From the NCBI GenBank assembly GCA_016933115.1, contig JAFGBL010000296.1, positions 1,170 through 65,169 on the forward strand: a stretch of 64,000 nt of DNA, read 5' to 3'. The translations under genes were made by a program, and so were the position numbers. The notes under the pieces were generated by a model, which was given only the letters and a program-made list of their open reading frames with translations, had not been told where the DNA came from and did not search any database. The stretch comes from Bacteroidales bacterium (lineage in GTDB: Bacteria; Bacteroidota; Bacteroidia; Bacteroidales; JAADJA01). Shown here piece by piece: positions 1-64,000 of this stretch; the first letter of the stretch is position 1; the number at the start of each line of letters is the position of its first letter.

Positions 1-1492
1 TAACGCATACGTGAACCATATAGGTAAACTTGAAGGTAATTTTAACGGTTCCATTAAATTAAATAACAGGTGGTCGACCATGCTCTATCTTCACGGTGAA
101 AACCTGAACAATAAAGTCGACCACAACGGTGATTCATTTGTGGATGAACCATTGGTAAAACAATACCATGTTTTCAACCGATGGAAATACGCCCATAATA
201 ACTATATGGCACAATTTGGGGTGCAGCTACTGGATGAGGACAGGACTGCCGGACAGGTGGAATTTGATAAAACTGAAAATCCTGAAAATTCCAGCTATTA
301 TGGTATCAACATCCGAACCAAGCGGTATCAGGCCTGGGGTAAAACCGGATACATTTTTAACAATAATTCTGAAACAAGCCTGGGTTTTATCAACTCTTAT
401 ACTTATCATGACCAGTCATCCTTTTTTGGTTTAACCCGATACAACGGAAGTGAAAATACCTACTATGCCAATTTGATCTTGCAATCAGAGATAGGATCTC
501 ATAAGCATAAGTACAGTACAGGATTAAGTTACTTATACGATGTTTATAAAGAAAGCCTCAACGATAGTATTTTTAATCGTATGGAAAGTGTTCCCGGTGT
601 ATTTTTTCAGTACACCTATTCTAATGAAAAAAACCTGACTTTACTATTGGGTGTACGAAGTGATTTTCACAATTTATACGGAACATTTATTACTCCGCGG
701 GTACATGTGAAATATAATTTTAATGAGCATACCATTCTGAGATCTTCAATTGGAAAAGGGTACAGGTCGGCAAATATTATAGCTGAAAACAGTTATTTAC
801 TTGCAAGTTCGCGAAATATTATTGTAAAACCAACGATAAAGCAGGAAGAGGCTTGGAATTATGGCATCAACCTCACACAAATTTTTAATATCAATGATAG
901 GGATCTGAACATCAATATCGAATTTTATCGTACTGATTTTGTCAACCAGGTAGTTGTTGACCGGGATCAAAGTGTTTCAGAAATTAACATCTATAACCTG
1001 GATGGGAAATCCTTTTCCAATAGTTACCAGATCGAAGCTGTATATGAATTAATACCCCGACTTGATGTTGTTGCGGCTTTCAGGTACAACGATGTACAAA
1101 TGACAATTAGTAACAAGCTCGAAAGAGAGCCGTTAGTAAACAGGTATAAGGGGTTGTTCAGCCTCGCTTATAAAACCAACCTTGATAAATGGCAGTTTGA
1201 TTTTACAACACAACTCAATGGCGATGCAAGATTACCGGATACCAGGGAAAATCCTGCTATATATCAGCGACCGGAAAATTCTCCTGTTTATACGATTATG
1301 AATGTCCAGGTAACAAAAAACTTCAGGAAATGGAATATTTATTTGGGAGTTGAAAACCTTACCGACTTTAAGCAGCATGATCCGGTTATTGCTGCTGACG
1401 ACCCCTTCGGACCTCATTTTGATTCATCCATCGTGTGGGGGCCAATAATGGGAAGAAAATTTTACGGTGGAATAAAATATTGGATTAACTAA
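1..1492 (+). CDS. TonB-dependent outer-membrane receptor, C-terminal beta-barrel portion (5' end outside window)
   Basis: The frame is open to the window edge. It has an alternating beta-strand pattern rich in Y/N/G and ends ...KFYGGIKYWIN, typical of TBDT barrels. Confidence 0.75.
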   Translation, partial: NAYVNHIGKLEGNFNGSIKLNNRWSTMLYLHGENLNNKVDHNGDSFVDEPLVKQYHVFNRWKYAHNNYMAQFGVQLLDEDRTAGQVEFDKTENPENSSYYGINIRTKRYQAWGKTGYIFNNNSETSLGFINSYTYHDQSSFFGLTRYNGSENTYYANLILQSEIGSHKHKYSTGLSYLYDVYKESLNDSIFNRMESVPGVFFQYTYSNEKNLTLLLGVRSDFHNLYGTFITPRVHVKYNFNEHTILRSSIGKGYRSANIIAENSYLLASSRNIIVKPTIKQEEAWNYGINLTQIFNINDRDLNINIEFYRTDFVNQVVVDRDQSVSEINIYNLDGKSFSNSYQIEAVYELIPRLDVVAAFRYNDVQMTISNKLEREPLVNRYKGLFSLAYKTNLDKWQFDFTTQLNGDARLPDTRENPAIYQRPENSPVYTIMNVQVTKNFRKWNIYLGVENLTDFKQHDPVIAADDPFGPHFDSSIVWGPIMGRKFYGGIKYWIN

Positions 1493-1499
1493 AAAATAT

Positions 1500-1868
1500 A
1501 TGATGATGAAAACAATGAAAATATTATTAATAACATTCATTTTACAAATGGGATTTATAGCTAATTCTCAGGAAGAGAAAGATGATAAATTCAAAGAAAT
1601 TGAAATTAAGACATCCGCCCAATGTGAAATGTGTAAGGAAAGAATAGAAAAAAATATGGCATTTGAAAAAGGTGTTAAAGATGTGGTACTTGACCTGGAA
1701 ACCAAAGTTCTTACGATTAAGTATAGGTCTGATAAGACCGATCCGGGAAAATTAAAAAAAGCTGTTTCAAAAATTGGATATGATGCAGATGACGTAGCAG
1801 CCGATCCCAAGGCATACGAAAAACTGCCCGATTGCTGCAAAAAGGGAGGGCATGACCACGAGCATTAA
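1500..1868 (+). CDS. Secreted heavy-metal-associated (HMA) domain protein with Cys/His-rich tail
   Basis: Signal peptide, then an HMA fold with a CEMC (CxxC) metal site and the tail DCCKKGGHDHEH. It starts 8 nt after the receptor stop. Confidence 0.7.
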   Translation: MMMKTMKILLITFILQMGFIANSQEEKDDKFKEIEIKTSAQCEMCKERIEKNMAFEKGVKDVVLDLETKVLTIKYRSDKTDPGKLKKAVSKIGYDADDVAADPKAYEKLPDCCKKGGHDHEH

Positions 1869-1873
1869 AAATG

Positions 1874-1899
1874 AAAAAGCCCTGATATCAGGGCTTTTT
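1874..1899 (+). terminator. Rho-independent terminator
   Basis: The stem gccctg/cagggc has an A-run before it and a T5 run after it, 6 nt past the HMA stop. Confidence 0.75.
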
Positions 1900-2300
1900 C
1901 AGAAGAAGACTTAATATCTGGCTTGAAAAATTTATTTGTTATGGGATCAACGTAAGTTTAACAACATTTTCGGCTGCCAGTAAAAGCACAAAAAAAGCAA
2001 TTACCAACAATAGTAAAATAAAATTCGGATTAACCTTAATCATTCTGAAATGCTTCATTTTTAATACCAATCTATTTATAAAATTCATTTTTCTTCTTTT
2101 TCAGATTAACTAACAATAGGTAGATGTTAAATTTATTGATTAGGTTGCGTCGGTATAATTTTTCGTAGAAAAATCCATTGTACATTGCACGCAACCCTTC
2201 AAATTAAAAATCCATCTACATTACGTTGATCCTTTTGAGAGAGAATACAATTTTTTTCTATCTTAGTGGTTTTACTGATATTCAAATCTGGCAAAAACCG

Positions 2301-2861
2301 GTGGCTAAGATAGATATTGAGGAAATATTAAAAGGGTGTGTTAAAGGCAGCAGGAAAGCACAGGAACAGTTGTTCAAACTGTATTCAGACGAAATGTATG
2401 GTGTTTGTCTCTATTACTCCAAAGATTATACAGAAGCTGAAGATACACTTCACGAAGGATTTATAAAGGTTTTTCAAAAAATTGATCAATTTAGTCATAA
2501 GGGTTCTTTGGCAGGTTGGATAAAAAGGGTAATAATAAATACTGCCCTTGAGAAATTTCGAAAGCAGCACAAACTTTTTGCCCTCGGGGATGAGTCTGAT
2601 TATATCGATGACATACAGGAGGAAAAAGTCACCAGTGATATTTCAACACAAGATTTAATTAATCTTATCCGGGAATTATCACCACAGTACAGAATGGTTT
2701 TTAACTTATATGCCATTGAAGGATATTCACATAAGGAAATTGGTGAAATGCTCGGAATCTCAGAGGGGACTTCCAAATCGAACCTGGCCAGGGCAAGATA
2801 TATTTTGCAGGAAAAGGTTAAAAAATATTTTTACACATCTGATTTTAAAGATGCAAAATGA
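2301..2861 (+). CDS. ECF-type RNA polymerase sigma-70 factor
   Basis: Region 2 (LHEGFIKVFQKI) and region 4 HTH (YSHKEIGEMLGISEGTSKSNLARAR) are present. The ORF is open from 2226, but GTG at 2301 gives the usual ~186 aa. Confidence 0.8.
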   Translation: MAKIDIEEILKGCVKGSRKAQEQLFKLYSDEMYGVCLYYSKDYTEAEDTLHEGFIKVFQKIDQFSHKGSLAGWIKRVIINTALEKFRKQHKLFALGDESDYIDDIQEEKVTSDISTQDLINLIRELSPQYRMVFNLYAIEGYSHKEIGEMLGISEGTSKSNLARARYILQEKVKKYFYTSDFKDAK

Positions 2862-4243
2862 GTGATGAAATAAAAAATATTGATAAACTTTTCAAAGGCG
2901 GTTTAAGGGGATACAAGCACACCGTGCCTGTAAATGCCTGGAGCCGGATTGATGAAGACTTATCGCGGTTTGATAAACGCCGTAAATTCTTTTATTTCCG
3001 TTTGGTGGCCGCATCATTGCTCATTTTGATCGCTTTTGGAGCCGGATATTTTTATGGTATTTACAATGTAAAAGATATCTCTGATCAAACCTCTCCCAAA
3101 CAATCAGATCCTACTGAGGTTAATCAGGTAAATTCCGAAACCCTACAAAAAGAAACTGCGCAAGAGATTTTAATACCTGAGCCTTCAACAAGTCAAAATA
3201 TTGCCGTTGAGCCGTTGAAAATTCAAAGTGAAATTGCCCTTTCCAGGAACATTAAAGAGCCGAAAAACGAAGAGAGGACTACTATTAGACTTTCGACTGA
3301 TGAATATAAAATTTCCTATATTGGTTATATTACCGCAAAATCGCTTAACATTAAATTCAATGAGAATATTGATGATTTAAATGTCGACCTTCAGGATAAC
3401 ATTAATTCTGAAAAATCACTGGTAGAACTGGGAAATAAGGATCAGGAAACGTTTATATTTATTCCCTATGATAAAGAAAAGACAAGCAAGACTGATGTGA
3501 AATGGGCCTTAGGAGCACAGTTTGCCCCTGTAATCTCATACCGTGATATTAGCATTTCATACGAGGATGGGCAAACCGGAAATATCAATGATACCGAATC
3601 CCAACTCAATCATGCCGAAGACCCGCTTCTTGCCTATGCCGGTGGAATTGATGTGAATTACAATATTAACAAACGGTGGGTCATCCAGTCTGGTATGTAT
3701 TATTCCAGGATAGGACAGGTAAATAACCAGGCATTGAATTTCAAACAGGAAAATAATCAATACCTGCTTTTTGCTGTTAATACCTCAACCGGTGATATCA
3801 ATATTTCGTTTGAAAAAATTCCGGACCATATAAAGAAATTTGAAAGTCAGAAAGATACGATTCAAGCCATTGGCCTTGATAATATTAAAGTTGTACAAAA
3901 CTTTGATTTATTTGAAATTCCGGTTGTTATTAAATATAAAATCCTGAACAAACAATTCGGCATTAACATTTCAGGGGGATTAAGTCCTGCCTATTTACTT
4001 AATAACAATACTATACTTGAAGTAAACAGTGATAAATACAACATCGGCAATTCGGCCAACCTGAACTCTCTGATTGTTAATACCACATTGGCTTTGGGAT
4101 TCGATTACTCCATTTCAAAAAAGATTTCAGTAAATTTCGAACCTACGTTCAAATATTCCTTAAGCCCGATCAATAACAACAGTCAGTTTTATTACCATCC
4201 CTATTACTTTTCCTGGTTTACAGGAATCAGGTATAAATTCTAA
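2858..4243 (+). CDS. Sigma-coupled membrane protein: N-terminal single TM segment plus C-terminal OM beta-barrel-like domain
   Basis: ATGA overlap with the sigma gene. One TM helix (aa ~44-66), a low-complexity linker, and a C-terminal half with beta-strand periodicity ending ...FTGIRYKF. Confidence 0.55.
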   Translation: MSDEIKNIDKLFKGGLRGYKHTVPVNAWSRIDEDLSRFDKRRKFFYFRLVAASLLILIAFGAGYFYGIYNVKDISDQTSPKQSDPTEVNQVNSETLQKETAQEILIPEPSTSQNIAVEPLKIQSEIALSRNIKEPKNEERTTIRLSTDEYKISYIGYITAKSLNIKFNENIDDLNVDLQDNINSEKSLVELGNKDQETFIFIPYDKEKTSKTDVKWALGAQFAPVISYRDISISYEDGQTGNINDTESQLNHAEDPLLAYAGGIDVNYNINKRWVIQSGMYYSRIGQVNNQALNFKQENNQYLLFAVNTSTGDINISFEKIPDHIKKFESQKDTIQAIGLDNIKVVQNFDLFEIPVVIKYKILNKQFGINISGGLSPAYLLNNNTILEVNSDKYNIGNSANLNSLIVNTTLALGFDYSISKKISVNFEPTFKYSLSPINNNSQFYYHPYYFSWFTGIRYKF

Positions 4244-4331
4244 ATTATAGAAATTTTTAATGATACATCGGAACCTGGCCAAAAAACAAACTGAATCAGT
4301 AAGGGATATACCGGGGAGTTGGTATATATAA

Positions 4332-4355
4332 AAAACCAACTCAAAGGTTGGTTTT
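4332..4355. terminator. Bidirectional terminator hairpin between convergent genes
   Basis: A 9-bp stem aaaaccaac/gttggtttt with A-run and T-run flanks. Confidence 0.6.
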
Positions 4356-4378
4356 ACATTTTATTTTGAGTCATTGGT

Positions 4379-5146
4379 TTATCTCCTTCTTCGCATAGGT
4401 AAATATCCTGGCATTCGTCCCCGGGTGCTCTTGCCTTTACCATAACTTTTGGATTTTTTGAAGCTCTCAATGTAATAAGTAACTCCTACACTCAGGTATG
4501 AATAATAGTCGTTGTTCTCATTTTTATTAAAATCATCCAATTTATCGTTTTGCGCCTGCCTCATCGCCATGTCAACTGTAGCTCCAAACTTATCGGTGAT
4601 TTTATAGGACATCCCCAAACCAAAGAAATAAACAAATTCAGGAATTCCGGTACTGTGAACATTAGATTCTGCATTTGTATCGCTTAAATCCCATTTTGTT
4701 GTTTTAAACAAGAATTGTCCTATACCGGCATATCCATCAATTCCAAGTTTAGAAATATTATCGGGAGAAAACAAGTTGATGAAATTAACCCTGACATGGA
4801 AGTTGTATTCCACAAAACTGGATTCAAAAGACTGGCCTGACATATTTTCACCCTTTAAGTTACCATATAGTAACTGACCGGAAACTCCGATTTTTCTGCT
4901 TATATTTTTAGTCAGAATACCTCCGAATGCTGGCCCGCTTTCCTGTGTAAGCTTTTCCATCACTTCGGTATCATAGATACTAAGATCACCAAAAAATGAA
5001 GATAAACCCATATTTACATTAAATGACCAATCGTCCCAAAATCCGGGTTTTCTTCGGCCACCCCAACCTTGTGCAGATGACAATTCCGGCATTACCATAC
5101 CAAAAATGATCACCGACAAAACCAATATTTTTAATTCTCTTTTCAC
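4379..5146 (-). CDS. Outer-membrane beta-barrel protein (porin-like, DUF6089-like), paralog 1
   Basis: Signal peptide ending SSAQ and beta-barrel periodicity. About 50 percent identical by eye to the next ORF (WSFNVNMGLSSFFGDLSIYD vs WSLGVNAGQTAFFGDVSLYD). Confidence 0.6.
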   Translation of the reverse strand: MKRELKILVLSVIIFGMVMPELSSAQGWGGRRKPGFWDDWSFNVNMGLSSFFGDLSIYDTEVMEKLTQESGPAFGGILTKNISRKIGVSGQLLYGNLKGENMSGQSFESSFVEYNFHVRVNFINLFSPDNISKLGIDGYAGIGQFLFKTTKWDLSDTNAESNVHSTGIPEFVYFFGLGMSYKITDKFGATVDMAMRQAQNDKLDDFNKNENNDYYSYLSVGVTYYIESFKKSKSYGKGKSTRGRMPGYLPMRRRR

Positions 5147-5214
5147 GATTATATAGTTTTTTTATTTTTCAATATTAAAGCTTCATTCATTTTATAGTTA
5201 AATCCACTAGTTTG

Positions 5215-5991
5215 TTAGTTCTTATATCTTCTAATTAAAGGAGATTTCATCCCCAGTTTTTTATAGTATCGGGTATCCCTGGGTCGATTATTTATTTTAT
5301 ATGTAAATCCCAGGGAGATATATGAATAATAATCTTTATCTTTTTTATTTGAAGTGCCATCCAAACGATCATTGTTAACCATCCTGGCTGTTCCATCAAA
5401 ATTTACATCGAACGCATGGTTGATGATATAAGAAGCACCACCTCCAATCAGGTATAGAAATTCAGGAGATTCCGGTTGAACCAGTAAATCCTGTTTATCA
5501 GGATCATCATACATTAACCGGGATTCAAACTGAAACTGTCCCATACCCAATTTACCATATAAGAAAAAGTGTGCATCATTGTCAGGTAAAAGCAAGTTGA
5601 CAAAATTCAACGTCAGATTAACTGAGTAATCCATGATATCGGCAACAAACTTCGATCGGGAATTACTGCCTTCCAGCTTGCCAACGAGCAATTGACCGCT
5701 TAATCCAATAACCGGAGTAATTTGCCTGTTTAAAGAGACTCCATATGCCCAGGCTCCCTCTTTTGACAATTTTTCACTCAACTCATCATCATATAGACTG
5801 ACATCCCCAAAAAAGGCAGTTTGTCCTGCGTTTACACCCAACGACCAATCCTTTGCCAGTTTGGACCAAAAAGATGGAGGTTTATGGTATTGACCAAAAG
5901 ACTTACTCTGGATAAGAAAAATCAATCCGATGAGAACCAGGTTCCATACGATTAAAAAAATGATGTTATATCTTTTGTCCTTTCTTTTCAT
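5215..5991 (-). CDS. Outer-membrane beta-barrel protein, paralog 2
   Basis: Tandem paralog of 4379..5146. The ORF is open to 6051, but MKRKDKRY at 5991 precedes the signal anchor. Confidence 0.6.
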   Translation of the reverse strand: MKRKDKRYNIIFLIVWNLVLIGLIFLIQSKSFGQYHKPPSFWSKLAKDWSLGVNAGQTAFFGDVSLYDDELSEKLSKEGAWAYGVSLNRQITPVIGLSGQLLVGKLEGSNSRSKFVADIMDYSVNLTLNFVNLLLPDNDAHFFLYGKLGMGQFQFESRLMYDDPDKQDLLVQPESPEFLYLIGGGASYIINHAFDVNFDGTARMVNNDRLDGTSNKKDKDYYSYISLGFTYKINNRPRDTRYYKKLGMKSPLIRRYKN

Positions 5992-6298
5992 TTCTGGACT
6001 ATTCAATTCATATATAATCCCAAAATTTAAATTGGGAATAAGCAATTTCAATGTTTATACCAAAATTTATAAAACACTGATTTTTCGCTATTTATAAAAG
6101 CATATACCAACTAAAAGATGAAGTAAAAAACTAATTTTAATGGGGGTAATTGAACTAATTGCTAATTATCAGCACTTTAGCGATAAACAAGTTGAAGTGG
6201 TTGTCTCCGGTTTCGTAGGAAGTTTTCTACTATAACCTTATAATTCAGGCTGAATTAATGTGTTTTATTAATAAAAATTCAATCGTGAAAAATTTTAA

Positions 6299-6943
6299 TC
6301 AGCAACCTCCTGCCGTCCCAGATTTTTTTTCCCTTTTGATGGGTATAACGTTTTCAGGTTTAACTTGCTCTGTTACAGATTTTATATTCTCCGATGTAGA
6401 TTGGTCAATAAACTCTGAAAAATTCATGACTGGCTCTTCAACAATATAATTGGGTTTATGTATGTAGTCAGCTTTTCCAGGTTCCAGTTGATGAAAAAAA
6501 TCATACCCTCCAGCAAGGACCTGTACATTATTGAAACCCAATTGCCTTAGAAACATCCATGGACCATTTGCTTCCAACTGATTTTTTCCATAAAGTATAA
6601 CATTTACAGAATTCTTTTCACTTTCTTCGAAAAATGAAAAACCATCCTCAGATAAAATCTCCGAAACCGGAATATTGATTGCATTTTCCAAATGTCCGCG
6701 GCTAAAGTCGTAAGGGTTTCGCAAATCGACCAAAAGGTATTGCTTGCCACCAGATGAAAGCATTTGTTTCATTTGCTCTGGAAGAACCGTGTTATCAGGA
6801 TTTTGAAGTTCCTTGAGCATCTCATTTTCAGAAAGACCATACTCAAATTTTGGCGGTTTCAGGGTTATAAATCCTACAACGATAATGAGGATGAAAACTA
6901 TAATAGCCCGGGTTAGCCTGTGTGTCCTGTTAATATCTTTCAT
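6299..6943 (-). CDS. Membrane-anchored rhodanese-fold protein lacking the catalytic-loop Cys, C-terminal ...REKKSGTAGGC
   Basis: N-terminal TM helix and rhodanese signatures LVDLRNPYDFSRGHLENAINIP ... VQVLAGG. The loop position reads ILYGKNQ, and the only Cys is the last residue. Confidence 0.8.
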   Translation of the reverse strand: MKDINRTHRLTRAIIVFILIIVVGFITLKPPKFEYGLSENEMLKELQNPDNTVLPEQMKQMLSSGGKQYLLVDLRNPYDFSRGHLENAINIPVSEILSEDGFSFFEESEKNSVNVILYGKNQLEANGPWMFLRQLGFNNVQVLAGGYDFFHQLEPGKADYIHKPNYIVEEPVMNFSEFIDQSTSENIKSVTEQVKPENVIPIKREKKSGTAGGC

Positions 6944-6960
6944 GCTTGATCTTTTTAAAA

Positions 6961-7578
6961 TTAACAGCCTCCTGCTGTAACTGACTTTTTTTCACGTCTT
7001 TTGATAATCACATTTTCTGTTGAATTTTCAGTATTGGTTTCGATATTTGCTCCGCCCCCGAAATACTGGCTGGCGGCCAACCTGAATGAATACATGTCGA
7101 AATCCTGTGAAGGGGATCCAGGGGACGGAGATTTAGGTTGCATGATGGATTCAAACCAATGATTCAATCCACCTTTCAAAACATACAGATTTTTATATCC
7201 CCTCCGGGCACATAAAATCCAGGCCTGGTCTGCCCACAAGTCACCATTTGAATAAAGGACAATCTCCAGATCATTCCTGTTAAGATACCCTTCATTGTCA
7301 ATTAACAACACTTGTTCCAATGGAATATTGATTGCTCCGGGTAAGGCATATTCCCCGTACTGAGCAGCAGGCCTGACATCTACCAGTAAAATGGAAGGAT
7401 CCTTTTCAATTAAGCGGTGTGCTACCAGGTCAGTGCTAAGATATCTTGAGGAATTATTTATTTCCATTAAAAGCTTTTCGGGATCCAACTCTTTTTGATT
7501 CTTTTTTTCCGGCAGGAATACAAGAACCGCCGCACCCAATATGGCAACAATAGTTAATAATATGTATGTCCTCGACAT
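6961..7578 (-). CDS. Membrane-anchored rhodanese-fold protein lacking the catalytic-loop Cys, C-terminal ...REKKSVTAGGC
   Basis: N-terminal TM helix and LVDVRPAAQYGEYALPGAINIP ... YVLKGG. The loop reads VLYSNGD, and the tail is the same as in 6299..6943. Confidence 0.8.
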   Translation of the reverse strand: MSRTYILLTIVAILGAAVLVFLPEKKNQKELDPEKLLMEINNSSRYLSTDLVAHRLIEKDPSILLVDVRPAAQYGEYALPGAINIPLEQVLLIDNEGYLNRNDLEIVLYSNGDLWADQAWILCARRGYKNLYVLKGGLNHWFESIMQPKSPSPGSPSQDFDMYSFRLAASQYFGGGANIETNTENSTENVIIKRREKKSVTAGGC

Positions 7579-7592
7579 GTGTTTTCCGTTTT

Positions 7593-8183
7593 TTAATAGT
7601 TAACTTCCTTGATCCTTCGTCCGATAAGACTGGTTACATAAAATGCTGCCAATGCCATAACCGCAAAAAGGAAAATAAATAAGTTATCCGAAATTCCCAA
7701 TGATTCAGTAACTTTTACCGAGCCCAGGTAATTTCCATTGTATAAACCTTCCCAAACCGGATAACCTTCACTGAATATAAAAATTCCCAGCATCAATCCT
7801 ATGGTAAATATGATACCATCAATTTTTCCAATGGCAACTGCACATAAACTGGTACCTGGGCAAAAACCTCCTGTAATAAATCCCAATCCCATTATAAGAC
7901 CACCTACGATCGCAGCTGTTAGATAAGTTGGATGAATGTAAGCAAGCGACATGTCAATCCATCCGACATAACTGAAGTATGCCAGTCCCACTGCAGTCGT
8001 CACGGCAGCAGTAAAAAAAACTCTTAATACCGTAAAATCATAACCATAAAACAATCCGACAATCTTTCTTGAAGATGAAAAGCCTGAACTTTCCAAAACA
8101 AATCCAAATGCTACTCCGATCAGAACCGCCATTACACTGTTCCATTGATCCGGAATGATACCCATTGGAATTAAAGGTCCCAT
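7593..8183 (-). CDS. YeeE/YedE-family sulfur-compound transporter, C-terminal-type half
   Basis: Polytopic, with the GGFCPGTS motif. The ORF is open to 8240, but MGPLIP at 8183 avoids overlap with the upstream half. Confidence 0.75.
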   Translation of the reverse strand: MGPLIPMGIIPDQWNSVMAVLIGVAFGFVLESSGFSSSRKIVGLFYGYDFTVLRVFFTAAVTTAVGLAYFSYVGWIDMSLAYIHPTYLTAAIVGGLIMGLGFITGGFCPGTSLCAVAIGKIDGIIFTIGLMLGIFIFSEGYPVWEGLYNGNYLGSVKVTESLGISDNLFIFLFAVMALAAFYVTSLIGRRIKEVNY

Positions 8184-8202
8184 AATATTAAGTTTAAATT
8201 TC

Positions 8203-8751
8203 CTAAATCCATAATTTTCTGAAAAACCATGCAAAAGCATAGGCTGAACCGAATATAGCCAGCATTGTCAGGAATCCCCCCAACGATAACACAGCAGCAC
8301 CCGACAGGGCTGCACCACTTGTACAACCGCGTGCCACCTGTGCACCAAATCCAAATAGCACACCTCCAATTCCCGCAAACAATAACCGCCTTTTGTTTGT
8401 AATTTTAGGATTGTGTTCGGTTTTGAGTTTCAACCTTCCTGAAATCGCTCCTGATAAAAATGCGCCGGCCAATACTCCTATGACTTCAAAAACAAGCCAG
8501 GTATTCAATGGATGGTTATCATCGCTGAGAAACTGACTGTAATAACCTGAATTTTCAGCATGTTCCGGTGCAAACCTGTCAACAACAGCGACAACCGTAC
8601 TTTTCGCTGCACCACTGGCCCCCAATCCCCTGCCTGTTATATAAAAAGTAGCAAGCAATACCATACCCAGAAGTACCCCTCCAAAATAGGGATTAAAATA
8701 TACCTTACTGCGATCTTTGTGATTCGTATCCATGTTTAGTAAAATTTTCAA
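8203..8751 (-). CDS. YeeE/YedE-family sulfur-compound transporter, N-terminal-type half
   Basis: Polytopic, with the ARGCTSGAALSG motif. There is a 4-nt overlap with the upstream NrfD gene. Confidence 0.75.
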   Translation of the reverse strand: MKILLNMDTNHKDRSKVYFNPYFGGVLLGMVLLATFYITGRGLGASGAAKSTVVAVVDRFAPEHAENSGYYSQFLSDDNHPLNTWLVFEVIGVLAGAFLSGAISGRLKLKTEHNPKITNKRRLLFAGIGGVLFGFGAQVARGCTSGAALSGAAVLSLGGFLTMLAIFGSAYAFAWFFRKLWI

Positions 8752-9689
8752 TATAAATACCTGGTTAACTGTCCGGCTTCAACCATAATAAACCTGAAGA
8801 CCAATCCTCCCATTAAAATAAGTATTGCTGGAATGGCAATCGGAACCTTATATCCTGACAACTCCATGATTTCAAGAATAGCAGGGAAAACAAGGCCTAA
8901 AATGATAACGAAAACCCAGAATGAAACGGTGAAATCTCCACCAAGAAACAAGCCGGCTGCTTCAAGTTGAACGGTGGGTCCTGCCAGGAAACCCATGATC
9001 ATATGAGTGATCAGAAAAAGCTCTATGCCAATGAGTACAAGGTCAATTTTACCCAAGGTTTTTCTTTCCGTATGATTTTTCGACATCCACATGGTGGTTG
9101 CCACACCTGTCGACATTCCCGAAATCAGGAATAGCGGACCGAGTATTGCATTGTTCCACAATGGCCGTGCATTAAATGCCGATAACAAAATCCCGGTATA
9201 AATCCCCAAAATCAAGGAAAAAACCATCATTACCCAGGCAATTGGTCTGCGATTGCTATTCACCCATTTTTCAAAAGAATTGAGATAACCAAATTTCCAG
9301 TTCCATTGTGGGATAATATCTTTTATATAAGCAGCAACCCAAATGATGGATAAGGGAGTAATGAACATCAACACCCATGCACCCCACGACATTGGCGATT
9401 CAAGCCTGATGGTAGTATATAACTGCCAGAAAAAAAGTTTATGTTTCAAGTCGAGAAACAAGGCAATCAAACCCAGGATCAAAACTCCGGGGACTAAAAA
9501 TGTCGCCCATTTCACAGTGGTTTCCATTTCCTTTTCCTTGCCCATCACAGTGAACAATCCGGCAAAAAAGAGGATTCCGGCCGCCAACCCGCCAAGGAAC
9601 AGGTAAATCGGGATTTGCCAATGCCATATATTTAAGTAAGGATCAATATTGGGGATATCCCTGCCGCTAACGAATAATTCTTCTCTCAT
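8748..9689 (-). CDS. NrfD/PsrC-family quinol-oxidising membrane anchor of a molybdoenzyme
   Basis: A 313-aa protein with about 8 TM segments, placed directly after the 4Fe-4S subunit in the canonical ABC order. Confidence 0.8.
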   Translation of the reverse strand: MREELFVSGRDIPNIDPYLNIWHWQIPIYLFLGGLAAGILFFAGLFTVMGKEKEMETTVKWATFLVPGVLILGLIALFLDLKHKLFFWQLYTTIRLESPMSWGAWVLMFITPLSIIWVAAYIKDIIPQWNWKFGYLNSFEKWVNSNRRPIAWVMMVFSLILGIYTGILLSAFNARPLWNNAILGPLFLISGMSTGVATTMWMSKNHTERKTLGKIDLVLIGIELFLITHMIMGFLAGPTVQLEAAGLFLGGDFTVSFWVFVIILGLVFPAILEIMELSGYKVPIAIPAILILMGGLVFRFIMVEAGQLTRYLY

Positions 9690-9705
9690 ATCAATAAATG
9701 ATGCA

Positions 9706-10239
9706 TTAGGTTAGAAAATAAATTTGCGGGTTTGTTCCTGCTTCCGGAGCAAGCACCTTAAATTTCCTGTGTTTTAATACCTGCGAAACATCGCTATAAG
9801 GATCATCCAGGTCGCCAAAATAGAGGCATTTAGTCGGACAAACAGCCACACAGGCAGGTTGATCCCCTTTTTTAACCCTGTGTTCACAAAAGGTACATTT
9901 ATCCACGTATCCATCTGGATGTGAGTAACGCGCATCGTACGGACAAGATTGAATACAGGCACCGCAACCGATACACTTTTCGTGCGTAACCAGGACAATC
10001 CCGCCTTCTACGATATGGCTTGCACCGGTCGGACAGCAACGCACACAGGGTGAATTATCGCAATGGTTACATCTTTCAGATCGCAATTCAATTTCAACAT
10101 TGGGGTAAGTTCCGTCAACGTTTTCAACAATCCAGTCGCGGCAGTAACCAATTGGAACATTATTTTCAGTCTGACAGGCGACGACACAATCGCTGCAACC
10201 TACACATTTTTTAGTATCAACTGCCATTGCATATCTCAT
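9706..10239 (-). CDS. 4Fe-4S dicluster electron-transfer subunit (PsrB/PhsB-like)
   Basis: Multiple CxxCxxCxxxCP ferredoxin motifs (CVGCSDCVVAC, CIGCGACIQSCP, CTFCEHR...CVAVCP). ATGA overlap with the catalytic subunit. Confidence 0.9.
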   Translation of the reverse strand: MRYAMAVDTKKCVGCSDCVVACQTENNVPIGYCRDWIVENVDGTYPNVEIELRSERCNHCDNSPCVRCCPTGASHIVEGGIVLVTHEKCIGCGACIQSCPYDARYSHPDGYVDKCTFCEHRVKKGDQPACVAVCPTKCLYFGDLDDPYSDVSQVLKHRKFKVLAPEAGTNPQIYFLT

Positions 10240-12485
10240 GACTCAACCTCCTTCACCGGTTTTTCAGTTAAAAATGTAATAAAATTACCTCTCATGCCTG
10301 TTCCTCCCATAATCGGATCCACCATCACATGAGTGATCATTTCACTATCGCTGGCCCCTTTGCCGTAAGCCCTTGATAGTAACTTATCAGAATGTCCGAA
10401 ACCATGAACCATATAAACCGAATCCCAGCGGATCCTTTCAGTTATCCTCACTTTAATTGGAAAAGTCGTAACCACATCATCCTGGTTTTTTAGCCAAACA
10501 TTTTGACCTGTTTTCAAACCCCACAATTTCGCTACTTTGGGATTGACCCAAACAGAATTTTCCTTCATCAGGTCAGTCAGGTTTGGATTATTGGCGGTCC
10601 GGCTAAAAGTATGCATCGGAGCGCGGCCATAGATCAGCCTGTAAAAACCTGCAGGAGGTTCCGGATGTTGCTTAAACACAGGCATCGGGTCAAAATTCTC
10701 GGCGGCCAGTTCATTGGAAAATAGTTCTATTTTACCTGATGGCGTGTTGAATTCAACATCTTCGCCCCTGGTGTAATAAAGGTTTCCGCCTTTCCTATCT
10801 AATTTTTTCACACCGATTTTTTGCATTTCCTCTAGCGAAGACCCGACCTGTTTCAACTGCCAATCGAGTAATTCTGTAATATCATTATAGGGGAAATAAT
10901 CGCCAAGTCCCATTTTCTCAGCCAGTTTTTTGGCAATCCACCAACCGGGCTTGGAATTATATTTTGGTTCAACTGCCGGCATTCTCAAAGCCAGGTATGG
11001 ATCCCTATGTGGTGAAGTACGAACCAGGTCATAGCGCTCAAGGTAAGTACATTCGGGAAAAATCACATCGGCATAACCGGTTATTTCCATTGGCATGGTA
11101 TCAATCACGACCATAAATTCGAGGTGTGAAATTGCTTCGAGGGTATTTTGCATATTCGGCAGGGTTAATGGCAAATTGGTGCCGTATACGATCCATGCCT
11201 TAAAAGAGCAGTCCCTGTTGCTGGTTGGGATGGTGGCATCGCATATTCCGGATGCAAGGGCCAGGGTAGCCAGTTTGAATTGCCCGGGATATGCATCTCT
11301 CCAGGTTCTTCTTGGTTTTGGGAAAGGTGGATGCTCGATACTGGGCAGATGAGCACTTTCTTTCAAATAAAATCCTCCCCTGCTTCCCCAGGATCCCAAC
11401 AAGGCATTCAAAATTGCAGCTGCCCTCACCCTTTGGGTATCATCTCCGTACCAGGTAACATGACGACCGGGGTGAACAATGACTGCGGGTGCGGCTTCTG
11501 CCATTTCACGGGCAGTTTTTCTAATCACATCCGGTTTGATAGTAGTTTTGCCATAAGCCCATTCAGGTGTCATGTTTTTTACATGATCCTTCAATAAATC
11601 AAAACCATAGGTGTATTGTCCTACAAAGTACTTGTTGTATATATCCTCATAAATCAGAACATGGATCCAGGCAAGCAACAAGGCCAGGTCGGTTGCCGGT
11701 TTGATGGGTAGCCAGTATTTTGATTTGCTTGCTGCTGTTGAAAATCTGGGATCAACTGTGATGATGGTTGCCCCTTTGTCAATGGCATCCGACATTTCCT
11801 GAACCTGCCCGTTATGCATATTTTCACCGATGTGTGAGCCGATCAAAACCAGGCAACGGGTATCCCTGATATCGGTAGGTTCGGGAGATCCAACTTCCTC
11901 TCCATAAGTGGCAATCCAGGCGGTTTCCCTTGGGCCGCGACATTGCGCAAACGATGGTGCTGCAATATTGTTTGATCCAAACCCTTTCAGGAGATCACCA
12001 AAATATTTTCCACCTGATCCATGATTAAATAGGGCAATACATTCAGGCCCGTGCTTTTCACCAACTTCCTTTAATTTTTTGGCCGTGTATTCAAGCGCTT
12101 CATCCCAACTGGCTTCCCTGAAAGTTTGTTTCCCATCTTTTTCAACCCTGATTAATGGGGTCTTTAAACGATCCTGATCGTAATACATCCCCGGCCCGCC
12201 TGTTCCCCTCGGGCATAACCTACCGTTACAATGAGGATCCTCTTCGTTACCAACAACCTTGACAATCTCATTATTTTCATTTACATATGTCCAACCGGCG
12301 CATTTCCAAAAGCAGATTTCACAGTATGTTGGAAAACGTTTTAAGTTATGGCCCCTAAATTCCAGGGGTTTTTTGTCTGCTGCGAATAATTTATTTCCTC
12401 CCATCAGGTTATAGGAGGATGCCGCAACAGCAGCACCACCCAAGCCCAGAGCCGATATTTTAATAAAATCCCTTCGATTACTCAT
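10236..12485 (-). CDS. Tat-exported molybdopterin (Mo-bisPGD) oxidoreductase catalytic subunit, polysulfide/thiosulfate-reductase type (PsrA/PhsA-like)
   Basis: Twin-arginine signal MSNRRDFIKISALGLGGAAVAA, N-terminal FeS motif CEICFWKC...CNGRLCPRG and the molybdopterin domain. The start is set at MSNRR rather than ORF start 12536. Confidence 0.85.
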   Translation of the reverse strand: MSNRRDFIKISALGLGGAAVAASSYNLMGGNKLFAADKKPLEFRGHNLKRFPTYCEICFWKCAGWTYVNENNEIVKVVGNEEDPHCNGRLCPRGTGGPGMYYDQDRLKTPLIRVEKDGKQTFREASWDEALEYTAKKLKEVGEKHGPECIALFNHGSGGKYFGDLLKGFGSNNIAAPSFAQCRGPRETAWIATYGEEVGSPEPTDIRDTRCLVLIGSHIGENMHNGQVQEMSDAIDKGATIITVDPRFSTAASKSKYWLPIKPATDLALLLAWIHVLIYEDIYNKYFVGQYTYGFDLLKDHVKNMTPEWAYGKTTIKPDVIRKTAREMAEAAPAVIVHPGRHVTWYGDDTQRVRAAAILNALLGSWGSRGGFYLKESAHLPSIEHPPFPKPRRTWRDAYPGQFKLATLALASGICDATIPTSNRDCSFKAWIVYGTNLPLTLPNMQNTLEAISHLEFMVVIDTMPMEITGYADVIFPECTYLERYDLVRTSPHRDPYLALRMPAVEPKYNSKPGWWIAKKLAEKMGLGDYFPYNDITELLDWQLKQVGSSLEEMQKIGVKKLDRKGGNLYYTRGEDVEFNTPSGKIELFSNELAAENFDPMPVFKQHPEPPAGFYRLIYGRAPMHTFSRTANNPNLTDLMKENSVWVNPKVAKLWGLKTGQNVWLKNQDDVVTTFPIKVRITERIRWDSVYMVHGFGHSDKLLSRAYGKGASDSEMITHVMVDPIMGGTGMRGNFITFLTEKPVKEVES

Positions 12486-12514
12486 ACATCGAAATTTCTT
12501 TATATATAAAAAAG

Positions 12515-12522
12515 CAAATATA
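12515..12522 (-). promoter_or_regulatory. Candidate Bacteroidota -7 promoter box for the 7-gene sulfur operon
   Basis: Reads TATATTTG (TAnnTTTG) on the minus strand, 29 nt upstream of the psrA-like ATG. Confidence 0.4.
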
Positions 12523-12739
12523 TACTGCAGATACAACCTGTTTTTTAATTAACAATGGGAATTGCTCATTATAATTACTGTTCTATATCAGTTTTTTTTA
12601 CGTCAAATTGATGATAAACATTTTAAGTAACTGATAAAGAGTTTAATTTGGTGATTTTCTGCTTGAAAAAGTATAATTCTGAAAAAAACAAGTTACATTT
12701 TGGCAGATTATCTGAAATTTGTAAAACCAATTGTTTGAT

Positions 12740-13144
12740 ATGAGTGAAAATAAAAATGGAATATCACGCAGGAATTTTTTAAAGTGGCTGGGCTGGCTGA
12801 TGGCAATTCCATATGTTTTTATTACGGGTATATCCATTAAAAGGAATAATCAAATCAATTCAAAAAAAACTGTACGAACCTCTTCGAATATTGCCGCCGG
12901 GGTAACCTTTTCCGGGCAGGTGATCCTTGTAAAAAACAATGCCTCGGTCCATATTTTTTCATCCAGATGCACCCATTTGGGTTGCAGGATTAATTCCCTT
13001 GAAAATGACGAAATTGTTTGTCCATGCCACGGGTCGAGGTTCGATTTGGAAGGCAATTGCATTAAAGGGCCGGCGAATAAACCGCTCAAAAAATTTAAAT
13101 TTGAATTGGATTCAGTTCGGGATGAATATGTCATTGAACTTTGA
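12740..13144 (+). CDS. Tat-exported Rieske [2Fe-2S] protein
   Basis: [10 protein letters not shown] twin-arginine motif, and Rieske boxes CTHLGC and CPCHGS. ATG at 12740, with an alternative TTG at 12731. Confidence 0.85.
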
Positions 13145-13172
13145 TGGCACTATTTAACAGGAAGGCTATTAA

Positions 13173-15992
13173 TTGAGACTATTAAACAAAATAAAATCTT
13201 TCATTTTTTTTGATACCTATGGCGCGATTGCTACCGTATCTTTTTTAATTTGTGCCATTTCAGGGATTGTTCTTGCCATCCCATTCGATATTCAAAATCC
13301 TTATGAATCAATATCCATTATTTTAATTGCCAATCCTGCTGCCAATTTCTTCAGGAATATCCACTACTGGAGTGCTCAGTTTTTCCTCATGTTCTCAGTC
13401 CTGCACATTTGGGATCACTTAAAAATGAGAACCGAAAAAAATCAAACCAAAGGAATCTGGTTCAGGCTAAGTCTTTCTGTACCTGTTATTTTCTTTGTTA
13501 TGATTTCGGGGTTTATCCTGAAAGCCGACCCTGATAGCATACAAGCCCGAAGAATAATTTCAACCCTGATTTCAAAAATACCGTTATTTGGAAATTCACT
13601 GGCTTACGGACTTTTTGGATCTGAGGGGGATTACCAAATCATTTATGTACAACACATTGCGACTGCAACAATTTTTTTGGCTATTGTTATTTGGGAACAT
13701 GCCCACACTTTGTGGACCAGGTTATCTACCTTTATCATCATTCTGGCCGTACTTACTGTTTTGGGACTTATTTTGCATGCCCCACTTCACAATGGATTAA
13801 GTCCCGTGGTAAAAGGTCCCTGGTACTTTGTCGGTTTGCAGGAAATTTTGCATTGGATCAGCAATACGGGAATAGTCCTGATATTTATATTGATTCTAAT
13901 TCTTTCTTTTTACGCCCTTATTTATCTAGGTAAAAAATCATCGTTAATATTAAAAAGGGGATTTCTTTATCTTTTTTATGTCTATATCCTTTTAACCGTC
14001 ATCGGTTATTTTTTCAGGGGTGAAAACTGGTCGTGGGAAAAACCCTGGGAAGGAAAGTACGTCCAGGGAGATCCTTTCCGAACCGGTTTGTATATTCCGG
14101 ATATTAGTTTAGATACCTTAACGAAAGAAGATTTGCCACAAGCCGGTGAACGCAGGGAAGCCTGTATGGCTTGTCATAAAAATGTTTTGGGATTTGCCAA
14201 AGCCCATGATCCCCAGGCAATCGGGTGTGCCTCCTGCCATTTGGGCGATCCCTTTAGCCTGAATAAAAACCGGGCACATCGCAATATGGTTCTTATTCCG
14301 GGTAACCTTGCAAATGCCCGTCAAACCTGTGGAAGTGTGCAATGCCATCCTGAAATTGTACCCCGTGTAATGAATTCTTTAATGACATCTAACAGTGGCA
14401 TTGTGAGTGTTGACCGATTTGTTTTCGAAGAAACCGGTTCGCCCGATATCCAATCTCATATTAAGGATATTGGACACTCAGCTGCTGATCAACACCTCCG
14501 AAATTTATGTGCAAATTGCCACCTGGGGAAAGAAAAAACAGAACCCGGTCCCGTGAACCAGCTTTCCAGAGGCGGTGGTTGTATCGCCTGCCATCTCAAT
14601 TATTCGAACTCGGCTACAACACAACACATGGCTTATATCTCAGGGTTAAAAAATGAAAAATTACTTCCTAAGGTTCATGCTTCATTGGATATTAATATTT
14701 CCAACGATCACTGTTTTGGTTGCCACAGCCGCTCAGGAAGGATTTCCACCAATTACCAAGGTTGGCACGAAACACTGCTGGACGAAAAGGTTGTTGTTGG
14801 GAAAGAAGGATACAGGGTACTCGAAGATAAAAGAGTGTTTGAGTTTGTGGCTGAAGATGTGCATCATAAAGCCGGAATGGATTGTATCGATTGCCACAAT
14901 TCCTATGAGGTTATGGGGGATGGAACGATCTATCTGCATGAGGAACAAGCTGTAAAAATCCGTTGTGAAGATTGCCATTTAACTGAAAGGCCACACATGT
15001 CAAATTACGATCAACTGGATGCGGAATCCAGAAAAATATTCGATCTCAGAAAATTCGAACACCAGGATAAGCCTATGATTAGGGAAAAGGAATCGATGAT
15101 AACCTTGATCAATACTTTTTATGAAAATGATACCGCTTTTATGATTGGGAAAAACAGCGGGAAATTGCACATTATGAATCCTCCACCTTCAATCTGTACT
15201 CGGGTGGCCCATGAAAGCCTTACCTGCAGTGCTTGTCATACAGCCTGGGCACCGCAATGCATCGGTTGTCATAATGTTTATGATAAAAAGGCTGACGGAT
15301 ATGACCTGCTTACAGATAAACCGCTGACCGGTACCTGGGTTGAATATGTAGGCAAATTTCTGGCTGAACCACCGACTTTGGGTGTTTGGCAAGGAGAACG
15401 GAATCAAATAAGTCCGGCAATACCGGGGATGATTCTTACGATTGATAATAACTCCTATTCTGATGACTTTGAGATATCGGATGAATTAAAAATGATTTTT
15501 CACCGTCTTTTTGCACCGGCAACTCCACATACCACAAATTCGAAAGGCCGTGATTGCAAATCGTGCCACAACGATCCGCTGGCCATCGGGTATGGCCGCG
15601 GTGAATTGATTTACAGCATCGACCTTTTAGGTTTGCATCAGCCAGAAGCCAAAGCTAATCTAACAGGACATTCTGCAAAAAAAGGATACTGGACCTTCCA
15701 ACCGAAATATGCTGCCAATAAATATGATGGTTTACCGGAAGATGCCTGGATAGCATTTGATCCTTATTCATCCGAAGAACTGCGGTCATCGGACAGTACA
15801 ATGAGTGCTACCCGCCTCAATTTCAGGCCGTTCACAAAAGAAGAACAGCGAAGGATATTGCGCGTTGGTGCCTGTCTTTCCTGTCATGATGAAAATTCGG
15901 AGATCATGTTAAAAAGCCTGGATGGGGAATTTAAATCCTACCTGGAAACCATCAACGACAAATGCATCCTTCCTGACTGGAATCCATATTAA
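13173..15992 (+). CDS. Cytochrome b6/subunit-IV-like membrane domain fused to a periplasmic multihaem (about 12 haem) cytochrome c
   Basis: About 7 TM helices. Haem-b ligands are H-x13-H (HYWSAQFFLMFSVLH) and H-x14-H (HIATATIFLAIVIWEH). The Qo PEWY-equivalent is KGPWYFVGLQEIL. These are followed by 11 CxxCH motifs plus one CGSVQCH (Cx4CH). Confidence 0.8.
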   Translation: MRLLNKIKSFIFFDTYGAIATVSFLICAISGIVLAIPFDIQNPYESISIILIANPAANFFRNIHYWSAQFFLMFSVLHIWDHLKMRTEKNQTKGIWFRLSLSVPVIFFVMISGFILKADPDSIQARRIISTLISKIPLFGNSLAYGLFGSEGDYQIIYVQHIATATIFLAIVIWEHAHTLWTRLSTFIIILAVLTVLGLILHAPLHNGLSPVVKGPWYFVGLQEILHWISNTGIVLIFILILILSFYALIYLGKKSSLILKRGFLYLFYVYILLTVIGYFFRGENWSWEKPWEGKYVQGDPFRTGLYIPDISLDTLTKEDLPQAGERREACMACHKNVLGFAKAHDPQAIGCASCHLGDPFSLNKNRAHRNMVLIPGNLANARQTCGSVQCHPEIVPRVMNSLMTSNSGIVSVDRFVFEETGSPDIQSHIKDIGHSAADQHLRNLCANCHLGKEKTEPGPVNQLSRGGGCIACHLNYSNSATTQHMAYISGLKNEKLLPKVHASLDINISNDHCFGCHSRSGRISTNYQGWHETLLDEKVVVGKEGYRVLEDKRVFEFVAEDVHHKAGMDCIDCHNSYEVMGDGTIYLHEEQAVKIRCEDCHLTERPHMSNYDQLDAESRKIFDLRKFEHQDKPMIREKESMITLINTFYENDTAFMIGKNSGKLHIMNPPPSICTRVAHESLTCSACHTAWAPQCIGCHNVYDKKADGYDLLTDKPLTGTWVEYVGKFLAEPPTLGVWQGERNQISPAIPGMILTIDNNSYSDDFEISDELKMIFHRLFAPATPHTTNSKGRDCKSCHNDPLAIGYGRGELIYSIDLLGLHQPEAKANLTGHSAKKGYWTFQPKYAANKYDGLPEDAWIAFDPYSSEELRSSDSTMSATRLNFRPFTKEEQRRILRVGACLSCHDENSEIMLKSLDGEFKSYLETINDKCILPDWNPY

Positions 15993-16000
15993 CTTTCGGA
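15981..16000 (+). repeat. Partial copy of the REP-like repeat found at 53209 and 54489
   Basis: The 14-mer tattaactttcgga is identical to 53229..53242 and is preceded by aatcc as in the full copies. It overlaps the cytochrome stop codon. Confidence 0.5.
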
Positions 16001-16147
16001 CTTGGTGCCTTCTTCGTCATCCTACTTTAAAGCCAAATAAATATTGTATTCCGAAAATATTAAGGGAAAATTTAGTAGTTCCAATATTAAATACTTAACT
16101 TTTTCCCTAATTTAGCATAGCCGAAATACGGACTAATTAATTCAAGG

Positions 16148-16264
16148 ATGGAGCCAAAACTTCTGAAACCGCGTAATGCCCTTAATAAAGCCTTCCTGAA
16201 GGTAAAACCGAACCGCACCGAGATCGAAAAATTTATAACCCACCATACTGGATCAAACGGCTGA
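16148..16264 (+). pseudogene. Short fragment resembling the N-terminus of Eco57I-like (type IIG) DNA methyltransferase/restriction proteins
   Basis: Encodes MEPKLLKPRNALNKAFLKVKPNRTEIEKF... and then stops after 38 aa. The resemblance is recalled from memory, not searched. Confidence 0.3.
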
Positions 16265-16533
16265 TGGAACAGGATGGCAGTTTTAAGCAATTTGATTTCG
16301 TTCACTTCAGAAATGGCTACAGTAAAAATGATCCGGAATTATCGGTTGATTATCTGGAAATAGTTGTCATTAAACAAAAAGTAGGGTTTTTAAAAAGTGA
16401 GAAGATTTTTGAGATTAAACTTGGAGAGAAAGTTGAACTACAGAAAAATACCAATCCCAGGCAAGCCGTAAAAGTCCGGGGCCTCATTGAAATGAAAGAT
16501 AATTTCGACGACCCAATAGAAGGGTTTAATTAA
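16264..16533 (+). CDS. Hypothetical protein, C-terminus resembles DUF2281-type antitoxin tails (…MKDNFDDPIEGF)
   Basis: An 89-aa ORF with a TGATG overlap with the preceding fragment. Only the tail motif is recognisable. Confidence 0.3.
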   Translation: MEQDGSFKQFDFVHFRNGYSKNDPELSVDYLEIVVIKQKVGFLKSEKIFEIKLGEKVELQKNTNPRQAVKVRGLIEMKDNFDDPIEGFN

Positions 16534-16537
16534 GAAT

Positions 16538-16726
16538 TTATGGTATAATGGGGATGTTCAGCGATTTACAAATTTTTTTAACCAACATATTAGGAATTTC
16601 AACATGGCGGGGAATGGCTTCAATATGACCAGTATTAGGATTGCACCACAAAGAATGGCCGGCTCCCTCTCTTTTTAGATAGCATCCATTCCTCCTAAGG
16701 TGCTTAATGAGGTCTTTTCTTTTCAC
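16538..16726 (-). CDS. hicA: Type II toxin HicA (mRNA interferase)
   Basis: A 62-aa protein with LIKHLRRNGCYLKREGAGHSLW...IPRH...I, typical of the HicA/YcfA family. It overlaps hicB by 4 nt. Confidence 0.85.
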   Translation of the reverse strand: MKRKDLIKHLRRNGCYLKREGAGHSLWCNPNTGHIEAIPRHVEIPNMLVKKICKSLNIPIIP

Positions 16727-16947
16727 TCAACGATCAGTGTTTCACGGGATACTTCGTCTGAAATGCCCCTTAATGAGTCCTCCCGGCGATCTTCCAAAAT
16801 CAGCTCAATGGCTTGCGACAAACTTTTCATTGACTCTTCCTTTGTTTTACCCTGCCCATTGGCACCTGGAATTTCGGCACACCAGGAAATATACCAATCG
16901 TTATCTTTTTCGATAATTGCTGTGAATTCGTTCCGCATAAATTTCAT
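16723..16947 (-). CDS. hicB: Type II antitoxin HicB
   Basis: A 74-aa protein with FTAIIEKDNDWYISWCAEIPGANGQGKTKEES, the HicB N-terminal RNase-H-like fold signature. Confidence 0.8.
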   Translation of the reverse strand: MKFMRNEFTAIIEKDNDWYISWCAEIPGANGQGKTKEESMKSLSQAIELILEDRREDSLRGISDEVSRETLIVE

Positions 16948-16963
16948 TCTTAAATTAGGAATA

Positions 16964-16971
16964 CAAATTTA
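16964..16971 (-). promoter_or_regulatory. Candidate -7 box for hicBA
   Basis: Reads TAAATTTG on the minus strand, 16 nt upstream of the hicB ATG. Confidence 0.35.
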
Positions 16972-17035
16972 GTTATTATTCAATAATAGTTGAAAATCTT
17001 TATTATTACAATCCATTAACAAAAAACAAGAGCTT

Positions 17036-17665
17036 ATGCCTGAATGCGCCGAATGCGGAGGATTCACAAAATATAATGGAGGTCTCTGTTATAACTGTTA
17101 TTAAAAACAAAACGGAAACAAAGACAATGGTAAGAAAACCATAGTAGAAGAAATACCGGAAGAGAATGAGAATTACGGATTGAGTAAGAAAGAAAGGAAT
17201 TACCTGTAGGCATGATCAAAGGTCGGATTGCTGAAACGTTGACACAGGAATTATTTTTTAGCCTGGGCTATATGTTTTTCGTTATGGGATGGAGAACACC
17301 ATTCCCGGCATTATGGAACTGTTAAAAGGAGTACGCTCGCATGCAGCGCATGAAATCCGCCGCATGCCCGATTTTGTAATTCAGGACCCGAAAAAAAAAC
17401 TGTATATTTTGTGGAGGCGAAGTTCAGGGCAAGTGGTGAATTCAGGTTAAAAGATATTCCCAAAGATTACCCTTAAGAAAATACCTATTTCATCCTTGTA
17501 TCAAAAAAGTACATCAAGTGTATCAACTACCAGGAATTGAAGGAAAGAAAAGAAATAACACCTACATCCCGGAACTATCGTGGAAACCGCAAAGAATTCG
17601 ACCCTGACAAACAGGTGATCATTGAGTTTTTTGAAATTGAGGTTCAGTTTTCTGAGAGTGTTTAG
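17036..17665 (+). pseudogene. Decayed zinc-ribbon + PD-(D/E)XK nuclease-fold gene
   Basis: The reading can be followed as MPECAECGG..CYNCY* ... GRIAETLTQELFFSLGY / YGMENTIPGIMELLKGVRS..RRMPDFVIQD / VEAKFRASGEF..DYP*ENTYFILVSKKY. This is possible only by changing frame at least 3 times and passing several stops. Confidence 0.7.
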
Positions 17666-18848
17666 AAAACACTTCTAACCATTCCCTGGCTTCGATCATC
17701 ATGTTAGAAAAACTGATAACCGGGTGGCGTAAAAAAACTTTTGGTTTGGGCATGGCTTCGATCATGACGGGAAGGGCGGTGAAGGCCAGACCAAGTGTGG
17801 CATAAATTTTATCGAATCCTGTCCTAAATAGGAAATCACGGATCACCGGATTACGAAGCTCAACACTAAATGAAGAAAAAGCAATAACGATAAACAAAGC
17901 CCGCAGGTTCATTTCCAGCCCGATCAGCAACCCTTCGGTATTGAATAACGATTCACGGTTGCTGAAGCCGTTCCAAAAAATGGCTGCCAGGAAGGTCAGC
18001 AAAATCAATTGTCCCCAGAAAACCGGTTTTTTCAGCCTCCGCAACGAACGCTTGTAATGAAGGATACAAAACCCTGAATAACCAAGGATAAACACCATGC
18101 CATAAACCAGATGAAGGTAGTTCAGCAGGAGAAGACCGGTGGGGATAAGAATAATATGTATGATAAAGAGCCCAACCGAAAACCGTTGATTTGGGTCGAT
18201 GGCCAGGAGGTTGATTTTATCGACGATTTCAGGCGCAAAACCATGTGATTGATAAGCCCGGTTTCTCGATTTTTTCCCGATATAAAAACCCGTCAATGCC
18301 GCTGTGATCCCGAAGAACAGGTAAACTGCGACCACCACGATCACCAACATCCAGGGATTGGGATGTTCGATCCGCACCTGTTTTGCCAACCAGTTGAAGA
18401 TGTCGACATAAAGTTTCACAATGTTAAATCCGTATAGGATGATGAGGCTTACCACCTTGTGGATGAAGGCACTGGAAACACTCAATGCACCGGCGAAGGA
18501 AAGGGAAACCGGGTTATTACCGAAAGCCCGAATAAAGAATTCAACCAACAATGCTTCAATCATGATTCCGATCATAGGCCCCAGGATGATGGCACTGGGT
18601 GAAACCGATTTCATCAGGGCAGTGATGAGGCCGGCACGCCATATCAGCCCTTTTTGGGGCCACATCTGGTAAAAGGCGATCATCAGGATGGTGCCGTTGG
18701 CAGCCAGGATTGTGCCGGCAAATGGCAACCGAAGGTTGTGAAAAAAACTACCGATAATGATCTCAACCGAGGCCCATAAACCACCCAAAACAGCAGCTTT
18801 CAACCAAACCGGATTTAATTTCAAATATCCATCCATTTGCTCAGTCAT
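17619..18848 (-). CDS. Polytopic membrane protein of unknown function, translationally coupled to mobA
   Basis: A 409-aa protein with about 10 hydrophobic segments. Its start overlaps the mobA stop by 8 nt. I do not recognise the family. Confidence 0.6.
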   Translation of the reverse strand: MTEQMDGYLKLNPVWLKAAVLGGLWASVEIIIGSFFHNLRLPFAGTILAANGTILMIAFYQMWPQKGLIWRAGLITALMKSVSPSAIILGPMIGIMIEALLVEFFIRAFGNNPVSLSFAGALSVSSAFIHKVVSLIILYGFNIVKLYVDIFNWLAKQVRIEHPNPWMLVIVVVAVYLFFGITAALTGFYIGKKSRNRAYQSHGFAPEIVDKINLLAIDPNQRFSVGLFIIHIILIPTGLLLLNYLHLVYGMVFILGYSGFCILHYKRSLRRLKKPVFWGQLILLTFLAAIFWNGFSNRESLFNTEGLLIGLEMNLRALFIVIAFSSFSVELRNPVIRDFLFRTGFDKIYATLGLAFTALPVMIEAMPKPKVFLRHPVISFSNMMIEAREWLEVFSKHSQKTEPQFQKTQ

Positions 18849-19449
18849 GCTTCTTTTTGCTTCTCAACCTTTGCTCAATTCGATCAAGGTCATCCGCAGA
18901 ATTGATGTTATAAAACAGGTCTTTATGAGACCATGTGAGCTCTGAATCTATAACGACATACCTGGTATTCAGCAAATTTAAAACATCCTGGATTTTGTAA
19001 TCTCCTTTTTCGATGCTGTACTTTATCTTCGGGATTGTCCTTTTGTGATACAAAGCACATAGCGGTTCGGGTAATCCTTCAAAGAGGGGCACAATGGCAT
19101 CAGGATTGCCCGGCTGTTCAATAATAAACCGCACAAGTTCAACGGTGATTAAAGGCATATCGCAGGAAAGGACGATGTTTCGATCGGTTGAGCTTGCCTG
19201 CAAACACGAATAAATTCCGCCAATCGGCCCGATTCCTTTAAAATGGTCAGGAACTACAGGTATTCCAAATGTTTCATAATTGTTATCATTGGTTCCGATC
19301 AATAAAGCATCGCAAGCTATTTTTAAAATTCGAATTACATATTTCACCAACGGTTCATTGTTCAGGAGGCATAAACCTTTATCCTTGCCCATTCGCGAGC
19401 TTTTGCCTCCACACAGGATGATTCCAGTTATTTGATCGTTATTACTCAA
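18841..19449 (-). CDS. mobA: Molybdenum cofactor guanylyltransferase
   Basis: The N-terminal GIILCGGKSSRMGKDKGL motif and a size of 202 aa. Confidence 0.85.
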   Translation of the reverse strand: MSNNDQITGIILCGGKSSRMGKDKGLCLLNNEPLVKYVIRILKIACDALLIGTNDNNYETFGIPVVPDHFKGIGPIGGIYSCLQASSTDRNIVLSCDMPLITVELVRFIIEQPGNPDAIVPLFEGLPEPLCALYHKRTIPKIKYSIEKGDYKIQDVLNLLNTRYVVIDSELTWSHKDLFYNINSADDLDRIEQRLRSKKKHD

Positions 19450-19564
19450 ATTTTTTAATTTTTGACAAAAATATAGATTGTTAAGGATGACATAAATATT
19501 TTATTATCCAAATATTTTTCTTAAACTTGTAACTGCATTTGAATCTAATTATTTCCAAATTGCT

Positions 19565-21451
19565 GTGCAGAACAACTTGAAAAATATCAAGTACCTCACC
19601 AGAATACTTATCGGCAACCAAAGTGAATATACATTGGAACACCGGTTTTTTATTGCTTCAAGCCTGGTAGGTGCCATTGCCGGCTTACTTTCAACAACCA
19701 TCAACATCTTCCTTAAATTCGAGCCTGCACTCACCATTACCACCTCCCTCATTTTCGTAATTTATTCTTCGTTTTATTACATCTCACTTAAAAAAAGAAT
19801 TTATAAATCGTTGGTCCTGCCTTATATATTTATTTCGCTTCTTTCCTTATCTTATAGTTGGTTTATTAATGGAGGCAGTGAAGGGCCTGTATTTTATGTG
19901 ATCGTAACTGCTTTGATTGTGTACATTGTAATCACAAAAGATGCCAATCGCATCATTGCCATTGCAGTCGTTATTATTACAATTTCAGTTTTATTTCTTT
20001 GGGAGAATTTTCAACCGGAAATCATTATGGGTTATTCCGATCCGAAAACAAAATTTTTTGATCTCTATTTTACCGCTTTTTTCTGTGTTGGCCTGATTGC
20101 ATTTATTACATCCTATATCACTGATAATTACCGTGAAGAACGGGAACGCGTGATCAAACAACGGGATATGATAACCGAACAGAATAAAGAAATAAAACTC
20201 GCCGAACAGCAACTTATGCGACACAAGGAAAACCTGGAAGAAATGGTTAAAAAGCGTACCCAGGAACTGGAAGAGACCAACAGGAAACTTAAAATTGCAA
20301 AAGAAAAAGCGGAAGAATCCGATCGTCTTAAAACGGCGTTTTTATCCAATATGTCGCATGAGATAAGGACTCCTATGAATGCCATAATAGGATTTTCGAG
20401 CCTGCTGAACGAACCTGGAAACACACCGGAAATGGTGCAAGAATATATCGATATCATTACCAATAAAGGGAATTTACTGCTCAATATAATCAATGATATT
20501 ATTGATATATCAAAGGTGGAGTCCAATGAAATTAAAATCCATAAAAGTGTTGTGGATATAGGCGAAATAATGGAAGAAATTTATCTGACTTACCAAAAAA
20601 TCAAAGAAACCCGAAAAAAGAACCAAATCGGACTAAAACTGATAAAACCAAAAACGGCTAAAAAGATTGTTACATATACTGATGCCAACCGCCTGAAACA
20701 AATACTTTCGAATTTAGTGGACAATGCTATCAAATTCACACACCAGGGGTCGATTGAAATTGGTTACGAAGAGGTAAGGGAAGCCGGTGATGTATATATT
20801 AAATTTACAGTAAAGGATACGGGTATTGGTATTTCTCCCGATAACAAAGAATTAATTTTCAGCCGATTTCGTCAGATCGATGAATCGAATACCAGGGAAT
20901 ACGGTGGTACCGGATTGGGATTGGCCATCTCTAAAAAACTTGCGGAATTACTCGGTGGTAAAGTCGAATTTATATCGGAATTAGGCAAGGGAAGCATCTT
21001 TATCTTTTTTATCCCTTTCGAAAGGGTTAAAGATCAGCAGCCAGGCACAATCAACATCAATGCACCCGATAGTAATTATATCTGGAAGGGTAAAAAAATA
21101 CTGATTGTTGAAGATAATCCATCCAGCCTTTTACTGCTGAAAAACTACCTGTTAAAAACAAATGCTGAAATCATTGAATCAACAAATGGCAAAGAGGCTG
21201 TGGAAATTTGCAGCCATGAAAATAATGATATCGACCTGGTACTAATGGATATTGAACTTCCCGAAATGAACGGTTATATGGCAACACGGAAAATCAAATC
21301 CATTAACAAAAATCTACCTGTCATTGCTCAAACAGCTTACGCGATGGCGGAAGACGAAATTAAAGCCAGGGCCGCCGGATGCGATGCCTACCTGAAGAAA
21401 CCCTTCAGCCGCATTGATTTGCTTACAACCCTCAGCCGCTTCCTTGATTAG
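19565..21451 (+). CDS. Hybrid sensor histidine kinase/response regulator with multi-TM N-terminal sensor
   Basis: About 6-7 TM helices, a coiled coil, the H-box SHEIRTPMNAIIGF, the HATPase G-boxes DTGIGI/GGTGLGL, and a receiver with DLVLMDIELPEMNG. The start is GTG. Confidence 0.85.
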   Translation: MQNNLKNIKYLTRILIGNQSEYTLEHRFFIASSLVGAIAGLLSTTINIFLKFEPALTITTSLIFVIYSSFYYISLKKRIYKSLVLPYIFISLLSLSYSWFINGGSEGPVFYVIVTALIVYIVITKDANRIIAIAVVIITISVLFLWENFQPEIIMGYSDPKTKFFDLYFTAFFCVGLIAFITSYITDNYREERERVIKQRDMITEQNKEIKLAEQQLMRHKENLEEMVKKRTQELEETNRKLKIAKEKAEESDRLKTAFLSNMSHEIRTPMNAIIGFSSLLNEPGNTPEMVQEYIDIITNKGNLLLNIINDIIDISKVESNEIKIHKSVVDIGEIMEEIYLTYQKIKETRKKNQIGLKLIKPKTAKKIVTYTDANRLKQILSNLVDNAIKFTHQGSIEIGYEEVREAGDVYIKFTVKDTGIGISPDNKELIFSRFRQIDESNTREYGGTGLGLAISKKLAELLGGKVEFISELGKGSIFIFFIPFERVKDQQPGTININAPDSNYIWKGKKILIVEDNPSSLLLLKNYLLKTNAEIIESTNGKEAVEICSHENNDIDLVLMDIELPEMNGYMATRKIKSINKNLPVIAQTAYAMAEDEIKARAAGCDAYLKKPFSRIDLLTTLSRFLD

Positions 21452-21504
21452 CCAGCTGGAAAAAATAAACTAATTTTGCTCAAGTTTGAATAGTTCTTCA
21501 ATCT

Positions 21505-23160
21505 ATGAACAAAAATCTCATTATACTCGCTATTCTCAGCCTGCTTCAATTTATCCTTTTTGCCCAGGATACCATAAAAACCAATCCGGAACTAAATACC
21601 AAAGTAAATTCACCAGAAACTGCTTATGTCATTTTTAATAACGACACCCTTTTCCCCATCAGCGCTTCCATTGGGCCGTTCACACCAGACGAACGCGCAG
21701 AAGCTATCAGTAAACGCATCAGAAACCTGGTAAGGAAAGAAATCCGGGTTGAAGATTCATTTAACGTACAGAATGACAATGGCCTGTCGAATATCATGTA
21801 CAAAGGCCTGATAATTATGAGCCTGAGCGACGAGGATGCCAGGCATGCCGGTTATCCGCGAAATTACCTCGCTGATAATTACAAGGAAATAATATATGCT
21901 TCCATCAGTAACCAGAATAGTAGCGGGATTAAAGGGTGGTTTAAACGAATCGCATTCACTATTTTATTACTGGCAGGGTTAATCCTTTTGTTTTATCTAT
22001 TGAATAGGTTCTTTAAATGGTTTAATGAAAAACTAATGCATTATGAAAAAGGCCTGAAAAGAAAGCGTATGAGTGTTTTCAGATACCTGGCTCCAAAAGG
22101 ACCGCAATATTTTTTTGTGTTTCTTTCCAATATCCTTAAAATAGCCCTGATTATCCTCCTCCTTTTCTTTTATTTGCCGTTGTTATTTAGTTTCCTGCCC
22201 TGGACAAAAGGTATAGTGGAGCAATTTTATTCATATATTTCCGAACCGGTTAAATATGTTTTAAACGGATTCCTGAATTTCCTGCCCAGTTTGTTCTTTA
22301 TACTTGTTATATTTTTTATTGCCAGGTATGTAGTAAGGGTTTTAACCTTCATTTCAGGAGAAATAGAAAAAGAAAAACTGGTTCTCAAAGGATTTCATAA
22401 GGATTGGGCCAAGCCAACCCTGAATATTGTCAAAATCATTATTTATGCCTTTGCACTGGTATTTATTTTCCCTTACCTTCCGGGATCCGATTCCCCTGCA
22501 TTTCAGGGGGTATCTATTTTTCTCGGTGTATTGTTTTCCCTCGGATCCACATCGGCCATTGCCAATATCGTTGCCGGTATTGTAATCACTTACATGCGTC
22601 CGTTTAAAATCGGCGACCGGGTTCAGATCGCAGGTTCAATAGGCGATGTCGTGGAAAAAAGCCTGTTGGTGACCCGCCTAAAAACCCTGAAAAATGAAGA
22701 TGTCACAATCCCCAACGCAACCATTATCAATACTCATCTATTAAATTTTTCGGTTTATTCTGAAAACATCGGACTCATTCTTCATACTTCTGTTACCATA
22801 GGTTACGATGTGCCCTGGAAAAAGGTGAACGACCTGTTGTTGAAAGCTGCTAAGAACACAAAATTGGTTTGGAATGAGCCAAAACCATTTGTGCTTCAGA
22901 AAAGTCTTGACGATTATTATGTGCATTACGAGCTCAACGTTTATACTAAACAAGCAAATAAAATGGCGCTCATTTATTCTGAGCTCCACCAAAATATTTT
23001 GGATTCATTTAATGCAGCAGGAGTCGAAATCCTTTCACCCAAATATGTTGCCAACCGAGATGGAAATGCATCGACCATTCCACAGGATGATGTACCTGAT
23101 ACACGAAATCCGGTGGAAAAAATCATCGACACTGCTTCAGGAAAAAATAAAAAGAAATAA
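21505..23160 (+). CDS. Mechanosensitive ion channel (MscS family) with large N-terminal periplasmic/TM extension
   Basis: Signal peptide and the MscS core IANIVAGIVITYMRPFKIGDRVQIAGSIGDVVEKSLLVTRLKT. Confidence 0.8.
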   Translation: MNKNLIILAILSLLQFILFAQDTIKTNPELNTKVNSPETAYVIFNNDTLFPISASIGPFTPDERAEAISKRIRNLVRKEIRVEDSFNVQNDNGLSNIMYKGLIIMSLSDEDARHAGYPRNYLADNYKEIIYASISNQNSSGIKGWFKRIAFTILLLAGLILLFYLLNRFFKWFNEKLMHYEKGLKRKRMSVFRYLAPKGPQYFFVFLSNILKIALIILLLFFYLPLLFSFLPWTKGIVEQFYSYISEPVKYVLNGFLNFLPSLFFILVIFFIARYVVRVLTFISGEIEKEKLVLKGFHKDWAKPTLNIVKIIIYAFALVFIFPYLPGSDSPAFQGVSIFLGVLFSLGSTSAIANIVAGIVITYMRPFKIGDRVQIAGSIGDVVEKSLLVTRLKTLKNEDVTIPNATIINTHLLNFSVYSENIGLILHTSVTIGYDVPWKKVNDLLLKAAKNTKLVWNEPKPFVLQKSLDDYYVHYELNVYTKQANKMALIYSELHQNILDSFNAAGVEILSPKYVANRDGNASTIPQDDVPDTRNPVEKIIDTASGKNKKK

Positions 23161-23313
23161 TATTATCATTCAAAACACCCAAAGTTACTGACAGCTTTGA
23201 TCTAAATATAATCGCTGTCACAGGGCAATCAGACAATTCATAAAAAATAGTTAATTTTAGCATCTGATTTTGTAGATATTTCAGCTCATTAATTAAGACT
23301 ATTGAACCTGTCA

Positions 23314-26277
23314 ATGGAGAACCATCAAAAACCAGAAATACCGAATAATTTTAAAGATTTACTCATCCATACAGTAAATGAGATCCTCGGTAAAGTTTTT
23401 TCCGAAGAAGCTGAATATTTCTGTAATTGGGCGAAAACAGCGGAGGAAAAAATTGGGGAGCATCTGAAGCTCCTCGAAAAGAAACTGGAAGAGTCGACCA
23501 CCACGGGTTTCTTATTCGAAGCATTTAGTATTTCCGAAAGCTTAATAAAATTACAGGGGGAATATTTAAAAACTTCAGAAAAGGATATTTTTTCAGACGA
23601 ACTGATAAATTTCAATGCAGAAGTATTGAAATTGTTAAACATCCAAACGACAGAGCCAATTGCACTGGCAGAAAATGACGCATTTAACCTGCCTGATATG
23701 ATGAAGAACCTCGGCAAAAAATTAACGACTATTTTTAAAAAAAAGCCGGAAATCAGCGAAATGAAAGAATGTTATCTTTATTTTTTACTGGTTTATGACA
23801 TTTTCAATTTGCATCTTGAAAAATTGGACGCCATTGAAAAAAGCAAGGCCGACATCATATTAAATCTCTGGAAAAAGAGTAAAATAATCGATAGGAATGT
23901 GGCTGTCCTCATTGGCCACAATTATAATCTGAAAGAAGCCAAGAATGATTTTAAACTGAAAATTGATTTTGACGACACCAATAATTTAATTCAAAACCAT
24001 CCAGACAAGGGTGCAGAATTTATACAATCTGTTATCGAGGACATTGAGAAAGCATGGGATAGTTATCTGAACGAACCGGAGGTACCCAATGATAACATCG
24101 AAGACAACAGAAAGAAATTCACTTTCGATCAAGTTCTGAGGGCAACCAAACGACTCGAAAGAAAGGGTCATGAATCGAGAGGCAAATGGGGAAATACCCT
24201 TATCGCTCTTGTAGATGATTGGGGGCTTGATCTTGAAATCAGTATATTGAAATACCAAATACTCAAGGGAAATTTCAGTTTCTCACATTTTGTCAATAGT
24301 AAGTTCAAACTGGTGCTGGATGACAAAATTTCTTCTATGTATGAGGGTACTTTAGCATTGTTGGAGACATTCAATCAATCGGAAAAAATAAATGAAGAAA
24401 ATGTAGTCGATGTATTAAATCAAAGCAAAACAGATTATAGGCGTAAACATTTATTAAGATTAATTCCTTCCATTAAAAATGTACTTCAAAGCAGTGAAAT
24501 ACCCACAGCCATTGATGAGTTTGAAAAAAACACAACACGGCAATTTAATGCTTTGTCAAAAAAGAGGTATGTCGTCAAAGAGCCACATTATGACCAGCCC
24601 ACGGATGCTTCCGAAATGAATAAAATTTCTCCACTCGACCTCGTTTCGTACGATATTCAGCCTGAGTTTATGGCTGTTTTCCCTTCCATGAAAAATGCTT
24701 TTATCAGGCATTTACAGGAATTGCAGGTAAGGCTGGAAGAAATTCCGGAGATTGTTGATTTCAGTATTGAATCTGCCACCGGGTTCTTTGAAGATAAAAA
24801 GGACCTGAAAGAGGCTTTGAAGGTTGGAAAGGATGGAATACAGCGTGCCATCAATAAAATGGATGACCTGGAAGAACTCAGAGAAGAGTTTTATACCAAT
24901 GAAGTGGATTTCCTCGACAAAAAAATCAACCAGTTAGTTGATAAAATATCTGAGATAACCGATAACGAAAGTGCGCTTCAAATCAAGTTCAGGGTTACAA
25001 AAGCCAAGGCTATTGAGCAATCTAAGGCAATTCGTGATAAAATTATCAATAATATCAAAAATTTCCTGCCCGGGATATTGGATAAAATTCGTGAATTCCA
25101 TAAGTTTATAATCAAGTCATCAATAAAAATCAGAAAACAATTAGAGGGAGAGACAGACAAGACCTTCATCACAACAGATGTTTCGGATTACCTGGCAGAA
25201 ACTGAACAAGCAGTAAACAGGCTACCATTTGTTTACCAGAGATTGTATAAGCTGGAACCCCTTTCAACCTTTGATCTGTATATCGAGCGAAAAAATGCGC
25301 AGGAAAAATTCAAACTGGCTTATTTAAGGTGGAAAAACGGGAAATATGCACCAACTATAATCATTGGGGAAAAAGGTTCGGGCAAAACTTCATTTATAAA
25401 CCGGTTTCTGGCTTCAAAAAATATCAATGAACAAATTGTTTATTTTGATTTGCATCATGAATATCATTCCCCGGATACCATATACAAAAAAATAGTTGAA
25501 AGCCTTGGCGAATACATAAATGATGATGAAAAAAGTGAAATCGATTTGCCTAAAAAGATTGTAGTAATTGATGGCCTCGAAAAAATTTTTGAAGCCAGGA
25601 TCAATGGATTTGAACCCATTTTTAAAATCATGCAGCTCATTTCACGCACTAATCATCAGCTATTTTGGGTGGTTGCCTGCCATTTATATTCTTACAATTA
25701 CCTTGAGAAGTCTTTTCATCTTTCTGACTATTTTGGATATCACATCGAGTTGGAGGACCTTTCGGCTGAGGAGCTCATTACAATTATAGAAAAACGCCAT
25801 AATATCAGCGGTTTCCGGCTGATGTATCTGGCGGATTCCAGTAAAAAAACAATTTTACCGTTGAAAAAACAATCCGATAAAATGGATCAGGAGGAGTTAA
25901 AGACGATCTATTTTGAAAGACTACAGAAAATTGTCAGGGGTAACATTACACAAGCATTCCTTTACTGGATACGTTCAGCTGCTGAAGTCACGGAAGATGT
26001 CATCTTTATAAATATGCCGGGAGATACCAACCTTGATTTCGTGCGATCTATCTCCAGGTCGAAATTTGAAATTTTGAAGAATATTCTGATTCACAATGGG
26101 ATCAGTTCAGGTAAGCATGCAGAATTGTTCAGGATACCTCCCGAAAAAAGCCAATTGCAGTTGCAGCAAATGTTTGACGATGGAATCATCATCAAAAAAC
26201 ACGATACTTACAACATCAACCCGATGATCTATAAACAGGTGATTGACCAGATGTATATCCTAAACCTTTTACACTGA
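23314..26277 (+). CDS. Large P-loop ATPase: ~680-aa helical/coiled-coil N-terminal region + ORC/Arch_ATPase-like NTPase + C-terminal winged-helix-like end
   Basis: Walker A IIIGEKGSGKTSF and Walker B-like KKIVVIDGLEKIF. The N-terminal two thirds have no motif I recognise. ATG at 23314 (the ORF is open from TTG at 23302). Confidence 0.65.
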   Translation: MENHQKPEIPNNFKDLLIHTVNEILGKVFSEEAEYFCNWAKTAEEKIGEHLKLLEKKLEESTTTGFLFEAFSISESLIKLQGEYLKTSEKDIFSDELINFNAEVLKLLNIQTTEPIALAENDAFNLPDMMKNLGKKLTTIFKKKPEISEMKECYLYFLLVYDIFNLHLEKLDAIEKSKADIILNLWKKSKIIDRNVAVLIGHNYNLKEAKNDFKLKIDFDDTNNLIQNHPDKGAEFIQSVIEDIEKAWDSYLNEPEVPNDNIEDNRKKFTFDQVLRATKRLERKGHESRGKWGNTLIALVDDWGLDLEISILKYQILKGNFSFSHFVNSKFKLVLDDKISSMYEGTLALLETFNQSEKINEENVVDVLNQSKTDYRRKHLLRLIPSIKNVLQSSEIPTAIDEFEKNTTRQFNALSKKRYVVKEPHYDQPTDASEMNKISPLDLVSYDIQPEFMAVFPSMKNAFIRHLQELQVRLEEIPEIVDFSIESATGFFEDKKDLKEALKVGKDGIQRAINKMDDLEELREEFYTNEVDFLDKKINQLVDKISEITDNESALQIKFRVTKAKAIEQSKAIRDKIINNIKNFLPGILDKIREFHKFIIKSSIKIRKQLEGETDKTFITTDVSDYLAETEQAVNRLPFVYQRLYKLEPLSTFDLYIERKNAQEKFKLAYLRWKNGKYAPTIIIGEKGSGKTSFINRFLASKNINEQIVYFDLHHEYHSPDTIYKKIVESLGEYINDDEKSEIDLPKKIVVIDGLEKIFEARINGFEPIFKIMQLISRTNHQLFWVVACHLYSYNYLEKSFHLSDYFGYHIELEDLSAEELITIIEKRHNISGFRLMYLADSSKKTILPLKKQSDKMDQEELKTIYFERLQKIVRGNITQAFLYWIRSAAEVTEDVIFINMPGDTNLDFVRSISRSKFEILKNILIHNGISSGKHAELFRIPPEKSQLQLQQMFDDGIIIKKHDTYNINPMIYKQVIDQMYILNLLH

Positions 26278-27308
26278 TGACAAGAAGAAAAATCATTTAT
26301 AGAACACATGGCGGAATGAAGGCAACAATTCTAACGGTTTTGGTGGTTTTGATATCACTTGCCGGATACGTGTCCTTAGCTCAGGACACCGGTTTCGACA
26401 CTTTAAAAATCGGATCCGCTGATTCGATCATAGTACTTGTCGATACGAGTATTGCCAAAGCCATTATTAAGGATACTACCGAAATGAGTAAAAAATCGGG
26501 CGAACCGCTCCAACCGCCTTCTGTTACGGATGTAATTTCAGTTTCAAAAATCATCTGGGCCATTATTTTTATAATCATCGGGTATTTCACGGTTCGGTTA
26601 TTGATTGGTGTTCTCAACAAAATATCATCGCGTTATCCCAGATACGATTTTACAGTAAAGAGAATTATCCCCATTTTCAGGATCCTGGCCTGGACGTTTA
26701 TTATTTACATTATTGTTGTAGGAATATTCAATCCACCGGCAGCTACCATGCTTGCTTTTTTTGCTTCCGTAGGAGTTGCGGTGGGATTTGCAGCCCAGGA
26801 TTTATTAAAAAATGTATTTGGCGGACTTGTTGTAATGTTCGACAGGCCATTTCAGATCGGTGATAAAATTGAAGCGGGGAAATATTATGGTGAGGTCATC
26901 GAGATTGGGATACGTTCCACAAAAATTGTCACACCGGATGATTCGACGGTAACCGTTCCCAACAGTGAATTCATGACCCAATATGTTTCCAATTCCAATT
27001 CGGGTGAAAACAATTGCCAGGTAGTTGCTGAAATGTTTCTACCCATTGATATCGATACAGAGCGGGTGAGGCAAATTGCCACCGAAGCAGCCCAGATTTC
27101 CAAATATATTTATTTGAACAAACCGATTGTAGTGCTCTTTTTTAATGAAATCCACGATCGGCGACTGGTTTTGAAAATGCGGCTGAAAGCCTACGTTTCC
27201 AACCTGGACAAGGAGTTTGTTTTTAAGAGTGAGATGACTGAAATTGTAATGAAATCGTTGCTGGACGAGGCCATTATCAAGCCGGAATATTTTAAAGATA
27301 CCTCATAA
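26277..27308 (+). CDS. Mechanosensitive ion channel (MscS family)
   Basis: MscS core FGGLVVMFDRPFQIGDKIEAGKYYGEVIEIGIRSTKI. Its ATG overlaps the ATPase TGA (TGATG). Confidence 0.8.
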   Translation: MTRRKIIYRTHGGMKATILTVLVVLISLAGYVSLAQDTGFDTLKIGSADSIIVLVDTSIAKAIIKDTTEMSKKSGEPLQPPSVTDVISVSKIIWAIIFIIIGYFTVRLLIGVLNKISSRYPRYDFTVKRIIPIFRILAWTFIIYIIVVGIFNPPAATMLAFFASVGVAVGFAAQDLLKNVFGGLVVMFDRPFQIGDKIEAGKYYGEVIEIGIRSTKIVTPDDSTVTVPNSEFMTQYVSNSNSGENNCQVVAEMFLPIDIDTERVRQIATEAAQISKYIYLNKPIVVLFFNEIHDRRLVLKMRLKAYVSNLDKEFVFKSEMTEIVMKSLLDEAIIKPEYFKDTS

Positions 27309-27311
27309 TTC

Positions 27312-27848
27312 CTACATCCCGATGGTTTCCAAAATTATTCCTACTGCACCTTGAACGTCTGTTTTTTCGATATGCAGAATTTTAACGGAATCGGGATTCC
27401 ATTTTTTAATAATATCAAACAGGGCACTTTCCCTCACTGTCCAAATCATCGGTAAGTTGGTTTCTGCAAAAATCCTGGTTATTGAACCTGCCCATCCCCT
27501 GCCTTCCAACTCAAATGGCCCTACTTCATCGATCACAACTAAATCGACATTCTTCAGATTTTCAGGATTCAGTGACCAATCTCCAAATCTTTGCCCATCG
27601 GGATTGATGTAAAAATGTATTGCTTTCTCCCAGCCCTCCACCGGTTCGGATTGACAATAAATAATCCTCCTTCCCGATTTTATATCCTGTAATTCAAATT
27701 TATCGCGTTTATGATTTTTCCAACTTCCTGCTGCTAAAAACCCTCCCATTTTTAGATCTCTTTTCCCTAATTCCTCAATAATTTTATTAAGAAAAGTAGT
27801 TTTCCCGCTTCCCTGAGTACCCGTTATGATGAAGACATTGTTGGTCAT
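27312..27848 (-). CDS. P-loop nucleoside-triphosphatase (THEP1/DUF2478-like)
   Basis: Walker A GTQGSGKTT and Walker B LVVIDEVGPFE, 178 aa. There is a 4-nt overlap with queA. Confidence 0.65.
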   Translation of the reverse strand: MTNNVFIITGTQGSGKTTFLNKIIEELGKRDLKMGGFLAAGSWKNHKRDKFELQDIKSGRRIIYCQSEPVEGWEKAIHFYINPDGQRFGDWSLNPENLKNVDLVVIDEVGPFELEGRGWAGSITRIFAETNLPMIWTVRESALFDIIKKWNPDSVKILHIEKTDVQGAVGIILETIGM

Positions 27849-29092
27849 TGTATCGAATCTTGCCTAAAAAACAAACATGCATCCCCGTAGCTCAAAAACC
27901 TGAAATCGTGGTTGAGGGCGTAACGGTAAGCAGCTTTCCATCCGTCACCGATAAAAGCTGAAACCAACAGCAATAACGTACTTCTTGGCATATGAAAATT
28001 GGTAATAAGAATATCTGCAATTTTAAATTTGTAGCCGGGTACGATCATCAGCTGGGTTTGCCCCGATATATTTTCAACGCGATTTTCGTCCATGAACTCC
28101 AGTACTTTCCTCAAAGATTCGTTTACCGGGATTCCTTGATTATAGCTTGGTTGATAAGGATCCCATTGTTTAATGTCAATATGTTGGCTGATTCTTTTTT
28201 CGGTCAATAATTTAACCCCGAACCAATAAAGGCTTTCAATGGTGCGGGTGGTGGTGGTTCCAACAACAATGATCTTTTTATCCAGATTTTGAAGTAAATT
28301 CAGAACAGTGTCTTTACTGATAAAAATTTTCTCAGTATGCATTTCATGCCGGCTGATAACTGCCTCCGATACAGGTCTGAAAGTGCCTGCCCCCACATGA
28401 AGTGTTACTTCTTCAAAGGAAATATTCTTTTTTTTCAGCGATTCAAGAACCTGTTCAGTAAAATGCAACCCGGCCGTTGGAGCTGCTACCGAGCCTTCCG
28501 ACCGGGCATAAATGGTTTGATACCTTTTTTTATCCGAATCAACAGCAGGACGGTGAACATAAGGCGGTAGAGGAATGATCCCCGAAGCCACTAAAATTTC
28601 CGAAAAAGATTTTGTTGCCGGTTCCCACTCAAATTTTATCAATGAATGATCGCGGTGCGTTTCAACCCTTTCAGCAGTAACAATCATTTTGCCTTCTCTA
28701 CTTTCGGTTCTTTTTATAAGCTTACCATCCTTCCATTTTTTTGAATTACCGATGAGGCATTTCCAGATAACTCCTGATTTTTGCGAGAAAGCTGTTTGTA
28801 TTTCCTGCGTTGGCGAAACCGGTTCAAGACAAAAAATCTCAATCTCAGCACCGGTTTTTTTTTGAAACAATATCCGAGCCTGAATTACCCTGGTTTCATT
28901 GTAAATCATTATTCCTGATTCAGGAAGGTAGTGAAATATATTTTTAAAGATATCTTCCGAAACGTTGTTGTCTTTCCAGATGAGCAGTTTTGATTCATCT
29001 CTGCGATCCAACGGAAATTGTGCAATCCTTTCAGGAGGAAGGTTATAGTCAAAATCGGAAATATGAATACCGGGTAAAAAATTCATACCCAA
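27845..29092 (-). CDS. queA: S-adenosylmethionine:tRNA ribosyltransferase-isomerase
   Basis: ISDFDYNLPPERIAQFP, YNETRVIQARI and TAGLHFT are QueA hallmarks. An alternative start lies at 29086. Confidence 0.9.
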   Translation of the reverse strand: MGMNFLPGIHISDFDYNLPPERIAQFPLDRRDESKLLIWKDNNVSEDIFKNIFHYLPESGIMIYNETRVIQARILFQKKTGAEIEIFCLEPVSPTQEIQTAFSQKSGVIWKCLIGNSKKWKDGKLIKRTESREGKMIVTAERVETHRDHSLIKFEWEPATKSFSEILVASGIIPLPPYVHRPAVDSDKKRYQTIYARSEGSVAAPTAGLHFTEQVLESLKKKNISFEEVTLHVGAGTFRPVSEAVISRHEMHTEKIFISKDTVLNLLQNLDKKIIVVGTTTTRTIESLYWFGVKLLTEKRISQHIDIKQWDPYQPSYNQGIPVNESLRKVLEFMDENRVENISGQTQLMIVPGYKFKIADILITNFHMPRSTLLLLVSAFIGDGWKAAYRYALNHDFRFLSYGDACLFFRQDSIQ

Positions 29093-29110
29093 AGAAAAGT
29101 AATTTTCAGA

Positions 29111-29401
29111 TTAATGGTTCATCAAATCCTGAATATTTATCTGGTTCTTATATATTTCGAGTAATTTTTCCTCTTCGATCAATTCAATTCGCTCGATCAG
29201 GTTATTCTCATCCAAATACCAAAGTTCGACAAAAATACCATTGATGCTATAAAGTTTAATCATGTATTGCCGGCTTCGTCTGCCAAAAAGTTCCTTGCCG
29301 TTCTTAAAAAGTTGATAGATCTGCTCGTTTTTAGGTAAGTTGCCGAAGTTGTTGGATGGCCGCATATAAGTATTGTTTAAGTCGTTAAAGATTCCGTCCA
29401 T
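29111..29401 (-). CDS. Hypothetical 96-aa protein
   Basis: An intact ORF 18 nt upstream of queA on the same strand. I recognise no motif. Confidence 0.4.
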   Translation of the reverse strand: MDGIFNDLNNTYMRPSNNFGNLPKNEQIYQLFKNGKELFGRRSRQYMIKLYSINGIFVELWYLDENNLIERIELIEEEKLLEIYKNQINIQDLMNH

Positions 29402-29404
29402 GGA

Positions 29405-29440
29405 TTTAACCTGAAAAATTCAAGAATTTTTCAGGTTAAA
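29405..29440. promoter_or_regulatory. Perfect 16-bp inverted repeat (4-nt spacer) abutting the start of ORF 29111..29401
   Basis: tttaacctgaaaaatt caag aatttttcaggttaaa. The 3' arm on the minus strand ends 3 nt before the ATG. Confidence 0.6.
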
Positions 29441-29585
29441 AAACAAATATATAAAAGCGATAATTTTCAATATTCAAGATAAGGTTAAATTCTTCAACTA
29501 ACTGATTGAGATGTATCTATAAAAACTTGATTTAAATCAGGATAAAGATCAATATGTTTCATATTTTTGTATAAATACTTTAAAA

Positions 29586-30287
29586 ATGGCAGAGAACAAA
29601 ATTGCTCTTGATACGAGTTGTGTGGTTGAAAACCAGCATATTAATTGTTTTGATCAGCTAACTGATGAAGAAAAAAAGATAATTGCTGAACATACCGTCA
29701 ACATAAAATATAAAAAGGGCGAAATCATTGCCAAACAGGGTTCTTTTGCCTCGCACGTAATCCTGCTGAACGAAGGGCTGGTGAAAATCTACCTGGAAGG
29801 AAATCCAAAAGACCTGATCATTAAGATCATTCCATCCAACCACCTGATCACGCTCTCTTCCATTTACGAAGGGAACAATACCTTTATCTATTCAGCCGCA
29901 ACATATTTGGATACCACAGCCAGCTTGATCGATGCCGATATTTTCAAACAATTGATCCGTAAAAATTCAAAATTTGCCGCCAAAATCATCAACATCCTGA
30001 ATGAAAATACGGCGCAACTTTACCACCGGTTCTATTCCCTCACCCGAAAGCAGTCGCATGGCCGGGTTGCTGATATTTTGCTATGTTTATCTCAAGGCGT
30101 ATACAAATCGGCACAATTTAACCTGGCATTATCCAGGAACGACCTGGCCGACCTTACAGGGCTTTCGCCCGAAAGCGTGATCCGGATATTTAAGGAGTTC
30201 AAAGAAGAAAAACTGATTGATGTACATGGCAAAACCATTAATATCATAGATTTTAGTGTCTTGGAAAGGATCAGCCTCTATGGATAA
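29586..30287 (+). CDS. Crp/Fnr-family transcriptional regulator
   Basis: A cNMP-binding beta-roll followed by the C-terminal HTH SRNDLADLTGLSPESVIRIFKEF. Confidence 0.85.
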   Translation: MAENKIALDTSCVVENQHINCFDQLTDEEKKIIAEHTVNIKYKKGEIIAKQGSFASHVILLNEGLVKIYLEGNPKDLIIKIIPSNHLITLSSIYEGNNTFIYSAATYLDTTASLIDADIFKQLIRKNSKFAAKIINILNENTAQLYHRFYSLTRKQSHGRVADILLCLSQGVYKSAQFNLALSRNDLADLTGLSPESVIRIFKEFKEEKLIDVHGKTINIIDFSVLERISLYG

Positions 30288-30455
30288 TGTGATTCCATAA
30301 AGTGGTTTCACAAAGAATTTCGATAAATCTTTTCGATCAGACATAATCAAAGACATTTCTTAGCGAATTTTTTAATATGCTTACCTTTAGATTTAATTGC
30401 ATAATACATCTATTTTTTATATATTTGTTTCAAAATCCCTAAAAATGAACAAGTC

Positions 30456-30674
30456 ATGAAAATGGTTTTGGCTAATCTTGCAATTCTTTTTGGAGCTATC
30501 GGTTTTGTAGGTTATCTTTTCCTGATAATCGCCAGTGCATTCGGTTGTTGTGCAGGTCTTACTTCCCTGGGTTATCAAAAGGTGATTATGGGAATACTGG
30601 CAATTGCCGTAATGATTTTTGGAATTTGCATGTTTAACAACTGTAGTAAAATCAGGAAAAAAACCAACGACTGA
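30456..30674 (+). CDS. Small two-TM membrane protein
   Basis: A 72-aa protein with two hydrophobic helices and a basic tail. Confidence 0.4.
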   Translation: MKMVLANLAILFGAIGFVGYLFLIIASAFGCCAGLTSLGYQKVIMGILAIAVMIFGICMFNNCSKIRKKTND

Positions 30675-30780
30675 TCCTCTTTACCGTTAGGCTTAAAACA
30701 AATATTTTCCATTACTTTTTGGAATTCAACCATAATCTCATTTGTTAACCGCAATATGATTAATTTTGAAAACGAAAAAT

Positions 30781-31548
30781 ATGCGGTTTCGTAATAACAA
30801 CTTGAAAAAATACATACCCAATACCATTACACTTTTAAATTTGCTCAGTGGCAGCATAGGAATTGTTTATGCCATCAATGGGGAACTCAGAGTAGCCTCG
30901 TGGCTCGTAGGGCTGGCTGCTATTTTTGATTTCCTGGATGGATTTGCAGCCAGGTTGCTAAATGTAAAATCTGAAATCGGCAAGGAACTCGACTCGCTGG
31001 CGGATGTAATTTCTTTTGGACTGTTACCAGGAACAATCATTTATAGCATGCTTTGGCTGAACCCGGGTACCCCCCAAATTACTATTTCCGATAACAACAT
31101 CTTTCCATTTATTGGGTTGCTGATTCCTGTTTTTTCAGCAATTCGTTTGGCCAAATTCAATATCGACCAGCGGCAAACTTATTTTTTTCTGGGGCTGCCG
31201 ACACCTGCGAACGGTTTGTTGATCGCTTCCTTTCCATTGATCCTGATTCAGAATTCCAATCTGATAGGAACAGACCTGGTTTTTTATAAATCACTGATCA
31301 ATAGTTCATATTTTTTAATCTCACTTGTCGTTTTGCTTTGCTGGTTGTTGATCTCTGAAATTCCATTAATGTCATTAAAATTTAAAACTATGCAGTGGAA
31401 AGGAAATGAATTGCGTTACACTTTTGTCGGGACTCTGTTAATCTTACTTATCTTGTTGAATGTCGCAGCAGTACCTCTAATTGTGCTCCTCTATATTTTA
31501 CTTTCTTTGATTTTCCCAGATTCTGTCAAGGGAGGAATATCAACATAA
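30781..31548 (+). CDS. pssA: CDP-diacylglycerol--serine O-phosphatidyltransferase
   Basis: CDP-alcohol phosphatidyltransferase motif DFLDGFAARLLNVKSEIGKELDSLADVISFG. ATG at 30781 (the ORF is open from 30766). Confidence 0.85.
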   Translation: MRFRNNNLKKYIPNTITLLNLLSGSIGIVYAINGELRVASWLVGLAAIFDFLDGFAARLLNVKSEIGKELDSLADVISFGLLPGTIIYSMLWLNPGTPQITISDNNIFPFIGLLIPVFSAIRLAKFNIDQRQTYFFLGLPTPANGLLIASFPLILIQNSNLIGTDLVFYKSLINSSYFLISLVVLLCWLLISEIPLMSLKFKTMQWKGNELRYTFVGTLLILLILLNVAAVPLIVLLYILLSLIFPDSVKGGIST

Positions 31549-31575
31549 ATTATTTTTCAGGTATCTTTGCAAGCC

Positions 31576-32421
31576 ATGCAAGAGACGATTTCCAATAAGA
31601 AAAAAAATCAGCCGCCACCCGAAAAGGAAATGTCCTTCTGGGAGCACCTTGAAGAGTTGCGCGGTCATATTTTCAGGTCGCTTGCTGTTATTCTTGTTTT
31701 TGCTATAGCTGCTTTCATAGCCAAAAAGTACATATTCGATTATGTGATACTGGCTCCCAAAGATGCCGATTTCCTCACCAACCGGTTGCTTTGTAAGCTT
31801 GGCGATTTATTATCGGTTGAAGCCTTGTGTATCGGCCGGATGGATTTGAATATCCAGAACATCAACATGTCAGGTCAATTTATGACCCATATGTATGTTT
31901 CGTTGTTTGCAGGATTGATTGTAGCCGCACCCTACGTCATTTGGGAATTATGGCGTTTTATTATGCCCGCTTTGCATCCAAAGGAAAAAAAATATTCCCA
32001 GGGAGCGGTATTTGTTAGTTCACTCTTATTTCTGCTGGGAGTTCTTTTTGCCTATTTTTTAATTGTTCCGCTTACTATTAATTTTCTGGGTACTTACCAG
32101 GTAAGTGAGGATGTTCCAAACCAAATCCAGCTAAATTCCTTCATCAGCACAATTATTTCGGTAACCATCGCGGTGGGTATTGTTTTTGAGCTCCCGATCC
32201 TGGTGTTTTTCCTTACGAAAGTCGGATTGGTGACACCTGCATTTTTAAAGAAAAACCGGAAATATATGCTTGTCATCGTATTGATCATTTCAGCGATTAT
32301 CACACCTCCGGACGTCTTTAGCCAAATATTAGTTTGTATTCCGCTGCTTGGCCTATATGAGATAAGTATTTCCATTGCCAAAAGGGTTTATAAAAAAAGG
32401 GAATCAAACCTGGCAGGATAA
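31576..32421 (+). CDS. tatC: Twin-arginine translocase subunit TatC
   Basis: MSFWEHLEELRGHIFRSL and six TM segments. ATG at 31576. Confidence 0.9.
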   Translation: MQETISNKKKNQPPPEKEMSFWEHLEELRGHIFRSLAVILVFAIAAFIAKKYIFDYVILAPKDADFLTNRLLCKLGDLLSVEALCIGRMDLNIQNINMSGQFMTHMYVSLFAGLIVAAPYVIWELWRFIMPALHPKEKKYSQGAVFVSSLLFLLGVLFAYFLIVPLTINFLGTYQVSEDVPNQIQLNSFISTIISVTIAVGIVFELPILVFFLTKVGLVTPAFLKKNRKYMLVIVLIISAIITPPDVFSQILVCIPLLGLYEISISIAKRVYKKRESNLAG

Positions 32422-32427
32422 GGATTT

Positions 32428-33210
32428 TTATAAAATGCACTCTTTTTCTAAAAACTCACTAAAAATCTCACACAATTTTCCCGGGTTGTCGGCATGAACC
32501 CAATGGGAAGCGTTTTCAACAGTTTTGAACCGCGCCGATGGAAAATTTTTCAAGATCAATTTGGGGTCATTTTCATCGATGTATTTAGATGCTCCGCCTT
32601 TCACAAAAAGAGTAGGTTTCTCGAAAGTAAACGGTGTATCTACCCCTTCAAATACGTTTTCTATGTTGTTGTAAATGGCCTCAGCATTCAATCTCCAGGC
32701 CAGCCGGTTCTTGCCGATCCGGTACAAATTTTTCAGGATGAACATCCTGATCCGTTTCGATTGTATCTGTTTGGCGATGATCTCCTCAACCTCCTCACGG
32801 GTTTCCACTTGGTCGAAATCCACAGAAAGCATAGCGTTCAGGATCGTCATGTGCTCTTGACGTGCGGGATATGCCCGGGTACTGATGTCGACAACGATGA
32901 GTTTATCTACCCTGCCCGGATTTTCCAGGCAAAATTTCATGGCTACTTTGCCCCCCATGGAGTGGCCAATTAGTGTTGGATTTATCAATTGGTGGTCATT
33001 GATCAATTCGAACAGGTCGTCCACCAGGGCAAAATAGTTAAAGGCGGCACTATGGGGGGACTGCCCGTGGTTGCGCTGATCAGGAATATATACTTCAAAT
33101 TTTTCAGCAAGCCTTCTTCCAATAGTTACCCAGTTATCCGATATGCCAAAAATCCCGTGCAATATGATCACAGGCTTGCCTTCACCGAATTTTCTATAAA
33201 AAAGCTTCAT
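32428..33210 (-). CDS. Alpha/beta hydrolase (YbfF-like esterase)
   Basis: The HGIFG oxyanion region and the GHSMGG nucleophile elbow, 260 aa. Confidence 0.8.
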   Translation of the reverse strand: MKLFYRKFGEGKPVIILHGIFGISDNWVTIGRRLAEKFEVYIPDQRNHGQSPHSAAFNYFALVDDLFELINDHQLINPTLIGHSMGGKVAMKFCLENPGRVDKLIVVDISTRAYPARQEHMTILNAMLSVDFDQVETREEVEEIIAKQIQSKRIRMFILKNLYRIGKNRLAWRLNAEAIYNNIENVFEGVDTPFTFEKPTLFVKGGASKYIDENDPKLILKNFPSARFKTVENASHWVHADNPGKLCEIFSEFLEKECIL

Positions 33211-34811
33211 CAGATCAAATTTTTCTTTTTTCTGATCCCAAACACAATCGTCAACAAAATGAAAATAACCGAAAGGAAAGCGGAAATCCTGCCGATATAA
33301 TCACCCATTTGGGAATAAAAGGTGATCTTCGAATTGAGGTTAATGTCCTGTTTAATTACGTCCGGTTCCCAATAATTGGTCGCCTGATGAATCTCTCCCC
33401 TTTGATCGACAAAACATGATATACCTGTATTGGCTGAACGTGCAATACTTCTTCGGGTTTCAACTGCCCGGAGGGGAGAAAAATAGAGGTGCTGTTTGTG
33501 GCCGGGAGTATTGCCCCACCAGCCGTCGTTTGTGATCACGAATATCACATCCGCCCCTTTTTTTATAAATTGGCCGGTAAACTCGCCATAAACCGATTCA
33601 TAACAAATCAATGGTGCAATATAAATGGAATCGGTTGTGATAAATGGATATTGATCCCGATCGATACCCAATGAACCGACCGTTCCACCCAGGTCAATGG
33701 CCAGGTTTTCCAGGAAACTCAACGGCCCCCAGGAAGGCATGTATTCAACCCCAGGAGTGAGTTTTGATTTATGATGTCGTTGGAACCGGCCTGATGTATC
33801 GATCAAAAAAGCAGTATTGTATCTGTCGTAGTAGAAATTCATTTTTTTGTGATACCGAGCTGATGATGGCACTTTTTCACCCTCTAAAATCCTCCTGTAT
33901 GTTGAAGCACCAATCACAATATTTAATTTAGGGTGTTCCTCGGCATATGCATTTAGTTTTGTCAAACTGGGCGACCACTCCAGGTTTCCTTCCCAAATGT
34001 CTTCCTGAATGGCCGATTCTGGAGCCACGATAAACCTGACCTTATCATCCATTAATTCTTCTGCAAGGCTTAAATTCCGGTTGATCACTTCCAGCGGTGG
34101 AAGGGTGTATTGTTCTGAATATGGATCCAGGTCAGGCTGAGTAACAATCACCCTGATGGGATTTTGCTTTTCCTCATAACCAAAATAAATCAAATAGGAA
34201 ATCAAAATAGGAATAAGGATCAATCCAAAAGCAAGCCCACCATGAATTATAAAATTCCTTTTTAATTTCGAACCGGGTTTTAAGACCTTGAAGAAAAGTA
34301 TGTTAATAACCAGGACCCATAGGGTTCCACCAAGTATTCCGGAATATTCATACCACTGGATCCATTTGATATAGGTGGCAAAACCATGCCCCAGGTTCAG
34401 CCACGCCCAGGTAAGTTTCCAGTTGATGTGGACAAACTCAAAGGTAATCCATAAAAACGGCAACACAAAATATCCCTGGTATTTACCGTACACATTCTTT
34501 CTGACTATATGGTACACATTAAATACAATCGACATGAACATGGCATTGAACAGCCAGGCCAGGGTAGCTACCGGAGTGGAATTCCAAATCCACCAGGAGG
34601 TAAGGAGGTTCCAGATGAAAAAACCGGGATATGTATAGAAAAACACACTGAATTTGCTGAAATTTTTATGGTTCTCAGCAATATGTTGTTCAATGATAAG
34701 CATGGGCACCAATGCCACAAAAAGAAAGGCAGGAAAACCGTTTACCGGCCAACCTATTGCAAACAAAATACCCGAAAGTGCACTGAGGATTAAAAGATGT
34801 ATTTTTTTCAT
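33210..34811 (-). CDS. lnt: Apolipoprotein N-acyltransferase
   Basis: A multi-TM N-terminal region plus a CN-hydrolase domain with APLICYESVYGEF. The start is set at MKKIHLL (the ORF is open to 34895). Confidence 0.85.
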   Translation of the reverse strand: MKKIHLLILSALSGILFAIGWPVNGFPAFLFVALVPMLIIEQHIAENHKNFSKFSVFFYTYPGFFIWNLLTSWWIWNSTPVATLAWLFNAMFMSIVFNVYHIVRKNVYGKYQGYFVLPFLWITFEFVHINWKLTWAWLNLGHGFATYIKWIQWYEYSGILGGTLWVLVINILFFKVLKPGSKLKRNFIIHGGLAFGLILIPILISYLIYFGYEEKQNPIRVIVTQPDLDPYSEQYTLPPLEVINRNLSLAEELMDDKVRFIVAPESAIQEDIWEGNLEWSPSLTKLNAYAEEHPKLNIVIGASTYRRILEGEKVPSSARYHKKMNFYYDRYNTAFLIDTSGRFQRHHKSKLTPGVEYMPSWGPLSFLENLAIDLGGTVGSLGIDRDQYPFITTDSIYIAPLICYESVYGEFTGQFIKKGADVIFVITNDGWWGNTPGHKQHLYFSPLRAVETRRSIARSANTGISCFVDQRGEIHQATNYWEPDVIKQDINLNSKITFYSQMGDYIGRISAFLSVIFILLTIVFGIRKKKNLI

Positions 34812-34894
34812 AACCGGTAAAAATGCCAGAAGGCAAAGATATTGAAAAGTGATAAATGATTTTTTTATTAATTTACAAGAACGCTGTCCTTGCA

Positions 34895-36112
34895 TTAGTG
34901 GTTATCAGAAGCAGGTAATCCGAATAGAAAATTGTTGTAGGGGTAACGTTTGATATGAATTTCTTTCACTTTGTTATAAATGATTTGCTTCAATTCATCT
35001 ATATTCTTTTTTTCCAGAGCACTGATGAACAAAGCCGGATAATCCGATTTAGCCATCCAGGTCTTTTTCAAATCATCCAGGGTAAGGTTTTCTTTGGCCG
35101 AAGGCGTTAGGTCATCCGGCTCTTTTTCCACATGGGAATAAGCATCAATTTTATTGAAAAGGATGATTGTAGGCTTGTTATTGGCTCCAATCTCACCCAA
35201 CGTTTGTTCCACTGTATTGATCTGGTCCTCGAAATCGGGATGGGAAATATCCACCACATGGATCAGCATATCCGATTCGCGCACCTCATCAAGTGTAGAT
35301 TTAAATGATTCAACGAGGTCATGAGGCAGTTTCCTGATGAAACCGACCGTATCCGACAACAGAAATGGTAAATTTCCAATAACTACTTTCCTGACCGTGG
35401 TATCCAGGGTGGCAAATAATTTATCCTCTGCAAATACATCCGACTTGCTTAGCAGGTTCATGATTGTAGATTTACCAACATTGGTATAACCAACCAATGC
35501 AATCTGCACCATATTTCCCCGATTTCCCCGCTGTGTAGCTTTCTGTTTGTCAATTTTCGCCAGTTTTTGCTTCAACAAGGCGATCCTGTCACGAATGATC
35601 CGACGGTCGGTTTCAATTTCCCGCTCTCCGGGGCCACGCAGTCCGATACCTCCTCTTTGTCTTTCCAGGTGGGTCCACATTCGGGTCAGGCGGGGTAGCA
35701 AATATTGATATTGTGCCAGTTCTACCTGTGTTTTGGCATGGGCAGTACGTGCCCGCCTGGCAAAAATATCCAGGATCAGGTTGTTGCGGTCAAGTATCCG
35801 GCAACTTAAGGCTTTTTCCAGGTTACGTATCTGGGAGGGATTCAACTCATCATCGAAAATGGCGATATCGATTTCGTTTTCCTGAACATAATTTTTAATA
35901 TCTGTCAATTTCCCGGAGCCAACAAAGGTTTTGGAGTCGTGCATTTCGAGGCGCTGAACAAATCTTTTTACAGGAATAGCACCGGCAGTATCCACCAGAA
36001 AAGTCAATTCGTTCAGATACTCAGTCACTCTTTCTTCCGTTTCATGGCGGGTAATCACACCTATCAGAATGGCTGTCTCTTTTCGAATTTTTGTATCGAT
36101 AAGTTCTGGCAA
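34895..36112 (-). CDS. hflX: GTPase HflX
   Basis: HflX N-domain, then G1 GYTNVGKST and G3 DTVGF. Confidence 0.9.
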   Translation of the reverse strand: MPELIDTKIRKETAILIGVITRHETEERVTEYLNELTFLVDTAGAIPVKRFVQRLEMHDSKTFVGSGKLTDIKNYVQENEIDIAIFDDELNPSQIRNLEKALSCRILDRNNLILDIFARRARTAHAKTQVELAQYQYLLPRLTRMWTHLERQRGGIGLRGPGEREIETDRRIIRDRIALLKQKLAKIDKQKATQRGNRGNMVQIALVGYTNVGKSTIMNLLSKSDVFAEDKLFATLDTTVRKVVIGNLPFLLSDTVGFIRKLPHDLVESFKSTLDEVRESDMLIHVVDISHPDFEDQINTVEQTLGEIGANNKPTIILFNKIDAYSHVEKEPDDLTPSAKENLTLDDLKKTWMAKSDYPALFISALEKKNIDELKQIIYNKVKEIHIKRYPYNNFLFGLPASDNH

Positions 36113-36172
36113 TTTCTATTTCCGTTTAAATTTTAATAGAATAACGAAGGAGCTGTATGATAATTACATCTT

Positions 36173-37162
36173 TTACCTAAAACCGATTATCTGCCTCACC
36201 TCATGTATGGTTTTACTACCACTTGCCCTGGCTTTTTCCTTACCTATTTCCATCACTTTTTTAATGTAATCATCATCAGCTGAAAGTTGTTTGATTTTCT
36301 CCCTGATGGGGTCGGTAAATTTAATAATATCTTCGGAAAGTTGTTTTTTCATATCTCCATACCGGATCTCACAACTGTTGAATTTATCATTGAAATAGTC
36401 TACCGTATCTGGTGTGGAAACAGCCTGCATAAGGGTAAATAAATTCTGGACAGGGTCCGACTTTTTTGCATTTTTTTCTACTGGTCCGGTATCAGTTACC
36501 GCACGCATCACTTTTTTACGGATCACGTTGGGCTCATCTGCAAGGAATACGGCATTACCTTCACCCTCTGACTTTCCCATTTTCCCCGATCCATCAAGAC
36601 CGGGGATTTTAACCAGGTCATCCCCAAAATTATAAGCAACTGGTTCCGGGAAATATTCCACTTTATATAGTCGATTGAATCGATTGGCAAAAGTCCGGGT
36701 CATTTCAAGGTGTTGCTCCTGATCCTTTCCAACCGGTACTTTGTGTGATCTGTGTATAAGAATATCTGCTGCCATCAAAGTCGGATAGGTGAGTAATCCT
36801 GCATTGATATTATTGGGTTGCGATTTGGCTTTTTCCTTGAATGTGGTAACCCTTTCCAATTCCCCTTTATATGCATTCATATTGAGAAAAAGGTAGAGTT
36901 CGGCAGTTTCCGGCAGGTCGCTCTGAACATATATTGTTGCAGCTTCCGGATCCAGCCCACAGGCAAGGTATTCAACGAGAACCTGTTTTACATTTCCTTG
37001 TAGGTTTTCAGGTGTAGGATGGGTCGTAAGAGAGTGGTAATCAGCAATAAAAAAATAGCAATTGTTTTCGTACTGCATTTTAGTGAAATTCCGTAGCGCT
37101 CCAAAATAATTTCCCAAATGCAGGTTTCCGGTTGGTCGAATGCCGCTTAAAACAATATCCAT
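36173..37162 (-). CDS. trpS: Tryptophan--tRNA ligase
   Basis: Class I HIGH-like GNLHLGNY and KMSKS-like KMGKS, 329 aa. Confidence 0.9.
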   Translation of the reverse strand: MDIVLSGIRPTGNLHLGNYFGALRNFTKMQYENNCYFFIADYHSLTTHPTPENLQGNVKQVLVEYLACGLDPEAATIYVQSDLPETAELYLFLNMNAYKGELERVTTFKEKAKSQPNNINAGLLTYPTLMAADILIHRSHKVPVGKDQEQHLEMTRTFANRFNRLYKVEYFPEPVAYNFGDDLVKIPGLDGSGKMGKSEGEGNAVFLADEPNVIRKKVMRAVTDTGPVEKNAKKSDPVQNLFTLMQAVSTPDTVDYFNDKFNSCEIRYGDMKKQLSEDIIKFTDPIREKIKQLSADDDYIKKVMEIGKEKARASGSKTIHEVRQIIGFR

Positions 37163-37232
37163 AAAACTTTAATTCTTAATTAGCAGTACTTTAAAGTCTG
37201 CAAATATCTCAATAATATCCAAATGCAAAAAG

Positions 37233-38783
37233 TTATATCTTAATCTCGTCATTGTTACCGTTGAAGAAACGATATTCAAGAAAGTGATAGGAAGGCATGG
37301 GTTTCAGCTTGATCCAGCGTTTGTATTTTCTGAACCATCTATATCTTCTCGACAATATACCCTTTGTTAAATATGCATGCAAATAAGGATGCAAGGCAAC
37401 TTTAAGTTCCTTCTCGTTTTGTTCTTGAATCAGGTATCTCAAGTTATTCTCCAGTTCGTCAATGATAAGAATGCTCGGTTTTATTTCTCCCGAACCTGCA
37501 CAAACAGGACATCTTTCTGTGTTTTCCAGGTTCATTTCCGGGCGTACCCGCTGCCGTGTAATTTGCACCAGGCCGAATTTACTTGGTGGCAAAATGGTAT
37601 GTTTTGCCCTGTCTTTCGACATCTCATCTTTGAGTTTCTGGTATAATTTACGCCGGTTGGAAGCTGCCTTCATATCAATGAAGTCAATGACAATAATTCC
37701 ACCCATATCCCTAAGCCTCAGTTGCCGTGCAAGTTCGGTAGCAGCTTCGAGGTTCACGGCCAGTGCATTTTCTTCCTGGCTGTTTTCCTTGTTCATCCGA
37801 TGACCGCTGTTAATATCAATTACATGAAGGGCTTCGGTATGTTCGATGATAAGATAGATACCACTCCGTATGGTCACAATCCGGCCAAATGAACTTTTTA
37901 TTTGTTTATCTATACCGAAATTTTCGAAAATGTGCGCTTTACCTTTGTAAAGTTTGACAATCCCAACTTTATCAGGTGCTATGGATTTGATATAATTTTT
38001 TGTTTCATCATAAAGGTCGTTGTCATCAACAAAAATATTATTAAACGATTCGCTAAGGATATCTCGTAAAATAGCCGTGGTACGGTCCATCTCACTCACG
38101 ATCTTCATCGGGGGTTTGGCTTTAACCAGTCGGGTTACCAAATTCTCCCATTTGCTGACGAGGCTTTTCAGATCATTATCCAGATCGGCAACTTTTTTAT
38201 GTTCGGCGACAGTTCGGATAATCACTCCAAAATTATTCGGTCTAATGCTTAGGATCAACCTTTTAAGACGATTCCTTTCTTCCGCACTCTTGATCCTTTG
38301 GGAGATTGAAATCCTGCTCGAAAAAGGAACCAGTACCAGATACCTGCCAGCAAATGACAGTTCGGAGGTGACGCGGGGTCCTTTTGTTGATATGGGTTCT
38401 TTTGCAACCTGGACCAAAATTTGCTGGCCCGTCGTAAGCACACCTGTGATCTTACCCGTTTTTTCGATGTCTTTTTCCAGCCTGAAATCAGAAAGCGACA
38501 TGGGTTTCAACCGCCCCTGCAGGGTAAGTTTTGTAAGTTTATTCAATGACTGAACCTGTGGACCGAGGTCGAGGTAATGCAGAAAAGCGTCTTTCTCGTA
38601 TCCCACATCAACAAATGCTGCATTCAGACCAGGCATGATCTTACGCACTTTTCCCAGGTAAATATCCCCGACTGCGAAACCGGTATTACTCTTCTCATTG
38701 TGTAATTCAACCAGGGTCTTGTCCTCTAGCAGAGCAATTTGTACTTCAGAGGGACCTGAGTTAACTATTAGTTCTTTATTCAC
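37233..38783 (-). CDS. rng: Ribonuclease G/E family endoribonuclease
   Basis: An S1 domain (GDIYLGKVRKIMPGLNAAFVDVG) and the catalytic core HVIDINSG, 516 aa. Confidence 0.85.
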   Translation of the reverse strand: MNKELIVNSGPSEVQIALLEDKTLVELHNEKSNTGFAVGDIYLGKVRKIMPGLNAAFVDVGYEKDAFLHYLDLGPQVQSLNKLTKLTLQGRLKPMSLSDFRLEKDIEKTGKITGVLTTGQQILVQVAKEPISTKGPRVTSELSFAGRYLVLVPFSSRISISQRIKSAEERNRLKRLILSIRPNNFGVIIRTVAEHKKVADLDNDLKSLVSKWENLVTRLVKAKPPMKIVSEMDRTTAILRDILSESFNNIFVDDNDLYDETKNYIKSIAPDKVGIVKLYKGKAHIFENFGIDKQIKSSFGRIVTIRSGIYLIIEHTEALHVIDINSGHRMNKENSQEENALAVNLEAATELARQLRLRDMGGIIVIDFIDMKAASNRRKLYQKLKDEMSKDRAKHTILPPSKFGLVQITRQRVRPEMNLENTERCPVCAGSGEIKPSILIIDELENNLRYLIQEQNEKELKVALHPYLHAYLTKGILSRRYRWFRKYKRWIKLKPMPSYHFLEYRFFNGNNDEIKI

Positions 38784-38876
38784 ATTTTAAAATCTTTAAA
38801 ATAAAACAACATCATTGAATTTTGGACCAATGACGTTTTACAGAGAGAGCTGAAATAAAATTTGGAGGTGGTTAAA

Positions 38877-38917
38877 AATTCAGAACATAATATGACAAAG
38901 TCATCATGTTCTGAATT
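38877..38917 (-). terminator. Terminator hairpin after the HU / small-basic-protein unit
   Basis: A 12-bp stem aattcagaacat/atgttctgaatt with an inner 4-bp stem, 18 nt downstream of the 29-aa ORF stop. Confidence 0.6.
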
Positions 38918-38934
38918 CGTGGAACTAAAAAAGA

Positions 38935-39024
38935 TTATTTCTTTTTATGTCTGTTTTTCCTCAAGCGTTTTTTACGCTTATGGGTTGCCATCTTGTGCCT
39001 TTTTCTCTTTTTCCCGCTTGGCAT
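38935..39024 (-). CDS. 29-aa extremely basic protein (MPSGKKRKRHKMATHKRKKRLRKNRHKKK), absent from the ORF track
   Basis: A clean ATG...TAA ORF 22 nt downstream of HU and followed by a terminator. I recall near-identical peptides being conserved across Bacteroidota. Confidence 0.6.
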   Translation of the reverse strand: MPSGKKRKRHKMATHKRKKRLRKNRHKKK

Positions 39025-39046
39025 AATCCTTTGTTAATTAGAAAAT

Positions 39047-39331
39047 TTATTTTACTTTATTTTTAACTACGTTTACGAAAGTTTTAGCCGGTTTAAAAGC
39101 TGGAATATTGTGAGCAGGAATAATAATGGTGGTATTCTTTGAAATATTTCTACCTGTTTTTTCAGCTCTTCTTTTGATTACAAAACTTCCAAAACCTCTG
39201 AGGTAAACGTTTTCACCCTTTGCCATTGAATGTTTTACGGCTTCCATAAACGCCTCAACTGTGTGCTGTACAGTTGTTTTTTCAATTCCGGTTTTGTTTG
39301 CAATGTCTGCTACGATTTCTGCTTTTGTCAT
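39047..39331 (-). CDS. hup: HU-family DNA-binding protein
   Basis: A 94-aa protein with GFGSFVIKRRAEKTGRN and an arm ending ...PAFKPAK. Confidence 0.9.
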   Translation of the reverse strand: MTKAEIVADIANKTGIEKTTVQHTVEAFMEAVKHSMAKGENVYLRGFGSFVIKRRAEKTGRNISKNTTIIIPAHNIPAFKPAKTFVNVVKNKVK

Positions 39332-39379
39332 GTTTAAAAATATTTTAATATTTTGATAATTAATTCAGTAATCAGGGCG

Positions 39380-39387
39380 CAAATATA
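39380..39387 (-). promoter_or_regulatory. Candidate -7 box for the HU gene
   Basis: Reads TATATTTG on the minus strand, 48 nt upstream of the ATG. Confidence 0.4.
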
Positions 39388-39444
39388 TAAATTTTTTTAA
39401 ATGCAATAAATATTCTGCTAATTTTCAACGAACTGTACTTAAAT

Positions 39445-40554
39445 TTGTTCGCTGTGAAATTTTCTGTAAAATTAATAAGTTGGTACGAAATCAATAAGCG
39501 CCATCTCCCCTGGAGAAACACCCCGGATCCATATAAAATCTGGATTTCTGAAATTATCCTTCAGCAAACACGTGTGGATCAGGGATTTGAATACTACAAC
39601 AATTTTGTAAAGAAATTTCCCGATGTCCGTTCGCTGGCTGAATCTGATGAGCAAGACGTCCTTAAATTGTGGCAGGGTCTTGGATATTACTCCAGGGCCC
39701 GAAACCTCCATCTTACTGCCCGTGAAATAGTTTCAATATATCAGGGTCATTTCCCTGCAAATTATAAGGACATCTTAAAACTCAAAGGAATTGGAGAATA
39801 TACCGCGGCAGCAATTTGTTCTTTTGCTTTTGACTTGCCATATCCGGTAGTTGATGGGAATGTAATGCGGTTTCTTTCCCGGTTGAAAGGGTTAGAAATA
39901 GCCGTCAATACAATTCCGGGGAAAAAAACAATCACGACTTTGGCAACTGAATTAATGGATAAAAATCAGCCGGGCATATTTAACCAGGCCATTATGGAAT
40001 TTGGTGCACTTTATTGCAAACCACTTAATCCCGATTGTAATTCCTGTATTTTTAAATTTGATTGCCTTGCACATTTGACAGGTAAAGTGAGAGAACTGCC
40101 CCTGAAAGAAAAACAAGTTAAACAAAAATCCCGGTACTTCTATTATCTACTTTTAAAATCGGGATCTCAAGGGTTGCCTTACATTTATTTACGAAAGCGA
40201 GTCGGAAATGACATTTGGAAGAACCTGTATGATTTTCCACTGGTTGAATCTGATAAAAGATTACCAAAGAATCAAATCCGGGATAAAATAGAGAAATTAC
40301 TTGATCATTCCGGAATATACAATTTGAGATTCATACCTAAAAATTACAGGCATATCCTCACGCACAGAATTATACATGCCCAATTCATTATGGTTGAATT
40401 TACAGGAGATATTATCGTTACATCTATTGAAAAAAGCATGCACAATAACTTGATAAAAGTGCATCAAAGGGAAATTAATCTATACCCGATTCCCAGGCTG
40501 ATTGAAAAATTCATGGAAGAAAATGATGTTTTTGGAGGAATCGAAGTAGGTTAA
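39445..40554 (+). CDS. mutY: A/G-specific adenine DNA glycosylase
   Basis: LISWYEINKRHLPWR, an HhH-GPD region, the FeS cluster loop C..C..C....C, and a C-terminal NUDIX-like domain. The start is TTG at 39445 or GTG at 39454. Confidence 0.9.
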   Translation: MFAVKFSVKLISWYEINKRHLPWRNTPDPYKIWISEIILQQTRVDQGFEYYNNFVKKFPDVRSLAESDEQDVLKLWQGLGYYSRARNLHLTAREIVSIYQGHFPANYKDILKLKGIGEYTAAAICSFAFDLPYPVVDGNVMRFLSRLKGLEIAVNTIPGKKTITTLATELMDKNQPGIFNQAIMEFGALYCKPLNPDCNSCIFKFDCLAHLTGKVRELPLKEKQVKQKSRYFYYLLLKSGSQGLPYIYLRKRVGNDIWKNLYDFPLVESDKRLPKNQIRDKIEKLLDHSGIYNLRFIPKNYRHILTHRIIHAQFIMVEFTGDIIVTSIEKSMHNNLIKVHQREINLYPIPRLIEKFMEENDVFGGIEVG

Positions 40555-40558
40555 TTGT

Positions 40559-40566
40559 TAACTTTG
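40559..40566 (+). promoter_or_regulatory. Candidate -7 box for ssb
   Basis: TAACTTTG, 24 nt upstream of ATG 40591. Confidence 0.4.
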
Positions 40567-40590
40567 CATAACAAAAAAACCAAAATTATT

Positions 40591-41016
40591 ATGGCAGGAA
40601 TTAACAGAGTAATATTAATAGGAAATTTAGGTAAGGATCCTGAAATCATTACCTTCGACAATGGAGTAAAGAAGGCTTCATTTCCCCTTGCAACAACGGA
40701 AAGTTATAAAAACAAGGAGGGGAATTGGGTTGATCAAACCGAATGGCACAATATTGTATTATGGGGATACCTTGCAGAAAGAAATTTAATAAAAGGTGAA
40801 CAAATATATATAGAGGGTAAAATTCGATCTCGATCCTGGGAGGATAAGGATGGAAATAAAAGATATACAACTGAGATTTTCGGTGACAAAGTTCTGAAAC
40901 TAGGCAAAACTAGTCGTGAAGCGGAAATACCACCTGAAATCCAAAGCCAGATAGGTTCCACATCCACAGCAAATGAGCCCGACATCGATATCCCTGAAGA
41001 TGATCTACCGTTTTAA
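40591..41016 (+). CDS. ssb: Single-stranded DNA-binding protein
   Basis: MAGINRVILIGNLGKDPE, an OB fold, and the acidic tail ...EDDLPF. Confidence 0.92.
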   Translation: MAGINRVILIGNLGKDPEIITFDNGVKKASFPLATTESYKNKEGNWVDQTEWHNIVLWGYLAERNLIKGEQIYIEGKIRSRSWEDKDGNKRYTTEIFGDKVLKLGKTSREAEIPPEIQSQIGSTSTANEPDIDIPEDDLPF

Positions 41017-41115
41017 CCCGATTTTTCAGAATTTATCACGCATTGAACTGCCTCCAAACGAATCGGTCAGGTCATTGGCCCAATTACAGTGTTTATTTTG
41101 TATATTTTAATTTTA

Positions 41116-41123
41116 TAATTTTG
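41116..41123 (+). promoter_or_regulatory. Candidate -7 box for gldE
   Basis: TAATTTTG, 35 nt upstream of the ORF start. Confidence 0.35.
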
Positions 41124-41158
41124 CATCCGCAAACATAAAATATAAAATCACATTAATT

Positions 41159-42526
41159 TTGGAAGAGCCTGACAGTGACCCTTATCTATGTTGTTTCAAT
41201 ATGCTAATGAGTATATTAACAGGTGATTTTACCATTGGCATGTTATCAAGTTTATTGATCATCCTTGTTTTGTTTTCCTTTTCAGCACTGATCTCCGGTT
41301 CGGAAATTGCCTTTTTTTCCCTTAGTCCCTCGCAATTAAAACTGATTCAATCGCAGGATACTAAAAACAGCAAGCAAATTCTCTCTTTGCTTGAAATTCC
41401 AAAAAGGCTCCTGGCAACTATTTTAATTGCCAATAATTTTGTTAATGTGGGCATCGTGATCCTGACTTCGTATGTTTCCGGGCATTTGTTCAATTTTAGC
41501 GGCTTCCCAATTCTTGGATTTATTATTGAAGTGATAGTAATAACCGGCCTTATACTGCTTATTGGGGAAATTATGCCGAAAATTTATGCAAACCAAAAAC
41601 CGGTCTCTTTTGCCTCTTTCATGGCAGCACCGATGCATTTTCTTGTCCGGGTATTTTATCCGCTGAGTACCATTCTGGTCAGATCAACCCGGATAATCGA
41701 TAAGAAAATTGCATATCGAAGCCCTGAAATTTCAATGAGTGAATTGTCGGATGCTATCGATATTACAGTTGATGAAGAGACTAGGGCAGAGGAAACCAAA
41801 ATCCTGAAAGGCATCGTCAAGTTCACGGATATTGAAGTAAAGGAAATCATGCGATCAAGGATGGATGTTATTGCAGTCGATTCGGAATTAATATTTAACG
41901 ATTTGATCACAATTGTCACTGAATCAGGTTATTCACGCATACCGGTTTTTGAAGAGAGCCTCGATAATGTTAAAGGCATACTTTACGTTAAAGACCTGAT
42001 ACCGCATGTAAATAATCAAGGTGATTTTAATTGGATCGAGCTATTGAGGCCTGCTTTTTTTGTTCCTGAAAATAAAAAGATCAATGACCTGCTTCAGGAA
42101 TTTCAGGAGAAAAAAATACACCTGGCAGTGGTAGTGGATGAATACGGGGGAACATCCGGAATTATCACATTGGAAGACATCATTGAAGAAATTGTGGGTG
42201 AGATTTCCGATGAGTTTGATACTCCTGAAGACGAAATCGGTTACAAAAAACTTGATGACAACAATTATATATTTGAAGGGAAAACGAGTATCAACGATTT
42301 CTGCAAAATTGCCGGCTTTGATGATGATATTTTTGATGACGTTAAAGGAGATGCCGATTCACTGGCTGGGGTTATCCTGGAACTGCTGGGGGAAATTCCT
42401 GAAAAAAACAAAGTGATCAATTATCAGAACTTTGAATTTAAAGTAATAACCGTCGATAAACGAAGGATAAAACAAATTAAAGTAACCATCAGAGATGCTG
42501 TGGACGAAAATGAAGATTCAGATTAA
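41159..42526 (+). CDS. gldE: Gliding-motility-associated CNNM/CBS/CorC-HlyC membrane protein GldE
   Basis: DUF21 TM region, a CBS pair and a CorC_HlyC C-terminus. The mutY-ssb-gldE-gldD order matches that known in Flavobacterium. Confidence 0.8.
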   Translation: MEEPDSDPYLCCFNMLMSILTGDFTIGMLSSLLIILVLFSFSALISGSEIAFFSLSPSQLKLIQSQDTKNSKQILSLLEIPKRLLATILIANNFVNVGIVILTSYVSGHLFNFSGFPILGFIIEVIVITGLILLIGEIMPKIYANQKPVSFASFMAAPMHFLVRVFYPLSTILVRSTRIIDKKIAYRSPEISMSELSDAIDITVDEETRAEETKILKGIVKFTDIEVKEIMRSRMDVIAVDSELIFNDLITIVTESGYSRIPVFEESLDNVKGILYVKDLIPHVNNQGDFNWIELLRPAFFVPENKKINDLLQEFQEKKIHLAVVVDEYGGTSGIITLEDIIEEIVGEISDEFDTPEDEIGYKKLDDNNYIFEGKTSINDFCKIAGFDDDIFDDVKGDADSLAGVILELLGEIPEKNKVINYQNFEFKVITVDKRRIKQIKVTIRDAVDENEDSD

Positions 42527-43112
42527 ATCAAGGAGATTTTTCGGGTTGTTTTTCATTGTCCTGATGTTTCTGATTGTTGGTTCATGCAAACACGATTACT
42601 ATCCCAAACCCAGAGGATATTTCCGTATTGGACTCCCTGAAAAAAATTACATCCGGTTCGATACCAGCTATCCTTATTCTTTTGAATACCCTGATTATGC
42701 TAAAACTGTGGTTGATGATGATCCCAATACTGAATCTTATTGGATAAATATTGTTTTCCCGCAGTTCAAGGGGAAAATCCACATCAGCTATAAGAAGATC
42801 AACAATAACCTTGCTGAATACCTTGAAGATTCCCGAACACTGGTGTTGAAACACATTCCCAAAGCCAGTTCCATTGCCAATAAACAATATGAAAATCCCG
42901 AACAGAGAGTATTTGGATTGACCTACGATATTTCGGGAACCGAAGTTGCTTCTCCCTACCAATTTTATCTTACCGATAGCGTAAAAAATTTTATACGCGG
43001 CGCACTGTATTTTAAAACCGTCCCCAATAATGATTCCCTGGCCCCGGTAATAAAATTTATTGAAGCAGATATTAGCCACATGATTGAAACCTTCAAGTGG
43101 CGGGATAAATGA
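42495..43112 (+). CDS. gldD: Gliding motility lipoprotein GldD
   Basis: Lipobox LIVGSC followed by YPKPRGYFRIGLPEKNY. It overlaps the gldE 3' end. Confidence 0.75.
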   Translation: MLWTKMKIQIKSRRFFGLFFIVLMFLIVGSCKHDYYPKPRGYFRIGLPEKNYIRFDTSYPYSFEYPDYAKTVVDDDPNTESYWINIVFPQFKGKIHISYKKINNNLAEYLEDSRTLVLKHIPKASSIANKQYENPEQRVFGLTYDISGTEVASPYQFYLTDSVKNFIRGALYFKTVPNNDSLAPVIKFIEADISHMIETFKWRDK

Positions 43113-43138
43113 TTTTTTGACGAAGGGTAAAATTAAAA

Positions 43139-46087
43139 CTACTCTGGTATTTGCTGAGACTGATTTTGATTATTTAACCAAATATCATTTTTATCCTGAT
43201 TGTCAATTTCTCCATCAAGGTCATAATCGGCCTGTATATAACCTCTAAATCCTACCAGCAACTGCCATACCGATATTTTATCCTCATCGTTTATTGTTCT
43301 GCTGTTGTTGCCGTCACCGCCAACCATTCCAAAAACACCTCCGCCCAAATCCTTATGTGCCAATCCACCTTGATATGCCTGGTTAATTCCTGTCGTAAAA
43401 TTGTAGCTGTAAATATCTCCTGTTTTGGTTAACGGATAATTGGAAATTACACCAAGATGATTCCTGTGGTAAACTACAACGAAAAGATTATAATCGACCG
43501 ATAGCTCAAAATGCAATAATGAAGCACCATCCATATCTACCAAAGAGCCATCACTCAGGATGTAGCAGGCCCTCTTTATGATTGATGTGCCTGAAGTTGC
43601 CGAAGCTACATCGGACGCATCTCTTAACTCAATCAATACCCAGTCGACAATATCATCGTTGGGCAAAGATATTACGGACTCATCCCCGTAATAATACCAG
43701 GGGTAAGTATTAAAAGGTTGTACAAAAGGAAAATCAGCGATTCCGATGAGTTGCGTATTCATATCCTCCCCATTGTATGGGCCTTCGAGAAAAACTTTAA
43801 TTTGAAGATCAAATGCAGGGGGAGTTGATACTATTAGGTTTTGACCGGTACCATTGGTCCCTGGAGAACCCTTATCACTAAAACCCCCTGAATAGGAAGG
43901 CTCTCTCAAACTTGTTGTTGACCAAAATGTAAAATTGCTATTATCATCATTGGGGTTTCCTGTAAATATCATGGATGCTCCATTGGGATCGGGCCAGTTG
44001 GGTCCGCCATCGTATTCTATCCTGTCAACTTCGGTATCATCCGGCATGAGTAAAATTATTTCATCGTCCCCATTTGCAAGCTGAAAATTTATATAGGTAT
44101 ACTGGTAATTACATGTATAATTTCCATTTAATGCAGTATTAATATTTGAACCCAAAACGACAAATCCTTTTGACGGGACAATCAGGGAACCATTTATGGT
44201 GTGCGCATCAATGCCGTTATCTTTTATTTTCCAACCACTCAGGTCAATCGGATTATTGGCAGGATTAAAAATTTCGAACCACTCACCATCGGCATCGCCC
44301 ACAGCTAAAGGGTTTTGCATAATTTCCGTTATCATTAGATTCCCCTGCTCCTGTTGGGTAACAACAATATAATCCCGTATCAAATATTCGTTGGTTCCCT
44401 GACCGTTTGAAACGGATAAAATCACATCAAAAACACCCGGTGTATCATAAGTGATAACAGGATTTTGCAATGATGAACCTGACGGTGTTCCGCCTTCAAA
44501 TGCCCAGTTCCAGCTCGTTGGACTATTAACCGATAAATCTGTGAAACTTACAGTATCACCCATATAAATCTCTGTTGGGCTTGCTGAAAAAATCGCAATT
44601 GGTGGAAAATCACATTCGGTAAAACCAGGCGTTGCATAAATTGCCTCATTATCATTATTATAACCTGTAAGATTATTGGATACAGACCAATTACTCCCTT
44701 GAGCGTTATTATCCTGTGGATTACACAATATCAGTGATGGACCAAGGCCGTTAGCGGCAGTTGGCCAGGGAAATCCGGTTGAGTAATTCACTGAATCGAC
44801 TGTTTTTCCCGAGGGATCTTTTAATATAATTTGTTCACCTCCGTTACTCAAAGCACCACTTGTCCATTGAAGCGCACTAATCCCAAAAGTATTCACCATG
44901 GCATCAGCATTAACCGCCAAAACGATAAACTCTCCTGGGTTCAGGACGGAACCAGGAAATGTAAAATCAACCCCTGTCAAAGTATAACCGCCAAGATTTG
45001 CTGAAGTATGTCCGCCATTATAAACTTCAATGTATTCCAGTGAATCTGTTCCTCCCTCAGGAGGATTGTACATAATCTCAGTAATTACAAGTTTTGCAGT
45101 GGTCGTATCCTGAGTCGCTTCAACTCTGAAATCGGCAACAACTGGTAAGTGATCCGACATATAATACAAAGCGTAAGTCACTGAATCGGGTATATTCGGA
45201 TTTAAAGGCAAATCTATTAAGGCATCGTTAAAGTGATTACCATCGTTCCCAAAGGCAATACATGTATTTTCGATGTATTTCACTTTATTGGTGCCACTTA
45301 AAACATCTTCGGAAAACAAGATAAAATCAAATCGGTCGTCCAATCCACCCGTACTTCCACCTCCGAAATCCGTAGTTCTGGTGCTTTGTGTGTGGATGAA
45401 CCTATAATAGGTATTATTGTGCCAATCACCAGCAACTAATGGGTCGTCCAAGGGATAAATTCCATCATTTATCAATGCCAGGTAAGCAGGCTCATCGCTA
45501 TTATAGAGATTCAGGTCTCCGCCAAAAAAAATATTTTCCGCAATTGCTATACTGTTTATCCTCTCCTTGAAATTATTTACCTCCTCCAGTCGCTCTAGTT
45601 GAAATTCCTCTTCAGGATATGCCTTTAGATGCGCAGAATAGAAATAAAAAAAAGTCGTATCACCACCGGTAACAAGATCATCAGACCTATAATACAATAC
45701 ATATTCATTTATATGCCGTAAGGCAGTTGGGATGTACCATTGCGAGTGCAAAACCAATTTATCCCCATTATAAAACAACATATTATCCGTATCGGGCCCA
45801 TCCGTGAAATTGGCTTTTTGATAGTGGGTAGTGCCATATACATTCAAGGCATCATTTAATAAAGTAAATGCACCTACTTCACTTGTTAACTCATTGATTA
45901 ATATAACATCTGCTTTCAGGTATTGATTGATGGTGCGAAAATAATCATCCCGGTTAGGGTCACCTGCATCAGGATAGTTTAAGGTGTTATAATACATAAC
46001 CCTTAAAGTGTCGAATTGAGCCAATGCATATTTTGAAAAAAAAGCGGGTAAAACCGCAAGAAACAGAAATAAAATTTTGGATTTCAT
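43139..46087 (-). CDS. Secreted multidomain protein: endonuclease/exonuclease/phosphatase domain + 2 lamin-tail domains + PKD domain + C-terminal dockerin-like Ca-binding repeats (ExeM/NucH-like architecture)
   Basis: Signal peptide; EEP motifs (YYNTLNY..., SDHLPVVADF); LTDs (LVITEIMYNPPEGGTDSLEYIEVYN, LMITEIMQNP..GEWFEIFN); PKD (FSASPTEIYMGDTVSFTD...); and the tail DYDLDGEIDNQD. Confidence 0.75.
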   Translation of the reverse strand: MKSKILFLFLAVLPAFFSKYALAQFDTLRVMYYNTLNYPDAGDPNRDDYFRTINQYLKADVILINELTSEVGAFTLLNDALNVYGTTHYQKANFTDGPDTDNMLFYNGDKLVLHSQWYIPTALRHINEYVLYYRSDDLVTGGDTTFFYFYSAHLKAYPEEEFQLERLEEVNNFKERINSIAIAENIFFGGDLNLYNSDEPAYLALINDGIYPLDDPLVAGDWHNNTYYRFIHTQSTRTTDFGGGSTGGLDDRFDFILFSEDVLSGTNKVKYIENTCIAFGNDGNHFNDALIDLPLNPNIPDSVTYALYYMSDHLPVVADFRVEATQDTTTAKLVITEIMYNPPEGGTDSLEYIEVYNGGHTSANLGGYTLTGVDFTFPGSVLNPGEFIVLAVNADAMVNTFGISALQWTSGALSNGGEQIILKDPSGKTVDSVNYSTGFPWPTAANGLGPSLILCNPQDNNAQGSNWSVSNNLTGYNNDNEAIYATPGFTECDFPPIAIFSASPTEIYMGDTVSFTDLSVNSPTSWNWAFEGGTPSGSSLQNPVITYDTPGVFDVILSVSNGQGTNEYLIRDYIVVTQQEQGNLMITEIMQNPLAVGDADGEWFEIFNPANNPIDLSGWKIKDNGIDAHTINGSLIVPSKGFVVLGSNINTALNGNYTCNYQYTYINFQLANGDDEIILLMPDDTEVDRIEYDGGPNWPDPNGASMIFTGNPNDDNSNFTFWSTTSLREPSYSGGFSDKGSPGTNGTGQNLIVSTPPAFDLQIKVFLEGPYNGEDMNTQLIGIADFPFVQPFNTYPWYYYGDESVISLPNDDIVDWVLIELRDASDVASATSGTSIIKRACYILSDGSLVDMDGASLLHFELSVDYNLFVVVYHRNHLGVISNYPLTKTGDIYSYNFTTGINQAYQGGLAHKDLGGGVFGMVGGDGNNSRTINDEDKISVWQLLVGFRGYIQADYDLDGEIDNQDKNDIWLNNQNQSQQIPE

Positions 46088-46106
46088 TATTATAAATTTT
46101 CGGCGG

Positions 46107-46114
46107 CAAATGTA
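46107..46114 (-). promoter_or_regulatory. Candidate -7 box for the 982-aa gene
   Basis: Reads TACATTTG on the minus strand, 19 nt upstream of the ATG. Confidence 0.35.
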
Positions 46115-46302
46115 ATTAAAATCAGCCTTGGAATTGCGGCAGGGAAGGATTTCAGGAACTAATCTGTTAGTTAAAAGATTTATTTTGTTGGGCTACCCCT
46201 GAAAATTAATATAAAATTAAGGTTAAAATAAAACTTACTTCAATTACCGGTCGTAACTTTGTACTGTCGTCTCCCTCAAAATAAATCCACTGTGTTATTT
46301 TC

Positions 46303-46333
46303 GCCGTTGCAAGTCCTTTGTGACGGCTTTTTT
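46303..46333. terminator. Strong hairpin 14 nt past the stop of 46347..46853; its U-tract lies on the plus strand
   Basis: An 11-bp stem (with G-U pairs) gccgttgcaag/tttgtgacggc and a 3-nt loop, followed by TTTTTT on the plus strand. Confidence 0.55.
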
Positions 46334-46346
46334 AAGAGATTATTTA

Positions 46347-46853
46347 TCATTCTAACTTGCAAACACATCCATCTATAAGGCTCAATACTATATCCTTGCT
46401 ATTGGAGTCAAAAAATCTAGTGTCACCCGTAATCCGCACACCATTTTGTATCACTTCTTCAGTACCCCAAATTAGATCAGTTACCCCACCTTTATAAATG
46501 AATTCAAGTTCACATAACTTTCCCATTTGTTCTTCAATATTACCTGTCGAATTTACACTAATGAATACAGCTGCAAAATATAGGCTTGTTACATTATCTT
46601 TCCATCCATTTTTGAAAACAGGATTCACATAAGAAGTTGACTTGTATTGTAATACTTTTTCGTCAAAACCAATATACATTTGGATAAGAGCCACAGGATC
46701 TGTTAATTCATCAATGAATACTGAAACCTTTACTATATCTCCTGGAGTAAAATCAGAACTGTTCATTTTATCGATGTGCAAAGTGGATATTTTCTGCGCA
46801 TCAACAAGAAAAAAAATAAACATAAGCCCAAATAATAGTGTAATCTTTTTCAT
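46347..46853 (-). CDS. Small secreted cohesin-like domain protein
   Basis: Signal peptide, then PGDIVKVSVFIDEL...ALIQMYIGFDEKVLQY, which resembles the cohesin beta-sandwich signature. Motif-level call only. Confidence 0.5.
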   Translation of the reverse strand: MKKITLLFGLMFIFFLVDAQKISTLHIDKMNSSDFTPGDIVKVSVFIDELTDPVALIQMYIGFDEKVLQYKSTSYVNPVFKNGWKDNVTSLYFAAVFISVNSTGNIEEQMGKLCELEFIYKGGVTDLIWGTEEVIQNGVRITGDTRFFDSNSKDIVLSLIDGCVCKLE

Positions 46854-46865
46854 TTTTATATAATA

Positions 46866-49800
46866 TTAATTGTTATTGCTCACTGGTTTCAATATCACCC
46901 CCACATTTTTCCTTCCGTCAATTCGCACTTCGACCGGATTATCAAATTGAATATGTTTCAAAAATTCATCTTCATAAACGGGTTCAAATTTACTTAAAAA
47001 ATTCAATTCATAATACCCATCATTGATATAAGGATTAATGGTAAAATATCCCACCCGGAATGATGTAAGATTTTGGAAAAAATGGGTCCCCTGGCTGGGG
47101 TCAATCCGGTAGTGTTCCAACCCTGACTCTACAATTACCCGGGCAAATGAAATCTGCGGCCATTTTACAGGTATACCCAACCAGGGATCTGTTGAACCCC
47201 AACGACCGGGGCCAACTAAAATATAATTCTTCTTTTCCCTGATAAATTTTTCATTCAATTTTCCAACCTGATGTGCTATTTCAGAATTTTTTGCCGGATC
47301 AAAACTTTCGGGCTTAACGTAAACAAAATCCCTTAAATTTTGAATAACTCCATTCCCTAAAGCCGATTGTGAATAAATGATTGTATCCTCTTTCTTTATT
47401 TTTTCGAGATCTACTAACATCGTTTCCCGGTTATCCACAATCGGGCGGATTTGCAACATATTAAAAATGCTTGGCTCATTCTTCTTTTTGCTCAGGTTAA
47501 CAGCAAATTCAATTTCCACCGGTTTATTCATTTCTTTCTGGCCTATTTTTAAGGCCATATCCAGTATATCAGCAAGTGGAAATACACCGTGCTGTAAAAT
47601 ATGGGTAAATGTAATCACCTTTTTACCTGGATATTGTACCCCATCTCTTAAAACCTCATTGTCAAAATCATAAGTTGAAGCTATTTGATTCAGCGACTGA
47701 TCTTTTTCCGCTTCATTTATTCTTAACTTCAATAAATTGGCACCATCGTCAAGTGATGGACTAAAACTTCCGGTATCGAGGTTCAAAGCATAGAAAATCC
47801 TTTGGGTTTCCCTCAATGCCATTTCAGGGGAAGTCAATTGAAGAATTTTTTTCGGATATTTTGGAGAAAAACGTAATGTCAACCCCCCATCAACGATATA
47901 TTTTCCCAAACCCAAAGCTACGCTTGCAATCCCGTCTTCAGGTTTTTCAGGCTCAATGGGATAAAAATTTATTGAACGTGCTACACCTGAAAACGTCGGG
48001 TAAAACCTGTTGCCATAACGGTTGCCACATACTTCCTGTAAGACGATCGCCATTTTTTCCTCGTCGATCACATTGGCTGTGGCAGACATATAAGCCTTGC
48101 TATCCCTGAAAAAAGCAGATGCATAAACACTCTTGACTGCATCCGAAAGCATTTCGATCATTTTCCGTTCATCATCCTGAATATTCGGAATCATGTAAGT
48201 GGAGTAAATACCAGCAAAGGGCTGGTAATGGGAATCTTCGAGCAAACTGGAAGACCGCACGGCGATAGGGTTCCTGATAACAGAAATAAAGGTGTACAAA
48301 TCTTCATGAATCCTGAATGGCAGCCGGGCAGCTACAAAGTGATCCAGGATTTGCTGGTCGGATAACTGTTCTGACAAAGCAATCCGATAGAGGTCATTTT
48401 CCTCCATAAACTCATCAAATACGTCGGTGCACAGCACTACGGTTTTAGGAATGGTCACAATCACGTCTTTATATCTGTCGAGTATTTTGTTCCGCATGAT
48501 CAGGGAATCCAGAAAAGCCAATCCTCTTGCCTTTCCACCAATCGATCCTTCACCAATACGGGTAAAAGTGAAATATTCGTCAAAACTTTCACGGTAAAAC
48601 TCGGCAATAACTCCCCTGGCCTTGTTCATCCTGAAGCTGGCGATCGCATCAAACATGAATTTTCTTACTTCATCCAGGTTTTTGAAATCCTGAAACCTCA
48701 AATCCCTGATCAAATCAGCGAGTGGAAATAATGCCCTGGCCCTGAACCATTTTGAAAAGTGATTCCTCGTAATATGGTATTCCAATGATTCATCGGGGAT
48801 CCGGAACAGGATTTCCTGGAATGACTTCAGATCGGCTGCCCGCATGATTTCCTTTCCGGTTTCAGGATTGATAAATACGAAATCGCCAAACGCAAAAAAT
48901 TCGAAAATAAAATTTCGCAATTCCAGCGATAGGGTTTTCGAGTGCTTATTGATAAATCCGACCCTTGTTTCTTTGGCCAGTTCTTCGCTTTCGGCATCCG
49001 ACGACTGCAACAGCAAAGGCATGAAACGATCATCTTTTTTAATATGCTGGCAAAGCTTGATCCCGGCTGTTTTATCCATATCACCATCCCGTTGATAGCT
49101 TAAATCCGTGATCACGCCCAGCATGTAATGCTTATATTTTTCGTAAAAATCAATTGCCTCTTCAAACGTTGTGGCGAGTAAAATTTTTGGCCTCCCGCGC
49201 ATCCTGAGCATTTTTTGGTGCTCGTTCAATCCTTCAGTCATGAATTTTAATGACTGCTTGAAAATGATTTTATAAATATTGGGAAGATAGCTTGAGTAAA
49301 ACCGGATGGAATCCTCTACCAGCAAAATTACCTGGACACCAACCTCTTTCACATCATGCTCAACATTCATTTTATCTTCTATCAGTTTAATGATCGCCAG
49401 AAGAATATCGGCATTACCCAGCCAACTGAAAATATAATCAATAGCGCTCAGGTCATCCTGGTTCAATTTTAAAGTAACTTTTCTCGAAAAGGGGGTCAAA
49501 ACAACAAATGGCTTGGATGGATATTTTATCTTAATTTGTTTGGCCAGGTCAAAAGTATCGGCTTCTTCAGCACTTAACATGGTAATGACCAAATCTATTG
49601 ATTCTTCCGATAATTTTTGAATTGCCTCTTCAGCCGAATTAGCAAGGATAAATTGCGGAGGATATCTCAGGTTAAGGGACACATATTCATTAAAGATCTG
49701 CTCATCAATCCTTCCGTCATCTTCAAGCATGAAGGCATCATAGGCGCTGGAGATCAGCAATACGTGATAAATCCTCTTTTTCATGAGGGTACTGAAGGAT

Positions 49801-49886
49801 GTATCGCTGAAATAGTATTTCGGAGCTTTGAGTGGGTTGGGCCTTTCCATTTGTCTATCATTCATTATTAAATTCACCAATTGCAA
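46866..49886 (-). CDS. Receiver-domain protein fused to a PEP/pyruvate-binding (PPDK_N ATP-grasp-like) domain
   Basis: Two receiver-like modules, the second with LLVEDS...GVITDL, then GEGSIGGKARGLAFLDSL and a long conserved C-terminal region. 1006 aa. Confidence 0.7.
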   Translation of the reverse strand: MQLVNLIMNDRQMERPNPLKAPKYYFSDTSFSTLMKKRIYHVLLISSAYDAFMLEDDGRIDEQIFNEYVSLNLRYPPQFILANSAEEAIQKLSEESIDLVITMLSAEEADTFDLAKQIKIKYPSKPFVVLTPFSRKVTLKLNQDDLSAIDYIFSWLGNADILLAIIKLIEDKMNVEHDVKEVGVQVILLVEDSIRFYSSYLPNIYKIIFKQSLKFMTEGLNEHQKMLRMRGRPKILLATTFEEAIDFYEKYKHYMLGVITDLSYQRDGDMDKTAGIKLCQHIKKDDRFMPLLLQSSDAESEELAKETRVGFINKHSKTLSLELRNFIFEFFAFGDFVFINPETGKEIMRAADLKSFQEILFRIPDESLEYHITRNHFSKWFRARALFPLADLIRDLRFQDFKNLDEVRKFMFDAIASFRMNKARGVIAEFYRESFDEYFTFTRIGEGSIGGKARGLAFLDSLIMRNKILDRYKDVIVTIPKTVVLCTDVFDEFMEENDLYRIALSEQLSDQQILDHFVAARLPFRIHEDLYTFISVIRNPIAVRSSSLLEDSHYQPFAGIYSTYMIPNIQDDERKMIEMLSDAVKSVYASAFFRDSKAYMSATANVIDEEKMAIVLQEVCGNRYGNRFYPTFSGVARSINFYPIEPEKPEDGIASVALGLGKYIVDGGLTLRFSPKYPKKILQLTSPEMALRETQRIFYALNLDTGSFSPSLDDGANLLKLRINEAEKDQSLNQIASTYDFDNEVLRDGVQYPGKKVITFTHILQHGVFPLADILDMALKIGQKEMNKPVEIEFAVNLSKKKNEPSIFNMLQIRPIVDNRETMLVDLEKIKKEDTIIYSQSALGNGVIQNLRDFVYVKPESFDPAKNSEIAHQVGKLNEKFIREKKNYILVGPGRWGSTDPWLGIPVKWPQISFARVIVESGLEHYRIDPSQGTHFFQNLTSFRVGYFTINPYINDGYYELNFLSKFEPVYEDEFLKHIQFDNPVEVRIDGRKNVGVILKPVSNNN

Positions 49887-49958
49887 AAGTACAAATATCC
49901 AACCGGTAATTTGTATTTACATTAATACGCATTAAACCTTAATGCTTTACACTTCTAA

Positions 49959-50085
49959 TGCTTAGGGCGAAAGTTTGTGGGATGGCATCCATGCCTTAAC
50001 GGAAGGCCTTCGGACTGATCCTTTACTCCGCTGATGCGACACGAAAGCGAAGCCTCTATGACGCAGTTGAGGAGGCATTTAAGCA
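49959..50085. ncRNA. Candidate structured RNA of unknown class in a 290-nt divergent intergenic region
   Basis: About 52 percent G+C by hand count against AT-rich flanks. A 7-bp closing helix tgcttag/ttaagca encloses several possible hairpins (gcctc..gaggc, cgct..agcg). I could not assign a class or a strand. Confidence 0.3.
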
Positions 50086-50176
50086 AATTACAATTCCCAT
50101 AAATAATTTCAACGATAATGTTGAAACAGGCCAAATATTTACTATATTTGAATATCTTCAAAAAAAGGAGGATGTC

Positions 50177-50908
50177 ATGATCAATCAAACCTATGCCGGA
50201 GAAATTGGCTCAAGCAATGTTTTCGAAAGATATTTCAGTGAAATCTTAAGTGAACGCAAAGCCAGTCTCATTGAAACAGGCCCATATATTTCCATTTCCC
50301 GGGATTTTGGATGTATGGCAAATTCAATAGCTCAAAAACTGGCACTTGAACTCACCAAAAAGAACAAAAATCTCGGTATAAAAACACCATGGAAATGGAT
50401 CAATAAGGTAATTCTGGAAGAATCGGCGAAAGCGCTTGATCTGACTCCATCAAAAATTGAATATGTTTTTCAGTCGAAAAGAAAAACCATGATGGATGAA
50501 ATTGTCGGAGCCATGTCGACACGCTATTATAAAAGCGATAAAAAAATCCGAAATACCATTACAGAGGTGATCCGTTCAATTGCAAAAACAGGCAATGTAA
50601 TTATAGTTGGCAGAGGTGGTGTTGCATTCAGGAAAGATAATCCTCACTCTCTGCATATCAAATTAACTGCCCCGATTGAATGGAGGGTGGACAGGATAAG
50701 TAAAAACTATAATAAAAGCCGAGAGGAAGCCCTACGGTATATCCTGGAAATAGATCTTGAACGAAAGTACCTTATTGACAGCTTTGTGGGATACGAAACC
50801 GATTGCTCCATTTTTGACATAACATTTAATCGTCAAACAATTGAAGAGGATGAGATCGTTTCGATCATTCTGAACCTGGCTGAATCCCGGAAATTGATTA
50901 AAAGATAG
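50177..50908 (+). CDS. Cytidylate-kinase-like family protein (P-loop-related, AAA_18/Cytidylate_kin2 type)
   Basis: GPYISISRDFGCMANSIAQKLA... and ...IIVGRGG, 243 aa. Confidence 0.6.
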   Translation: MINQTYAGEIGSSNVFERYFSEILSERKASLIETGPYISISRDFGCMANSIAQKLALELTKKNKNLGIKTPWKWINKVILEESAKALDLTPSKIEYVFQSKRKTMMDEIVGAMSTRYYKSDKKIRNTITEVIRSIAKTGNVIIVGRGGVAFRKDNPHSLHIKLTAPIEWRVDRISKNYNKSREEALRYILEIDLERKYLIDSFVGYETDCSIFDITFNRQTIEEDEIVSIILNLAESRKLIKR

Positions 50909-51415
50909 TTAATTTACTTTAAACTTAAATTTAACTGTTGCAAGTTCTTCGTTGGCTTTAACTATTTTTTCTTTTAAATCTTCCTTAAACTGATTCACTT
51001 TGGCAGCCAATTTTTCATCCCCGATCGAAAGCATCTGTGCTGCAAGAATTCCGGCATTTCTGGCACCGTCAATTCCGACAGTGGCTACCGGTATACCAGG
51101 AGGCATCTGCACAATGGACAGCAATGAATCCATTCCATCCAATGTGGCATTGATGGGAACTCCAATAACCGGTAAAGATGTCATGGCTGCAATAACCCCC
51201 GGCAAATGGGCCGCCATTCCTGCGCCGGCAATAATAACCCTGATCCCTCTCCGGTAGGCTGATTTAGCGAAAATTTCAACCTTCTCCGGTGTCCGGTGGG
51301 CCGATAGTGCATTCATTTCAAAGGGAATCTCCAGTTCGTCCAAAACTTTTGCCGCTCCTTCCATTACCTTTAAATCGGAAGTGCTACCCATGATGATACT
51401 TACTTTTGGTTCCAT
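50909..51415 (-). CDS. purE: 5-(carboxyamino)imidazole ribonucleotide mutase
   Basis: VSIIMGSTSDLKVM, SAHRTPEK and GAGMAAHLPG. Confidence 0.92.
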   Translation of the reverse strand: MEPKVSIIMGSTSDLKVMEGAAKVLDELEIPFEMNALSAHRTPEKVEIFAKSAYRRGIRVIIAGAGMAAHLPGVIAAMTSLPVIGVPINATLDGMDSLLSIVQMPPGIPVATVGIDGARNAGILAAQMLSIGDEKLAAKVNQFKEDLKEKIVKANEELATVKFKFKVN

Positions 51416-51441
51416 ATTTTTAATATTTGATTAATCCGGCT

Positions 51442-51449
51442 CAAAATTA
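51442..51449 (-). promoter_or_regulatory. Candidate -7 box for purE
   Basis: Reads TAATTTTG on the minus strand, 26 nt upstream of the ATG. Confidence 0.35.
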
Positions 51450-51480
51450 AATATTTAATCCCGCGTTTCTGCATAGTTTG

Positions 51481-51488
51481 TATTTTTG
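51481..51488 (+). promoter_or_regulatory. Candidate -7 box for hpt
   Basis: TATTTTTG, 20 nt upstream of the ATG. Confidence 0.35.
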
Positions 51489-51508
51489 TTTAAATTAATT
51501 GAATTTTT

Positions 51509-52048
51509 ATGGAGTTCATTCAAGTACACGATAAAACGTTTTCAAAATTTATAAAAGCGGAGAAAATTCAGGAAGCAGTTGAAAAAATTGCCATTAAAAT
51601 CACCCATGACATGAGAGGCCAAAACCCTTTATTTTTGGTCGTTCTGAATGGCGCCTTTATTTTTGCAGCAGATCTGCTAAAACAAATCAATATTCCCTGT
51701 GAGATCTCGTTTGTAAAATTGTCCTCTTATATCGGAACCAAAACAACTTCGGTTGTCAGAGAGCTGATCGGACTCGATGAAGTCCTTACGGATCGTTCTG
51801 TTGTGATTATTGAAGATATTATCGACACAGGAATCACCATGGGTGTGACCGTTGATAAACTAAAAAAACTGGAAGCAAGGGATGTCAAAATTGCCACATT
51901 GCTTTTTAAACCCGAGGCATTTAAAATGAACTATGAGATTGATTATGTGGGCATTGAAGTTCCAAACGATTTTATTGTTGGTTATGGGTTGGATTATAAT
52001 GGTCATGGGAGAAACTACCCTGACATTTACAAGATAGTTGAAAGCTAG
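51509..52048 (+). CDS. hpt: Hypoxanthine phosphoribosyltransferase
   Basis: The PRPP loop VVIIEDIIDTGITM and FIVGYGLDY. Confidence 0.9.
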   Translation: MEFIQVHDKTFSKFIKAEKIQEAVEKIAIKITHDMRGQNPLFLVVLNGAFIFAADLLKQINIPCEISFVKLSSYIGTKTTSVVRELIGLDEVLTDRSVVIIEDIIDTGITMGVTVDKLKKLEARDVKIATLLFKPEAFKMNYEIDYVGIEVPNDFIVGYGLDYNGHGRNYPDIYKIVES

Positions 52049-52054
52049 ATCAAA

Positions 52055-53044
52055 ATGAGCAGTCCGAATTTCGTCGATTATGTGAAGATTTTTTGCCGTT
52101 CGGGAAACGGCGGTGCAGGTTCTGCCCACTTTCTGAGAACCAGGACGAACCCCAGGGGCGGCCCGGATGGAGGCGATGGAGGCAGGGGTGGAAATATTAT
52201 CCTCAAAGGGAATCAGCAACTCTGGACTTTGCTTCATCTTAAATATACCAAACACATTCATGCAGAAAACGGTCAGTCGGGTATGCGAAATTTGAAGACC
52301 GGAGCAGGTGGTAAAGATATTATTCTTGAAGTCCCCCTGGGTACGGTTGCCAGGGATGCTGAAACCAATGATTTTTTATTTGAAATTACCCATAACGGTG
52401 AGACAAACATCCTGGTCAAGGGAGGTCGGGGAGGATTGGGCAATGACCATTTTAAATCTGCAACAAACCGGGCACCCAAATTTGCTCAACCGGGTGAACC
52501 CGGAATTGAAGCATGGTACATTCTGGAATTGAAAATTCTTGCAGATGTCGGACTGGTGGGATTCCCAAATGCGGGTAAATCAACTTTGTTATCAGTGATT
52601 TCAGCCGCAAAACCTGAGATTGCCGATTATCCGTTTACGACCCTCACACCCAATCTCGGATTGGTAAGGTACCGGGACGACCGTTCATTTGTGGTCGCAG
52701 ATATTCCGGGCATCATTGAAGGTGCTCATGAGGGAAAAGGCCTCGGGCTAAGGTTCCTGAGACATATCGAAAGAAATTCTGTACTGTTGTTCATGATTCC
52801 GGTGGATTGTGACAATATCAAAAATGAATACGACATTTTGCTGAAAGAACTCCGGTTGTACAATCCTGAACTGCTTGATAAATCAAGAATCCTGGCTATC
52901 ACAAAATCAGATTTACTGGATGATGAATTGATAATGGAAATGAAGAATGAATTACCAGATGTTTCTAATGTCTTTATTTCTTCTGTGTCAGGATCAGGAT
53001 TAATGAAATTAAAGGATATGCTTTGGGAAAGTTTAACAAGTTAA
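52055..53044 (+). CDS. obg: GTPase Obg/CgtA
   Basis: Gly-rich Obg fold ([18 protein letters not shown]), G1 GFPNAGKST and G3 DIPG. Confidence 0.92.
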
Positions 53045-53057
53045 TCATAAAATCGCT

Positions 53058-53106
53058 GGTTCGGATTTTGAACATTGGATTTTTTGAGCGTCGGGTAATC
53101 CGAACC
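53058..53106 (+). repeat. REP-like hairpin (ggttcggatt ... aatccgaacc)
   Basis: A 10-bp perfect stem around a 29-nt loop. It shares the ttcggatt/aatccgaa arms with the two 72-nt repeats. Confidence 0.6.
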
Positions 53107-53208
53107 CAAATAAGGCTGGATTTGAAATCCGGAACGAATTTAAAAAAGGCTTGCTGAATTTAGAATTAATGGGAAGAGTAATTTCTTTTATAAAAACAGA
53201 ATTGATCC

Positions 53209-53280
53209 AGGGATTATAAATCCCACGCTATTAACTTTCGGATTAGCCACCACAAAATCACACATTATAATCCGAAAGAG
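53209..53280 (+). repeat. 72-nt REP-like element, copy A
   Basis: It has two hairpins, gggatt-N3-aatccc and ttcggatt-N25-aatccgaa. It matches copy B at 50 of 55 positions outside a 17-nt variable loop. Confidence 0.75.
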
Positions 53281-53296
53281 TTTTAAACTTTTTTAA

Positions 53297-53869
53297 ATGT
53301 TAGAAATATTAAATATCTGGGACATCCAACTTTTTCTATTCCTCAATGGAATGCACAATTCTTTTTGGGATGTAGTTATGTTTTGGTTAAGCAACAAATT
53401 TATTTGGATTCCACTTTACTTGTTTTTCATTTACCTGCTTGCTAAATTTTATAAGAAAGAAGCCATATGGATTAGCCTTGTCCTGATTATTCTGATTGCT
53501 ATTACCGACCAATTGTCTGTCCATTTATTTAAAAATATTTTTGAACGGTTGCGGCCTTGCCATGAGCCTTCATTGGAAGGCATGGTACATATTGTATATG
53601 GTAAATGCGGAGGCCAATTCGGATTTGTTTCTTCGCATGCAAGCAATCATTTTGCGATGGCTATATTCCTGTCCGGCTTTCTTGGAAAAAAGATCAGGTA
53701 TTTTACACCTTTGATATTCCTGTGGGCATTTATCATTTCTTACAGCAGGATTTATCTCGGAGTCCACTATCCCGGAGATGTGGCCGTCGGAGGTCTTTTT
53801 GGCGCCAGTGTAGGGGTTTTAATCAATAAAGTATACTTTACCATACGAAAGGAACTCATCTCTTCTTAG
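53297..53869 (+). CDS. PAP2-family phosphatase (undecaprenyl-diphosphatase/lipid phosphatase type)
   Basis: PAP2 motifs KNIFERLRP, SFVSSHASN and SRIYLGVHYPGDV, with 5-6 TM segments. Confidence 0.85.
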   Translation: MLEILNIWDIQLFLFLNGMHNSFWDVVMFWLSNKFIWIPLYLFFIYLLAKFYKKEAIWISLVLIILIAITDQLSVHLFKNIFERLRPCHEPSLEGMVHIVYGKCGGQFGFVSSHASNHFAMAIFLSGFLGKKIRYFTPLIFLWAFIISYSRIYLGVHYPGDVAVGGLFGASVGVLINKVYFTIRKELISS

Positions 53870-54176
53870 TGGCTGTAAATTCTTCTTATATTATTTTTGC
53901 AATTTTTTCTAACCGCATCGTTTTTCGCCTGTTTTCTGTACTTTAATAGGATTCAAAAAATAGCCATTGACAATGAGGTTATTATATTCAATTTTTTCTA
54001 TTTTTAAGTGTCCCAGCATGATGTTGAATTTAACCCCGGTTTGATCAAAAATTAATCCCGTCAGGGAATAAATATGGGTAGCTGATTGCAAGGCCAAAAT
54101 CTATCCCGTCCCGTAGGGAACGAAATAATATCTTCTCAATTCATTTCTACCCAAATCAAGTGCCTTAAGGCACATT

Positions 54177-54478
54177 TTAACATTCTTCGCAATAATCCAC
54201 AGGTTTGAAATTGCATAATTCATCATATGGCACCTCAAATCTTTCAAGAAATTCCAGATACTCTTCAATAAATGTCTTTCTGCAATGATGCATTTTTTGA
54301 TCTTTGATGTAATCGATAACATTATCAACCTGCGATTTGCTGCATGAAAATCCATCATATCCCTAAGCCGCTGATTCGGATTTGTGAAAAGGCCTTTTTC
54401 AGTGCAGGATAATCCGATTCCAAATAATGGTAGATTTGCAATCCGCAATTGAATGTGTGATTTGAAGACCATTAAAAA
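54177..54478 (-). pseudogene. Truncated, stop-interrupted remnant of a REP-associated tyrosine transposase (RAYT, IS200/IS605 Y1 family)
   Basis: One minus-strand frame reads ...IADCKSTIIWNRIILH*KRPFHKSESAA*GYDGFSCSKSQVDNVIDYIKDQKMHHCRKTFIEEYLEFLKRFEVPYDELCNF.... This matches the conserved RAYT C-terminus. The N-terminal HUH half is missing. Confidence 0.65.
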
Positions 54479-54488
54479 GAATGGTAAA

Positions 54489-54560
54489 AGGGATTTAAAA
54501 TCCCACGTTATCAACATTCGGATTAGCCACCGCGATGGCTTACTCTGAAATCCGAAAGAG
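54489..54560 (+). repeat. 72-nt REP-like element, copy B
   Basis: A direct repeat of copy A, immediately adjacent to the RAYT remnant. Confidence 0.75.
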
Positions 54561-54705
54561 CGAGGATAATAGTTTGGATTGTTAACTACCTTAAAGAACT
54601 CTTAAAATTCAATATTGAGATTGCTTCGTCATACCTCACACTACCCAGCCTAATTTCCTCGCAATGACGATTAAATTGAGCTATTACCAGTGTCTTGTAA
54701 TTTTT

Positions 54706-54872
54706 GCTCTAAGCCCTTTACTTTATGCCCTTCGCCCTTCGCCCTTTGCCCTAAGCTCTATCCTCCCTGCCCTTCGCTCTATGCTCCAAGCTCCCGCCCT
54801 TCGCCCTTTGCTCTTTGCTCTATGCTCTTTGCCCTAAGCTCTATGCTCTATGCTCCCTGCCCTTCGCCCTCA
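54706..54872. repeat. Degenerate heptanucleotide tandem repeat, ~24 units of GCYCTWY
   Basis: Units by hand parse: gctctaa gcccttt ... gcccttc gcccttc gcccttt gccctaa gctctat ... gctctat gctctat gctccct gcccttc gccctca. One unit is 6 nt. Confidence 0.8.
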
Positions 54873-54885
54873 AAACCAGATCCTG

Positions 54886-55347
54886 CTAATATCCGTAAGC
54901 CTTTCCCTCAAACTTCTCCACCACCACCTTAAAAACATTGACATCCTTCACTGCCGGTGCATTATAACTGAACTCCCTATCCGTATACTGGCTCATAATG
55001 ACATTTAATGCATCTACCTTCTGATCATAATCTTCTATGAAAACAACCTTCCCAAAAGCCACAACACTTCTGTATTTCATGCCATAGCTGCAGGCTACCT
55101 TTTCGCTTTGCCAACGCAGTTCATGATCGGTACTGAAAGCAACACAAACCTGGTTGTTCTTTTGCAAAATATCTATTTTCTTGCCTGTCTGTGCTGAATG
55201 TAGAAATATTTCACCTGATTTATATCCGAAATTCATAGGAATCACATAAGGATTTCCCGATGTATCAACCATACCCATGTAACAAGCATCACACTTTTTG
55301 ATGACCCGATCAATTTCTTCCTGAAGATGAAGAATTCTGCTTTTCAT
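54886..55347 (-). CDS. Pyridoxamine 5'-phosphate oxidase-family flavoprotein (NimA/Pyridox_ox_2-like)
   Basis: A 153-aa protein with CYMGMVDTSGNPYVIPMNFGY...IFLHSA..GKK, typical of the split-barrel FMN-binding fold. Confidence 0.7.
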   Translation of the reverse strand: MKSRILHLQEEIDRVIKKCDACYMGMVDTSGNPYVIPMNFGYKSGEIFLHSAQTGKKIDILQKNNQVCVAFSTDHELRWQSEKVACSYGMKYRSVVAFGKVVFIEDYDQKVDALNVIMSQYTDREFSYNAPAVKDVNVFKVVVEKFEGKAYGY

Positions 55348-55697
55348 GATTTGGATGGTTTATCGGTTGCGGCAATTCCAAGCAAATAAGATATGACTGA
55401 CAATATGATACTAAATAGCAATGCCCACCAAAAGCCGTCCACATAAAAACCGGGAACCATGCTGGAAGCCAGTAAAATTATTATCGCATTGATGACAAGC
55501 AGGAACAGGCCCAATGTGAGGATGGTGATGGGAATGGTAAGAATGACAAGTATAGGTTTTAATATACCGTTTAATATTGCAAGTATAACGGCAACGATTA
55601 TTGCCGATAAAAAATCACGGATATGTACACCCGGTAAAATATAGGTTGTCATAATGACCGCCAATGCCGACAGTAATATTCGTAAAATAATATTCAT
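55344..55697 (-). CDS. DUF360/phage-holin-4-like small membrane protein (YvlD-like)
   Basis: A 117-aa protein with 4 TM segments and LNGILKPILVILTIPITILTLGLFLLVINA. There is a 4-nt overlap with the downstream gene. Confidence 0.7.
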   Translation of the reverse strand: MNIILRILLSALAVIMTTYILPGVHIRDFLSAIIVAVILAILNGILKPILVILTIPITILTLGLFLLVINAIIILLASSMVPGFYVDGFWWALLFSIILSVISYLLGIAATDKPSKS

Positions 55698-55718
55698 AAA
55701 CTGATGCGTTTTTATATA

Positions 55719-55755
55719 AAAAAGCTTTATCCCGGATACCGGGATAAAGCTTTTT
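55719..55755 (-). terminator. Terminator hairpin ending the surface-protein operon
   Basis: A 17-bp perfect stem around an ata loop, 27 nt after the stop of 55782..56006, with T-rich sequence following on the minus strand. Confidence 0.75.
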
Positions 55756-55781
55756 CGTTGATTAAAATCTATGAATATCGA

Positions 55782-56006
55782 TTAATCGAGCACTTTTTTG
55801 CGTGCTTCATAGATTTTCTTGGAACCGTATCCGATTGCCAGTGACAACAGGATCAATAGTCCGCCACCAATGGGTGCTCCACCACCTACAGGGTATGCAC
55901 CTTCTCCGCCATTCCATGCCGGATCCCAGGGTTGTGGCTGTGCTGACAGTATAACCGGAACCAAGATTACAAATGCGATTGCTAATATCTGAATTACTTT
56001 TTTCAT
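55782..56006 (-). CDS. 74-aa mini-protein: signal peptide + Pro/Gly-rich spacer + hydrophobic helix + basic tail
   Basis: MKKVIQILAIAFVILVPVILSAQ | PQPWDPAWNGGEGAYPVGGGAPIGGG | LLILLSLAIGYG | SKKIYEARKKVLD. Confidence 0.55.
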   Translation of the reverse strand: MKKVIQILAIAFVILVPVILSAQPQPWDPAWNGGEGAYPVGGGAPIGGGLLILLSLAIGYGSKKIYEARKKVLD

Positions 56007-56050
56007 ATCTTGTAATTTTTTGATTTCTAAATTATTGAACTACACATTTA

Positions 56051-58234
56051 CTACTTGATAAATACTTTTCCGGTCTTGGCATTGCTTTCGGTTACAACCT
56101 GAACAATATAATAAGTATTTACATCATTAACCGGAAGTGTATTCAGACCCGGATCAGCATCTTTGCTGGTTACTTCCTGTCCCATCATGTTGTATACAAC
56201 AATGGTTCCGGTATTCGGTACAACAACATTAACCTGATTGTCGCTTGCCCAGATACGGATGCTATTGGCTTCGTATTCGATGGTTCCCAATGGAGTAAAG
56301 TGTACCATAAAAGGATGTACTTCGTTAACATCTGAATATTCAAATGTATATGAACCTGAGAGTAAGTCAGTTTGTTCATAGGTAACTAAATCCTCAAGTA
56401 CTACATTTTCGAATGTGCCGGTTTCAATTGCTTCAATGGTATAGGTTCCTGCTGTTCCACAGCTGAATGACATGGGTACCATATCAACTGCCGGTTGGGT
56501 ATTCAATGCAAGTTCTAATCCTTCGCTCATTGTCCAGATTTGAGGAGTTGCATCAATTCCAGCATACAATTTATTAGCATCCCATTCCTTATCCAAACCA
56601 GGTGTTGAAACATCATTGAACCTGATATAAGTGAAGTCAGCATTTGTACGTCCTTCAACAGTTACCTGCAATTTCAGGAAATCAGATGCATCTTTCCACC
56701 ACCACTGGAATGGATCATGAATACGTTCTCCTCCAACTCCGGTAGTTCCTAAAAAGTTCAAATTATCAGATGCAGAAGCCTCTACAAAGAATCCTTGTGC
56801 AGGTGGAATATTAAGTCCACTTCCAACAAATCCGAGTACCCAGGTACTTGATGACCAGCCGTCCCACATATAAACGGTATTGGTAGTCAAACCAGCAGGA
56901 TAAGCAATGAAATCAGGATTTATAGCACTTGGATATGGATTACCTGCAAGGTTCCATCCCGGGAACAGTGCAAAAGGACCTTGTGGGCCACTGTTGAAGG
57001 AAGTTCCAATCATATTGATCACCGGATCAACCGGAACAGCACAATATGCCGGAAATAATTGATCATGTTTAATACTCCAGCCTTCCATCAAACCATTTGC
57101 AACTGGTGGTGCAGGAACACACGGCACAGCACCAACAACCGGGCTATATAACTGTGCAATAGGATCCCATCTGTTAAGATAGAATTGGATCAAATCATTC
57201 GAAGTAAATTCACCTGCCGGTAATGGCGATGAAATAAAATGCCATCCAACCTGGCTTCCTAATGGAGTTGAGTTTGTGATGTCGCGCTGGAATTCAAAAA
57301 TACCTGTTCCTGAAACGCCCATCATGTCAATGAATGAACCTGATTCACCACCGCCTGGAACTGCTATTCCATTACTTGCGATAACGAATGTTCCGTCATT
57401 CTGGAATGTTCCATTAACAGTCAAGTCTGACATATCGGCAATTGTCAGTGAACCACCCGAAATTAACAGGTTAGTTACAGTTGCACTTCCTGACAATATA
57501 CACGGTCCTGCTTTGGTACCCGGGAACTCTACATTGTCAGCCTCTGTAGGTACACCTACCGGAAGCCAGTTTGTAGCTGTGAACCAATCGGTCTCAAAAC
57601 CGGGTGTTCCACCTACCCACATGTAGTCAATGCCACCGCCGGTTGTTATATCAATAGTTGTTAATACATAAAAAACACCAACTGCCGGTGGAGGAGGAGC
57701 TGACATTTCCGTTTCAACGGATAACAACTTCCCACCTGCTAAACCACCCGGTGCCGGTTCCAGTACCGGATTGTCATTTTGCCAGGTGATCTCAATATCA
57801 CCACCCAGATAGGTAAATTTCAAGTCAAAGAATTTAAACGGTGTTACACCACTTTCAAATCCGTAAAAACTCGGATCAAATCCGTAAGCGGCACCGGTTC
57901 CGAAGAATATGCGCAAATCACCGGCTGCCGGTACGTTACTGCTTGGCAGTGATCCGTAGTCAATAAACATCTGGCTATGATTGTGATACCACCTGTTGAA
58001 CGGAGGGCCTGTGCTCACTGCAGTTAATACAGCGGGATCATAGTTAAACCCAAAAATGGCACTCCAGATCGTTGGATCAACTGGCCAAACCAGTTCATCC
58101 AGGTAAACACCTACCAAGAACTGCTCTCCAATCGCTGGTGGAGTGGCAGGCATTTGAAGCCTTAGTGTGGCCGTTTGACCAAATACAATACTCATGCTTA
58201 TGGCCATGGCGAAAATTAAAATAAATTTTTTCAT
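56051..58234 (-). CDS. Secreted protein with N-terminal cohesin-like domain and C-terminal T9SS (Por) sorting domain
   Basis: Signal peptide MKKFILIFAMAISMSIVFGQ; IGEQFLVGVYLDEL...AIFGFNYDPAVLTAV; and the C-terminus ...IVVYNMMGQEVTSK...YYIVQVVTESNAKTGKVFIK, typical of a type A CTD. Confidence 0.7.
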   Translation of the reverse strand: MKKFILIFAMAISMSIVFGQTATLRLQMPATPPAIGEQFLVGVYLDELVWPVDPTIWSAIFGFNYDPAVLTAVSTGPPFNRWYHNHSQMFIDYGSLPSSNVPAAGDLRIFFGTGAAYGFDPSFYGFESGVTPFKFFDLKFTYLGGDIEITWQNDNPVLEPAPGGLAGGKLLSVETEMSAPPPPAVGVFYVLTTIDITTGGGIDYMWVGGTPGFETDWFTATNWLPVGVPTEADNVEFPGTKAGPCILSGSATVTNLLISGGSLTIADMSDLTVNGTFQNDGTFVIASNGIAVPGGGESGSFIDMMGVSGTGIFEFQRDITNSTPLGSQVGWHFISSPLPAGEFTSNDLIQFYLNRWDPIAQLYSPVVGAVPCVPAPPVANGLMEGWSIKHDQLFPAYCAVPVDPVINMIGTSFNSGPQGPFALFPGWNLAGNPYPSAINPDFIAYPAGLTTNTVYMWDGWSSSTWVLGFVGSGLNIPPAQGFFVEASASDNLNFLGTTGVGGERIHDPFQWWWKDASDFLKLQVTVEGRTNADFTYIRFNDVSTPGLDKEWDANKLYAGIDATPQIWTMSEGLELALNTQPAVDMVPMSFSCGTAGTYTIEAIETGTFENVVLEDLVTYEQTDLLSGSYTFEYSDVNEVHPFMVHFTPLGTIEYEANSIRIWASDNQVNVVVPNTGTIVVYNMMGQEVTSKDADPGLNTLPVNDVNTYYIVQVVTESNAKTGKVFIK

Positions 58235-58313
58235 CTGTTTTAATTTTTTGTTATACATTTTATTTAATAAATTCAATTTTTTATTTTTCTAATTCTTAAG
58301 TCAATAATTTCGA

Positions 58314-59345
58314 TTACTGCCAGCTACCTGTAGTATCGCCCGACTGAATACCTTCGAAATCTAACGTACCGATGCCATTGACAACATTAACCGTATGCTG
58401 TTCAAATCTCCAGCCCGGTACAGCCGGGTATCCGCTAAGCGAACCAACCAGGTTACCTACCATCAGGTTATAATCTCCAAGGCTAACGAGACCGTCTCCA
58501 GTAACTTCGCCTGCCAGAAAATACAATCCGGTCAGTGGTGAACCTAATAAATGGCTGACTTCAACATTCACATCACCCAGTGTAGTTACATAGGTATAGG
58601 GCAAGGAACTGGTTGTTGTCAGGATATACATACCATCGTCTATGCCACTGAAATTATAAAATCCGTTAACATCGGTCAAAGCTGTACCAATGGAACCACC
58701 ATCAACCGTACAACTGCTCAATGGCGTTGGATTTGAAATATTGGCATAGGTGATTGTGCCGTACAGCGTGCTCAACTTCAACGTTGAAATAGCGCCTTCG
58801 TATAAAGAAGGATCAGTATATTTCACAGGCTCAACCAGAGAAGTAGACTGGTAGTACTGGCCACCATTCATCAGTGCCTGGTCAAAAGCAATACCGCACA
58901 TTTGGGTATTCATTCCGGGCATAATGTCGATGGTAAATCGTAAGAGTCCTTGAAAGGAGGTGGTTACTTCCTCGTAATAAGTTGATGAACCAACCTCGTC
59001 CATTTCCTCATAAGCCTCGGTAATGACGGCAAATTTGGAAGCGGTATTGTCGGCAGCATTCACAACAAAATACTTGGAAGCATTCATCAGCGTAAGAGGT
59101 GTGTAACTGATCGCACCGTTTGTTACAATATCTGTTCCGAATGCAGTGGTGTTGTAATCGAAATAGACCTGTAAGTCGCGGTGAAATGTACCAGCTGCAC
59201 TGGCCTTTACCTCAACATCGAACTGAAGCTGGGTTCCGGCATTGATTACCTTGTAATTGGCAAATTGCCAAGTTAACGTAGGTTGCGCAGTTACGAACAA
59301 ACTTGTAAAAGTCAGTAATGCGAAGAATGTAAGGAACTTTTTCAT
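58314..59345 (-). CDS. Secreted protein: cohesin-like N-domain + CarboxypepD_reg-like domain + dockerin-like repeat
   Basis: Signal peptide; GTQLQFDVEVKAS...LQVYFDYNTTAFG; TDVNGFYNFSGIDDGMYIL; and GDVNVEVSHLLGSPLTGLYFLAGEVTGDGLVSLGDYNLMVGNLVG. Confidence 0.6.
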   Translation of the reverse strand: MKKFLTFFALLTFTSLFVTAQPTLTWQFANYKVINAGTQLQFDVEVKASAAGTFHRDLQVYFDYNTTAFGTDIVTNGAISYTPLTLMNASKYFVVNAADNTASKFAVITEAYEEMDEVGSSTYYEEVTTSFQGLLRFTIDIMPGMNTQMCGIAFDQALMNGGQYYQSTSLVEPVKYTDPSLYEGAISTLKLSTLYGTITYANISNPTPLSSCTVDGGSIGTALTDVNGFYNFSGIDDGMYILTTTSSLPYTYVTTLGDVNVEVSHLLGSPLTGLYFLAGEVTGDGLVSLGDYNLMVGNLVGSLSGYPAVPGWRFEQHTVNVVNGIGTLDFEGIQSGDTTGSWQ

Positions 59346-59401
59346 CTTTATTTATTTAATTGAATATTTAATTTTACTCTTGGTTCATCGATTAATAATT
59401 G

Positions 59402-59409
59402 CAAATGTA
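59402..59409 (-). promoter_or_regulatory. Candidate -7 box for the 343-aa/741-aa/74-aa unit
   Basis: Reads TACATTTG on the minus strand, 56 nt upstream of ATG 59345. Confidence 0.35.
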
Positions 59410-59457
59410 ACATCTTCGCAAATAATATCCAAATTATTTTACTGTTAATTTTTTGTT

Positions 59458-59495
59458 AAGGATAACACCACCCAATCATAAGCGGTGTTATCCTT
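59458..59495 (-). terminator. Hairpin 13 nt after the stop of the 1492-aa gene
   Basis: A 12-bp perfect stem aaggataacacc/ggtgttatcctt with a 14-nt loop. There is no clear U-tract on the minus strand. Confidence 0.5.
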
Positions 59496-59508
59496 ATAAA
59501 TCATCAAT

Positions 59509-62500
59509 TTATTGAACATTCACCGAATAATCATGTACCTCGCCATAAGAGTTATTTCCGCATGGCAAAGGAGTTTCTGTATAATTCAGCCTAATTCTCA
59601 TTCTTGTCATACCAGTTAAAGCACCTGCAGGAGGAGTGATCGTGCCATTAAATGTTGCATAATCAACCGTAGTAGTTGTAAAAGTTTCACCGGCATCGTC
59701 AAAATCGGCATCCTGATTCCAGTCAACCCAAACAGTTACCTGGTCTCCGGTATAAATTGTTCCATTTACTACAGTTATAGGATATCCTACTCCTATTGTC
59801 ATATTTGTGCTAACAGCCGTATAATCATGATAAGTAGCACCATCGGGTGAATAAGGTCCTGCTGCAATGGTTCCTACATCAACGGTTACAATATATTCAT
59901 CTTCCAATCCTGATCCGGCTGTACAATATGTACCAGAGGGAGTGTCTTCACAAGTAACTGTAAAATAGTAGTCATCCCAATTTGCAGTAGCACCGAAATC
60001 AGGTCCCATGAAAATCCAGTAAACTCCGGGTGCTAAACCGACAGCTGTCATACTACCAACTTCACAAGGTTGTGCAAGATATCCTGTCTCCAAAACAATT
60101 GCTGCACAGTTTCCGGATAAAATGTATCCCTGGATAAGGAACTCGCCTTCAAATTCAACAGTTACATTCTGATTAACAGCAGCTCCCGTAAGATCCAGTT
60201 CGTACCAATCGGTATCGCGGTAAGAACTGCCACTATACAAATAAAATCCAGCGGTACCGCAAACGGTTTCACCACAAGTTACCGAACCAAACACATTGGG
60301 CGTACTGTTACATCCGCCGTTGGTAACATCTTCACCATCATCAGGGATCGGAGCTTCTCCTTCGGCAGTGCTGCCCGGAGGACAGGTTACGGAACATGGT
60401 GCAACTTCAGAAATAGTCAATTCATAATCGCCTGTACTGGAGCTATAACCGTTAACCAGAACGAAATAATCAACACCAGCAGTTGAAACAAATTGAAGAC
60501 CTGATTGCAATCCGCAATAATCATCATTTCCACCTACGCAAACCAGGGCGTCGCAAGCGCCTGAGAAAATATGCAATTTGGTATCCCAGGTTGTATTGGT
60601 ACAAAGGTCAACCACCAATTCGGCGCCGGTACCGGTAAATGTCCACCATTCGCCGGGAGCCGTAATCGAGTAATCACAGAATGGCAAACTACTCCAGATT
60701 AAGCCGTCAGCAGTGTTTCCGGTTACGGAAGTTGGAAGGGTTGATATGTCAATAAAAGGAGCATTATCGCATACCAATCCAGCGGCTGCCGGAGGTACCA
60801 GGTAGTCACCACTTGGATCACCTGAAGAAATTGCTTCAAAATTTTGCGTTTCTTCTCCGGGAGGTACTGGCAGAACCACAGTGAGATCTTCGCCAAAGAA
60901 CCAGTCGGGTGAAGTAAACGCTATATTACCCAACAATGCACTAACAAGCAGGTTGTAATCTGCCAAACCAACATCACCGCTTGCATCAACATCGGCAGCC
61001 AGGAATGGAAGTCCTGTAAGCGGATTTCCAAGCAGGTGTGACACGATCAGGTTAACATCGGCCAGGTTTTCACCACCTCTGGGCTTGATTGTAGAAGCAC
61101 CCAAAGTATAGGTTCCGGCTGGTATACCGGTAAACTGGTAATTTCCAGAACCATCTGTTATAGTTGAAGCAATAATGGCATCTGCACCGTCATCCAAAGT
61201 AACATTAATATAATCCATAGGTATGCCATTATTATAATAGGTAACAGTTCCGTCAAGATCATAGGTCGGGGCAGCGGAATTTATTGTTAAATCAAATGCA
61301 GGGATACAGGTGGGTGATGGCCATGTATCAATCATAATATAATATGTACCGGCTGTTAAAGACAATCCTGTGAAACCATGAGGAGTAGAACCGCTCATAG
61401 TACTGAATGCAATACATGCAGCACCCGGAGGGCATGTTTCATCAATCAGAATCCCGGTCCATGTTGTTCCCAAAGGATCGAGCAATATGTCAACGATTAC
61501 ATCTGATGTTACGGTCAATTCATAAATGATATCTTCACCGCCGTCATAAGAACCAAGGCAGGTTTCGGTATAATCATTGATCATGCCGCAAGTGGTCTGG
61601 CCTGCATCAAGATATGGTAAATCTGCAGGTAAAGTGATCAACAAAGGATCAGCACAGGTAGCGCCCTGCGGGATACTGAATTCAGTAACATCAAAGGTAG
61701 CTACAAAATCTTGTAACGGAAGCTGATAAACAGGTATCCTTATTGTTCCCGGACCGGGTACATCAAACCAATCCATCCGGCCTACGGTTACTCCACCGGG
61801 AGTTCCGCAATCGTAGAATTCATAGAAATCAGCAATAACATATGCGTTACAATCTGAACAATCAGGATAGTAAACAATACCTATAGTAGCTTGATCAGGT
61901 GTGCCACAATAATCTAAACTAACGCTATTAGAAGCATAAGGTAAATCAAGTTCATACCATACTGCTTCCCAATCGAGTACTCCGGGGCAGTCAATGGTAG
62001 CGCCCAATGTTGTACCTAAAACAGTTTCCGGATATCCGGAACCACCAACTAAGATAGCATTAACACATTCGTCATTGGCAGGCACAGGATACCAGACAAA
62101 AGGAGCTGATTTAGCCCAGATACTTAAATCTTTGGTACCGCAATCGGAACGTACTGCCCATTCATAAGATACTGCAGCAGACAAGCCGGTAAGCGTGTAC
62201 TGATAAGGAGGACCAAACGGGAATGAAACGCCATAAGCTGTTCCTGTGAACGGGCCGGTATCAGGATCAAAACCTGTCTCTCCCCATACAATATCATAAA
62301 GTCCGGCACTATTGGCATCAGACCAGCTTGCCAGCGCTGTAGTGCCAGTTAAATTACTGGTCATTAAAGCTGTTGGCGGAGGACATGCCGGAGGTGTGCA
62401 CCATCCTGGCAATCCGGTTGTTCCGGTTGGATTGGGTCCATCACTGAATTGAAGGCCACCGAAGTTGTCATATATTTCATAGGTAACCTCACTGTCCCAA

Positions 62501-63987
62501 CTTCCTGGATTCCATACAATGTCAATAGTACAAGGATCCAGAATAGGGAAAAAGTAGCTTTCGGGCCCGGTTGTAGCGGGGCCTGCCCAGTTTCCAACCA
62601 ATCCACCATCAACATAAAAATCAATAGAACCAAGGTTCCAGCCATCACCGTATGAATCATAGCCTACACATTCCCACATACAATCGCCACCGGTTGTGCC
62701 GAATGTGTTGGGAGCACTCCAACCTGAATAGGAACCGCTGCCGCAATCGGCACGTACCTTCCAATGGTAGGAGGTTAAAGTGGTCAGGCCTGTCATGGTA
62801 TAGGGATTTAAGGTAATTCCGGTATGCGTTGGAGTTCCTGTGAAAGGAACGGAAGCTTCACGTAATTCAATTTCCCATGTAGTAGAAGTGCCTGTTTCGG
62901 TCCATCCCAGGTCGGCTTGTGTGTCCATAATATTGGTTGCACTAAGGCTAACCGGCGTAGAGCATGGATTGGGAGGGCCCAGTTCAACTGCCCACATGGA
63001 GGTATTTTGGGTAATTCCAAAAAGTGACCATTCAGTCGGAAAACCCGGGAATGTACCCGGAGGTGTTATAGCCAAACCACCGGCAATAGTACCGACATGT
63101 CCTAAAGCAGTACCTACATCATAAGCCACGCCTGTTTCAACACCGGTTACTGCGTCCATTTGCACCAACCACTCAAGACTTACATCAATCTGAGCATAAC
63201 CCCAGACAAATGGTCCACCTGTTGAATAATCATCATAGGCGAGTCCATAGTAACTTGCACCAGTTGGGCCAACCGGAAAACTATACTGCAAAGCACCAGT
63301 CAGATCAAAAAAGGTGATAGCGGTTGACCAGTTATTTCCAAAAAGCAAGTTATTGTCATGGTCACAACCAATAGCCCGTATGGCTGTGGGAGCTATAATC
63401 GTACTTACCAGGGCTTCAGAACCCGGGGTAAAGTCCATTTCCCAAACAGTAGTAGTGGCAGCCGCGCCATAAAAATATCCAGTGTTAGGGTTATAAGCCA
63501 TATCCCTTATCAATGAAGTACCTGCTATTGTAAAGGTAGCGAGATAATTACCCGACATATCGTAACGGTAGTAATTACCATTCTGCCAGTGGCAGAGATA
63601 AATGTAATTACCATCCGTTTCAATACCAACACTTAAACCATCAGGATGAGTTAAGGGATATTCAAACTGAAGATCAAATAAGAAATCTGATGGAGGTGCA
63701 GGAGAACCCGATTTAGGGTCCATTTCCGTAGCTACCGATGATTTCATCTGCTTCTGTTGTGTCACTTTTTCAAGTTCAACATCCTTGAAAGTTGCACTGA
63801 CACTCAGGGCAGGACTTTCAATTTTTTGAACATCTTTCTTTACATCAATTTGTTGCTGAATGCCGGCATTCTGCATCTTTTTCTCCAGCATTTTAGCATC
63901 CAATTGCTTGTAATTCGACACATTTTTTTGTGCCTGTACAAAAATAACACTGATGGAGAACACAATCGTCATCATCATCAGTAACAA
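59509..63987 (-). CDS. Giant secreted surface protein: N-terminal propeller-like region, two FN3-like domains, several Cys-rich modules, CarboxypepD_reg + dockerin-like module, C-terminal GEVED domain
   Basis: Signal peptide ...VIFVQAQ; FN3-like LSATNIMDTQADLGWTE... and LTGTTALASWSD...; AADVDASGDVGLADYNLLVSALLG; and the terminal VWVDWNQDADFDD...GEVHDYSVNVQ. The frame stays open (KFTR) to the window edge, so the true start may lie beyond 64000. Confidence 0.7.
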   Translation of the reverse strand: MLLMMMTIVFSISVIFVQAQKNVSNYKQLDAKMLEKKMQNAGIQQQIDVKKDVQKIESPALSVSATFKDVELEKVTQQKQMKSSVATEMDPKSGSPAPPSDFLFDLQFEYPLTHPDGLSVGIETDGNYIYLCHWQNGNYYRYDMSGNYLATFTIAGTSLIRDMAYNPNTGYFYGAAATTTVWEMDFTPGSEALVSTIIAPTAIRAIGCDHDNNLLFGNNWSTAITFFDLTGALQYSFPVGPTGASYYGLAYDDYSTGGPFVWGYAQIDVSLEWLVQMDAVTGVETGVAYDVGTALGHVGTIAGGLAITPPGTFPGFPTEWSLFGITQNTSMWAVELGPPNPCSTPVSLSATNIMDTQADLGWTETGTSTTWEIELREASVPFTGTPTHTGITLNPYTMTGLTTLTSYHWKVRADCGSGSYSGWSAPNTFGTTGGDCMWECVGYDSYGDGWNLGSIDFYVDGGLVGNWAGPATTGPESYFFPILDPCTIDIVWNPGSWDSEVTYEIYDNFGGLQFSDGPNPTGTTGLPGWCTPPACPPPTALMTSNLTGTTALASWSDANSAGLYDIVWGETGFDPDTGPFTGTAYGVSFPFGPPYQYTLTGLSAAVSYEWAVRSDCGTKDLSIWAKSAPFVWYPVPANDECVNAILVGGSGYPETVLGTTLGATIDCPGVLDWEAVWYELDLPYASNSVSLDYCGTPDQATIGIVYYPDCSDCNAYVIADFYEFYDCGTPGGVTVGRMDWFDVPGPGTIRIPVYQLPLQDFVATFDVTEFSIPQGATCADPLLITLPADLPYLDAGQTTCGMINDYTETCLGSYDGGEDIIYELTVTSDVIVDILLDPLGTTWTGILIDETCPPGAACIAFSTMSGSTPHGFTGLSLTAGTYYIMIDTWPSPTCIPAFDLTINSAAPTYDLDGTVTYYNNGIPMDYINVTLDDGADAIIASTITDGSGNYQFTGIPAGTYTLGASTIKPRGGENLADVNLIVSHLLGNPLTGLPFLAADVDASGDVGLADYNLLVSALLGNIAFTSPDWFFGEDLTVVLPVPPGEETQNFEAISSGDPSGDYLVPPAAAGLVCDNAPFIDISTLPTSVTGNTADGLIWSSLPFCDYSITAPGEWWTFTGTGAELVVDLCTNTTWDTKLHIFSGACDALVCVGGNDDYCGLQSGLQFVSTAGVDYFVLVNGYSSSTGDYELTISEVAPCSVTCPPGSTAEGEAPIPDDGEDVTNGGCNSTPNVFGSVTCGETVCGTAGFYLYSGSSYRDTDWYELDLTGAAVNQNVTVEFEGEFLIQGYILSGNCAAIVLETGYLAQPCEVGSMTAVGLAPGVYWIFMGPDFGATANWDDYYFTVTCEDTPSGTYCTAGSGLEDEYIVTVDVGTIAAGPYSPDGATYHDYTAVSTNMTIGVGYPITVVNGTIYTGDQVTVWVDWNQDADFDDAGETFTTTTVDYATFNGTITPPAGALTGMTRMRIRLNYTETPLPCGNNSYGEVHDYSVNVQ

Positions 63988-64000
63988 TCTAGTAAACTTT

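Follow-up and report, generated by a model that had tools for sequence, protein, structure and literature searches.

Rhodanese-fold proteins without the loop cysteine and with a Gly-Gly-Cys terminus as candidate sulfur carriers in a psrABC operon of Bacteroidota

Respiration of polysulfide and elemental sulfur is a major electron sink in anoxic sediments. To our knowledge, the delivery of sulfur, which is unstable and poorly soluble, to the buried molybdenum site of polysulfide reductase (Psr) is understood for Wolinella Sud only. Sud of Wolinella succinogenes is reportedly a periplasmic polysulfide-sulfur transferase; it is a single-domain rhodanese-fold protein, and the polysulfide sulfur that becomes covalently bound to its cysteine is passed on to polysulfide reductase. 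Sud is soluble and homodimeric, and its sulfur is held by the cysteine of the catalytic loop. Rhodanese domains can also be inactive, as in Alr3790, the N-terminal domains of tandem rhodaneses, and the CH2 domains of MAPK phosphatases, which keep the fold and have lost the loop cysteine.

SoxY, the periplasmic sulfur carrier of the thiosulfate-oxidising Sox system, has a conserved swinging arm to which its substrate is bound (PMC11237559, citing Sauve et al. 2007). An invariant, glycine-flanked cysteine lies at the extreme C terminus of this flexible arm (GGCGG), which reaches into the active sites of the enzymes that SoxY serves. DsrC/TusE proteins likewise bear sulfur, or a trisulfide, on a cysteine of a flexible C-terminal arm and are substrates of a respiratory membrane complex, whereas TsuB/YeeD and TusA are small cytoplasmic proteins of the TusA fold that are encoded beside a YeeE-family transporter and carry their cysteine in a CPxP motif near the N terminus. 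PmpA and PmpB have been described as halves of YeeE, and transfer from persulfidated SoxYZ to SoxT1A has been proposed (PMC11582611). Rhodanese genes also occur in the psr operons of sulfur disproportionators (PMC12142623), and the ergothioneine synthase MES is a metallopterin enzyme fed by a persulfide relay (PMC9516567).

Rhd1 and Rhd2 lack the loop cysteine and end in a conserved Gly-Gly-Cys

The window examined here, i.e., the whole 64,000-nucleotide stretch of DNA, carries two adjacent genes for rhodanese-like proteins, Rhd1 and Rhd2, with the following features:

6299..6943, minus strand: Rhd1, 214 aa, TGA stop; N-terminal signal-anchor helix (residues ~2-27), Cys-less rhodanese domain (~39-152), conserved extension, and charged tail with a GGC end
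6302..6334, minus strand: codons of the Rhd1 tail, REKKSGTAGGC
6572..6598, minus strand: Rhd1 stretch matching the rhodanese catalytic loop, ILYGKNQLE, without Cys
6961..7578, minus strand: Rhd2, 205 aa, TAA stop; anchor helix (residues 3-20), Cys-less rhodanese domain (33-146), conserved extension, and tail with a GGC end
6964..6996, minus strand: codons of the Rhd2 tail, REKKSVTAGGC
7240..7260, minus strand: loop-equivalent stretch of Rhd2, VLYSNGD, without Cys

A preliminary description of this DNA had assigned an N-terminal anchor and a rhodanese fold to both ORFs. This assignment held, with Pfam Rhodanese (PF00581) scores of 58.8 bits for Rhd1 and 56.3 bits for Rhd2 against a gathering cut-off of 22.2 bits. 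AlphaFold models gave a rhodanese body with pLDDT values above 90, and Foldseek retrieved rhodanese structures such as 3gk5 (target-normalised TM-score of 0.81, rmsd of 2.3 Å). Rhd2 is a paralogue of Rhd1, with 28% identity. D73/R75 and N90-I91, which are structural motifs of rhodaneses, have been retained. The loop cysteine, reported earlier as absent, is indeed missing. In alignments to solved rhodaneses, the catalytic cysteine of TVG0868615 aligns with I/L, and the best-matching structure, Alr3790, is Cys-less as well. ILYGKNQ and VLYSNGD also depart from the six-residue active-site loop of catalytic rhodaneses of the GlpE/PspE/Sud type (CxxGxR[ST]), which starts with the cysteine, and the loop region (YGxDQLEANGPWM) is acidic or neutral and has no basic residues to cradle a persulfide. 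Among 142 family members, a cysteine occurs in at most 4 sequences at any loop column. The closest sequence matches were the inactive rhodanese domains introduced above; unlike Rhd1 and Rhd2, these have neither a conserved C-terminal Cys arm nor a membrane anchor or psr linkage.

As first described, the only cysteine of Rhd1 is C214, its final residue. Rhd2 has a second one, C123, which is found in just 9 of 84 orthologues, and the terminal cysteine is the sole conserved cysteine across the 84 + 84 orthologues of the two proteins. A full HMMER search returned about 240 cluster representatives (50% identity) below 1e-30. Among the 147 short family members, 143 end in GC, GCS, or GCG (114 with GGC, 24 with EGC, and 1 with QGC), so that the terminus is kept in virtually all homologues; G213 and C214 are invariant, with no other conserved cysteine. 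Neither a loop cysteine nor a tail that varies among orthologues, either of which would have refuted the preliminary reading, was thus found. In addition, GGC is the most frequent C-terminal tripeptide of related loci (180 cases in 5829 ORFs) and occurs nearly always in rhodaneses, which argues against a chance origin. In these gene islands, some exported rhodaneses that keep the loop cysteine (YCKKGKRS) end in GGC too, a feature overlooked in the preliminary description. The function of the tail is thus independent of the loss of the loop cysteine. The two tails in the window are nearly identical and are followed by TGA in one gene and TAA in the other, as noted before; across the family, GGC ends precede TAA, TAG, and TGA alike, which rules out selenocysteine read-through. 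Identity with TsoB, a rhodanese/DsbD selenoprotein, was also rejected, the scores being just 19-23 bits where the cut-off stands at 805; a review in which TsoB is listed offers nothing further on its function.

The low-complexity linker proposed to precede the terminus proved to be composite. The 25-35 residues that follow the rhodanese domain are conserved and partly helical, and only the last ~25 are variable and charged. AlphaFold modelled the final residues at low confidence (pLDDT of ~42 in Rhd1 and 50-69 in Rhd2), and in the monomer models of both proteins the tail does not dock onto anything. The net charge of the residues flanking the anchor favours an N-in, C-out topology. In P0147, P0160, and the Rhd2-type partner of L091, a lipoprotein signal peptide replaces the anchor, which points to a periplasmic rhodanese domain. 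Rhd1 and Rhd2 are therefore predicted to be periplasmic domains that are probably held on the inner membrane by their N-terminal anchor.

Databases searched gave no specific family name for these proteins, only the labels "hypothetical" or "rhodanese-like", and NCBIfam matches to Rhd1 and Rhd2 were all sub-threshold. No comparable sulfur-relay design was found in the literature searched, in agreement with the preliminary description. Sud entries were lacking from the PDB matches listed with E up to 0.01 for each sequence by itself and from the 60 best that the family profile gave, so that the PDB matches listed reveal no specific relatedness to Sud-type proteins beyond the common fold. In comparison with Sud, the loop cysteine is gone, the cysteine stands last on an arm, the protein is tethered to the membrane, and two paralogues lie within the psr operon. 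SoxY and SoxZ were not matched in Pfam or NCBIfam, and SoxY is an Ig-like beta-sandwich that pairs with SoxZ in an oxidative pathway (SoxXA, SoxB, SoxCD), whereas Rhd1 and Rhd2 have a rhodanese fold and no SoxZ, and their partner would be a Mo-bisPGD reductase. Only the GGC(-S/-G) end resembles SoxY, some family members ending in GGCS or GGCG, and the resemblance is one of analogy, not homology. DsrC differs in being cytoplasmic, with another fold and two cysteines ten residues apart, and in having its arm cysteine in the penultimate position. TusA-family matches were likewise missing from Pfam and NCBIfam, Rhd1 and Rhd2 contain no CPxP motif, and the operon has no TusA/YeeD-type gene. The likeness to ThiS/MoaD carriers suggested earlier was abandoned, as was that to CysO. 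Such thiocarboxylate-type carriers have a beta-grasp fold and a C-terminal GG that a cytoplasmic E1-like adenylyltransferase activates. Rhd1 and Rhd2 have the rhodanese fold and, judging from anchor-flank charges and lipoprotein-signal relatives, are exported, the cassette has no E1-like adenylating gene, and MoeB/MoeZ models match only via their rhodanese domains, far below cut-off. The GGCGG arm of SoxY is a closer analogue.

A conserved psrABC cassette with matched tails

The genes upstream of Rhd2 and the divergent genes that follow them are:

7593..8240, minus strand: YeeE half with conserved Cys (GGFCPGTS); true start probably an internal Met
8203..8751, minus strand: YeeE/PmpA-like half-transporter with conserved Cys (RGCTSGA), matching the C-terminal half of the profile
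8748..9689, minus strand: PsrC, NrfD-type quinol-oxidising membrane subunit
9706..10239, minus strand: PsrB, four-cluster ferredoxin subunit (Pfam and NCBIfam)
10236..12536, minus strand: PsrA, Mo-bisPGD catalytic subunit with twin-arginine signal SNRRDFIK
12731..13144, plus strand: Rieske protein, divergent
13173..15992, plus strand: cytochrome b fused to an ExtM-like multihaem cytochrome c

Over its full length, PsrA is homologous to the PsrA of Thermus thermophilus, whose structure is known (2VPW chain A; E of 1e-199, 668 bits), and it carries the Tat motif RRDFIK. Together with the Pfam and NCBIfam matches of PsrB and PsrC, this identifies the genes as psrABC; the substrate may be polysulfide, thiosulfate, or another compound. 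The called start of PsrA is probably too far upstream, Met18 at 12485 being likelier, and the same probably applies to the YeeE half at 7593..8240. One YeeE half covers positions 4-150 of the Sulf_transp profile and the other positions 176-308, each with a single conserved cysteine (GGFCPGTS and RGC[TS]SGA), as expected for a split YeeE of the PmpAB type, although the halves here are longer (~180-215 aa compared to ~130 aa). The cytochrome b/multihaem protein is a probable electron-transfer partner. The signal anchor or lipoprotein signal, together with the operon linkage to a Tat-exported PsrA, would fit a periplasmic location and a Sud-like coupling to Psr.

We surveyed this cassette in the genomes of 80 GTDB species, among them the cultured Maribellus maritimus 5E3 (L073), and in 8 loci from metagenomes. 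The order psrA-psrB-psrC-yeeE half-yeeE half-Rhd2-Rhd1 was found in every locus with enough flanking sequence, and in the window the genes overlap or are spaced by 14-17 bp. The co-occurrence with psr and yeeE genes that the preliminary description had put forward therefore stood for psrABC, which was present in all surveyed loci; since these were sampled with an Rhd1-motif seed, the 100% figure may be too high for the family at large. It stood in part for yeeE: in L092 and L093, PsrABC is accompanied by two Rhd proteins with matched tails and no YeeE halves, which makes Psr the constant partner and the YeeE link non-obligatory. YeeE with the Rhd pair and without psr was not seen in any locus surveyed. 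The divergent pair of Rieske and cytochrome b/multihaem genes accompanies about half of the related loci. The cassette is an operon for polysulfide reductase that is conserved in sediment Bacteroidota. A scan of the operon for sigma-70 promoters and terminators gave background levels, such a scan not covering Bacteroidota promoters.

The tails of Rhd1 and Rhd2 match each other within a genome, which had also escaped the preliminary description. At tail positions -12 to -4, identity is 73% within a genome and 43-48% between genomes, and none of 10,000 permutations reached the observed value. At identical tail residues, codons differ in 60.5% of cases within genomes compared to 58.9% between genomes. 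Because synonymous sites are thus saturated, selection, and not recent gene conversion, matches the tails; recent conversion is ruled out for most genomes by these synonymous differences (0.605 and 0.589). L066 and L068, in which the tail DNA is nearly identical, are probable gene-conversion exceptions. Matched tails also include the acidic EEEEEEGC type (L089, L091, and L092) and the GGCS type (L097), and in L099 a third rhodanese shares in the match. Tail charge spans strongly basic to strongly acidic. The matched tails point to a common tail-binding partner.

A possible swinging-arm carrier for Psr

We hold with moderate confidence that Rhd1 and Rhd2 are periplasmic swinging-arm sulfane-sulfur carriers that serve PsrABC and possibly the YeeE-like channel. 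The Cys-less rhodanese body would probably be a docking or scaffold module, from which a flexible, charged arm of ~25 residues would present the Gly-Gly-Cys, whose terminal thiol would carry sulfane sulfur, either in persulfide form or as a short polysulfide chain. The likely loaders would be the exported loop-Cys rhodaneses of the same island, for example one of 172 aa. The arm could then insert its sulfur into the substrate funnel of the menaquinol-dependent PsrABC, which would free it as sulfide, and may also pass sulfur to the PmpAB/YeeE-like channel, where present, for import. Rhd1 and Rhd2 may form a heterodimer. Overall, such a design would combine a SoxY-style swinging arm with a rhodanese body and give it a role towards Psr like that of Wolinella Sud, namely that of a periplasmic rhodanese-fold sulfur donor. 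The persulfide relay to the metallopterin site of MES would be a loose precedent for delivery to Psr. Counting against Psr delivery, the range of tails from basic to acidic would demand a PsrA funnel that co-varies with them.

The arms could instead serve the split YeeE/PmpAB channel, either with the terminal cysteine taking up sulfane sulfur or thiosulfate in the periplasm and handing it to the conserved channel cysteines for import or by gating through a mixed disulfide, and Psr would then be a mere regulon neighbour. The Rhd genes do lie directly behind both YeeE halves in most loci, each half has its one conserved cysteine, a hand-over from persulfidated SoxYZ has been proposed for the YeeE-like SoxT1A (PMC11582611), and DsrC- and DsrE-like genes lie just downstream in L001. 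However, L092 and L093 keep PsrABC and the matched-tail pair in the absence of YeeE halves and the converse arrangement was not seen in the survey, and we consider this reading unlikely. It seems more doubtful still that the terminal cysteine is a relocated catalytic residue, with the tail folding into its own or its partner's pocket to give an ordinary sulfurtransferase. The fold with its D73/R75 and N90-I91 motifs is intact and the length of the tail would let it reach the pocket, but the tail is modelled undocked and at low confidence, the loop offers no basic cradle for a persulfide, the same GGC end occurs on rhodaneses that keep their loop cysteine, and the family profile is closest to inactive-type domains (Alr3790 and the N-terminal domains of 1UAR and EanB).

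We give little weight to the terminal cysteine being a ligand or covalent attachment point for a metal, for a haem belonging to the multihaem cytochrome nearby, or for an Fe-S cluster that bridges the two tails. Multihaem cytochrome genes adjoin the cassette, directly after Rhd1 in L092, and His/Cys-ligated haems work in sulfur enzymes, e.g., MccSep (PMC13510729); yet a lone cysteine after Gly-Gly, with no other conserved ligands, makes a poor metal site, and adjacent cytochrome genes are missing from about half of the loci. Hardly credible is a nucleic-acid or assembly artefact, in which a ribosome-binding site, a hairpin, or gene conversion would conserve the tail. The Rhd2 tail codons do hold AGGAGG and, shortly before the start of Rhd1, fold into a hairpin of 5 bp, and tail DNA is nearly identical in a few genomes (L066 and L068). 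Codon analysis largely refutes this reading, the codons of conserved residues varying freely with saturated synonymous sites; moreover, Rhd1 keeps its tail with no operon gene downstream, stops vary among TAA, TAG, and TGA, and the motif is retained over hundreds of divergent proteins.

A bolder extension of the carrier role for Rhd1 and Rhd2, which we offer tentatively, is that the true substrate of the widespread PsrABC of the Bacteroidota/Ignavibacteria type is protein-bound persulfide on Gly-Gly-Cys arms, and not free polysulfide. The GGC arm would then be a general, unrecognised carrier module on several exported rhodanese architectures, each class co-evolving with its own oxidoreductase. 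If arm-presented persulfide were the Psr substrate, the system would be the reductive counterpart of SoxYZ and would extend the swinging-arm principle of SoxY from sulfur oxidation to reduction. A Cys-armed carrier pair would offer a concrete sulfur-delivery mechanism for a large uncultured group of sediment Bacteroidota, and "inactive" rhodanese domains would gain a use. Lineage-specific tail matching would provide a built-in handle on partner identity, and [GE]GC at the C terminus of an exported rhodanese could serve as an easy flag for such sulfur islands in genome annotation. An example of an Rhd tail peptide sequence is RREKKSVTAGGC.

The rhodanese-fold pair and its family

The pair comprises two adjacent genes for membrane-anchored proteins, Rhd1 and Rhd2:

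6299-6943, reverse strand: Rhd1, 214 aa, TGA stop, tail REKKSGTAGGC
6961-7578, reverse strand: Rhd2, 205 aa, TAA stop, tail REKKSVTAGGC

The near-identical tails and differing stop codons bear out the preliminary description. Rhd1 and Rhd2 share 28% identity across their full length (E 3e-19), and they match Pfam Rhodanese at 58.8 and 56.3 bits, respectively (cut-off 22.2). Searches against NCBIfam gave only matches far below threshold, to rhodanese-containing models, and both proteins therefore lie outside any curated family. In alignments to solved rhodaneses, the catalytic cysteine of TVG0868615 aligns with the I/L of VILYGKNQ, and Rhd2 matches best to the Alr3790 domain, which naturally lacks this cysteine. 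Together with the family alignments, this confirms that both proteins lack the active-site loop cysteine. As also claimed, Rhd1 contains a single cysteine, its final residue; Rhd2 has an additional one (C123), which is found in 9/84 orthologues and is thus unconserved. The Rhd2 tail codons ACAGCAGGAGGCTGT (6964-6978, reverse strand) include a 5-bp hairpin and an AGGAGG 17 nt 5′ of the Rhd1 start codon, probably by chance since the Rhd1 tail has no equivalent.

A profile search against 1.84 billion cluster representatives returned 240 proteins scoring below 1e-30, labeled in their source databases as “hypothetical,” “rhodanese-like domain-containing,” or “rhodanese-related sulfurtransferase.” The terminal cysteine is kept in nearly all of the 147 short members (roughly 170 to 245 aa), 143 of which end in GC, GCS, or GCG (GGC, 114; EGC, 24; QGC, 1; GCS, 3; GCG, 1), while the other four appear truncated. 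Only D73, R75, G213, and C214 are invariant in a 142-member alignment, where no loop column carries cysteine in more than four sequences. Separate alignments of 84 Rhd1 and 84 Rhd2 orthologues gave the same picture. Five proteins of 1000 to 2300 aa (P0015, P0016, P0019, P0022, and P0052), with an N-terminal anchor and 6 to 16 tandem rhodanese-like repeats, also score highly against the family profile, and their C-terminal end is not GC.

The AlphaFold2 model of Rhd1, built from an alignment of 94 sequences (mean pLDDT, 81), consists of a helix (residues 2 to 27), a rhodanese domain (39 to 152, pLDDT >90), and a short helix (175 to 184), with the last residues at a pLDDT of ~42; the Rhd2 model is equivalent. 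Foldseek retrieved rhodanese-fold structures only, such as 3gk5 (target-normalised TM-score, 0.81), and the best matches of the family profile are inactive-type domains (Alr3790 and the N-terminal domains of 1UAR and EanB). The “low-complexity linker” of about 50 to 60 aa described previously holds only for the last ~25 residues, which are variable and lead to a basic patch and GGC; they are preceded in Rhd2 by an extension of ~35 residues that is well conserved among orthologues (W..TII.P..P.E.A....FE.Y.FRKGA..YFTG). The anchors carry more positive charge N-terminally (in Rhd1, roughly +2.2 ahead of the helix and +0.9 behind it; in Rhd2, roughly +2.2 and −0.6), and in family proteins P0147 and P0160 and the Rhd2-type partner at related locus L091, a lipoprotein signal peptide replaces the anchor. 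From these features and the Tat-exported PsrA, we infer that the rhodanese domain and C-terminal arm are probably periplasmic.

Gene neighborhood

The pair closes a reverse-strand operon ordered psrA, psrB, psrC (putative polysulfide reductase, Psr), YeeE C-half-like, YeeE N-half-like, Rhd2, and Rhd1, with overlaps or gaps of ≤17 bp. The psrA product has a Tat signal and matches Thermus thermophilus PsrA (PDB 2VPW) at E 1e-199. Its called start (TTG, 12536, reverse strand) is probably too far 5′, Met18, just before the twin-arginine motif, being the likely start (12485-12536). The called start of the second YeeE half (8240, reverse strand) overlaps the upstream gene by 38 nt and is probably also too far 5′, an internal Met being likelier (8187-8240). 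Divergent from psrA are the following genes:

12731-15992, forward strand: Rieske protein and 939-aa cytochrome b/ExtM-like multihaem cytochrome c fusion

The fusion matches NCBIfam ExtM at 245 bits (cut-off 800), and the gene pair is similar to the bc-like portion of the ext cluster in Geobacter.

A GTDB scan using one genome per species returned 80 loci, from Bacteroidales, Marinilabiliales, Prolixibacteraceae, Draconibacterium, Lentimicrobiaceae, Ca. Sulfidibacterium, the isolate Maribellus maritimus 5E3, and MAGs labeled Chlorobiota. The expected co-occurrence with psr and yeeE genes was found at each locus with sufficient flank, in the order PsrA-PsrB-PsrC-YeeE-YeeE-Rhd2-Rhd1, as in all adequately flanked metagenome loci; since sampling was seeded on an Rhd1 motif, this 100% co-occurrence with psr holds for this subfamily. 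Apart from a single truncated copy, all Rhd1 and Rhd2 proteins of these loci have the GGC end, and the divergent Rieske/cytochrome pair is present at about half of the loci. Distant members looked up singly (L089, L097, and L099) share the arrangement. Loci L092 and L093 carry PsrABC-Rhd-Rhd-multihaem cytochrome (L092, 5441-12512) without YeeE halves, and thus PsrABC is the constant neighbor of the pair.

Directly 3′ of Rhd1 lie two paralogous outer-membrane beta-barrel genes (OMP_b-brl/DUF6089-like; 4379-6051, reverse strand), a synteny kept at L003 and L008 that also includes genes for an ECF sigma factor, an OMP_b-brl_2 protein, an HMA-domain protein, and a TonB-dependent receptor (11-4243). 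A MobA-like NTP transferase, probably a molybdenum cofactor guanylyltransferase (18841-19449, reverse strand), fits the use of a bis-MGD enzyme; the adjoining 409-aa ORF (17619-18848) has no Pfam match.

Matched tails and other GGC-terminal rhodaneses

Identity between the Rhd1 and Rhd2 tails at positions −12 to −4, a stretch that stops short of the invariant GGC, is 73% within a genome; between tails of different genomes, orthologous or not, it is 43 to 48%. In 10,000 shuffles of partners, the within-genome value was never reached. Where a residue is identically conserved, its codons differ in 60.5% of within-genome comparisons and 58.9% of between-genome comparisons; synonymous sites are thus saturated, and the match is therefore held by selection. 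These codon differences rule out recent gene conversion, with L066 and L068 as probable exceptions, and reject a nucleic-acid artefact as the cause of tail conservation, an explanation that we give almost no credence. Acidic tails are matched as well, at L089 (KLIPKPVVEEEEEEEGC and KLLPKPVVEEEEEEEGC), L091, and L092, the variant L092/L093 pair ending in ..EEEEDEEDEGC and ..EEEEEDEGC. Both proteins of L097 end in GGCS, and at L099 a third rhodanese, a 387-aa lipoprotein directly after the pair, has the same ..GGTSGGC-type end. The simplest reading of these sequences is that one lineage-specific partner site would recognise all arms of a genome.

GGC is also the commonest C-terminal tripeptide among 5829 ORFs of related loci; it ends 180 of them, and nearly all of these 180 encode rhodaneses. 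A ~172-aa lipoprotein rhodanese, which represents a distinct family and is encoded 3′ of genes for a ~538-aa multihaem cytochrome c and a cytochrome b561, combines an intact loop (YCKKGKRS) with an acidic ...GGEVGGC end, GGC being present in 120/120 best homologues. A ~301-aa two-domain exported rhodanese ends in ..SSDGGC.

~172-aa rhodanese genes (YCKKGKRS loop, GGEVGGC end): L004, 1352-1870; L094, 8001-8516; L095/L096, 8001-8513
Porin_O_P-type outer-membrane porin gene between two exported rhodanese genes: L094, 9447-12581; L032, 1457-2362; L039, 1280-2185; L092, 13409-16485

The ~301-aa protein beside the porin has the ..GGC end in L094, L032, and L039, and a Crp-family regulator gene lies upstream of each porin/rhodanese operon, possibly a sulfur-uptake unit of the psr island. 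On long contigs, the island runs Rieske/cytochrome b-multihaem, Crp-type regulator, multihaem cytochrome with cytochrome b561 and 172-aa rhodanese, Crp, rhodanese with Porin_O_P porin and 301-aa rhodanese, Crp, and psrA.

Proposed role of the terminal cysteine

All readings are based on sequence, gene context, and predicted structure; anything further is inference. Sud of Wolinella passes polysulfide sulfur to Psr. SoxY, the sulfur carrier of the Sox system, binds its substrate through a conserved swinging arm at the C terminus (PMC11237559). Combining these two principles, the terminal thiol may be a sulfane-sulfur carrier on a flexible arm serving PsrA and perhaps the YeeE-like channel, a proposal to which we assign roughly even chances. 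Rhd1 and Rhd2 would resemble Sud in role and are like SoxY in design but belong to neither family. As persulfide or polysulfide, the sulfur would be brought to PsrA and reduced there to sulfide in a menaquinol-driven step. At loci with the channel, the arm may also hand sulfur to it; a transfer of this kind has been proposed from persulfidated SoxYZ to the YeeE-like SoxT1A in a study that also describes the split YeeE halves PmpAB (PMC11582611). Tethered to the membrane, the Cys-less bodies would serve for docking, with the loop-Cys rhodaneses of the island as plausible loaders. The data are compatible with either direction, and Psr might instead oxidise sulfide.

An exclusive role for the arms in feeding or gating the YeeE channel seems unlikely given the YeeE-less L092/L093 variant. 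It is less probable still that the tail supplies the missing part of a rhodanese site, in cis or trans: the loop region is acidic, the tail is undocked in the model, and GGC ends occur on loop-Cys rhodaneses, which makes the role of the tail independent of the loop cysteine and argues against mere replacement of a lost catalytic residue. A role as metal or haem ligand appears very improbable.

The carrier proposal would make the pair accessory sulfur carriers of a respiratory sulfur enzyme. In sulfur disproportionators, psr operons have been found to include rhodanese genes (PMC12142623), and the Geobacter ext cluster links a rhodanese lipoprotein with a porin and a bc-like complex (PMC6148476); its multihaem selenoprotein MccSep (gsu2937-2936, the ExtKL locus) is essential for S0 respiration (PMC13510729, PMC6148476). 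Neither a rhodanese whose C terminus is a conserved Gly-Gly-Cys arm nor the pairing of such a protein with psrABC turned up in curated models, database names, or the literature, in line with the earlier view that no such sulfur-relay design had been described; most subscription-journal papers fell outside the search, and an earlier mention is possible. At the distant locus L001, the cassette is closely followed by tatC and by genes for proteins resembling DsrC and DsrE (11757-12588), hinting at a cytoplasmic sulfur relay that might take up imported sulfur.

Follow-up and report, generated by a model that had tools for sequence, protein, structure and literature searches.

We find that the 64,000-nucleotide stretch of Bacteroidales DNA analyzed here (the window) carries a conserved cassette that probably encodes a non-enzymatic, plug-in form of surface display, based on predicted cohesin-dockerin pairing. 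The anchor protein, p741, would be exported by Sec and then by the T9SS via its type A C-terminal domain (CTD) to end on the cell surface, where its single N-terminal cohesin, placed where RemA has a lectin head, would form a socket. The plugs would be p1492 and p343, each with a sandwich domain (X), a dockerin, and a beta tail; their dockerins are predicted to pair with the cohesin of p741 and with p168, a free cohesin, and the RemA-like base would display one exchangeable passenger at once. The reading of these genes as a cassette is well supported computationally, with the pairing predicted. The data show what the domains are, that the cassette is conserved, that dockerin and cohesin co-vary, and that p741 is homologous to RemA; we infer actual binding, the surface place of the passengers, stoichiometry, and adhesion function.

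Gene content and conservation of the cassette

The four co-oriented secreted reading frames described in an earlier note on this DNA are present as claimed, on the minus strand at 55782-63987. Each product has an SPI-type signal peptide ending in A/G-Q, in agreement with the claim that all four are secreted, and none has a lipobox; a signal peptide that ends in Q follows the Bacteroidetes Q-rule (PMC5837995). The cassette and its context in the window comprise the following features.

59509..63987, minus strand: p1492, 1492 aa, predicted giant secreted adhesin-like passenger (Pfam and p343-module HMM)
60802..61257, minus strand: X-dockerin-tail module of p1492 (aa ~911-1062), dockerin proper about 60928-61077
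58314..59345, minus strand: p343, 343 aa, signal peptide, N-domain, and X-dockerin-tail module
58776-59282, minus strand: N-domain of p343 (aa 22-190), conserved, cohesin-like fold in the AF2 model
58317-58775, minus strand: X-dockerin-tail module of p343 (aa 191-343), dockerin about 58434-58595
56051..58276, minus strand: p741, 741 aa, predicted T9SS-sorted anchor with signal peptide (727 aa from the NCBI start, M15)
57629-58177, minus strand: predicted N-terminal cohesin of p741 (aa ~35-216)
56297-57619, minus strand: RemA-like body of p741 (aa ~220-660)
56054-56281, minus strand: predicted type A T9SS CTD of p741 (aa ~666-741)
55782..56006, minus strand: p74, 74 aa, signal peptide, Gly/Pro-rich stretch of ~25 aa, and PID-CTERM-like sorting domain
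55809-55874, minus strand: PID-CTERM-like part of p74 (aa 45-66), with PIGGG, transmembrane helix, and basic tail
46347..46853, minus strand: p168, predicted free single-cohesin protein with signal peptide and without anchor
43139..46087, minus strand: p982, secreted Exo_endo_phos nuclease-like protein with two LTD domains, PKD, and a C-terminal EF-hand-like loop pair (Pfam; loops by eye)
42495..43112, plus strand: GldD gliding-motility lipoprotein (Pfam GldD_lipo, E 8.7e-68), context

Bacteroidales metagenomes contain the cassette at 17 or more separate loci, which differ in their flanking genes. Its order is one to three large X-Doc proteins, a p343-like protein, a p741-like protein, a gene of 72-76 aa, and, in many cases, a small cohesin. 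Neither the cassette nor the ORFs scanned in the remainder of the window contain a recognizable CAZyme or CBM domain, and the earlier statement that no carbohydrate-active enzyme is present holds on this basis. The cassette and both uncharacterized families, the p343 N-domain and the PID-CTERM mini-protein, occur commonly in Bacteroidales MAGs from anaerobic sediments and digesters, and database annotation of the two families is limited to "hypothetical protein". The occurrence of gldD in the window indicates that the genome has gliding/T9SS-associated machinery.

Dockerin modules of p1492 and p343

A 150-aa module, composed of a CarboxypepD_reg-like sandwich ("X"), a dockerin, and a beta tail, is common to p1492 and p343. 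An HMM of the C-terminal p343 module finds p1492 aa ~911-1062 at E 5e-35, and the two are therefore the same module. On its own, the p1492 dockerin module scores 14.3 bits against Pfam PF00404 (cut-off 22.9), and the isolated p343 module gives no Pfam dockerin match. The p343 family profile, in contrast, matches solved dockerins, first 8x39_A (E 1.8e-7) and then 4uyp_B, 2ccl_B, and 1ohz_B (about 2-4e-3); its matches to many dockerins of cellulosomes lie between about 1e-3 and 1e-2. A precomputed PF00404 match is found in about 20 p343 homologues and in many homologues of the module, and NCBI labels one homologue "dockerin type I domain-containing protein". Both modules thus qualify as putative dockerins through the family profile, with their own copies sub-threshold, and the internal dockerin-like module that the earlier note placed in p1492 is real as judged by the family-profile and p343-module HMM matches. 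The profile aligns with 4wi0_B and 4u3s_B over the X module as well as the dockerin, and the X-Doc dyad appears to resemble cellulosomal XDoc.

Three helices are predicted in the p343 module by AF2, as in a dockerin, and the internal repeats are alike: repeat 1 and repeat 2 share 62% identity within a module versus 22% between modules (n=22), and the p1492 dockerin helices ENLADVNLIVSHLL and VGLADYNLLVSALL match at 9/14 positions. Of the two putative Ca2+ loops, the second is intact (p1492, DVDASGDVGLAD; p343, EVTGDGLVSLGD), the first is shortened to "GGxxxxD" family-wide, and the conserved beta tail ends in GDxNGS, of which GD is invariant. Within the window, the p343 and p1492 dockerins are 58% identical.

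p741 as a predicted cohesin-bearing T9SS anchor

The p741 N-domain alone has no Pfam match. Its family profile, on the other hand, retrieves cohesin structures (3l8q_A, 2.3e-8; 1g1k_A, 1.3e-6; 2vn5_A, 3e-6), PF00963 is matched by 7/14 relatives of the N-domain (best E 1.8e-9), and hhalign of the window subfamily against the classical subfamily gives a probability of 98.3% (E 2.4e-14). An AF2 model of the N-domain (pLDDT 74, pTM 0.73, with a low-confidence insertion at domain aa 59-83) finds cohesins in all of its top 50 Foldseek PDB matches (E to 5.6e-6, TM 0.5-0.66), the best of which belong to type II, the partner type of XDoc. Family sequence profile and predicted fold agree in pointing to a cohesin.

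The T9SS CTD of p741 falls just under the TIGR04183 cut-off (22.4 bits against 23) and scores 14.8 bits with PF18962, a model that more distant p741 homologues pass. NCBI names p741 (P0121) "T9SS type A sorting domain-containing protein", and the family profile aligns with the RemA and RemZ CTDs through the last residues. K737, four residues from the end, is nearly invariant, and its offset from the C-terminus is that of RemZ Lys1110 (of 1114), a conserved residue that contacts PorV (PMC10994853). These features mark p741 as predicted T9SS type A cargo, and the combination of cohesin N-domain and T9SS CTD proposed for it earlier is upheld by family profiles, Foldseek, and the RemA/RemZ CTD alignment.

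The similarity to RemA extends well into the body of the protein. The p741 family profile matches two stretches of RemA (8gl6_D) at E 3.5e-26, residues 885-993 and 1093-1434 (profile positions 194-297 and 420-716), and RemZ at E 1.2e-18; the p741 window sequence alone retrieves neither. By this profile, body and CTD share homology with the last ~550 residues of RemA. The window copies of the p741, p343, and p1492 modules miss the curated Pfam/NCBIfam cut-offs, and their identities rest on family profiles and predicted folds.

Co-variation of dockerins and cohesins

Dockerin divergence tracks the anchor cohesin and not the rest of the anchor, as binding partners would. Two dockerins of one locus have a mean identity of 0.82 (n=26), two from different loci one of 0.33 (n=470). 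The Mantel r between dockerin and anchor cohesin is 0.74 for 14 loci and 0.63 for 17 (p≤0.0002), with weaker co-variation by Spearman (0.39, 17 loci), the loci in these tests being phylogenetically non-independent. The anchor body, in contrast, correlates with neither the dockerin (r about 0.1) nor the cohesin (r about -0.1). Passenger dockerins, encoded kilobases off, also follow the cohesin (r=0.68), and the small cohesin follows the dockerin over 8 loci (r=0.78). Dockerin and cohesin agree on the type clusters {W, L001, L013} and {L011, L015}, loci that the conserved parts separate, and in the largest dockerin cluster the cohesins are rather divergent. Since dockerin and cohesin change together, pairing specificity would differ among lineages. 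Joint recombination of the adjacent p343 dockerin and anchor cohesin DNA could contribute to the co-variation, but leaves the upstream passenger dockerins and the downstream or remote small cohesin unexplained.

These data bear on whether the modules dock at all. They may instead be structural or ligand-binding (glycan, Ca2+) parts of independent adhesins that share an operon, in line with the scores of the window modules under curated thresholds, with the degenerate first Ca loop, and with the survey of Peer et al. (2009), as cited in PMC8542988, according to which most non-cellulosomal cohesin and dockerin modules were never shown to pair. We consider this very improbable, as dockerins are homogenized within a locus across different genes, two-fold internal symmetry is kept in each of them, and their co-variation with the cohesin is independent of the remaining cassette; within-locus homogenization, symmetry, and co-variation are difficult to account for unless the dockerins have a common partner that evolves with them.

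The N-domain of p343 and the proposed order of assembly

The earlier note gave p343 the same dockerin module as p1492, which the HMM match bears out, and a cohesin-like N-domain, which the predicted fold suggests and sequence does not. The N-domain has no Pfam cohesin match, profile positions 1-190 of p343 find nothing in a PDB sequence search, and hhalign against cohesin alignments returns a probability <1%. In the AF2 model of p343 (pLDDT 91.8), however, the best single-domain matches of the N-domain are cohesins (6kge_A and 6kgf_C, TMt 0.65-0.67, rmsd 4.1; 2vn6_A, 0.60; 2jh2_C, 0.62); the search also gave CBM3c, and the top E-values belong to multi-domain pilins. The C. perfringens cohesin-like structures 2jh2 and 2vo8 are among the structural matches of the p343 N-domain and p741 N-domain searches. 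The N-domain is strongly conserved, with a mean identity of 63% and many of its residues invariant, while dockerins diverge to 33%, with a weak correlation between the two (r 0.21-0.42), and is therefore unlikely to read the variable dockerin face. Its family numbers 260 representative clusters.

The earlier note arranged these proteins in three tiers, with p741 as anchor, p343 as adaptor, and p1492 as cargo. In such an arrangement, the p343 dockerin would bind the p741 cohesin, and the p343 N-domain, acting as a cohesin, would bind the p1492 dockerin. The predicted parts stand, in that a cohesin, dockerins, a T9SS anchor, and CTD-less dockerin proteins are all found. An adaptor role would also suit the union of a cohesin-like fold and a dockerin in p343, the position of its gene between passengers and anchor in every locus, the replacement of the N-terminal cohesin of RemA-like anchors by a p343-type N-domain in L019 and L033-L035, and the presence of this domain 2-4 times in T9SS-CTD proteins elsewhere, as cohesins are in scaffoldins. 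The hierarchy itself fares less well: the p343 and p1492 dockerins are of one type and both track the p741 cohesin, the N-domain is conserved where the dockerins vary and lacks sequence homology to cohesin, and p1492 need not pass via p343 if both dockerins fit p741. We judge three tiers to be unlikely. Because both dockerins are of one type and track the p741 cohesin, p343 is most probably another passenger that would use the same socket as p1492, and its conserved N-domain, a member of a separate family with a cohesin-like predicted fold, would bind a conserved ligand. One cohesin for two or more passengers implies competition.

Predicted passengers and their possible export

In p1492, a propeller-like region at the N-terminus is combined with fn3 (aa 344-426), a number of jelly-roll-like repeats, the X-dockerin-tail module, and GEVED at the C-terminus (aa 1417-1490). 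Pfam detects fn3, CarboxypepD_reg, and GEVED, of which a PDB sequence search recovers fn3 and nothing else; GEVED is an adhesin stalk domain (PMC10952558). As the earlier note had it, p1492 lacks a T9SS CTD: neither p1492 nor p343 has a Por_Secre_tail or CHU_C match at E≤1, and the passengers of L001-L007 are likewise without a match to either. Passengers of related loci contain fn3, Beta_helix, CARDB, MAM, Ig_7, and GEVED domains and terminate in a GEVED domain or an X-Doc tail, and the X-Doc module is the sole feature common to all of them. In all loci the passengers carry an SPI signal and lack both a lipobox and a CTD of either type (A or B), and p343 and p1492 are therefore left with no known route over the outer membrane.

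One extension of the display cassette, and not a replacement for it, is that CTD-less passengers would be loaded onto p741 in the periplasm and co-exported by the T9SS, with p168 as a periplasmic holder. The signals of the passengers and the X-Doc module that unites them speak for it, p168 is also without anchor or CTD, and the T9SS carries folded substrates via the large SprA pore (PMC10994853). Against it, our literature search gave no precedent of T9SS co-export, and a 1492-aa passenger plus its carrier is a very large load, so that we regard such hitchhiking as rather doubtful. Comparably tentative is a broader picture in which giant CTD-less adhesins, loaded on a RemA-like T9SS substrate by hitchhiking or by capture outside, would form a modular, possibly motor-driven, head-exchangeable adhesin with a lineage-diversifying plug and socket, and in which the p343 N-domain would be a new cohesin-like family that builds T9SS-anchored multi-socket scaffolds across Bacteroidota. 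That p741 might move along the cell surface is pure inference, with gldD in the window as the one pointer.

Comparison with known systems

Beyond the earlier note, the p741 body is RemA-homologous, the dockerin proteins lack a known outer-membrane route, and members of the p343 N-domain family elsewhere make up T9SS scaffold proteins with several copies of the domain. In clostridial and ruminococcal cellulosome anchoring, a surface type II cohesin (SdbA, A. cellulolyticus ScaB) binds the XDoc dyad. The cassette is similar in placing a cohesin on a protein predicted to be surface-anchored, in fusing an Ig-like/prealbumin-like X module to the dockerin, and in a lineage-specific dockerin type with internal two-fold symmetry. 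It differs in its Gram-negative Bacteroidales host, in the use of a T9SS CTD on a RemA-like body in place of SLH or sortase anchoring, in dockerins with a truncated first Ca2+ loop and an extra conserved beta tail ending in GDxNGS, and in passengers that have neither recognizable catalytic domains or CBMs nor a known means over the outer membrane. A cellulosome needs a multi-cohesin scaffoldin that integrates dockerin-bearing CAZymes; here each protein has one cohesin and the window holds no multi-cohesin scaffoldin. The cassette is thus not a cellulosome, and "cellulosome-style", as the earlier note put it, is overstated.

Another parallel is the cellulosome-like complex predicted for Ca. Stygibacter (Cloacimonadota), likewise an in-silico inference in the FCB group, in which a cohesin protein with a C-terminal T9SS-type domain is matched with signal-peptide dockerin partners (PMC8542988). 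That scaffoldin has 3755 aa with tandem cohesins and CBM2/CBM3, and its dockerin proteins are GH18, GH57, and peptidases (PMC8542988). Here, in contrast, a single cohesin sits on a RemA-like base with adhesin-like passengers, the genes lie close together in a conserved cassette that includes a PID-CTERM-like mini-protein, and there is co-variation evidence for the predicted pairing.

The mobile gliding adhesins RemA and RemZ of Flavobacterium johnsoniae are type A substrates of the T9SS. In the p741 family, body and CTD match RemA ~885-1436 and the C-terminus of RemZ, and p741 has, like RemZ, a conserved Lys that lies four residues before the last one. RemA, according to reference 28 as cited in PMC10994853, has its own lectin-type head and long repeats. 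Because p741 has only a cohesin in the head position, it would depend on another protein, in trans, for its binding head.

Cohesin-dockerin pairs outside cellulose degradation also occur in the toxin complexes of C. perfringens. Non-cellulosomal cohesin and dockerin modules are widespread according to Peer et al. (2009), as cited in PMC8542988, and the cassette adds to these a case in which organism, anchoring route, and passengers all differ.

If the pairing is real, the cohesin-dockerin principle would operate at the outer-membrane surface of Gram-negative Bacteroidota in adhesion instead of enzyme assembly. A RemA-type T9SS adhesin could then obtain its binding head in trans, which would change the view of RemA-type adhesins and possibly of gliding adhesion, and it would be asked whether CTD-less proteins can ride out via the T9SS on a CTD-bearing partner. 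Lineage-specific dockerin and cohesin types would, moreover, constitute naturally orthogonal plug/socket pairs for Bacteroidota surface display.

p74, p982, and p168

p74 scores 23.1 bits against the PID-CTERM model NF046080 (cut-off 26), which all 17 p74 orthologues match at E≤0.01 (best 7.2e-8). Its layout is tripartite, with PIGGG or PIDGG followed by LLILLSLAIGYG and then by KKIYxxRKKVLD. From this sorting-domain layout and the orthologue matches, p74, called anchor-like in the earlier note, is instead a putative PID-CTERM-type mini-protein and not an evident anchor. No exosortase-like gene is found among the window ORFs scanned, and a literature search for PID-CTERM found no paper. The p74 gene lies directly downstream of the RemA-like anchor gene in every locus that extends past the anchor, which makes it an obligate neighbor of the anchor.

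Two further pieces of the system had been placed at 43-47 kb, of which p168 is borne out by the searches and p982 is at most a candidate member. In p982, the EF-hand-like loops DGNNSRTINDED and DYDLDGEIDNQD come from visual inspection, and the C-terminus gives no dockerin match with Pfam, PDB sequences, or the family dockerin HMM. p168, which has neither an anchor nor a CTD by our searches, scores 27.2 bits against Pfam Cohesin (cut-off 24.1), and the p741 N-domain profile finds it at E 7e-17. It is thus a predicted cohesin above the gathering threshold, and its counterpart directly follows the p74 gene in most related loci.

Secreted proteins sharing an X-dockerin module

The window belongs to a metagenome-assembled genome of the Bacteroidales. 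Four open reading frames, named here by the length of their products in amino acids, lie head to tail with intergenic gaps of 44-163 bp, and a fifth secreted protein of the window, p168, is a free cohesin.

59509-63987, minus strand, p1492
58314-59345, minus strand, p343, identical to NCBI 'hypothetical protein JW731_17040 [Bacteroidales bacterium]'
56051-58276, minus strand, p741 (NCBI places the start at M15, giving 727 aa)
55782-56006, minus strand, p74
46347-46853, minus strand, p168, free cohesin (Pfam Cohesin)

All five start with a signal peptide of the SPI type, predicted to be cleaved so that Gln becomes exposed, in line with the Bacteroidetes Q-rule (PMC5837995). Inspection of these signal peptides found no lipobox, and a scan of ~40 window ORFs found no exosortase or T9SS component near the cassette except gldD. 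Promoter and terminator sites in 55.3-64 kb are no more numerous than in shuffled sequence; Bacteroidota promoters are not sigma-70-like, and we regard the promoter scan of this region as uninformative.

Single-sequence searches of the window modules against Pfam, NCBIfam and PDB give sub-threshold matches at best, so that family profiles were required to identify them: the p1492 module alone scores 14.3 bits against Pfam Dockerin_1 (threshold 22.9), p343 alone has no match to that model, and p343 finds a dockerin as its best PDB match (E = 0.18). The p343 family comprises 153 homologues (45-100% identity), ~20 of them with a precomputed PF00404 assignment, and a 42-sequence profile of this family (A1) matches solved dockerins over positions 249-304 (8x39_A, E = 1.8e-7, then 4uyp_B, 2ccl_B, 1ohz_B, 5nrk_B and others); in A. 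cellulolyticus ScaA XDoc (4wi0_B, 4u3s_B) it aligns across the X module as well as the dockerin. An HMM built from the C-terminal 150 residues of p343 matches p1492 residues ~911-1062 with E = 5e-35, and we thus assign to both proteins one composite module, a CarboxypepD_reg-like sandwich (X) followed by a dockerin and a beta tail. The dockerin-bearing passengers that the earlier note had proposed are supported.

The AF2 model of p343 (pLDDT 91.8) has three predicted helices in the dockerin segment. Across an alignment of 22 X-Doc-tail modules (A5), Ca2+ loop 2 is complete and loop 1 is cut to 'GGxxxxD' family-wide, while helix segments are 62% identical inside one module vs 22% across modules (n = 22), a similarity that is, as read from the alignment, the internal two-fold symmetry of the dockerin type. 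Such symmetry is typical of working dockerins. The beta tail terminates in an invariant GD inside 'SGDxNGSY' (C-terminal ends of the two window modules in A5, 58317-58340 and 60802-60830). This ending resembles the first half that the truncated loop 1 lacks; the beta sandwich may hold the dockerin as an insertion, in which case two distant segments would make up one EF-hand loop.

A cohesin mounted on a RemA-like anchor

The free cohesin p168 scores 27.2 bits against Pfam Cohesin (threshold 24.1). The N-domain of p741 finds no cohesin match as a single sequence; a 14-member alignment of p741-type N-domains (A3) matches solved cohesins with E-values of 2.3e-8 to 3e-6, and 7 of its 14 members match PF00963. 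The window's own subfamily has a ~25-residue insertion and aligns to the classical subfamily by hhalign with a probability of 98.3%, and the 50 best Foldseek matches of the AF2 model are without exception cohesins, type II ranked first.

The C-terminus of p741 scores 22.4 bits against TIGR04183 (cut-off 23) and is annotated by NCBI as a T9SS type A sorting domain. A profile of the p741 family (A2) matches Flavobacterium johnsoniae RemA (8gl6_D) at E = 3.5e-26, in two stretches that jointly cover RemA ~885-1436 including the CTD, and RemZ at E = 1.2e-18. RemZ, a type A substrate, has been observed in complex with the SprA-PorV translocon, where a conserved Lys four residues before its end touches PorV (PMC10994853); like RemZ, p741 has a nearly invariant lysine, K737, at the same offset from the C-terminus. 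p741 thus carries its cohesin on a RemA-like body that is joined to a T9SS CTD, and the cohesin-bearing T9SS anchor of the earlier note is supported.

Recurrence of the cassette

Related loci were collected by context look-ups and two collection scans, and mapped with HMMs built for the cassette parts. At least 17 distinct Bacteroidales loci have the same gene order, in which one to three large variable X-Doc-tail proteins are followed by a p343-like gene, a p741-like gene, a gene of 72-76 aa and often a ~187-aa single-cohesin gene. Flanking genes vary between loci (SecA and ABC genes in L003, SpoU and PorP_SprF/CHU_C genes in L005, PNPOx elsewhere), and the order is therefore not merely shared ancestry of a larger region. 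Passengers, the X-Doc-bearing proteins, contain fn3, Beta_helix, CARDB, MAM, Ig_7 and GEVED domains in related loci and end in the X-Doc tail or in GEVED, the latter defined as a domain that forms stalks in fibrillar adhesins (PMC10952558); a domain scan found no T9SS CTD or CAZyme domain among them. The X-Doc module profile search yielded mainly short fragments and did not reveal a wider passenger repertoire.

A few cassette loci (L017, L019) come from MAGs binned as Chlorobiota. Four contigs with a p343-like gene or its N-domain family (L017, L019, L026, L036) bear Chlorobiota or Thermoplasmatota labels, the full cassette being present only in L017 and L019; these labels are probably binning errors, because the other carriers are all Bacteroidales or Bacteroidota. 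At L021 (8906-14665) the entire cassette is split by frameshifts into many short ORFs, reflecting either pseudogenisation or long-read assembly errors.

Dockerins co-vary with cohesins

Dockerins of different genes share a mean identity of 82% in one locus (n = 26) vs 33% between loci (n = 470). Pairwise identity matrices compared across loci give Mantel correlations between dockerin and p741 cohesin of r = 0.74 (14 loci), 0.72 (12 loci) and 0.63 (17 loci), all with p <= 0.0002, for loci that are mutually related and with a Spearman coefficient at 17 loci of only 0.39; within the biggest dockerin cluster, the cohesins are fairly divergent. The RemA-like body follows neither the dockerin (r ~0.1) nor the p741 cohesin (r ~-0.1), and the conserved parts (p343 N-domain, body, CTD and p74) correlate among themselves with r of 0.5-0.86. 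Dockerin type and cohesin type are common to the window's locus, L001 and L013, and again to L011 and L015, loci that the conserved parts separate.

The p343 dockerin and p741 cohesin are encoded side by side, and joint recombination of adjacent segments could contribute to their co-variation. Passenger dockerins encoded kilobases upstream also track the p741 cohesin (r = 0.68), and over 8 loci the small free cohesin, located downstream or 9 kb off, follows the dockerin (r = 0.78). No such co-variation is seen for the conserved segments that lie in between; we therefore reject linkage as the sole cause. The co-variation is the main new evidence for the proposed dockerin-cohesin pairing.

The N-domain of p343 and the adaptor tier

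The earlier note had read p343 as an adaptor with a cohesin-like N-domain. Pfam, a PDB profile search and hhalign against cohesin alignments reveal no sequence relationship of this domain to cohesins; the hhalign result led us to drop the cohesin assignment. The resemblance is in the modelled fold alone, cohesins being the best single-domain structural matches of the AF2 model (target-normalised TM 0.60-0.67), and we treat the domain as a separate family with a predicted cohesin-like fold. The dockerins of p343 and p1492 in the window are of one type (58% identical), and the N-domain is conserved (mean identity 63%), whereas variation would be expected of a surface that reads dockerins; an adaptor tier is thus unsupported.

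The N-domain family nevertheless does behave like a putative binding module. It matches no Pfam model, comprises 260 representative clusters, and stands in for the N-terminal cohesin on the RemA-like anchors of L019 and L033-L035. Family proteins include P0238-P0245 and those at L027 (8372-13354), L031 (9911-14860), L028, L029 and L051-L053. Two to four copies occur in proteins of 1.3-1.7 kaa, interleaved with up to seven CarboxypepD_reg repeats, and these look like scaffoldin-type proteins; of four large multi-copy proteins that were inspected, two (P0240, P0245) end in a T9SS CTD, as does one 587-aa single-copy protein. One MAG, Zod_Metabat.457, has at least seven paralogous loci of this family.

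Export and comparison with known systems

Having Sec signals only in a diderm cell, p343, p1492 and p168 would remain periplasmic unless carried out. The X-Doc module is the sole feature common to every CTD-less passenger, and one possibility is that passengers would be co-exported while bound to p741; a literature search for T9SS hitchhiking or co-secretion found no precedent. The X-Doc tail is unlikely to be a new T9SS C-terminal signal: many passengers end in it, but in p1492 it lies 430 residues from the end.

Cohesin and dockerin modules outside cellulosomes were already catalogued by Peer et al. 2009, as cited in PMC8542988, and a Cloacimonadota cohesin scaffoldin with a T9SS-type CTD and enzyme passengers was inferred in silico (PMC8542988). 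Full-text searches pairing cohesin and dockerin with T9SS and Bacteroidetes terms turned up no account of the cassette, of a RemA-like base bearing a cohesin or of the co-variation. The cohesin-dockerin cassette is well supported at the domain and comparative levels of sequence analysis, and its binding, localisation and function are predicted.

The p74 mini-protein and other genes of the window

p74 is the most conserved component of the cassette (mean identity 72%), and its gene lies directly downstream of the RemA-like anchor gene in every locus that reaches that far. Its signal peptide is followed only by a Gly/Pro-rich ~25-mer (PxPWDP..GGG..PVGGGAP) and a PID-CTERM-like sorting domain; orthologues of 72-76 aa occur in L001-L019, L021, L025, L033-L035, L044 and L045. 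NCBIfam PID-CTERM matches 17 of 17 orthologues (best E = 7.2e-8; window copy 23.1 bits, cut-off 26); the scan of window ORFs found no exosortase gene near p74, and a literature search for PID-CTERM found nothing.

The gene of p982, which the earlier note had added to the system together with p168, adjoins the p168 gene. Two EF-hand-like loops, DGNNSRTINDED and DYDLDGEIDNQD, sit at the C-terminus of p982; no dockerin model recognises them. Neither Pfam nor PDB sequences nor the family dockerin HMM gave a hit there, and we do not count p982 as a member.

Two other gene types recur beside the cassette. A Phage_holin_4_2 family membrane protein of 117-118 aa, followed by a PNPOx-like gene, is directly downstream in the window and two related loci, and a ~1000-aa protein joining a response-regulator receiver to a PPDK_N (PEP-utilising, ATP-binding) domain lies within ~6-10 kb in several loci.

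43139-46087, minus strand, p982, secreted protein of 982 aa containing an Exo_endo_phos nuclease-like domain, two lamin-tail domains and PKD
55344-55697, minus strand, Phage_holin_4_2 protein (also L002 14298-14654; L006 14294-14650)
46866-49886, minus strand, receiver-PPDK_N protein (also L001 17604-20585; L002 19942-21056; L006 19797-21095)
6299-12536, minus strand, polysulfide/thiosulfate-reductase-like operon (molybdopterin oxidoreductase, 4Fe-4S subunit, NrfD)
13173-15992, plus strand, 939-aa protein with an N-terminal cytochrome b-like membrane domain and multihaem cytochrome c motifs

Two sulphur-transport genes and two rhodanese genes come after the polysulfide/thiosulfate-reductase-like operon, a predicted gene content that points to an anaerobic sulphur-respiring lifestyle.
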